DNA from: Bdellovibrionota bacterium
Lineage (GTDB): Bacteria > Bdellovibrionota_C > UBA2361 > OMII01
Reading direction: 5' to 3'
Assembly (NCBI GenBank): GCA_044356215.1
Contig: JBIKWQ010000036.1
Coordinates: forward strand, 1-31,751
Length of the DNA stretch: 31,751 nucleotides
Shown: positions 1-31,751 of the stretch, piece after piece
How the letters are laid out: every line of letters begins with the position of its first letter
Numbering within the stretch: position 1 is the first letter of the stretch
Made by a program: the position numbers and the translations under genes
The notes under the pieces: generated by a model
Seen by the model: the letters and a program-made list of their open reading frames with translations, nothing else
Told to the model about the DNA's origin: nothing
Databases searched by the model: none

Positions 1-172
1 CTCTCGGTAGTTCAACAAACTCACTACCTTTTTGGTTCAGCTTCCGCACCCGACGATACATGCTCGATTTATTCAACGCTCGCTCCTGGCAGAACATCTC
101 AAGGCTCTGCCCACTTCGCGAATACTCATCGAGTATTAAATCGCACTTCTCCTGGCTACGATACTTTCTCAT
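1..172 (-). CDS. tnpA: IS66 accessory protein TnpA-like (3' partial)
   Basis: Manual translation gives MRKYRSQEKCDLILDEYSRSGQSLEMFCQERALNKSSMYRRVRKLNQKGSEFVELPR..., matching the SGxSxxxFC...HTH...FV pattern of IS66 TnpA. RBS GGAGGAG at 187-181 (minus strand). Confidence 0.75.
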   Translation of the reverse strand, partial: MRKYRSQEKCDLILDEYSRSGQSLEMFCQERALNKSSMYRRVRKLNQKGSEFVELPR

Positions 173-279
173 CGCTTAATCTCCTCCAACTATAGCTCGC
201 GGCGTAAAATCACGGCGAAGCCACGCTTTTTAGCCGGTTCAGATTGCGTTGAATAGGGGGCTTAGTTACGGGCGCTTAC
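1..279 (-). mobile_element. Left end of an IS66-family insertion sequence, running off the window start
   Basis: The minus strand from 279 reads GTAAGCGCCCGTAACTAAGCCCCC, a GTAAGCG start typical of IS66 terminal inverted repeats. A TnpA-like ORF begins about 107 bp inside. Confidence 0.8.
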
Positions 280-480
280 CGTGAATCGCGATCTGGTTGC
301 TTAGGACGTTAGTGGCCATGACGGCACCATGCTCGGTAAACATATATGGTCGATAGCGACGTCCGCCTCTAGGTGTATTTGAAGTCGTAAATTGCGACCT
401 CAAACTTGCAACATGGAGTATCAACCGACCATCCGCCGGAGAAGTTGCTTGATCGATGGCAAGGAGATTACAATGGAGGC

Positions 481-510
481 CAGCAGGTGTCTAAGCGCCT
501 GCTGCTTTTA
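481..510 (+). terminator. Possible intrinsic terminator
   Basis: Stem CAGCAGGTG (481-489) / CGCCTGCTG (496-504) with one G-U pair, followed by CTTTTA. The U tract is short. Confidence 0.4.
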
Positions 511-534
511 ACTGTTGTCCTACGGCACGCGATC

Positions 535-1010
535 ATGAATTTGTTCGTACTATCTCAAATGCTCGTCGCCATGGCTTTCGTTTGCGACATCGTCTCATTT
601 CAGTTTCCGGATCGTAAAACCATTCTAGCATGTCTTGTGGCTTCAACAGGGCTGAGTTCCGCTCACTACTTTCTACTTTTGAGCCCGAGTGCGGGATGTT
701 TGATGCTTTTAGCCGCGCAAGGTTTTCAGTCGCCTATCTCAGCAAGCATCGGTGGTGGATGTGGTTCTTCATGGGACTGGCGACCGGGGTCCTATTCTTA
801 ACTTATCGGGTTCCAGCAAATTTGGTTGCATTTCACGCTTCTGTTCTTATGACATTTGCAAGTTGTCAGGATGGCGATAAAACTTTGCGGCTATGGATGA
901 TGGTGGGAGCTACGGCGTGGCTTACCAATATTTTGATTAGTTCGCCGACTGCTGTTAGACTCGAAATGTGCTTTCTCGGGAGCAATCTTTTTGGATTCTG
1001 GAGATGTATG
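535..1010 (+). pseudogene. YgjV-family inner membrane protein, frameshifted (3' end approximate)
   Basis: ATG at 535 gives MNLFVLSQMLVAMAFVCDIVSFQFPDRKTIL...HYFLL...LMLLAA. It continues in the frame of ORF 630..1469 as ARFSVAY...DKTLRLWMMVG...SPTAVRLEMCFLGSNLFGFWR. The joined protein resembles the YgjV family, with a frame break near 717. Confidence 0.7.
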
Positions 1011-2050
1011 GCTATAAATTTTTTAAATCTTCTGGAATTGTCAGGAAAACTATTTGGTCGCGATGGAATACAAGAAACTTGGGAGAGGATTCGACTTCCA
1101 CGAGCTCAGGAGCTTCTTTTGGAAACCTTAACAGGGCATGTAAAAGACATCGCGCTACCGACTGGACATGCCCCGAAATGGCCTCGTGATAGAGCGTCTG
1201 ACACGAGTTATCTGAACGGTTGGCATCGTAGATCTTTGTCCAATCATCGACCTGAAGCTAGTATGGGTCTGTCTGTGACATACCGTCTTTTTACTCCAGA
1301 CCTGGAATTTCGGATTTGGCAAGACCTTAACGGATACGGATTGAGTATTCGTGCTCGCGCTAAAGAGGCGCCGGCTTTAAATATGCACCCGTCAGCAATA
1401 GCAAAGAATTTATTTGCCCAACTAAAGTTTGCGGAAGGCATTCCAGATTTTGTTACGCTCAGGGCATAGCAATTTTCAGGACCGCTAGCGCAAGCGGTTT
1501 GGCTAAGTAAATACAGATCGAGGCTCCGAGGTCTTTGCGGGTGAGTGAATAGTGTGGCTTATAGAACAATTCAAGGCTGCAGTGCCTCCCTACGCTGGTG
1601 TTTCAGTCGGTCGCTGCTCTAAACTTTATCGCAGTACAATCCGAATTATTCGCATGGTTATTTCGCTTCAGCCTCTCTTCAAAGAGCAAGATACAGAGGC
1701 GCTGCGTGATATGATGAAAGTACGTTGTTTCTTGTTCCAGTGCGGAATGAGGTTCTCGCCAGATTACATTCCGATATCTGAAGGACTGAACCTCTGGTTG
1801 TCGACCGGTTATCCACCATCAGCTACGGCTGGCAGTTTGTTTCTTACGCACACTCCGAACGTCCCACACTCGTATATAAGCCGGTCTTACCCTAATCCAG
1901 AAATTTATCGACCTCCCCTTACCCTGCCTTTATCCCCCAGGGCTTCCCTGAACGAGCATCTGCAGGTTTCATCAGCGCAAATAACCCTGTCATACTAGGT
2001 AGTTATATTTTTGGAATTGCTTTTTCCATTTATGCAGCTAATATGGAGAA

Positions 2051-3187
2051 ATGATTTCCAGAATTCTAACTCTCTCAGGAACCTCGAGCTATTTTCTTTT
2101 TGGGCCGCGAGGGGTAGGCAAAACAAAGTTTCTCCTTACCCACTTCCCGAATGCCCTCTACATAGACTTACTAGAGGATGAAAAGTTCAACATGCTGATC
2201 AGCTCTACTCAAAGACTAGAGCAACTTATTAACGACTCGGGGAAGAAGCAGGTTGTAATAGATGAAGTGCAAAAGATACCCAGAATCCTCGATGAAGTGC
2301 ACAGGCTTATTGAGAAGAATAACATACAGTTCATCCTGACGGGCTCGAGCGCGCGAAAACTCAAACGTGCGGGAGTCAATCTACTTGCCGGAAGAGCCAT
2401 TACGAAATACATGTATCCACTCACCGCGCTCGAGCTGGGCGCTAAATATGACTTTTCTAAATCATTATTGAGTGGATTGCTCCCTTCTGCATACCTCGGG
2501 GAGAACACAAAACAATATTTATCCAGCTATGTTGCCACATACTTAAAAGAGGAGATTCAACAAGAGGGCCTTACAAGAAATCTAGGCGCGTTCTCAAGGT
2601 TCCTCGAAGCCGCGTCGCTCTCTCAAGCTCAGCAGATAAATATTTCGGACGTTGCCCGTCAGTGTTCCGTCGAACGCAAAACTGTAGAGCAGTATTTCAC
2701 TATCCTTGAAGACCTAATGCTCGCCACCCGGTTGCCGGTGTTTACAAAAAAGGCATCGCGCGACATGACACAACATCCAAAGTTTTTTCTTTTTGATGTA
2801 GGGGTATACCGCGCGCTTCGACCTAAGGGCCCACTTGATATGCCTGAAGAAATTGATGGGGCCGCCTTTGAGACACTTCTGCTTCAAGAGATGCGGGCAA
2901 TTAACGACTACTGTGATCTCGGCTATTATTTTTATTTTTGGAGGACGAAAACAAAACTTGAGGTGGATATAATAGCTTACGGAGAGAGAGGTATTCTAGC
3001 CTGCGAGGTGAAGCGTACCGCCCACGTAAGAAGAGAGGATCTAAGAGGGCTTCTCGCCTTTAAAGAGGATTACCCAACTTCAAAGCTATTCCTATTCTAC
3101 GGCGGAGAGAAACGCTACACAGAGAGCGGAATTGCATTTGTCCCGCTTAGGGAAGCGATGTCGGATATCAGAAATATCTTATCGTAG
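2051..3187 (+). CDS. ATP-binding protein, AAA_14 + DUF4143 family
   Basis: Walker A GPRGVGKT, Walker B VVIDEVQK, LTGSS, LAGRA, PKFFLFDVG, and C-terminal EVDII...CEVK (PD-(D/E)xK-like). 378 aa. Confidence 0.9.
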   Translation: MISRILTLSGTSSYFLFGPRGVGKTKFLLTHFPNALYIDLLEDEKFNMLISSTQRLEQLINDSGKKQVVIDEVQKIPRILDEVHRLIEKNNIQFILTGSSARKLKRAGVNLLAGRAITKYMYPLTALELGAKYDFSKSLLSGLLPSAYLGENTKQYLSSYVATYLKEEIQQEGLTRNLGAFSRFLEAASLSQAQQINISDVARQCSVERKTVEQYFTILEDLMLATRLPVFTKKASRDMTQHPKFFLFDVGVYRALRPKGPLDMPEEIDGAAFETLLLQEMRAINDYCDLGYYFYFWRTKTKLEVDIIAYGERGILACEVKRTAHVRREDLRGLLAFKEDYPTSKLFLFYGGEKRYTESGIAFVPLREAMSDIRNILS

Positions 3188-3549
3188 AAAGAGCTTTGGT
3201 GTTTTTTGGTGTTGGAGCCACCACAAGTTCAAGATTATTAGTAGCTCGCGGCTCGGCGTGGAGCCCACGGCATACCTGACTATTGCCCACATTCATTTGC
3301 GATGAATTCGTAGAGCTCAGTCAGATAGGCCAGTCTTTACCAGCCGCGCCACAGAGCGGCACAGCCAGGAGCCCTTAAGGGTCGCTTTGCTCGGAAGGCA
3401 GGGTCATATCGCCGAATCTCTAGGGAGGGTTTTTGCCTCGCTTCCCTAGGGGCTAATATGGCAGAGGTTAGAGCAACGCAGCGATTGCTCGCTATGAATA
3501 TACTTCTGTCACGGCCGTTTTGCTGATAGGGTGACCTCAGGAATTTATT

Positions 3550-4011
3550 ATGCAACAAAATAATCCACAAAGTGATTCGTCTGCTTCAGATTATGTCCTC
3601 CGTCTCTCTCGAGAAGTCGACGTTGTTAAAATTCAGGATCTAACTCAGGCGGTAGGTTGGGGTCGCCGTGGTGATGATAAGTGGAGAGAGATCCTTTCTA
3701 AGTCGGCTGTGGTCTGCTCGCTTTGGCACGGAGAGCGGCTAGTGGGGTTCGGTCGCATAGTTGAAGATGGGGTTATGAGCATGATGTATGACATCGCTGT
3801 TCACCCTGATTTGCAGCGTCAGGGTCTGGGATCTAAGATTATGCAGGCTCTTATTGATCAAGTTAAAGATAAAGGATACGTCTCAATAGGTCTCTTCGCC
3901 TGGGATAAGAACCCCGGAAATATTCCATTTTATGAGAAGTTTGAGTTTGTCGCGTCACACGGGATGGAGCTTGCGCGGTATATGAAGACCGAAGGGGGGA
4001 GTGAGGTTTAG
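3550..4011 (+). CDS. GNAT-family N-acetyltransferase
   Basis: LVGFGR, DIAVHPDLQRQGLGSKIM (acetyl-CoA motif A) and FYEKFEF. Confidence 0.9.
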   Translation: MQQNNPQSDSSASDYVLRLSREVDVVKIQDLTQAVGWGRRGDDKWREILSKSAVVCSLWHGERLVGFGRIVEDGVMSMMYDIAVHPDLQRQGLGSKIMQALIDQVKDKGYVSIGLFAWDKNPGNIPFYEKFEFVASHGMELARYMKTEGGSEV

Positions 4012-4023
4012 TCTTAATTATCA

Positions 4024-4743
4024 ATGGACAATCACTCGAAAAGTCACCGCTACGAATTATTTGGTGAGCAGTATGCGCGGCTTGGATTTTCTGACACATA
4101 CTACTTAGGATTTCGCGATATTCCCCAACTAATTAGCGAGTATCAGCTCTCAGTTGGCCTGGCGCTTGATCATGGTTGTGGCGGAGGACGTGCGACCAGA
4201 TTTCTTAAGCGGATAGGCTTCAGGACAATCGGTGTTGATAGAAATGCAGAGATGGTAAAACGAGCATTAGGGGAGGATCCTTCAGGGGATTATCGCACAG
4301 TGCCGGCAGATACCCTAGAATCTATCGCAAGCCAATCTATAGACCTAATTTTTCAAAGCTCTGTTCTCGAGGAGTATCAGTCCATCGATTCCATGATCAA
4401 AACCTTCCATGGGTTCCATCGAGTGTTACAGCCCGAGGGCAAGGTAATTATAGTTACGGCAAGTGAGGAATTGCCGAGAGGAGATTGGGCTTCCTTTTAT
4501 TACCCTGATCGACACCTTACGCCTCAAAGTGGCGAGCAGGTTCGCTGTGTCGTGCGTAACTCTGATATTGTTTTCAATGACTACTATTGGACAGATAGCG
4601 ATCTGCGCCGGGCATTTGACCGAAGTAGCTTTGAGGTCTTGCGGCTCCATAAGCCTCTGGCAAAAGGCGATGAGCCGTATGAGTGGCGAGATGAGACAAA
4701 ACAGCCGCCATGGTCTGTGTATTTGTTACGAAAGAGAGGGTAG
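4024..4743 (+). CDS. Class I SAM-dependent methyltransferase
   Basis: Motif I ALDHGCGGG, IGVD, IDLIF and HRVLQPEGKVII. Confidence 0.9.
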   Translation: MDNHSKSHRYELFGEQYARLGFSDTYYLGFRDIPQLISEYQLSVGLALDHGCGGGRATRFLKRIGFRTIGVDRNAEMVKRALGEDPSGDYRTVPADTLESIASQSIDLIFQSSVLEEYQSIDSMIKTFHGFHRVLQPEGKVIIVTASEELPRGDWASFYYPDRHLTPQSGEQVRCVVRNSDIVFNDYYWTDSDLRRAFDRSSFEVLRLHKPLAKGDEPYEWRDETKQPPWSVYLLRKRG

Positions 4744-4791
4744 TGAAATTATGCGTGACAGTGAGTGGAAATTCGCGGAAGGTAATCACTA

Positions 4792-5094
4792 ATGAGCATA
4801 AATGATTCTATAAGCTCCGCTGATAGTTTAAACCAAATAAGTGAGAGACTCGCCGCCCTCGAGAGAGAGCTAAAGTCGATACGAGAGCGTAATCTTCGAG
4901 TAGAGGCTAGTAAGGAGTGGGAGACGAGCCGCGCTAGGCTGTTTTCGATTACCGGTATTACTTATGTCACCATGCTATTAGTGTTTATGGTTTTGGGCTC
5001 CAGTAAGCCGTTTGCCGATGCCCTTGTACCGACTACAGGATTCTTCCTTTCTACGCTGTCGCTGTCGTTTCTGCGGGATCGGTTCGGGAAATAA
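4792..5094 (+). CDS. Small hypothetical membrane protein (coiled N-terminus, about 2 TM segments)
   Basis: RNLRVEASKEWETS followed by two hydrophobic segments. Co-directional with the two upstream genes. Confidence 0.75.
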   Translation: MSINDSISSADSLNQISERLAALERELKSIRERNLRVEASKEWETSRARLFSITGITYVTMLLVFMVLGSSKPFADALVPTTGFFLSTLSLSFLRDRFGK

Positions 5095-5114
5095 ATATTG
5101 GACCTTGAGTGTCG

Positions 5115-5287
5115 AGCCTGTGATTTTTTACCGCGTGGGGAACAGGCCGCGACTGGTACGCAGCCATTGCTTTGTGTCCTTTGCGTCCTTAGTGGTAAAA
5201 TTATTCCGCAGCTCTTATTATCTCCTGTAGTGTTTTTATTTTTCACCACAAAGGACCCAAAGGACGCGAAGGGGGGCAGGTGTGAGA
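5115..5287. repeat. Palindromic intergenic repeat, copy 1
   Basis: TGTGATTTTTTACCGC...GACTG..., then CTTTGTGTCCTTTGCGTCCTTAGTGGTAAAA (5170-5200), a spacer containing GCAGCTCTTATTATC, TTTTCACCACAAAGGACCCAAAGGACGCGAAG (to 5271), and GTGTGAGA. Confidence 0.95.
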
Positions 5288-5337
5288 ATATCATTATCTG
5301 TGTTGTCCAACACAAAAACTAACTCGGTCGCTCAAGT

Positions 5338-5843
5338 ATGATTAATCTATCAAAAGGACAACAAGGAGCTGTTGAGATCCGTCCAAGATTTCCGGCTAAT
5401 CATATCTCTATTGACCCACATGTATTTCAACTAATATCGGAAGTACAAGATCAGCTGCCGCGACACACCCGAATCATTATTACGCGTGGCTATGAAAGCG
5501 CACAGAGTGTTGTGGGTGTTTTAAGAACTATTGAACGTTTTGCTGGCTCTAAAATATTCAAGTTAATTTATCCAGTTCGCATAGCCGAGGTTCCAGAGAT
5601 CTTCCTGCCTAACGGTCACGACAAAGATGGTAGGCACGTTGATTTATCAATTATGGAGAATAATAGAATCATTAAATTACTCCCGTTTGGAGTGTTTACG
5701 CCGCTGCGCATAATAGAAAAAATGCCCAACTTCACGCTGATACGATCGGCCTAATCGAGGCAAAGTTCCGTCATGTTGGCGCGCGTTTCCACAGCAATCA
5801 ACTGGAGAGACTACAGATGCATGTCGATTTTGCCCCCCTGTAG
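5338..5843 (+). pseudogene. Hypothetical protein, possibly M15/VanX-like Zn peptidase fold, broken by a -1 frameshift in an A6 run
   Basis: ORF 5338..5754 carries IITRGYES and GHDKDGRHVDLSI. The -1 frame from 5721 reads NAQLHADTIGLIEAKFRHVGARFHSNQLERLQMHVDFAPL* (stop 5841-5843). A run at 5717-5722. Confidence 0.55.
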
Positions 5844-5881
5844 ATTAGCTAGAGGCGTGAAGCATTCAGGCTTGATCATCT

Positions 5882-6072
5882 AGCATGTGATTTTTTACCG
5901 CAGGTGGCGTAGCGGACGCGGGGGCGCGGAGAGCGACTGATACACAGCCCGCACTTTGTGTCCTTTGCGTCCTTAGTGGTAAAATAATCCTGCAGCTCTT
6001 ATTATCAATCTTAAAGTGATTTTATTTTTCACCACAAAGGACCCAAAGGACGCAAAGGGGAGAAGTGTGAGA
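5882..6072. repeat. Palindromic intergenic repeat, copy 2 (most complete)
   Basis: Same arms as copy 1. The 31-bp left arm (5954-5984) is identical. Right arm TTTTCACCACAAAGGACCCAAAGGACGCAAAG, ending GTGTGAGA. Confidence 0.95.
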
Positions 6073-6162
6073 GCAGCAATTATAGGTTTATCATCTCTTA
6101 AACCACTAGCCGACAGAGATAACTTTGATAGATTGAATAATCTGCAGGTGATTTGATGACCA

Positions 6163-6921
6163 CTACTTCACAGACATCACCTCTATACCCTTATCTTTGA
6201 AGCCCCGCTTTATAGTCTCAGGAGTATTGTCGTTTACGATTAAGACATCGACATCGCTTGAGGGGATAATTAAGTGAGGAGACGCGGCGTTTAGCTTTTC
6301 TGGTGAGGTGATTAACACTACCTCCGCCGCGCGAGAGCAGAACGCTCTCTTGATGCCGGCTTCCTCCCAGTCGCCCGTGGTGATTCCCGCTTCGGGATGC
6401 GCGCCTGTCGCGCCAAGGAAAAAAATGTCTAGATGAATCCTTTCAAGAGCGTTTAAAGTTTCCGCTCCAAGAGTCACCATAGAATGTTTGAAAAGTTTTC
6501 CACCAAGAAGAAGTACCTCAACAGAGTCGTGGTAACGTAGCTCTGAGGCGATCGTGGGGCTATGCGTAACGATGGTTATCTTTAGATCTCGGCGCAGATG
6601 ACGAATCAATTGAAGATTGGTAGTGCCTCCATCAATACCTATTACCTGTCCGGGTTCGATCATCTCAGCCGCGATTTTCGCGAGTTGATCTTTTGTCTCG
6701 GTCGATAGCGACTCCCTTGTTGTGTAATCGCCCACCGCGGGAGAGGTTGATATTGCTCCTCCGTGGACACGCTGAAGCAGTCCCTGCCTGGCAAGCTCGC
6801 GGAGGTCTCTTCGGATGGCATCCTCGGAAAGATCCCATTCATTACTTAGCTCGTTGACGGCAACCTGACCGTTTTTAAGAACTCGCTCAAGAATTAATTT
6901 GCGGCGCTGAGTGGTTAACAT
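6163..6921 (-). CDS. DeoR/GlpR-family transcriptional regulator
   Basis: N-terminal HTH SEDAIRRDLREL...RVHGGA and sensor domain IDGGTT, IVTHS. Start moved to ATG 6921 (MLTTQRR), which has a GGAG RBS just upstream. Confidence 0.93.
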   Translation of the reverse strand: MLTTQRRKLILERVLKNGQVAVNELSNEWDLSEDAIRRDLRELARQGLLQRVHGGAISTSPAVGDYTTRESLSTETKDQLAKIAAEMIEPGQVIGIDGGTTNLQLIRHLRRDLKITIVTHSPTIASELRYHDSVEVLLLGGKLFKHSMVTLGAETLNALERIHLDIFFLGATGAHPEAGITTGDWEEAGIKRAFCSRAAEVVLITSPEKLNAASPHLIIPSSDVDVLIVNDNTPETIKRGFKDKGIEVMSVK

Positions 6922-6945
6922 GAAAGCTCCAAGATGATATTGACC

Positions 6946-7031
6946 TGCATGAAACTGCATGATAATACACGAAACCGCAGTTTATGCAAAGCAGCAAAGC
7001 ATAAACTGCTATAATCATGATATTTCGTGCA
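6946..7031. promoter_or_regulatory. Divergent promoter region with candidate DeoR operator repeats and an extended -10
   Basis: Tandem 10-mers TGCATGAAAC / TGCATGATAA / TACACGAAAC (6946-6975). Perfect 11-bp IR GCAGTTTATGC (6977-6987) / GCATAAACTGC (6999-7009). TGCTATAAT (7007-7015). Inverted motif copy ATTTCGTGCA (7022-7031). Confidence 0.65.
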
Positions 7032-7048
7032 ATTGGGAGTGTAAGGAA

Positions 7049-7432
7049 ATGAAGAGTTTGATGGTTCTGATAGCAGGCCCTTACAGAGGAGGGACGGGTG
7101 ACGACCCGTTTCTAATGAGACGCAATCTGGATTTCCTTGAGGATGTGGCACTTCAGGTGTGGCGTAAGGGCCATATTCCAGTAATCGGAGAGTGGCTTGC
7201 TCTGCCGCTCATGCATCGAGCGGGATCGCGATCTGTTGGCGACCCAATATACAAGGAGATGGCATACCCGGTGGCGCACAGAGTTCTCGAGAGGTGCGAA
7301 GCGGTGCTTCGGGTTGGTGGGCCATCGCAGGGCGCTGACCAGGATGTTGAGTTAGCGAAAAAATTGGGACTAAAGATCTTTTTCGACGCGGAAGATGTGC
7401 CTTTAGTACAGGGAAGTGGTGATAACCTATGA
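7049..7432 (+). CDS. DUF4406-like / nucleoside deoxyribosyltransferase-fold small protein
   Basis: MKSLMVLIAGPYRGGT...GHIPVIGEWLALP...CEAVLRVGGPSQGADQDV. ATG 7049 is preceded by AAGGA. ATGA overlap with the Nudix gene. Confidence 0.75.
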   Translation: MKSLMVLIAGPYRGGTGDDPFLMRRNLDFLEDVALQVWRKGHIPVIGEWLALPLMHRAGSRSVGDPIYKEMAYPVAHRVLERCEAVLRVGGPSQGADQDVELAKKLGLKIFFDAEDVPLVQGSGDNL

Positions 7433-8037
7433 ACCCGAATATAGAGATCCTAGAAACTAAGATCCTATCCGATAACTGGTATATCTTGAAAAAAGTCGCG
7501 TTTCGTCAGCGAGATAAATCAGGAAATTGGACTATCCAGAATCGCGAGGTATATGACAGGGGCAACGGGGCTACTATCTTGTTATACAACGTGGAGAATC
7601 GAACGGTGATCTTAACGCGACAATTTCGCCTCCCAACTTTTGTTAATGGCAACGAGAGTGGCATGTTAATAGAAACGTGCGCGGGATTGCTCGATGACAA
7701 CGATCCAAAAACCGCGATCTTACGCGAGACCGAGGAGGAAACCGGATTTAAAATTGAGAAAGTCAAAAAGATCTTTGAGGCCTACATGTCACCGGGATCG
7801 GTTACCGAGGTGCTACACTTTTATGTGGGTGAATATTCAAACGGCATGAGAGTTTCAGCAGGTGGCGGGACGGGAGCGGACGAGCAGATCGAGGTGCTGG
7901 AGCTTAAGTTTGATACTGCCTATCGCATGATAGAAAGTGGCGAAATAAAGGACGGAAAGACTATTATGCTTCTGCAGTATGCGCGTCTAAATGGGCTTTG
8001 TAACGAGCGCGGCGAGCGCGGAGGAGACTGCCGCTAA
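7429..8037 (+). CDS. nudK: GDP-mannose pyrophosphatase NudK/YffH-type Nudix hydrolase
   Basis: LSDNWYILKK, REVYDRGNGATILLY, Nudix box AGLLD...AILRETEEETG, YMSPGSVTE and DGKTIMLLQY. Confidence 0.9.
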   Translation: MNPNIEILETKILSDNWYILKKVAFRQRDKSGNWTIQNREVYDRGNGATILLYNVENRTVILTRQFRLPTFVNGNESGMLIETCAGLLDDNDPKTAILRETEEETGFKIEKVKKIFEAYMSPGSVTEVLHFYVGEYSNGMRVSAGGGTGADEQIEVLELKFDTAYRMIESGEIKDGKTIMLLQYARLNGLCNERGERGGDCR

Positions 8038-8160
8038 GTTACAGTCCTCACTTTGTGTCCTTTGCGTCCTTAGTGGTAAAATAATCACGCAGCTCTTATT
8101 ATCGTTCCTGAAGTGTTTTTATTTTTCACCACAAGGACCCGAAGGGTGAGGAGTGTGAGA
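8005..8160. repeat. Palindromic intergenic repeat, copy 3 (right arm shortened)
   Basis: Identical left arm at 8051-8081. Right arm TTTTCACCACAAGGACCCGAAGGG lacks one 9-bp unit plus one A. Ends GTGTGAGA at 8160. Confidence 0.93.
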
Positions 8161-8194
8161 AATTACGTCTGTATTTTTACAGGCTCTGGGCTGC

Positions 8195-9631
8195 TCACTC
8201 CGCCTCAAACAAAAGCTGCTGCTTCTTGGTGTTTATAGCTACTGGGGTTCCAGCTGGATAAGACCCAGTGAAACATGCGTCGCAGAATTTGCCGGGTTCG
8301 GATCCTACAGCACGATAGAGCCCCTCTCTGGATAGATACGCTAATGAATCGACTCCAATAAACTTGGCTATATCCTCAACACTGCTGCGAGAGGCGATTA
8401 GCTCCTGCTTGTCGGGGGTGTCGATACCGTAGTAACACGGGTCAGTGGTCGGAGGAGAGGAGATGCGCATGTGGATCTCTTTGGCTCCAGCTTGTCTTAG
8501 CATCGCTACTAACTTTCGACTCGTGGTTCCGCGCACTATGGAGTCATCAACTACAACTATCGATTTGTCCTTTAATACAGCCGGATTCGGATTAAGCTTA
8601 ATCTTTACACCGAAATCTCTGATGGACTGTTGCGGCTCAATAAATGTTCGTCCGACATAGTGATTTCGAACTAGTCCCATCTCAAATGGTATGCGTGATG
8701 CCTCGGCGTATCCGATGGCCGCCGCGACTCCTGAGTCAGGTACAGCGATCACGACATCAGCTTTAACCGGAGTCTCTCTCGCCAGCTCGGCTCCCATATT
8801 CTTGCGGACCTGATACACGTTCTTACCGAATACATTGGAGTCTGGACGAGCGAAATAAACGAACTCGAATATGCACGGAGCAGTTCTTGAGAAGCCAAAT
8901 GGGAAGTAGCTGCGAGTGGAACCATCACGCAGAACCTCAATTACCTCTCCTGGCTCGACATCCCTTATGTATGTGGCGCCGATCAGATCAAAGGCGCAGG
9001 TCTCAGACGCGAAAACGATTCCCTCATTAAGTTTTCCCATCGCCAGAGGTCGTAGGCCGTACCGATCGCGGGCGGCTATCAAGCGATCCTCAAATAAAAT
9101 AAGGAGTGAGAAAGCCCCATGAAGCCTCGTTAGGGCCGCCATAACATTCTCTGAGCGCGGGGCGTCCTTATCTGAGAGAGCCAAAAGATGCAGAACTATC
9201 TCGGTATCTGATGTCGAGCCGAAGATCGACCCCTGGTCGATTAGCTCCTTTCTAAGTTGCTCGGTATTAGTCAGGTTTCCGTTGTGCGCTACGGCGACGC
9301 ACCCTAGAGAGATATCAGCGACGAACGGCTGGACGTTGGCTAGCTTGTTGCCTCCGGCAGTGGTGTATCGTACATGACCGATCGCTACCTTGCCGGGTAG
9401 TTTATTAAAATCGAAGTCGCTAAATACCTCAGCGACTAGCCCGAGACCCTTGTGCACATGAAAGTGCGGTCTGTCGTCGCCATTGCTCTTAGAGGTAACA
9501 ACACCCGCTCCCTCCTGACCGCGGTGCTGCTGAGAGTAGAGACCTAAGTAAGTCAGGTTAGCGGCTTCAGCGTGGTTCCACACCGCCATTAACCCGCACT
9601 CATCGTGAAATTTATCTGGGCGAAGCTCCAT
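8195..9631 (-). CDS. purF: Amidophosphoribosyltransferase
   Basis: Propeptide then ECG, QHRGQE, GHVRY, HNGNL, PRPP motif VVVDDSIVRGTTS, and Fe-S cysteines (PCIFE, PCYYG, CDAC). Confidence 0.98.
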   Translation of the reverse strand: MELRPDKFHDECGLMAVWNHAEAANLTYLGLYSQQHRGQEGAGVVTSKSNGDDRPHFHVHKGLGLVAEVFSDFDFNKLPGKVAIGHVRYTTAGGNKLANVQPFVADISLGCVAVAHNGNLTNTEQLRKELIDQGSIFGSTSDTEIVLHLLALSDKDAPRSENVMAALTRLHGAFSLLILFEDRLIAARDRYGLRPLAMGKLNEGIVFASETCAFDLIGATYIRDVEPGEVIEVLRDGSTRSYFPFGFSRTAPCIFEFVYFARPDSNVFGKNVYQVRKNMGAELARETPVKADVVIAVPDSGVAAAIGYAEASRIPFEMGLVRNHYVGRTFIEPQQSIRDFGVKIKLNPNPAVLKDKSIVVVDDSIVRGTTSRKLVAMLRQAGAKEIHMRISSPPTTDPCYYGIDTPDKQELIASRSSVEDIAKFIGVDSLAYLSREGLYRAVGSEPGKFCDACFTGSYPAGTPVAINTKKQQLLFEAE

Positions 9632-9639
9632 ATAAGGTC

Positions 9640-11919
9640 CTATTCCTCAAAAATATGATCTAAGCCACCAAACCATGCCTTGTAAGCGGCATCAGCTTGA
9701 ATAGACGCGACTCCAGTGACCGATATCGTTGATCCTCCAACAACACCTTCGCCCGAGATAGCTACCGACTCAGTTTTCAGCAGATCTTTAATCGCCGCTA
9801 GGGAACTCTTGTCGCAGCTAACGATAAAACGAGCGCCACTTTCAGCAAATAAAGCTAAGTCTCGGCGCGCTGTGTCGTGAGTGAGCTTGAGGCTAACTCC
9901 CTTTGGCGCTGAATAGTCAGAGAAGCAACACTCAGCTAGCGCCACACCGAGCCCGCCTTGTGATAGATCGTGGCATGATCGGATAAGCCTCTTCGCTATA
10001 AGCTTTCTTATGGTATCGCAAGTTCTCTTTTCTAGTTCGTAGTTTAACTCTGGCAAAGCTCCACGCTCTATTCCGTGGACCTCGGCTAAATACGAGCTAC
10101 CACCTATCTCTGAATCCCTGGTCTCTCCGATTAAAAGAACAACATCGCCATCATTCTTGAACCCTGCCGATACAGCGAGAGATGCGTCATCAAGGAGTCC
10201 TACAACGGCTAGTGTCGGAGTTGGTTGAATTCCCTGTCCCTGAGTTTGGTTGTAAAGACTTACATTACCGCTAACAACTGGAACGTCAAAAGCTCGGGCG
10301 GCTTCACCAAGTCCAGCGATGCTGTTGGCTATCTGCCACATCGTCTCTGGAACCTCTGGGCTAGGCATATTTAAGCAATCCGATATACCGATCGGCGTAG
10401 CGCCTGAACAAGCGATGTTTCTTAAGCTTTCAGCGAGTGAATGCGCTGCACCGAGGCGAGCATCGATCACGCAGAAGCGCGAATTGCAATCTAGCGATAT
10501 CGCTATTCCTTTCTCCTTTCCGTTAGGTCCCATCACTCTGACAAGACCTGAGTCTGAGCCAGGATGAACAACAGTAGCCGCGCGTACAGTTGAATCGTAC
10601 TGATTGTAAACAGCGTGACGTGAACAGTTATTGGCTGAGCCTAGTAGATCAATCCAAGTTTGGCCGAGATCTTTGGGCTCTGGCACAGAGGCTGGATCGA
10701 TCGGCGACATCAGCAACGGGTCGCTTGGAGCCTTTGTTGGCCAATTGTATTCAGGAACGGCGCTGGTAAGTAGGTGCGCTGGCATCTTAGATACGAGCTC
10801 GTCGTGCCAGTAAAGCTCAACATCCTCGCCAGCGATTACTTCGCCGATCGCCACAGCATCAAGCTCCCAACGGGTGAAGATCTCAATTAGCTTATTCTCT
10901 TCACCTGCTTTAACTATAAATAGCATGCGTTCCTGAGACTCGGAGAGCATGATCTCATAGGGATTCATCCCTGTTTCTCGCTGCGGAACTCGATCTAGGT
11001 GAAGACGCACGCCGTTTTTACCGCGATCAGCCATCTCAAAAGATGAGCTTGTTAGTCCAGCGGCGCCCATATCCTGCACGCCCACCACGCAACCACTCTT
11101 AAAAGCCTCAAGACACGCTTCAAGTAGTAGCTTTTCCTGGAAAGGATCTCCTACTTGAACAGTTGGGCGCTTAGCCTCTGAGTTATCACCAAATTCCTCA
11201 GAGGACATGCTAGCACCGTGGATTCCGTCTCGTCCGGTCTTCGAGCCGACATAGAGCACAACGTTACCAACTCCGCTCGCGGTTCCGAGGAAGACCTCGT
11301 CCTGGTTCACTATTCCGAGCGCGAACGCATTTACGAGGCAGTTTCCGTTAAACGAACGATGAAACGCGAGCTCTCCGCCAACAGTTGGGATTCCCATGCA
11401 GTTGCCGTAGAATCCGATTCCGTTAACAGCTCTGCGAAGAAGATAGCGACTCTTTGGAAGAGCTGGATCTCCGAAGCGTAATGAATTTAAGAGAGCGACA
11501 GGGCGCGCCCCCATTGTGAAAACATCGCGTAAAATTCCACCTACGCCTGTAGCTGCTCCTTGAAACGGCTCGATAAATGACGGGTGGTTGTGGCTCTCTA
11601 CTTTAAATACGGCTGCTTGATTGTCGCCTATGTCGACCACACAAGCATTCTCTCCAGGTCCAACTATTACTCGTGGTCCCTTAGTGGGGAGAGTTTTTAG
11701 GTGGATTTTGGTGCTCTTGTATGAGCAGTGCTCGGAGAATAGGGCGGAAGCGATTCCTAGCTCAACCATATTGATCGGTCGACCGAGCGCTTTGATGATC
11801 GCCTCAAACTCACCCGCCTTTAATCCGTGGGAGCGTGCGTCCTCGGGTGATGCGTGTCGCATCCATGGAGAGGATGACGGTTGTGAAGGTTTATGTGTGG
11901 CTGGCTGAGACGCTGTCAT
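9640..11919 (-). CDS. purL: Phosphoribosylformylglycinamidine synthase subunit PurL (small type)
   Basis: SEHCSYKS, KVESHNHPS, DMGAAGL, LSESQERM and SGNVSLYN. 759 aa with no glutaminase domain. Confidence 0.98.
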   Translation of the reverse strand: MTASQPATHKPSQPSSSPWMRHASPEDARSHGLKAGEFEAIIKALGRPINMVELGIASALFSEHCSYKSTKIHLKTLPTKGPRVIVGPGENACVVDIGDNQAAVFKVESHNHPSFIEPFQGAATGVGGILRDVFTMGARPVALLNSLRFGDPALPKSRYLLRRAVNGIGFYGNCMGIPTVGGELAFHRSFNGNCLVNAFALGIVNQDEVFLGTASGVGNVVLYVGSKTGRDGIHGASMSSEEFGDNSEAKRPTVQVGDPFQEKLLLEACLEAFKSGCVVGVQDMGAAGLTSSSFEMADRGKNGVRLHLDRVPQRETGMNPYEIMLSESQERMLFIVKAGEENKLIEIFTRWELDAVAIGEVIAGEDVELYWHDELVSKMPAHLLTSAVPEYNWPTKAPSDPLLMSPIDPASVPEPKDLGQTWIDLLGSANNCSRHAVYNQYDSTVRAATVVHPGSDSGLVRVMGPNGKEKGIAISLDCNSRFCVIDARLGAAHSLAESLRNIACSGATPIGISDCLNMPSPEVPETMWQIANSIAGLGEAARAFDVPVVSGNVSLYNQTQGQGIQPTPTLAVVGLLDDASLAVSAGFKNDGDVVLLIGETRDSEIGGSSYLAEVHGIERGALPELNYELEKRTCDTIRKLIAKRLIRSCHDLSQGGLGVALAECCFSDYSAPKGVSLKLTHDTARRDLALFAESGARFIVSCDKSSLAAIKDLLKTESVAISGEGVVGGSTISVTGVASIQADAAYKAWFGGLDHIFEE

Positions 11920-12518
11920 AGAAAAGATTCGAGGCTCCAGGTAATCAACGACGTCTGGAATTCAGGCGTCGAGCGGGTTTTATAAAGCAGTTTTGTAAAA
12001 AATGCCTTCGCTAAAGTGTATAACGTCTAATAATTACTCTCAATCTTAAGGGGGTTTCAGTGTAAAAAATTTGATGGATAGAAACCTTTGGTCTTAGAGG
12101 TTTGTGATCAATTCAAGAGGCTTGATGATGCGTGTAAAGGAGGCGGATTGGGAGATATAAATGATTAGATACAATAAGTTATGCTGCCAGTGTTAATCTT
12201 GAAGAGAGATTTTTACAGGCGTCCAAACGAAGAGAACCTAGTTTGATTCTGTTAGAGAAAATCACCACGGAAAGGATCTCTTTAAAAAGTGTGTAACGTA
12301 AAGGCGAGATAGATATCTGCCGACAGTACAAATAGTCCCGGAGCGCTAAATCATTTGAGGCACTTGTGACATCAAACTCATAGAAGCCGAAAGTGTATCG
12401 GTGCCTCAAGGTTAAAAAGTGTCGGGTCTTGGGTAGTTGTGGCACTAGCTTGGGTCGTCTACCGTGAATGCATAGGGCCTCAAGCGTGTTAACGAGATAA
12501 CGTTAAGGAGAAAGTTCC

Positions 12519-14447
12519 ATGAGCGAAGATTTTCGTAAGCTAATTGAAGAGGATCGCGAGACTCGAAAGAAGTCCTCATGGAAAGGGACGATGATGCAGT
12601 ATCTCGAGTTAGTTCGAGAGAATCCCAGCATTCATAAACTGGCGCACAAGAGGCTCTACGACATGATTAACGACCGAGGTATGGTCGAGGTTGATCTAGA
12701 GCAGAATCCGCGCATGAAGCGGATCTTCAAAGGAGAGAAGCTAAAGGTATTTAATTTCTTCTCTGACGAATTCTTCGGTATGGAGAAGACGATCAATCAG
12801 ATCGTCCGCTATTTTCACTCAGCATCGCTGAAAGGTGAGGAGAGTCGTCAGGTGCTCTATCTTGTGGGGCCAGTAGGTTCCGGAAAGAGCTCTTTAGTAG
12901 ACAGGTTAAAAAAGGGCCTGGAGTACCTGCCCCCCATTCACGCTATTGAAAATTGCCCGATGTTTGAGGAGCCTCTGCACTTAATTCCAAGGCATCTTCG
13001 TAAAGAGTTTTCAAAGATGCTTGGCGTTGAGATCGAGGGAGATCTCTGTCCAGTATGCCGCTATAGGTTAAAAGAGGAGTTCCAAGGAAAGTGGGAGGAT
13101 GTCCCTGTTCGTACCTACGACTTTAGTATCAGAGCTAAGCGTGGAGTCGGAGTGGTTCCACCTGTGGATCCGAACAATCAAGATACCAGTGTGCTAATCG
13201 GCGGTGAGGATATCTCTAAGCTAGATATGTACTCTGAGGGTGACCCACGCGTGTTGGATTTAACTGGAGCGTTAAACGTAGGAAACCGCGGAATGGTTGA
13301 GTTTATCGAGGTTTTCAAGAACGAGACTGAATACCTGCACGCGATGATCACAGCGACTCAGGAGAAATCGATCCCAGCTCCTGGTCGTCACGGAATGATC
13401 TATGTTGATACATGTATCGTGGCGCATTCTAACGAGGCGGAGTGGAAAAAGTTTAAGAGTGATCACACAAACGAGGCGATCCTTGACCGTATCGTAACCG
13501 TAAAGGTGCCTTATAACTTGCGGCTCTCAGAGGAGGTGAAGATCTACAAGAAGATCATTCGCCAATCACAGTTCACGGCTGATATAGCCCCTCACACGAT
13601 AGAGATCGCTTCGATGTTCGCGATCCTGTCGCGACTTGAGCCGACTAATAAATGTGATCTGATGACTAAGCTAAAGCTCTACAACGGTGAGGAAGTTGTA
13701 GAGAAGGGCAAGACAAAGCGCATCGATGTAGTCGAGCTGCGAGAAGAGGCGAAGAGTGAGGGCATGAACGGAATATCTACCCGTTTCATTATGAAGGCTC
13801 TCGATAACGCGCTCTCAGATAACATAGAGCAGAACGCGATCCATCCGATCTCGGTCAGAGAGGCTCTCGTGCATATGGTTAAGGAGGCTGATTTCGCCGA
13901 TGACGTGAAGAAACGTTATCTAGAGTTCCTCCAGGATACCCTGCACAAGGAGTACCTAGAGGTTCTTGAGAAAGAGATTACTAAGGCGTTTGTTTACTCG
14001 TATCAGGAACAGGCGGAGTCGCTCTTCCAGAATTACCTCGATCACGCTGAGTCCTATGTAACTAAGAAAAAGTTTAAGGATCGCAGCACAGGTGAGGTTC
14101 TTGAGCCCGATGAGGGCTTTATGAAATCGATCGAGGAGCAGATAGCCATTATCGGCACCGCGTGTGACGGTTTTAGGCAGGAAGTCATAGCGTTTCTCTG
14201 GTCAGCGGGGCGTAGAGGCGAGAAGGTGAGCTATGAGAGCTATGAGCCACTTAAAGAGGCGATCGAGAAAAAGCTCATGGCGAGCGTTCGTGATGTCTCG
14301 CGAATTATCACTAAAGCTAGAACCCGTGATGATGATCAGCACAAGAAGTATGGACGCATGGTCGAGCAGTTGATCAGGAACGGGTATCCAGCGAGTTGTG
14401 TTGATGTGATTCTGAAATACGCTGCTAATAATCTGTGGAAGGATTAA
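12519..14447 (+). CDS. prkA: PrkA/YeaG-family AAA+ serine protein kinase
   Basis: Walker A GPVGSGKS, CPMFEEPLHL, NRGMVEFIE, AHSNEAEW and GISTRF. RBS AAGGAG. Confidence 0.95.
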   Translation: MSEDFRKLIEEDRETRKKSSWKGTMMQYLELVRENPSIHKLAHKRLYDMINDRGMVEVDLEQNPRMKRIFKGEKLKVFNFFSDEFFGMEKTINQIVRYFHSASLKGEESRQVLYLVGPVGSGKSSLVDRLKKGLEYLPPIHAIENCPMFEEPLHLIPRHLRKEFSKMLGVEIEGDLCPVCRYRLKEEFQGKWEDVPVRTYDFSIRAKRGVGVVPPVDPNNQDTSVLIGGEDISKLDMYSEGDPRVLDLTGALNVGNRGMVEFIEVFKNETEYLHAMITATQEKSIPAPGRHGMIYVDTCIVAHSNEAEWKKFKSDHTNEAILDRIVTVKVPYNLRLSEEVKIYKKIIRQSQFTADIAPHTIEIASMFAILSRLEPTNKCDLMTKLKLYNGEEVVEKGKTKRIDVVELREEAKSEGMNGISTRFIMKALDNALSDNIEQNAIHPISVREALVHMVKEADFADDVKKRYLEFLQDTLHKEYLEVLEKEITKAFVYSYQEQAESLFQNYLDHAESYVTKKKFKDRSTGEVLEPDEGFMKSIEEQIAIIGTACDGFRQEVIAFLWSAGRRGEKVSYESYEPLKEAIEKKLMASVRDVSRIITKARTRDDDQHKKYGRMVEQLIRNGYPASCVDVILKYAANNLWKD

Positions 14448-14478
14448 GGCTGCTTTCTAAGGAAGGTGTAGCTGATTC

Positions 14479-15714
14479 ATGACAACTATTTTTAGACCGT
14501 ACACATCTTCGTCGCAGCGCTCTGACCGGAGCGCTCGCGACCGGATGAGGCATAGGCGTAAGATTCAGGATTCAATCCGCGATAATATCGGTGACATCCT
14601 CGCTGAGGAATCGATCATCGGCCGTGATAAAGACAAGATCATTAAAGTTCCGATCCGATCAGTTAAGGAGTATCGGTTTATTTACGGCGATAACGCTCCT
14701 GGAGTAGCGCAGGGAAATGGCGAGCAGAAACCTGGAGATGTCGTAGATCCAGGAAAAGAGGAGCCCGGACAGGGTAAGGCTGGAGACCAGGGTGGAGTCG
14801 ACGCCTTTGAGACCGATATCACGCTAGAAGAGCTAATAGCGATAATGTTTGAGGACCTCGAGCTCCCGGAGCTTGAGCGGAAAGCCCTTAAGGAGGTCGT
14901 CTCAGAGGACGCCAGAAAGCGTAAAGGTCATCGAAAAGCTGGTATACGTCCGCGGTTAGATAAGCGCGCCACGGCACGCAACAGGATCCGTCGCAAACTC
15001 TCTGTGCGAGGTAGTAGGGGAGAGGAGTTGGATGAGGATGGCGAGGAGAAGCGCTTTCCGTTTCACGAGGACGATATGAGTTATTTTCATATCGCTCCAA
15101 CGACCAGAGAGGCTTCTAACGCTGTGGTGTTCTGTATTATGGATACATCAGGTTCGATGGGAACTGTGAAGAAGTACCTAGCACGCAGCTTCTATTTCTT
15201 GCTCTATCAGTTTGTCAGGCAGAAATACGCTAATGTTGAAGTGGTCTTTATCGCGCATCATACAGAGGCTAAGGAGGTATCTGAGAGCGATTTCTTCCAC
15301 AAGGTAGAATCCGGTGGAACATATATCTCTTCAGGCTATCGCAAGGCGCTAGATATTATTAACAGTAGGTATCATCCGTCGTTGTGGAACATCTACGCGT
15401 TTCACTGCTCTGATGGTGATAATTTTTATTCTGATAACGAGCGGGCACTGCAAGCTGCTGAGGAGTTGTGTCAGGTATGCAACCTCTTTGGCTACGGCGA
15501 GATTAAGCCGGCAGGGAGCGCCTACTACAGCGGAAGCATGTTAGAGGTATTCGGTCAGATCCAGGCTGAGAACTTCCACATGATTACGATCGAGAAAAAA
15601 GAGGATCTTTGGGAGGGATTCCGAAGTTTCTTAATGAAGGATAAGGCTAGTGGGGTATCAGCGCATGGCAAGGTATTTGGCCAGAGCGAGGGTGCCTCGG
15701 CGGCCGCACCGTGA
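14479..15714 (+). CDS. yeaH: YeaH/YhbH (DUF444) vWA-like protein
   Basis: DLELPEL, MIDAS-like MDTSGSM, FIAHH, ESGGT and SDGDN. Located directly after prkA. Confidence 0.93.
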   Translation: MTTIFRPYTSSSQRSDRSARDRMRHRRKIQDSIRDNIGDILAEESIIGRDKDKIIKVPIRSVKEYRFIYGDNAPGVAQGNGEQKPGDVVDPGKEEPGQGKAGDQGGVDAFETDITLEELIAIMFEDLELPELERKALKEVVSEDARKRKGHRKAGIRPRLDKRATARNRIRRKLSVRGSRGEELDEDGEEKRFPFHEDDMSYFHIAPTTREASNAVVFCIMDTSGSMGTVKKYLARSFYFLLYQFVRQKYANVEVVFIAHHTEAKEVSESDFFHKVESGGTYISSGYRKALDIINSRYHPSLWNIYAFHCSDGDNFYSDNERALQAAEELCQVCNLFGYGEIKPAGSAYYSGSMLEVFGQIQAENFHMITIEKKEDLWEGFRSFLMKDKASGVSAHGKVFGQSEGASAAAP

Positions 15715-15720
15715 GAAGGT

Positions 15721-17178
15721 ATGTCATTTAATATTGAAGAGCTTGCTTCCTGGGACGACCGTATCAAAGAGCTCGTTGAGCGCTTCGGTCTAAAGTGCTA
15801 TCCGCAGGAATTTGAGATCTGCGATCATAACGAGATGCTCGGATACATGGCCTATACCGGCATGCCGTCCCACTATCCGCACTGGTCCTATGGTAAGTCG
15901 TACGAGCGCCAGAAGACGATGTATGACTACGGGGCGTCTGGACTTCCGTATGAGATGGTGATCAATTCGAATCCTTGTCTCGCCTACCTGATGCGGGATA
16001 ACACGCTGCTGCTGCAAGTTCTAACTATCGCGCACGTGTACGGGCACAATGATTTTTTCGCTAATAATTTCACCTTCACTAGCGGCACAGATGCGAGGCA
16101 TGTTTTGGAAAAATTTAAGAGTGGAGCCAATCGAATAGCCAGCTATCATGAAGATCCGTCGATTGGCATAGATGCGGTTGAGGATATCATCGACCACGCA
16201 CATGCAGTTTCATACCAACGCTCGCGCAACTTAGCTATAGTTCAGCTATCAGACGACGAGCAGAGGGTGCGTCTGTGGGAGAGGTCCCAACCAGCAGCAG
16301 ATCCGTGGCGCGAGATACATCCGACTCCGGAATATGTTCAGCCGGATCTCTCGCGTACTCCAGCGGAGCCGCAGGAGAATCTCTTGCAGTTTATAGCGCG
16401 ATACAACCCATATCTACCTGAGTGGAAACGCGACATCCTTGAGATCGTCGATCGTCAGGCACAGTATTTCATGCCGCAGATGGAAACTAAGATCATGAAC
16501 GAGGGGTGGGCTAGTTATTGGCACCACAGGATCTTAAATGAGCTTAAGCTTCCGCAAGGGATGCATCTGGAGTTCTTAGTTAGACACAATCAGGTGTTAC
16601 GACCGCATCCTGGAGGCCTTAATCCTTATCACCTAGGTTTTGTGCTGTGGCACGATATCGAGCGTCGATGGAACGCGGGAGATACGGGGCGCGAGTGGAG
16701 TGACGACAAGCCGCGGGCCGATTTATCAAGCCTTGATGAAAACGATACACCAGGCCGCAAAAAGATCTTTGAAATTAGAGAGACTGATCGTGATCAGTCT
16801 TTTTTAAGACGCTTTTTAACGCGTGAGTTAATGGATGAGCTGAATCTTTTCCAGCACGAGAGGCGAGGTAAAGAGCGGGTAGTAACGAAAGTACCTGATG
16901 ACGAGGGCTGGAAGGAGATGCGAGATAATTTAATTAAGAGCGTTGGCGCAGGTTCCCTTCCTGTCATAAAGGTAGAGGACGCCGATTTTGGTCGTAATAG
17001 GACTCTTTACTTAAAGCACTACCATGACGGCCGCGACTTGCAGCTCGAATACGCGGATCATACACTTCGGCACATCGCGGGCTTATGGGAGCGTGAGGTT
17101 GTCCTTGAGACGGTGATTAGCGGTAAGCCAAGCATCCTTAAGCTGGTTGGCGATTCAATGAAAATTGAACGGCTTTAG
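15721..17178 (+). CDS. spoVR: SpoVR/YcgB-family protein
   Basis: YPHWSYGK, YEMVINSNP, AHVYGHNDFF, TKIMNEGWASYWH and NPYHLG. Confidence 0.95.
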   Translation: MSFNIEELASWDDRIKELVERFGLKCYPQEFEICDHNEMLGYMAYTGMPSHYPHWSYGKSYERQKTMYDYGASGLPYEMVINSNPCLAYLMRDNTLLLQVLTIAHVYGHNDFFANNFTFTSGTDARHVLEKFKSGANRIASYHEDPSIGIDAVEDIIDHAHAVSYQRSRNLAIVQLSDDEQRVRLWERSQPAADPWREIHPTPEYVQPDLSRTPAEPQENLLQFIARYNPYLPEWKRDILEIVDRQAQYFMPQMETKIMNEGWASYWHHRILNELKLPQGMHLEFLVRHNQVLRPHPGGLNPYHLGFVLWHDIERRWNAGDTGREWSDDKPRADLSSLDENDTPGRKKIFEIRETDRDQSFLRRFLTRELMDELNLFQHERRGKERVVTKVPDDEGWKEMRDNLIKSVGAGSLPVIKVEDADFGRNRTLYLKHYHDGRDLQLEYADHTLRHIAGLWEREVVLETVISGKPSILKLVGDSMKIERL

Positions 17179-18326
17179 GCGCGTTCTAAGATGGTGGCTA
17201 TTCCCATACCTAAACCGATACACATGGTCACTAGGGCATAGCGCTTCGATGATCGCTCTAGCTCGTCTATGGCCATGCCTATTAGCATAGCTCCCGTCGC
17301 ACCCAAAGGATGCCCCAAAGCGATCCCCCCGCCATTGACATTAACTTTGTCAGGATCGATCCCGAGCTCTCGCATTGTTACGATCGGCACTGGGGCGAAG
17401 GCCTCATTGATCTCCCATACGTCGATATCGCTGACATTTAGCCCCGCTTTTAGTAGCGCTTGTCGTGAGGCCTCAATAGGTCCAGTGAGCATCACTCGCG
17501 GTGGTGACCCGATCGCTGACTGCGAAACGACGCGAGCGCGAGGCTTTAAATCGTAAATTTTTAGCGCGTCTTCACTCGCTATCAGCACCCCGGCAGCTCC
17601 ATCAACGATAGCAGAGGCGTTGCCCGCCGTTATAATTCCACCCTCTGGTTTGAAGACGGTCTTAAGGCCGGCGAGGGCCTCGGCTGAGGTATCTGGACGA
17701 GGATTGTCATCGGTGCGCGTTACATTAGTAGCTCCCGATTCATCAGAGTATGGAACATCGATTACGCTTTTTGAGAAGTGGCCCTGATCAATTGCTTGCT
17801 TCGCGAGTCTCTGAGAACGGAGAGCAAAATCATCCGCGTCTTGGCGCGATACTTGGTACTGCTCGGCTAGCAACTCAGCCGCGAAGCCTTGTTGTACTAG
17901 GTCCGGATGGAACTTCTTTAAGAGGGGGCTCTCCGCTCCGCCACAGTCGCTAAACATCGGCACTCGCGTCATATGCTCAACGCCACCGCCGATCGCCAGT
18001 TGATAAGTTCCAGCTAGGATCGAGCTTGCGGCGAAGTTCACAGCCTGCTGCCCAGAGCCGCACAGGCGGTTGATCGTTGTAGCTGGCACAGAGAATGGCC
18101 AACCGGAAGCGAGCACACCGGCTCTTCCAATACACCATCCCTGCTCCAGGGTCTGAGTTACACATCCAACTAATACGTCATCGATACACTTAGCGTCGAG
18201 CTTGTTGCGTGAGATTAAGGCGTTTAAGGGGAAAGTTAAGAGATCAACTGGATGGATCCCGGCGAACTTTCCTTTTTTACGCGCGCGTGGAGAGCGAGTT
18301 GTATCTACTATGTAAGCTGATCTCAT
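17175..18326 (-). CDS. Acetyl-CoA C-acyltransferase (thiolase)
   Basis: NRLCGSG (nucleophile Cys), NEAFA, GHPLGATG and CIGLGMG. Start set to ATG 18326 (MRSAYIVD). Confidence 0.95.
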   Translation of the reverse strand: MRSAYIVDTTRSPRARKKGKFAGIHPVDLLTFPLNALISRNKLDAKCIDDVLVGCVTQTLEQGWCIGRAGVLASGWPFSVPATTINRLCGSGQQAVNFAASSILAGTYQLAIGGGVEHMTRVPMFSDCGGAESPLLKKFHPDLVQQGFAAELLAEQYQVSRQDADDFALRSQRLAKQAIDQGHFSKSVIDVPYSDESGATNVTRTDDNPRPDTSAEALAGLKTVFKPEGGIITAGNASAIVDGAAGVLIASEDALKIYDLKPRARVVSQSAIGSPPRVMLTGPIEASRQALLKAGLNVSDIDVWEINEAFAPVPIVTMRELGIDPDKVNVNGGGIALGHPLGATGAMLIGMAIDELERSSKRYALVTMCIGLGMGIATILERA

Positions 18327-18430
18327 ATTCAACGGTTTCCCCGAAAATTCACTGTTGGGCGTCACTTAAAGACGCATGTTGATCTTAACCTTGGAAATAA
18401 GCTAAGCGAAAGCCCTGTTACATGATACAG

Positions 18431-19162
18431 CTATTCCACCAGCGATATCTCAGCTCGCCTATTGAGCTGTCTTCCCGCTGCGGTGCGATTAGTCGCCACC
18501 GGCTTCTTCGCGGAGAAGCTCTCAATCTTAATCTGGTCGAGCGCTATACCTCTTCCAGCTAGGTACGCCGCGACGGAGTCTGCGCGCGCCTGAGCGAGCT
18601 TATCGTTATAATCAGGCCTTCCTGTGTCGTCGGTATGCCCAGCCACTAAGATTCGCGAGAATTTTGGGTTCTTTTTTAGCGCTTCAGCCGCAGCTTCAAG
18701 GCCTGAATAGGCGCCTAGCCGGAGATTTGTTTGATCCTCATCGAAGAACACCGTGTAGACACCTCCGATGGGATCAGAACAGAGTGAAGAATCCAGCTTG
18801 TTTTGAATCTTTAGAAGTGAGTTGTGATTGGCGGCGGCTTGAACTTTTAGCGCTGCTAGCTGTCTGTTCTGTTCTAATTGAACACCTTCCTCTAAATCAT
18901 ACCCCATGCCCATTAGAAGTCCGGCAGCCGCTCCGAATCCGGAGCCAACTGCTGTGCCGTTGCCTGGGGTGCTTACTTGATTTCCGACGACCGCGCCAGC
19001 GCCGGCTCCCCAGCCCGCTCCTAAAAGCGCTCCGGCGACGGTTTTGTCTGGTCCGGCCTGTGGATTCGAGCAGGCTAGGAAACCTGTGGTCGTTAGAATG
19101 AAAAGTATAATCCTAAAAAGAGCAGTTGCGGGTCTGAAAACGGCGCATCTGCTCAAAATCAC
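18431..19162 (-). CDS. OmpA-family lipoprotein with glycine zipper (YiaD-like); start uncertain
   Basis: Lipobox FLAC after a hydrophobic stretch, GALLGAGWGAGAGAVVG zipper, and OmpA C-terminal GHTDDTG...NRRAEI. Signal-peptide length favours GTG 19162 or TTG 19156 over 19369. Confidence 0.85.
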   Translation of the reverse strand: MILSRCAVFRPATALFRIILFILTTTGFLACSNPQAGPDKTVAGALLGAGWGAGAGAVVGNQVSTPGNGTAVGSGFGAAAGLLMGMGYDLEEGVQLEQNRQLAALKVQAAANHNSLLKIQNKLDSSLCSDPIGGVYTVFFDEDQTNLRLGAYSGLEAAAEALKKNPKFSRILVAGHTDDTGRPDYNDKLAQARADSVAAYLAGRGIALDQIKIESFSAKKPVATNRTAAGRQLNRRAEISLVE

Positions 19163-19168
19163 TTTGGC

Positions 19169-19227
19169 TTTTGAATTTTCGGTGCTCACCCTGACGGTGC
19201 CAGGGTTGCGCTCCGAAAAATTCAAAA
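19169..19227. promoter_or_regulatory. 59-bp imperfect hairpin just upstream of the OmpA lipoprotein start
   Basis: TTTTGAATTTTCGGTGCTCACCCTG-ACGGTGC-CAGGGTTGCGCTCCGAAAAATTCAAAA. Confidence 0.6.
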
Positions 19228-19449
19228 ATCCTGCGTGCTTTTGAGCATCTGCACCATTTTCATCCACCTTAACTGCTCTTTTTAGGATAATTCTGATTGT
19301 TCGATCACCGCGCTTTGGCATTTCAGGCTCCTCTATTTGAATTTCAAATCCGACTGCTACGCTCATCAAGCGTCAGAGTAAGGCTTCACGAAAAGCGAAA
19401 ACGCTAAAGCCTCCCCTTAATTCTATTAGTCGGAGGATAGGTAAAAAAA

Positions 19450-20946
19450 CTATACAGTTTTTTTAGGTCCCTTTATTGAGCCTAAGACGATCGAGGCCAC
19501 TCCAAGAGCGGCAATAATCAGCCAAATCAAGGGGATAGGAAGATTTGTGAAAGTGCTAGGTATACTTAGGAGCGATACTTCCATTGGTAACACTGTTTCG
19601 GAGTATGGGGGTAGGGAAGCCAGTGTCCTCCCCATTGGATCGACTACAGCGGTCAGGCCGGTGTTAGTGGATCGAAGTAAAAAGCGTCTGTTCTCAATAG
19701 CGCGGAAGCTAGCGATCATGTGGTGCTGATACGGAGCCACGGTGTCTCCGAACCAGACATCATTTGTTTGGTTAACAAGGAGCTCGGCTCCTGCGGCTGT
19801 TGCCTCGCGCGCTAGTCTCGGAACAACATCTTCGTAACAGATCAGAGGAGAAACCTTAACGGTGCGGCCATCAGATAGCGGATAGGAGAATATTCGCGCC
19901 CTATCCCCAGCTATAAAATCTCCAGCGGTGTTATTAATCTCTTTGAGCCACGGGAGCCAGTCGCCTAGCGGTGTGTATTCACCAAAAGGCATCAAGATCC
20001 TTTTGTGGTAAGGTGGCTGAATAGAGCCATCAGGGGCGATTAAAACTGAGCTGTTAAAAAACTCCCGCTCTGAGCGCGCCGTGATTCCACCAACAAGGAA
20101 CGCTGAGCCATCGGCGAAAAAAGGGAGAGGGGTGCCTTGTGATACATGTTCAACGTTATCTGGAAAGACCTCAGGTATCGTCGATTCAGGCCAAATAACT
20201 AGTGTGTCCTTGGCGGAGACCAGGGCGCTTGTTCTAAGGTAGTGTTCCCGATTGACCGTGAAAACAGTCATACCAGAGTACCTTTTTAAAGCTACATTTC
20301 CCTGAATCATAACCGTCGATAAAGGGCTGGACTTCTGGCTGGATAACACTTGCTCTATCCACACACCATAACCCAAGCTGGCGCTAAGGCATATTAAAGA
20401 GCCCACCCTAGAGAGCGGCGCCACTCGAGCTCCGCCGCACAGACTCTCCACTACCCACATCATTATAAAGGTGATCCCAGGAACACCAACAACTCCGGCG
20501 ATCTGCGCTAATGGAACGAATCCAAGTTGAGTGTGTCCGAAGTCCCACGGAAATATCTTAATCCAAAAGTGATGCGCAATTACCCACGAGAGCGCGGCGC
20601 GTATCCCAGCTCGCGCGCACCATCTTGGAAGCCTATCAAAGCTAAACGCCCATATGAGAAACTGAATTGAGCTAGCAACAGCGTAAAAAACAAAGACCCC
20701 AAGGGCTGGAGCAAGGGGCATTCCGCCGAAGTCTTTAATAGTATTAAGGAGCCAATAAAAGCCCCCTAAATAGGTGATAATCCCCGCGACGAATAGCCGC
20801 TTTTGACGACCCTCTCGAATAGTGAGTGCGGCGTAAAAAAGCGGTAGTGATGTCCACCCAAGAGCGGCGCACAACGCTGTACCAGGATAGTACCAGGCAC
20901 AAACGAGCGCGCATGCCGCGATGATTGAGGTGATCCAGGCTATCAC
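19450..20946 (-). CDS. lnt: Apolipoprotein N-acyltransferase
   Basis: Multiple TM segments, [33 protein letters not shown] and RAIENRR. Confidence 0.96.
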
Positions 20947-22232
20947 GCGAACGGATTGGAGCAGAACGACGCGCCAGCGAGGATGGTTTCAATCCATAGG
21001 AGTCGGTTGTATTTAGCTGTGCGCTCACCGCGGCACACTGAGCCTGTTTTGATCTGGCCGCATCCTGTAGCAACAGCAAGATCCGCTATCGATGTGTCTT
21101 CGGTCTCTCCTGAGCGGTGCGACATTATCGATGTATAGCCGTTCTTGTGCGCGAGATTAATCGCCTCTAGGGTTTCGGTTACTGTCCCGATCTGATTCAA
21201 TTTGATCAAGATCGAGTTACCAGCTCCGCGTGTGATGCCATCCGCGAGTCTCTTTGTGTTGGTAACAAATAGATCGTCACCAACGAGTTGAACTCGGTCG
21301 CCGATCTTCTCAGTCATCATGCGCCAGCCATCCCAGTCGTTCTCATCAAGGCCGTCCTCGATACTAACGAGAGGGTATTTGTCAGCCCAGCCAGCGTATA
21401 GATCGACTAAGTCAGATGATGAGTACTCTTCCTTGGTGCTTTTCTTGAATATGTAGGTGCCTTTCTCTTTGTTGAAGAACTCACTCGCTGCTACATCGAG
21501 GGCGATCGATACGTCGTTACCAGGCTCATAGCCGGCGTCTACAATCGATTCCATTAAAGTCTCAAGTGTCGCTGTTGGACTATCGAGGTCTGGGGCGAAT
21601 CCTCCCTCGTCACCGATACCAGTTGAGAGCCCCTTCTTCTTGAGGTTCTTTTTTAGCGCGTGGAAAACCTCAGAAGCGCAGCGGATGTTCTCAAAGAACG
21701 TTGAGGAGACCGTTGGCACGATCATGAATTCCTGGAAGTCGAGTGAATTGGCCGCGTGAGCTCCACCGTTTATGATATTAACCAGAGGAATCGGGAGTTG
21801 CCTGGCGTTAGCTCCGCCGATGTAGCGAAAAAGAGGAATGCGCAGGTGATTGGCTCCAGCGTGAGCTGCGGCGAGACTCACTCCTAGGATCGCGTTGGCG
21901 CCTAAGCGGCTCTTGGTCTCAGTGCCGTCTAGGTCGATTAATTTACGATCGAGGTTGGCTAGCTCAAGCACATCGTGTCCGGCGATTACAGGGGCGATCT
22001 TCTCCTTGATATTCTCAACAGCCTTTAGCACACCTTTTCCCAGGTACCTCTCGTTGTCTCCATCTCTAAGCTCCAGCGCCTCATACTCACCAGTTGAAGC
22101 TCCAGATGGCACCATCGCTGTGCCCTGTGACCCGTCCGCTAAACATACGGTGGCCGCCACTGTCGGAAAGCCACGCGAGTCGAGACATTCATAGGCTGTT
22201 ACAGATGTTATTTCACTAGGCCGCTTTGACAT
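20943..22232 (-). CDS. eno: Enolase
   Basis: [43 protein letters not shown] and AKYNRLL. Start set to ATG 22232. Confidence 0.98.
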
Positions 22233-22456
22233 AAGAATCCCTAAAAATAGTGGCACTAAAATAAGTTAAGTATAAAAGTTTGGCCAAGGAGTGTTAAGCC
22301 GGTACGGGATACTAGCGCTCTTAGGCGGGGGTGTAAACTGTGCAGAATCGTAACTACTCACCGGATTTTTTGGATCGTGGCCGTAATTACATCTCTAAAG
22401 CCGAATCTTAGAGTTTCACCTTCTCTCCCAATCAATTACAGGGTATCCTGTGCTCT

Positions 22457-22795
22457 ATGCGTTCGACAGCCACACTTTTCATCCTTTTAGGAGCACTAGC
22501 GCTAGCGGCCTTCTCATTCCTCTCTGATGACGGCTTCGGTAAATTATCAAATTTAAACCGTAATCTTGAGCAGCAGCGGCGTACTAACGAGAAGCTGTCG
22601 GATACTGTTCACGCTCTCAAAAGGGAGGTGCGCGGTTTGCAGTCAGACCCACGCGCTGTTGAGAAGGCCGCCAGAAGTGAGCTTGGAATGGCGCGCCCAG
22701 GGGAGATGGTAGTTATATTCGAGAAGCAGGACCCTCGCGGGGCCGTGGCTCGGGATTCGGCTTTGGCGGAGGGTAGTGATGCAAAAGCCCGCTAG
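22457..22795 (+). CDS. ftsB: Septum formation initiator FtsB/DivIC family
   Basis: N-terminal TM, coiled coil, and EKAARSELGMARPGE motif. Confidence 0.85.
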   Translation: MRSTATLFILLGALALAAFSFLSDDGFGKLSNLNRNLEQQRRTNEKLSDTVHALKREVRGLQSDPRAVEKAARSELGMARPGEMVVIFEKQDPRGAVARDSALAEGSDAKAR

Positions 22796-23225
22796 AGTTT
22801 TAAACGATGAAAAGCTCGAAAGCTCCAACACGGATAGGTTGAACGCCGGGACTAACGCAGCGCGGCCAGAGCAGGTGAATTTCAAACCGTGGCGTCGAAG
22901 GGCAGGCGCGGCGACTGATCTTACGAAGGTTAAATCCATTTTATCAAAGGTGCTGTCGCATAGAGGCTTAGACAAAAAGGTCGAGCGTTACGGATTTATT
23001 CTGCACTGGCACGAAATCGTAGGGGAGCGTTTAGCTGAGGTTAGCAAGCCAGAGTGTATCGTTAACAAGCAGCTTATTGTGAATGTTATGCATCCTGCGT
23101 GGGCGCAAGAGTTAACGATGATAAAACCGGTTTTGCTGGAATCTCTGGTTAAGTTCCTCCGTCCAGGCGATGTCGTTAAAGACATGACATTTAGAGTGCG
23201 GCAGCTAGACAGCTTCAAAGAATAG
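22776..23225 (+). CDS. DUF721 / DciA-family protein
   Basis: HWHEIVGERLAEVSKP...LIVNVMHPAWAQEL pattern. Start uncertain. Confidence 0.8.
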   Translation: MMQKPARVLNDEKLESSNTDRLNAGTNAARPEQVNFKPWRRRAGAATDLTKVKSILSKVLSHRGLDKKVERYGFILHWHEIVGERLAEVSKPECIVNKQLIVNVMHPAWAQELTMIKPVLLESLVKFLRPGDVVKDMTFRVRQLDSFKE

Positions 23226-23750
23226 AAGAACAGAATTACCGTACTTTCTCTGAGCTGTTTCTTTGAGCGTGGTTAAATCGATTGGCTCATACTCTTTTGG
23301 ATCTATCTGAACGATGATCTTACCGCCCGTAGCTACTAGGTGTGGTCTCTCAGCTAGCGAACGCATAGCTTCGATCCAGATCCCTTGGTACTGCGGTGGC
23401 GCGACATAGATCAGATCGAAACTCTTCTGAGTGTGCTTGATGTAGATAAAAGCGTCGGTGTGGCGCACCTCAGCGCGATCACTCAACCCGCACGTAGTGA
23501 GATTATCTTTGATAGTCGCCACAGCGCGCGCGTTCGTGTCTAAAAACACGCAGTAGCCGGCTCCCTGACTGAGAGCCTCGATTCCGACAGCACCTGTGCC
23601 TCCAAAGAGATCTAAAACCGAGATCCCCTGAAGCGTTGGACGCAAGATATCAAAGAGTGATGTCTTCACACGGTCTAAGATCGGGCGAGTTGAATCACCA
23701 GGCACAGCCTTTAGCGGCCTGCCCTTTGCTGTTCCACCTATAACGCGCAT
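23205..23750 (-). CDS. rsmD: 16S rRNA (guanine-966-N2)-methyltransferase RsmD
   Basis: MRVIGGTAKGR, TRPILDRVK, LDLFGGTGAVGIEALS and APPQY. Start set to ATG 23750. Confidence 0.92.
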   Translation of the reverse strand: MRVIGGTAKGRPLKAVPGDSTRPILDRVKTSLFDILRPTLQGISVLDLFGGTGAVGIEALSQGAGYCVFLDTNARAVATIKDNLTTCGLSDRAEVRHTDAFIYIKHTQKSFDLIYVAPPQYQGIWIEAMRSLAERPHLVATGGKIIVQIDPKEYEPIDLTTLKETAQRKYGNSVLLFFEAV

Positions 23751-23757
23751 CTTTGAA

Positions 23758-25065
23758 CTAGAGAGTTCTCTCCATATCCCAGTTCTCAAGGTAGTCCCGA
23801 ATAAACGCTAGGAACTGGCCCCCAAGAGAGCCATCTACGATACGATGGTCGTAAGATAGAGTTAGGTAGCAGATCTGGCGAATCGCGATCATATCATCGA
23901 TCACCACAGGGCGCTTTTTGATCGCTCCTAAGCAGAGGATAGCCACCTGAGGTTGATTGATAATCGGAGTGCCGATGATCGTTCCGAAGACTCCCGGGTT
24001 TGTTACTGTGAATGTTCCACCAGCGACATCATCTGGCACGAGCTTTTTATTGCGAGCTCGTAGGGCCAGATCGTTTAGCGATCTAGCGATCCCAACTAGG
24101 TTCTTCTCCTCAGCTTTCTTGATAACTGGAACGATTAATCCCGTGTTGCCAAGAGCGACAGCGCAGCCTAGGTTTACATGTTTCTTGAGGATTATCTTCT
24201 TTCCATCAACAGACGCGTTAACATAAGGGAAAGCCTCTAACGCCTTAACAGTAGCCTCTAAGAAAAACGGCGTGAAGCTAAGTCCAAATCCCTCGCTCTT
24301 TTCAAAGGCTGATTTGTTCTTTGCGCGCCAATTGGCGATGTTTGTCACGTCCACTTCCTGTATCGAGTAAACGTGAGGAGATGTGTGCTTGGAGCGTACC
24401 ATGTGATCAGCGATCGCTTGGCGCATGGCGTCCATTACAACAACTTTACTTCCGTCGCTACCCCAATCTCCGATTGATGGGGCGGGGGCCGCGGCTGGCT
24501 TGGCGCTTGGCGCTGGTGTGCTTGGCGCTGGTGCGCTAGGTCTCTCAACCGCGGCTGGCTTAGCTGAGCGAGTCTCTACATACTTGAGAAAATCTTCTTT
24601 GGTTACCCGACCACCTTGGCCAGAGCCTGTTACGTTGTTTAACTCAGCGAGTGAAACACCATGCTTCTCGGCTAAGCTTTTCACCAGAGGTGAATAGTAT
24701 CTGCCGCTTTCATCGTGGGGTTCCTGAGCGGTTGCTGCTGCTGGTTCCGGAGCGAGCTGAAGTGCGGCGCTTCCCTTTGAAACAGGAGCGGCGGTCTCAG
24801 CTTTCGGAGTAGGAGCTGCTGCTGAACCCTCTGTGTCGATGATGGCGATCTTTGTTTTAACTGGAACTACGTCACCCTCCGCAAAGAGGATCTCAGTTAT
24901 CACTCCAGCCGCCGGAGCTGGTATCTCTGAGTCAACTTTATCGGTCGAGATCTCAAGTATTACTTCGTCCTTCTGAACGGTGTCGCCTACCTTCTTGCGC
25001 CACTTGGAGACTGTGGCTTCAGCGATCGACTCTCCCATCTGGGGCATTAGCATCTCGACTTTCAT
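23758..25065 (-). CDS. 2-oxoacid dehydrogenase E2 (dihydrolipoamide acyltransferase; SucB or branched-chain type)
   Basis: Lipoyl domain STDKVDSE, E3-binding GSGQGGRVTKED, Ala/Pro linkers and catalytic SYDHRIVDG. RBS GAGGAG. Confidence 0.93.
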   Translation of the reverse strand: MKVEMLMPQMGESIAEATVSKWRKKVGDTVQKDEVILEISTDKVDSEIPAPAAGVITEILFAEGDVVPVKTKIAIIDTEGSAAAPTPKAETAAPVSKGSAALQLAPEPAAATAQEPHDESGRYYSPLVKSLAEKHGVSLAELNNVTGSGQGGRVTKEDFLKYVETRSAKPAAVERPSAPAPSTPAPSAKPAAAPAPSIGDWGSDGSKVVVMDAMRQAIADHMVRSKHTSPHVYSIQEVDVTNIANWRAKNKSAFEKSEGFGLSFTPFFLEATVKALEAFPYVNASVDGKKIILKKHVNLGCAVALGNTGLIVPVIKKAEEKNLVGIARSLNDLALRARNKKLVPDDVAGGTFTVTNPGVFGTIIGTPIINQPQVAILCLGAIKKRPVVIDDMIAIRQICYLTLSYDHRIVDGSLGGQFLAFIRDYLENWDMERTL

Positions 25066-25491
25066 TTTCTTGGTAACTCCTCGGATATAAGTAACATGGT
25101 GATCAAACGGGCCGAGTATAGACTGTAACAGGCTTAATAGAAAAGATAACTAAGGCTTGGTCAGTCATACACAACAGGAGCTAGTGAGATGCCTGCAGTA
25201 CGGCAAAATGGTGCTCAAATGGTGAGTTTTGCAGGTGGGGATTGTGTTTTAGCGCACGGTGTCGCTTGGCCCATCTGAAATTTAATAGTGGTTGCTCTTT
25301 GGGCGATGCAGTTGGATAAAGGTAGTGATATCAGAGCTTTATTAGTCAGGGCGTGTTCGCCATTCGTTTGGCATCTTAAGTAAATTGAAGATCTATGCAC
25401 ACGATCTATGCCAACCCGGCATCCTACAAAGGGGGTCCCTTTAAAAAGGGGGGGGCGGCCATTAATTGATTCTAGATTTTTAGAGCTTGCT

Positions 25492-26679
25492 ATGACTCGT
25501 CCGACTTTTGCTATTTATACGGTAATCGGTTTCGCCATCGCTGTCGCGGTGTCTGGGGTTCTGCTCATGGCTGGATTGCAGCGGGCATTTGAATCTAACC
25601 CGATTTTTAACGGGCTCATCTTAGGAATTCTATGTATCGGTATCGCTGCCGCAATTAGGCAGCTGCTCAGGATCGATTACTCCGCACGCTGGATGTCAGC
25701 GCGGCTAAAGACTACTGACGTTAAGGATCCAGTTCCATTTCTTCTTGTCCCGCTGACTCCGCTTATCGGAAGTAAGGGTCCACAAGGAAGCTGTAGCACA
25801 TTATCTTTAAAGGCTATGATCGACGGAGTTTTCGTTCGAGTAGACGATGGGCGTGATGTCTCACGCTATCTGATGAATGTACTGATTCTTATGGGACTGC
25901 TCGGAACTTTTTGGGGATTGCTTCAAACAGTTGGTGGTATCGGCGCTGTAATCGGCGGACTGAATCTAGGAAATGGCGATATTACGGCGGTTTTTAATGA
26001 GTTTAAAGAGGGTCTACAGAAACCTCTGGTGGGAATGGGGATCTCGTTTAGTGCCTCGCTTTTCGGCTTAGCTAGTTCACTAATACTTGGCTTTATGGAT
26101 CTGCAGGCAGGAAGAGCGCAGAACCTATTCTGTGCCGAGCTTGAGGAGATCTTGGGATCAAAAGACGGAATGACTGGTGGCTTTGATGACTTCTCCGGTA
26201 TCAAGTTTCCTGTTAACAACACCGGTGGTGGCTATCAGGATGCTGTAGTGCACAGCTTGACTGAGCAGTTAGAGCGTCTTCACAAAACGCTGCGTCAGCA
26301 AGCTGAAGTGAGGCAATCCGAGCAGAGTAATGCCCGCACTTTGCAAGAGATCTTGGTTGCTCTCGACGCTCATCTTAAGTCTCAAGCAACGTTCTTGCAG
26401 AAGATGGTTTCGTTCCAGCAAGATGCCGCTCCTGTAGTGGAGAGATTGTCTTCATTGCTTAATGGCCCGGCGGTAGGAGCCCTTGAACAACACGCGAGAA
26501 GTATCGATTTGAGTATAAAGGATCTGCCGCGACAAATGGCTGTGTCAGCGGATATGCAAACAGAGGAGCTTCGTGGTGAGCTCCGGGTGATAGCGCGTCT
26601 ATTAGCTGGACCTGGGGTCCCTGGCAGGTCGGCAGCTCGTGAAACTGAGGTAATCGCGCCAAACAGCGAGGGTTTATAA
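25492..26679 (+). CDS. MotA/TolQ/ExbB-like proton channel protein with a C-terminal helical tail
   Basis: NPIFNGLILG, GLLGTFWGLL and GMGISFSASLFGLASSLILGFMDLQ. About 4 TM segments. Start set to ATG 25492. Confidence 0.85.
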   Translation: MTRPTFAIYTVIGFAIAVAVSGVLLMAGLQRAFESNPIFNGLILGILCIGIAAAIRQLLRIDYSARWMSARLKTTDVKDPVPFLLVPLTPLIGSKGPQGSCSTLSLKAMIDGVFVRVDDGRDVSRYLMNVLILMGLLGTFWGLLQTVGGIGAVIGGLNLGNGDITAVFNEFKEGLQKPLVGMGISFSASLFGLASSLILGFMDLQAGRAQNLFCAELEEILGSKDGMTGGFDDFSGIKFPVNNTGGGYQDAVVHSLTEQLERLHKTLRQQAEVRQSEQSNARTLQEILVALDAHLKSQATFLQKMVSFQQDAAPVVERLSSLLNGPAVGALEQHARSIDLSIKDLPRQMAVSADMQTEELRGELRVIARLLAGPGVPGRSAARETEVIAPNSEGL

Positions 26680-26680
26680 G

Positions 26681-27709
26681 ATGAGCTACGCGTCTCGTAG
26701 AGTTAAGCGCCGCGATTTTGATGTTTGGCCAGGGTACGTTGATGCCCTCTCATCGATGTTGATGCTAATTGCGCTCGTGTTGATGGTGATGGTGGCGGCG
26801 CAGTTCTACTTAGGCAATGCGCTAAATACCAAGGATGTCGCGCTAGATGAATTGGCGGTAAGGCTTAGAGCGCTAACGGATTCATTAAATCTAGAGCAGA
26901 ATACGACTAAATCTCTTAAGGCGAAAAACGCGGAGCTAGAGGCGAATTATGAAAGGGGGTTGCTGGAGCTAAATCTTCTTAAGACAACGGTGGCCGAAAA
27001 AGAGAAGCTCGCAATGGCGTATCAGGCAGATCGCGACGCGGCGGCAGGTGAATTAAATAAAGCTAAGGGGCAGGTTGATTCGTTGAATTTACAGCTTTCA
27101 ACGTTGGCTAAGCAGGTAGAGGAGCTTAATAAACATCTAGCGCTTCTCACGGCGGATCTTACCTCTACAAAGAGCACACTCCTGGATAAGGATAAGCAGA
27201 TTAAAGATCTCGATCAGAAGCTTAAAAAAGCGATGCTTAAGAAAGTTGAGGAGTTGGCGGATTACAGATCCGATTTCTTCGGTAAGTTGAAGAAAGCCCT
27301 TAGTAATCGACCTGAGATCCGTGTCGTTGGAGATCGCTTTGTGTTTCAGTCAGAGGTTCTCTTCCCGTCAGCTTCGGCTCAGCTAGAGGAGGGCGGCAAG
27401 CAGGAGCTAGCTAAGATGGCTGAGACCTTGAAGCAGGTTGGTCAATCAATCCCCAAAGAGGTTAATTGGATCCTTACGGTAATTGGTCACACCGATAAGC
27501 GACCTATAAGCACGCCGCAGTTTCCATCTAACTGGGAGTTGTCTACCGCTCGTGCTCTTTCAGTTGTCAAATTCCTTCAAGAGTCGGGCATCCCTGCGTC
27601 GCGTCTATCCGCAACCGGATATGGTGAACACCAGCCGATTGAGAACGGCATGACGGATGAGGCTTTCGCTAAAAATAGACGTATAGAGCTTAAATTCAAC
27701 CAGAAATAG
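26681..27709 (+). CDS. MotB-like / OmpA peptidoglycan-binding protein with a long coiled coil
   Basis: WPGYVDALSSMLM (TM Asp), ~150-aa coiled coil, GHTDKRP...SNWELSTARA...NRRIE. Confidence 0.88.
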   Translation: MSYASRRVKRRDFDVWPGYVDALSSMLMLIALVLMVMVAAQFYLGNALNTKDVALDELAVRLRALTDSLNLEQNTTKSLKAKNAELEANYERGLLELNLLKTTVAEKEKLAMAYQADRDAAAGELNKAKGQVDSLNLQLSTLAKQVEELNKHLALLTADLTSTKSTLLDKDKQIKDLDQKLKKAMLKKVEELADYRSDFFGKLKKALSNRPEIRVVGDRFVFQSEVLFPSASAQLEEGGKQELAKMAETLKQVGQSIPKEVNWILTVIGHTDKRPISTPQFPSNWELSTARALSVVKFLQESGIPASRLSATGYGEHQPIENGMTDEAFAKNRRIELKFNQK

Positions 27710-27713
27710 GTCG

Positions 27714-27738
27714 CCTGCTCCTAAGGAAGCGAGGTTTT
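27714..27738 (+). terminator. Weak terminator-like hairpin after the MotB-like gene
   Basis: CCTGCTCCT / AGGAAGCGAGG imperfect stem followed by TTTT. Confidence 0.3.
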
Positions 27739-27787
27739 GCTGTTTCAAGAGTTGGCCGGTGGCCTATTTTGAGGCAATATACCGCCC

Positions 27788-28531
27788 ATGCATAAGGTCA
27801 TTTTCTTTGCCCCATGTTTAGTCGACCAGCTCTATCCAGAGATGGGAGTCTCCCTTGTTAAGCTTTTGCGACACTTTGGGTTCGAGGTGTCATTTGATAG
27901 CGCGATGGCTTGTTGCGGTCAGCCGGCGTTTAACGCGGGGCAGGTATCCGAAGCCCGATCCGTGGCACGAACGGTCGTTAATACTTTGTGCGCGAGTAAG
28001 AACGCGAATAGCGATGTGGTGCTGCCATCAGGTTCGTGCACGGCTATGATCCGGCGCTTCTACCCAGAGGTGTTTCACGGCGACCGTGATGAGAAGGCGG
28101 CGTGTGAGCTTGGCTCTCGGGTTTTTGAGTTGTCTGAGTTCTTAACAAAGCACGGTTTACTTGGAGAGCTTAAAGGTAAGTACGAGAAGAAGGTAGCTTT
28201 TCATAATTCCTGCCACTCAGCGCGAGAGCTTGAGTTACGTACCGAGTACCGCGAGCTATTTAAGGGTATTGAAGGTCTTGAGCTGATTGATCCATCGCCA
28301 GAGCCGGTATGCTGTGGATTCGGAGGGCTTTTCTGTCAGAAGTTTCAGGGAATATCGCAAGGAATGGCAAAGACCAGACTTGAGATGTGTCGTGATGCTG
28401 GAGCTCACGAGATAGTTTCCAATGACCCTGGGTGTATTATGCACCTAAGAGTTATGGCGAAGGACCAAGGGATAACGACCCCTATAAGGCATACAGTTGA
28501 GCTATTAGCTGACGCCATGGGAGTTTCATAA
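27788..28531 (+). CDS. lutA: Lactate utilization Fe-S protein LutA/YkgE (CCG domains)
   Basis: PCLVD, CCGQPAFN, PSGSC, HNSCH, CCGFGG and DPGC. Confidence 0.92.
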   Translation: MHKVIFFAPCLVDQLYPEMGVSLVKLLRHFGFEVSFDSAMACCGQPAFNAGQVSEARSVARTVVNTLCASKNANSDVVLPSGSCTAMIRRFYPEVFHGDRDEKAACELGSRVFELSEFLTKHGLLGELKGKYEKKVAFHNSCHSARELELRTEYRELFKGIEGLELIDPSPEPVCCGFGGLFCQKFQGISQGMAKTRLEMCRDAGAHEIVSNDPGCIMHLRVMAKDQGITTPIRHTVELLADAMGVS

Positions 28532-28540
28532 AGGAACGCT

Positions 28541-29920
28541 ATGAGTAACGCTTCAGAGCATTCTCAGTTTATCGCATCATCTGAGGTTAGGGCCGCTGAT
28601 GAAGTCCACCGTAAAAGGCTACTTAAGGTTATAGCCAGCTATGACTCGGTGGTTGTTAATCAAAAAGCGAGTCAGTTTAGAGACTGGCAAGAGGCGCGAA
28701 CACTAGCCGGCGAGATTAAGCGTTACGTTTTAGATAATCTACCAGAGCTACTTGAGCAATTTGAGCAAAATGCGCTCAAGAACGGGATTCGCGTGTTGTG
28801 GGCTAGAGATGTCGCGGATGCCCATAGGCAGATCGAGCAGATCATCGCCCAACACCAAGTCAAGAAGGTGGTAAAGTCCAAGTCGATGACCTCAGAGGAG
28901 CTTGAGTTAAATGAATTCCTCGAACACCGACATATAGAGACACTAGAAAGCGATCTGGGCGAATTGATAGTGCAACTGGCGGGAGAGAAGCCGTATCACA
29001 TTGTGACGCCAGCTATGCATAAATCAAAGGAAGAGATTAGCGAGATATTTCAAAAGACCTTGGGGTGTGAACCGACAAACGATGCTGAGGAGCTCACAGA
29101 TATAGCCAGGCGACACCTGCGAGATGTCTATATCACAGCGGATCTCGGTATCAGTGGGGCTAACTTCCTTTTAGCTGATGAGGGCGCGATCTTAATTTTA
29201 GAGAATGAGGGGAACGCTAGGCTCTCAACAGCGTGTCCTAAGGTGCATCTCTCGATCGCTGGAATTGAGAAGCTTCTTCCAAGCGTAAAGGACCTCGAGT
29301 TGTTCCTGCCTCTGCTATCAACTAGCGGAACAGGACAGCAGATGACGGCCTACAATTCGATTATTCGTGGGCCTAAGACAAGCGCGGAAGTTGATGGGCC
29401 AGAGGTGATGTACCTGATGCTGATCGATAACGGCAGATCGAATATCTATGGTAAGGATGAAGTTCGAGATGCTTTAAGTTGTATCCGCTGCGGTGCTTGT
29501 CTTAATGCGTGTCCAGTGTATAAGACCGTTGGTGGTCACACATATAACACTCCTTATTCAGGACCGATCGGTGCGGTTATTACGCCTCATTTAAAGGGTA
29601 TGAGGGATTGGGGTCATCTGGCGTTCGCCTCAAGTCTGTGTGGCGCCTGCACTGATGTCTGTCCGGTTAAGATCCCGCTCGCCCACATGTTGCTGACTAA
29701 TAGGCAGGAGGCGAACGAGACAGCTCCGAGTTGGTTCTGGCAGAGCGCATTAAAAGGTTGGGCTTTAACGATGCGGAGTAGGGTGGTGGTTGACCTTGGA
29801 GGACGGATGGCTAGATTCGGTCATTCGATTCTTTCAACCGTCGCGCCAAAGCTAGCGAGAAAGCTACCTAAACCGGCGGCGCGGTCGTTTTCCTCATGGT
29901 GGAGGCAAAATGGAGAGTAG
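28541..29920 (+). CDS. lutB: Lactate utilization Fe-S protein LutB/YkgF
   Basis: KSKSMTSEE, ESDLGE, ENEGNAR, CIRCGACLNACP and SSLCGACTDVCPVKI. Confidence 0.95.
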   Translation: MSNASEHSQFIASSEVRAADEVHRKRLLKVIASYDSVVVNQKASQFRDWQEARTLAGEIKRYVLDNLPELLEQFEQNALKNGIRVLWARDVADAHRQIEQIIAQHQVKKVVKSKSMTSEELELNEFLEHRHIETLESDLGELIVQLAGEKPYHIVTPAMHKSKEEISEIFQKTLGCEPTNDAEELTDIARRHLRDVYITADLGISGANFLLADEGAILILENEGNARLSTACPKVHLSIAGIEKLLPSVKDLELFLPLLSTSGTGQQMTAYNSIIRGPKTSAEVDGPEVMYLMLIDNGRSNIYGKDEVRDALSCIRCGACLNACPVYKTVGGHTYNTPYSGPIGAVITPHLKGMRDWGHLAFASSLCGACTDVCPVKIPLAHMLLTNRQEANETAPSWFWQSALKGWALTMRSRVVVDLGGRMARFGHSILSTVAPKLARKLPKPAARSFSSWWRQNGE

Positions 29921-30581
29921 AGAGATAATACTTGATCGCTTAAGGGCGTTGCGCGGGAATAAGGCGTCTCGAGAGAAGCCGAGTTATACGCCAGAGGCGA
30001 TATTTTCTGATATCCCGGCTTTAAATCGCGATGCCTTGATAGAGCAGTTCTCGCGAAAGCTAACCGCGCTTAAAGGGGAAGTTTATGCAGTACCTAGTTA
30101 TAAGTTGGCGGCCGAGAAGATAGCGGCTCTGGCAAAGGAATCTCATATAACCCAGTGCGGCAGGCAGAGCGCGCCAGTTTTAGATAAGCTATTTGAGACT
30201 CACTCTGAGCTTGCGGGTTTAGAGTCTAATATACGAATAGTCGATCAAGAGGGAATTTCGCACGCGGAAGTTGAGTCGATGCAGTGCGCGTTTTCAGTCG
30301 CGGACTCGTTAATAGCGCGCACAGGTAGTATCGTTCTGCGTGCGACAACCGCTGGGGGGCGGCGACTCTCTGTTTTACCCCCAGTTCACTGTGTCGTGGC
30401 GACATCTGACCAATTGGTGCCTTGCTTATCTCCATGGTTATCTAACATTCATGAGGATCCTAGCTGGAGTTACGGGACGATTATTACAGGTCCATCACGA
30501 ACCGCTGATATCGAGAGGATCTTGGTGTTGGGTGCTCACGGCCCGAAGAGACTGATCGTTGTACTAATCGATGAAAGATAG
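29910..30581 (+). CDS. lutC: Lactate utilization protein LutC/YkgG (LUD domain)
   Basis: IARTGSI, LSVLPPVH and ITGPSRTADIERILVLGAHGP. Confidence 0.93.
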   Translation: MESREIILDRLRALRGNKASREKPSYTPEAIFSDIPALNRDALIEQFSRKLTALKGEVYAVPSYKLAAEKIAALAKESHITQCGRQSAPVLDKLFETHSELAGLESNIRIVDQEGISHAEVESMQCAFSVADSLIARTGSIVLRATTAGGRRLSVLPPVHCVVATSDQLVPCLSPWLSNIHEDPSWSYGTIITGPSRTADIERILVLGAHGPKRLIVVLIDER

Positions 30582-30607
30582 TGACTAATTTGCTGAGGCG
30601 ATAACGT

Positions 30608-31684
30608 ATGCGCTTTGATCCTGAGAAGATAATCCTTGGAACAGCTAATCTTGGTGGTTTGTTTCTAGATGGTAAGGAGCCCGATCTTAATCGAGCTGTT
30701 TCGATTATTAGGAGCGCGCTGGATTTAGGGATCTCTAAGTTTGATACAGCTCCACTTTACGGCTGGGGAGCTAGTGAATTTTTCTTGGGTAGGGCGTTAG
30801 AGGCAGTAGGGATAAAGCGTGATTCGCTATACATCTCGTCAAAAGCCTTTAGGGCACTCTTCCCATGTACTGACCAGCGTGACTCGACACAGCCTGAATT
30901 TTGGACGCTTGGAGAGCCTAATCGCCGATTCACCCACAAGTGGCGAGTTGATTACGACTCTGTGATGCAGACTACTTTACGAACGCTTGAGTCTCTCAGA
31001 AGCTCGTATCTAGACGGCCTCTCGTTGCACGATCCATGGGATGCGTTAAATGAGGATCCTACAATGAGTTGGGAGAGGATGGATCGTGGGCTAGAGGCTA
31101 TCGCGGATTTAAAGCACGCGGGTTTCGTGCGCCAGGTCGGATATGGTGGCAAGGAGACCACTGCTTTGAAGACCTTAGTTGAGAGACATCCAGGTCTTTT
31201 AAGTTATGTATCTACTACGACTTACACGTTAATCGATCAGAGCTTCGCGAGTGAGGGGATGTTTGAACTGTGTGATAAGTTAGGTCTTGAATACCGTGTG
31301 GCAGGGCCGTTCTGTTCGCGCTTGTTAGCTCAAGATCCTCGCGGGGCGGTTAAGTGTCCGGGCAAGGATGGGGTTACTAGATGGTACTACAAGGGAGACC
31401 TGAATATGCCGGTCACCTTTAATTACGGATATATATCTGATCAGAACTACGACAAGGCGTGTAAATTGTGGGCGATAGTAGAGAAGTACGGCGAAGAGTC
31501 TCCACGCGCCGCAGCGCTGCAATTTGTTCTAGCGCATCCGAAGGTGGCTGGAGTCATTATTGGAGCTGCAGCACCTGAGCATCTTCAGGATCTAAAGCGC
31601 TCGGTAGAGCGGAAGATTAATCCGGGGCTCTACGAGGAGTTAGTCGCGGCTGGGGTAGATTCAACTCCGAAACGCAACACCTAG
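30608..31684 (+). CDS. Aldo/keto reductase (D-threo-aldose / L-fucose dehydrogenase-like)
   Basis: GTANLGG, FDTAPLYG (catalytic Asp and Tyr), ISSK, LHDP and AALQFVLAHP. Confidence 0.88.
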   Translation: MRFDPEKIILGTANLGGLFLDGKEPDLNRAVSIIRSALDLGISKFDTAPLYGWGASEFFLGRALEAVGIKRDSLYISSKAFRALFPCTDQRDSTQPEFWTLGEPNRRFTHKWRVDYDSVMQTTLRTLESLRSSYLDGLSLHDPWDALNEDPTMSWERMDRGLEAIADLKHAGFVRQVGYGGKETTALKTLVERHPGLLSYVSTTTYTLIDQSFASEGMFELCDKLGLEYRVAGPFCSRLLAQDPRGAVKCPGKDGVTRWYYKGDLNMPVTFNYGYISDQNYDKACKLWAIVEKYGEESPRAAALQFVLAHPKVAGVIIGAAAPEHLQDLKRSVERKINPGLYEELVAAGVDSTPKRNT

Positions 31685-31708
31685 AATGCGTATCGCATCT
31701 AGGTAGTT

Positions 31709-31751
31709 ATGGAAGATTCAAAAGGACAGTTAGGTGTGGCCGAAAGGCGAG
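31709..31751 (+). CDS. Possible start of the next gene (partial)
   Basis: ATG 31709 after AGGT, open to the window end (MEDSKGQLGVAERR). Too short to identify. Confidence 0.3.
   Translation, partial: MEDSKGQLGVAERR

Follow-up and report, generated by a model that had tools for sequence, protein, structure and literature searches.

Three hairpin-forming repeats in a variable region beside purF, in the genome of an uncultured freshwater bacterium, are probably REP/BIME-like hairpins at the 3' ends of genes, and as direct repeats they would allow whole modules of the variable island to be lost or gained through general recombination. The repeat units lie, all on the + strand, at positions 5104-5287, 5871-6072 and ~8005-8160 of the window, that is, of the whole 31,751-nucleotide stretch analysed. 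A first-pass annotation had set two readings side by side, a REP/BIME/MITE-like family or the recombination sites of a gene-capture array. The window units form a local branch of a palindromic intergenic family scattered over the genome, and are unlikely to be dedicated recombination sites. Small hairpin repeats can make an ordinary variable island resemble a cassette array, which counsels care in predicting cassettes or integron-like systems from sequence only.

Each unit is composed, in this order, of a degenerate inverted arm, an arm, a spacer and an inverted arm, as in a BIME-like mosaic. Copy 1 (5104..5287, +) opens with a left piece containing the degenerate inverted arm (5104-5169), followed by the arm (5170-5200), a spacer with GCAGCTCTTATTATC (5208-5222), the inverted arm (5240-5267) and a terminal GTGTGAGA (5280-5287). 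The arm, spacer motif, inverted arm and GTGTGAGA occupy 5954-5984, 5992-6006, 6026-6053 and 6065-6072 in copy 2 (5871..6072, +) and 8051-8081, 8089-8103, 8123-8151 and 8153-8160 in copy 3 (8005..8160, +), the inverted arm of copy 3 being degenerate. The 31-mer arm CTTTGTGTCCTTTGCGTCCTTAGTGGTAAAA, built from 9-nt periodic units, matched the window three times without mismatch, always on the + strand (at 5170, 5954 and 8051), and was found in 0 of 100 shuffles; the 15-nt spacer motif gave three exact matches (at 5208, 5992 and 8089) and none in shuffles. The original description of three same-orientation copies sharing the arm, the spacer motif and the GTGTGAGA end was confirmed; it had noticed no copy among the core genes, and the window search found no other arm. 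Repeat finding placed 5160-5265, 5944-6049 and 8041-8146 in a single direct-repeat family, and blastn identity was 86.5% over 141 nt between copies 1 and 2, 89.6% over 106 nt between copies 2 and 3, and 91.7% over 96 nt between copies 1 and 3. Envelopes drawn by nhmmer were 5109-5287, 5876-6072 and 7978-8164; the repeat family and nhmmer carry the left ends of copies 1 and 2 beyond those of the first-pass annotation, outward to 5104 and 5871. With boundaries defined by two or three copies, neither terminal inverted repeats nor a target duplication was evident at the unit ends; TGTGA is present at either end of copies 1 and 2.

The inverted arm, at first attributed to all three copies, is intact in copies 1 and 2 and degenerate in copy 3 (CACCACAAGGACCCGAAGGGTGAGG). 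Copy 3 folds nonetheless, its hairpin being preserved via different pairings. RNA minimum free energies were -47.9, -45.0 and -43.9 kcal/mol (z -4.7 to -5.5), and 0 of 200 shuffles were as stable. Motif search of the units agreed that attC ends and the classic GTAG are missing: no RYYYAAC...GTTRRRY pair occurs in 4900-8400, neither motif lies inside any unit, and GTAG is not conserved: copy 3 lacks it, and its single occurrences in copies 1 and 2 do not correspond in position. CGTC sits within the paired arm, and is missing from the TGTC spelling that is common among cross-phylum arms.

The units follow genes. Copy 1 lies 3' of the stop (5094) of a 100-aa ORF (4792-5094), the last gene of module 1 (3550..5094, +) after a GNAT acetyltransferase (3550-4011) and a methyltransferase (4024-4743). 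Module 2 (5338..5845, +) consists of a 138-aa ORF with no Pfam family match and a frameshift in an A-run near 5716, the other frame running on to about 5843. Copy 2 sits in the gap where this ORF converges with the DeoR/GlpR-family regulator (6163..6960, -) of module 3, which also holds a 127-aa ORF (7049..7432, +) with a weak, sub-threshold DUF7768 match and a NudK-type GDP-mannose pyrophosphatase (7429..8037, +; NCBIfam equivalog, 248 bits, cut-off 234). The left part of copy 3 overlaps the ~12 final nudK codons, in the gap between the converging nudK and purF (8195..9631, -), the first core gene; the NudK model spans residues 1-190 of 202, and it is the repeat unit that encodes the tail NERGERGGDCR. 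These are the module boundaries first proposed, while the labels 'DUF4406' and 'peptidase-like' received no Pfam support.

The 3' side of purF is a variable island. The purL-purF order is conserved in 13/13 relatives examined and the purF 3' side is different in every case; the 10 proteins encoded left of purF in the window are never its neighbours in 13 genus relatives. The 127-aa ORF was found in 0/123 other genomes of the class, a DeoR + NUDIX pair is found also on a Paraburkholderia megaplasmid, and the DeoR-NudK module looks foreign. On the left side of the island lies an AAA_14-DUF4143 ATPase/PD-(D/E)XK-type gene (2051..3187, +), a member of a genome-wide set of about 28 divergent paralogues; DUF4143 is assigned to the PD-(D/E)XK type (PMC3424549).

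The arm is not peculiar to the window. A regex search of the 3.24-Mb genome returned 190 arms on 70 of 131 contigs (173 C-type, 15 T-type and 2 mixed), the window copies being T-type, the rarer spelling. Open frames of at least 120 codons contain 28/190 arms, compared with 88% of the genome. The first-pass annotation had itself named many scattered copies as the mark of an ordinary dispersed REP/MITE, and these counts fit the REP/BIME/MITE-like family that it offered. Most arms form the core of a 161-163-bp MITE expanded to about 90 copies, and its 9-bp target duplication (at most 1 mismatch) was recovered at 35 of 51 full copies and at 0/51 in the control. With its CAGGG-type ends and 9-bp duplication, this MITE presumably resembles the ISAs1 family. 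With an nhmmer profile of the unit, the window copies scored 183-205 bits and the other T-type hairpins (contigs C47 and C96) 44-49 bits; the MITE hairpins reached about 20-34 bits, on the left part of the unit. The full unit (arm, GCAGCTCTTATTATC spacer and inverted arm) occurs nowhere else in the genome beyond the three window sites and in 0/34 genus genomes, and a 38-nt unit pattern searched against a metagenome collection matched a single contig, of the same species. The arm motif itself recurs almost unchanged in many phyla, and was not found in searchable literature or RNA catalogues. A local trio is thus tied to a cross-phylum hairpin arm, and the reason for the conservation of that arm is the more interesting question.

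T-type loci lie in accessory regions, 3' of genes. Of ten such loci none is divergent, four are convergent, four tandem and two 'genic' by a crude ORF calling; copy 1, one of the two 'genic' loci, actually lies between two + strand genes. Among all arm loci, 28 of the 71 placeable between two genes are in divergent gaps, where MITE loci often lie. Published work places most REPs downstream of genes, in gaps flanked by unidirectional or convergent ORFs (PMC3733652). The window family resembles the REP/BIME/REPIN elements of Proteobacteria in this location, chiefly 3' of genes where the neighbours are tandem or convergent, and in its palindromic arms of alternating orientation, composite units, high copy number, intergenic position and large hairpins. 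It differs from REP/REPIN-RAYT systems in lacking a conserved unpaired GTAG/CGTC end tag and an arm-flanked RAYT, and most REP families are lineage-specific, unlike its arm, which varies little over many phyla. The genome yielded five Y1_Tnp matches. A Y1/RAYT gene flanked by the same repeat had been suggested as a thing to look for; none is flanked by the window arm family, and the RAYT-like genes carry other, GTAGCCGGGCTAC-type REPs. A multi-copy 321-aa Y1 gene is flanked by GTAGCCGGGCTAC hairpins, a different tandem repeat lies behind a 213-aa gene, and the 400 nt on each side of a 314-aa Y1 gene show no arm of the window family.

A sister strain lacks one module. The metagenome contig Ga0214921_10000255 matches window 3988-6049 at 97% and continues straight into 8041-15326 at 95%, 105 nt being common to both alignments. 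It is without exactly the DeoR-NudK module and keeps one hybrid repeat; the absent period (6038..8134, 2097 bp, ends ambiguous within the repeat) runs from copy 2 to copy 3 and contains DeoR, the 127-aa ORF and NudK. The strain comparison proposed at the outset has thus revealed the loss or gain of a whole inter-repeat module in a 95-97% identical strain. The hybrid is of copy-2 type on its left and copy-3 type on its right, and switches within a crossover zone defined by alignment (6016..6037 of copy 2, equivalent to 8113-8134 of copy 3, +) that includes the invariant TTTTATTTTTCACCACAA. Its TTATTCC stretch matches copy 1, which makes it a three-way mosaic and indicates gene conversion among copies, and it bears private substitutions of its own. 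The 31-nt arm, the 15-nt spacer motif and the 18-nt TTTTATTTTTCACCACAA do not vary among the five copies of the two strains, which differ by 8-14% elsewhere. The GNAT gene of this contig has in addition lost 279 bp in frame by an ordinary deletion, which points to a lineage that is losing island DNA. We favour loss of the module in the sister strain as the direction of the event, although a foreign-looking module fits gain equally.

The conserved arm, placed in alternating orientation, builds each mosaic unit, which folds into a long hairpin. The units are probably retained as 3'-end RNA/DNA hairpins that may act as a transcript end or barrier. As 100-200-bp direct repeats with long identical blocks, they would be open to general recombination, whether by homologous exchange or by RecA-independent direct-repeat exchange. 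Such recombination would convert copies against each other and delete or integrate the intervening DNA, and between units it could leave the 2.1-kb DeoR-NudK module present here and absent, with one hybrid repeat, in the sister strain. Hairpin repeats of this kind can then drive precise module gain or loss between strains without a visible recombinase. Recombinase-less excision of an island between direct repeats has been shown experimentally for the microcin H47 island of E. coli, with host RecA-independent direct-repeat recombination as the proposed route (PMC5426353). As there described, that island, like ours, is a small region bounded by direct repeats with no site-specific recombinase of its own; unlike ours, it is a single island and not a module series, and its repeats lie outside a dispersed hairpin family. 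Excision in the window is what we infer from the two arrangements.

Several observations sit uneasily with the REP/BIME-like reading. The full unit is found at a single locus, whereas free dispersal should have left copies in other places. The three units share one orientation, each directly after a gene and with the same GTGTGAGA end, which is tidier than random scatter, although for three copies the chance of a common orientation is 1 in 4. The invariant arm, spacer motif and TTTTATTTTTCACCACAA could mark a protein-binding core instead of conversion, and the crossover fell in the 18-nt block instead of the longest block identical between copies 2 and 3 (38 nt).

An unlikely alternative to general recombination between REP/BIME-like hairpins is that the units are non-autonomous, MITE/PATE-like mobile elements that transposed locally into three neighbouring gaps between older modules, which would make the array look incidental. 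The arm is common to a proven MITE of the same genome, with a hairpin core identical in kind and an alignable left part; all copies have the defined right end GTGTGAGA, copies 1 and 2 have TGTGA at both ends, and copy 3 overlaps and replaces the natural nudK end as an insertion might. Unlike the MITE, however, the units have no evident terminal inverted repeats or target duplication, and no dispersed whole copies in the genome or genus, and MITE loci are often in divergent gaps whereas T-type loci never are (0/10). Because copy 1 is present in both strains, no insertion polymorphism of a unit is seen between them.

We give still less credence to a dedicated cassette system, in which a module with its hairpin unit would be a mobile cassette and an enzyme acting in trans would recombine the attC-like hairpin core. 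The units would then be true recombination sites, modules integrating and excising at an invariant TTTTATTTTTCACCAC core by purF and at similar T-type sites such as the one on C47, perhaps through an AAA_14-DUF4143 ATPase/PD-(D/E)XK protein or else a Y1 HUH protein; the cross-phylum arm would, if this were true, be what is recognised by a hairpin-directed recombination system that is widespread and as yet undescribed. The common orientation and right end of units lying 3' of genes speak for it, as do the absence of a whole module from the sister strain, with the hybrid switch in or next to the invariant 18-nt block, the foreignness of that module to the class (0/123 other class genomes), and a PD-(D/E)XK-type (DUF4143) gene within 2 kb of 3/7 T-type regions and flanked by T-type units on C47. 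The last association is confounded, since T-type units and AAA_14-DUF4143 genes are both enriched in accessory islands, and 25 of about 28 such genes have no arm within 3 kb. As in attC cassettes of integrons, genes have an imperfect palindrome behind them, the array keeps one orientation beside a fixed point, and a whole module is either present or missing with one hybrid site left. Unlike integrons, the window has no IntI, attI, Pc or R''/R' core pair, its unit is confined to one species, and module 3 consists of three genes on both strands with their own regulator. A Pfam scan of 30 window ORFs yielded no integrase, recombinase or transposase, and DUF559 gave a single sub-threshold match (18.8 bits, cut-off 20.6) within a 1743-aa frame. 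The gene-capture array of the first-pass annotation is thus unsupported, with no recombinase, no attC core sites in the units, and RAYT-like genes that carry other REPs. No community cassette pool is visible either, the unit occurring in 0/34 genus genomes and its metagenome match being one same-species contig. C47 holds a second local trio of T-type copies, whose duplication boundaries differ from the window crossover point. The three-way mosaic hybrid is typical of homologous conversion, and the one event known, absence of a whole module leaving a hybrid unit, is likewise expected from homologous recombination.

It is similarly improbable that the polymorphism is an assembly artefact, with the module misplaced in the MAG or collapsed from the sister contig by an assembler jumping between identical arms. 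Both arrangements are assembly-based, with no bridging single read or contig seen: an arm lies within 150 nt of 41/262 contig ends, in four runs the Logan contigs break off at the arms without bridging a unit, and copies 2 and 3 share the 38-nt identical block. Against this, the unique junctions (module with the right half of copy 2, nudK tail with the left half of copy 3) carry the locus-specific unit, the sister hybrid has its private substitutions, and runs with neighbouring window DNA contain the module too, at about 99% identity.

Insertion with a long target duplication, reportedly described by Nobusato et al. in 2000, would have each incoming module duplicate one pre-existing unit, the array growing from a single hairpin. 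This highly improbable alternative would explain why foreign genes lie between direct repeats some tens to hundreds of bases long, and long direct repeats of 83-207 nt do border 3/28 AAA_14-DUF4143 genes. It is disfavoured for the DeoR-NudK module because the strains differ by 3-5% and a recent duplication would give near-identical copies, whereas the single hybrid of the sister strain is too unlike both the right half of copy 2, where the inverted arm is intact, and the left flank of copy 3.

Three hairpin units lie on the + strand of the window at 5104-5287 (copy 1), 5871-6072 (copy 2) and ~8005-8160 (copy 3). As the first-pass annotation had described, they share a 31-nt arm (0 mismatches, + strand, at 5170, 5954 and 8051; shuffled windows gave none), a 15-nt spacer motif that is exact at 5208, 5992 and 8089, and a terminal GTGTGAGA that closes every unit. 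The inverted arm that was also ascribed to every copy is degenerate in copy 3, though intact in the other two. A repeat search of the window returned one direct repeat family (5160-5265, 5944-6049 and 8041-8146) with pairwise identities of 86.5% (141 nt), 89.6% (106 nt) and 91.7% (96 nt), and an extra left piece common to 5104-5134 and 5871-5901. Each unit of ~185-200 nt has a left piece that is a decayed inverted arm, TGTGATTTTTTACCGC and then a G+C-rich stretch; the arm, an A+T-rich spacer and another inverted arm follow. The orientation of the arm thus alternates along the unit, in the manner of a BIME mosaic. All three units, copy 3 included, are predicted to fold as a long hairpin, with MFEs of -47.9, -45.0 and -43.9 kcal/mol (z -4.7 to -5.5; none of 200 shuffles was equally stable). 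Copy 3 overlaps the end of nudK and encodes the NudK tail NERGERGGDCR; the NudK model spans residues 1-190 of 202. The units were not flagged by a simple terminator scan, a search of window 3100-8400 against Rfam at E up to 10 gave just sub-threshold chance matches of microRNA type, and the unit had no match among plasmids and phages by blastn in distant mode.

The gene content proposed for the intervals between the units was recovered: a GNAT gene, a methyltransferase gene and a small ORF (module 1), a 138-aa ORF (module 2), DeoR, a 127-aa ORF and NudK (module 3; NudK equivalog score 248 bits, cut-off 234), and then purF. Pfam lent no support to the labels "DUF4406" and "peptidase-like". The comparison of the purF side called for at the outset found variable gene content among 13 genus relatives: purL-purF is kept in all 13 relatives fetched, none of 10 window proteins encoded left of purF lies beside purF in them, and the relatives also differ from one another. 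Module 3 looks acquired, because 123 other genomes of the class contain no match to its 127-aa ORF and a Paraburkholderia megaplasmid carries a DeoR and NUDIX pair as well (~68% identity). No relative of NudK was found among viral contigs. The 138-aa ORF (5338-5845) is frameshifted in an A-run near 5716, where contigs of the public sequencing runs X5 and X7 have one A more, and is either misassembled there or a pseudogene specific to the strain.

A search of metagenome contigs with the arm-plus-spacer pattern returned one record with two copies, Ga0214921_10000255 (105 kb), which is 95-97% identical to the window and which we treat as a sister strain. It aligns to window 1933-3708, to 3988-6049 and then straight to 8041-15326, the last two alignments having 105 nt in common. 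In the sister strain, then, copy 1 and the 138-aa ORF are followed by one further repeat and purF, and DeoR-NudK is missing; the 2097-bp period missing from it is a whole inter-repeat module, the kind of strain difference that had been predicted. The further repeat is a hybrid. Its left part (flank, arm and CAATCTTAAAGTG) is copy-2-like, its right part (degenerate inverted arm and purF side) is copy-3-like, and the switch falls between 6016 and 6037, in or adjoining the invariant TTTTATTTTTCACCACAA; a TTATTCC stretch within it is of the copy-1 type. These pieces make the hybrid a mosaic of the kind that conversion among the copies should produce. In the sister GNAT gene, a 279-bp in-frame stretch (window 3709-3987) is gone, leaving a 61-codon remnant.

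The best-supported reading is that the units are REP/BIME-like hairpins that follow the 3' ends of genes within a variable island. Being direct repeats that share identical blocks (38, 15 and 18 nt), they would be open to conversion and unequal exchange by general recombination, and one unequal exchange could have removed the DeoR-NudK module, or the reverse exchange added it. We favour loss in the sister lineage over gain because that lineage shows another island deletion. Recombinase-less excision between direct repeats has been described for the H47 island of E. coli, in an account (PMC5426353) that we cite for this point. We infer that the hairpin has a role at the RNA level.

The arm itself is not confined to this locus. 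Searching the whole genome by blastn and regular expression gave 190 arms in the 3.24-Mb assembly, bearing out the suggestion of a dispersed REP/BIME/MITE-like family: 173 have the commoner spelling (C-type, CTCTG...), 15 have the spelling of the window (T-type) and 2 are mixed. They are spread over 70 of 131 contigs and avoid coding sequence, with 28 of 190 in long open frames vs 88% of the genome. An arm lies within 150 nt of 41 of the 262 contig ends, and arms thus account for many of the assembly breaks. The C-type arm proved to form the hairpin inside a 161-163-bp MITE that has YAGGGCGTCGCAGTG ends, of which we counted 51 full copies; a 9-bp target duplication (at most 1 mismatch) flanks 35 of the 51, vs none of 51 in a shifted control. 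On contig C95, what looked like a MITE split by a gene is really a truncated MITE followed by a complete one. An nhmmer profile built from five unit copies (three from the window, two from the sister strain) matched the whole unit at the three window sites alone (183-205 bits), and the left part of the profile aligned to the hairpin core of the abundant MITE. In 34 other genus genomes the whole unit is absent and just arm-length matches occur, in 6 of them. The arm pattern has 185 matches in the host genome, 4-8, nearly all T-type, in each of four others, and none in 30 of the 34, which indicates that the C-type MITE burst is species-specific and that the T-type is a low-copy variant.

The T-type arms in those four genomes are mostly solitary, with local direct repeats at 3 of 17 loci, and the T-type loci elsewhere in the host genome adjoin toxin-antitoxin, Fic, PIN and AAA_14-DUF4143 genes. 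A crude gene call placed 4 of 10 T-type loci in convergent gaps, 4 in tandem gaps and none in a divergent one; the other 2 came out as "genic", one of them being copy 1 under a spurious ORF. Among all arm loci that could be placed between two genes, 28 of 71 are divergent. These positions suggest that the T-type units behave like 3'-end hairpins of the REP type, whereas the MITE copies do not. According to PMC3733652, REPs are found on the downstream side of genes, where neighbouring ORFs are unidirectional or convergent.

That the units might instead be recombination sites of a site-specific cassette system appears improbable. The observation that no recombinase is visible held for the 30 window ORFs scanned, which include no integrase, recombinase or transposase, and the units have neither an attC core pair nor a conserved GTAG, as had likewise been noticed. 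Of the genes that were to be sought beside the same repeat, no RAYT-type transposase emerged, the RAYT-like genes of this genome belonging to other REP families. Its five Y1_Tnp matches include a 321-aa Y1 HUH (RAYT-like) protein encoded by a multi-copy element of ~1.3 kb (host contigs C37:34642-35607, C9:44659-45624, C60, C12, C126, C101 and C80), which is flanked by GTAGCCGGGCTAC-type hairpins; the genome has 18 GTAGCCGGGCTAC-type motifs. In the genus relative G001, a homologue of this protein (60% identical) is encoded directly 3' of purF. A 213-aa Y1_Tnp-like gene (C53:13043-13684) is followed by tandem repeats of ~100 nt, each with a G+C-rich hairpin, and no arm of the window family was seen beside a 314-aa Y1_Tnp gene. 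The search for a DUF559 nuclease gave one sub-threshold piece only, inside a 1743-aa frame.

We also considered AAA_14-DUF4143 proteins (ATPase plus a PD-(D/E)XK-type part) as the partner enzyme. DUF4143 appears in PMC3424549 in a list of PD-(D/E)XK families, as one of unknown function. The 3.2-Mb genome has ~28 divergent paralogues, 21-41% identical to the window copy at 2051-3187, which lies 1.9 kb left of copy 1. A second, at C47:6350-7531, is flanked by another local trio of T-type copies, and a third, at C45:58544-59863, is 1.1 kb from the C45 arms; in all, 3 of 7 T-type regions have such a gene within 2 kb, and the other 25 genes have no arm within 3 kb. Because both are enriched in islands, we judged this association confounded and rejected the candidate. 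Long direct repeats (83-207 nt) flank 3 of the 28 genes, which look like a selfish or defence-type family. The duplicated segments on C47 comprise the whole hairpin and ~270 nt beyond, and their boundaries differ from the switch point in the window, which also speaks against a cassette system.

Contigs of the public runs X3, X4, X5 and X7, placed on window 1-12000, stop at arms, and no listed piece spans a unit. In the parts covered, no listed joint skips ~2097 nt, the form of the sister strain, and none goes back ~2097 nt, as a circle would. One joint that goes back 106 nt (6058 to 5953; one X3 contig with a 34-nt short side) is indistinguishable from another hairpin locus. Two X5 contigs diverge left of 6027, and one X5 contig over 7773-8044 continues for 322 nt unlike the window, which hints at a different setting for the module. 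Several points weigh against the REP/BIME-like reading: the whole unit occurs at this locus alone, its copies share one orientation and one right end, three blocks do not vary among the five copies, the remainder of which drifts, the switch falls in the 18-nt block and not in the longest, and both arrangements come from assemblies, with the placed public contigs stopping at arms and none of them crossing a unit. We therefore leave the cassette system a small probability, and an equally slight one to the module arrangement being an artefact of assembly. A recent insertion of the DeoR-NudK module with target duplication was ruled out, since the single unit of the sister strain resembles neither copy 2 in its right half nor copy 3 in its left flank.

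In behaviour the units resemble REP/BIME elements, yet they lack the end tag and the associated RAYT, two of the features that define a REP. Nor do they have the terminal inverted repeats, the target duplication or the dispersed whole copies of a MITE. Of the integron features tested, only module-wise polymorphism is seen, and homologous recombination would produce that equally well. Because the REP, MITE and integron features failed, we file the units as palindromic extragenic repeats outside any named family. The arm reaches further: the pattern GTCCTYTGNGTCCTYWGTGGTRAAA occurs at no fewer than 93 loci in the species-genome collection, where by a rough estimate fewer than 1 chance match is expected in 596 Gb. 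Rfam holds no family for it, a literature search by arm sequence found no paper, and one on cross-phylum palindromic intergenic repeats found nothing relevant. The matches listed come from Bacteroides, Acidobacteriota, Gemmatimonadota, Planctomycetota, Verrucomicrobiota, Chloroflexota, several proteobacterial classes and others, and at most of them the arm pairs into a hairpin with a variable loop. We rate the case as moderately interesting. Loss of a module bounded by repeats is ordinary biology, here cleanly seen, and it involves a hairpin arm conserved across phyla.

Other repeats and borders were seen in and around the island. The gap between the AAA_14-DUF4143 and GNAT genes contains a 66-nt dispersed repeat (3306-3371), with copies of 82% identity on 6 other contigs of the host genome and a shorter one of 85% on a seventh, and a ~29-nt palindrome (3422-3450; CTAGGGAGGG...CCCTAGGGG) that recurs at 89-97% in at least 6 other genus genomes. 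The PrkA, DUF444 and SpoVR trio adjoining purL (12519-17178) is ordinary-looking. A ~190-bp inverted-repeat element at 19104-19294 has arms that are 92% complementary; its close copy in the sister contig, which has ~50 genome matches, many at contig ends, marks the left edge of the island there. The left end of the island differs between the sister contig and the window: left of the AAA_14-DUF4143 gene (window 1-1932, sister contig 1-5027), the sister DNA maps to host contigs C97 and C9. The C97 genes also adjoin purF in the relative G006, which suggests that the left border of the island is a second breakpoint.
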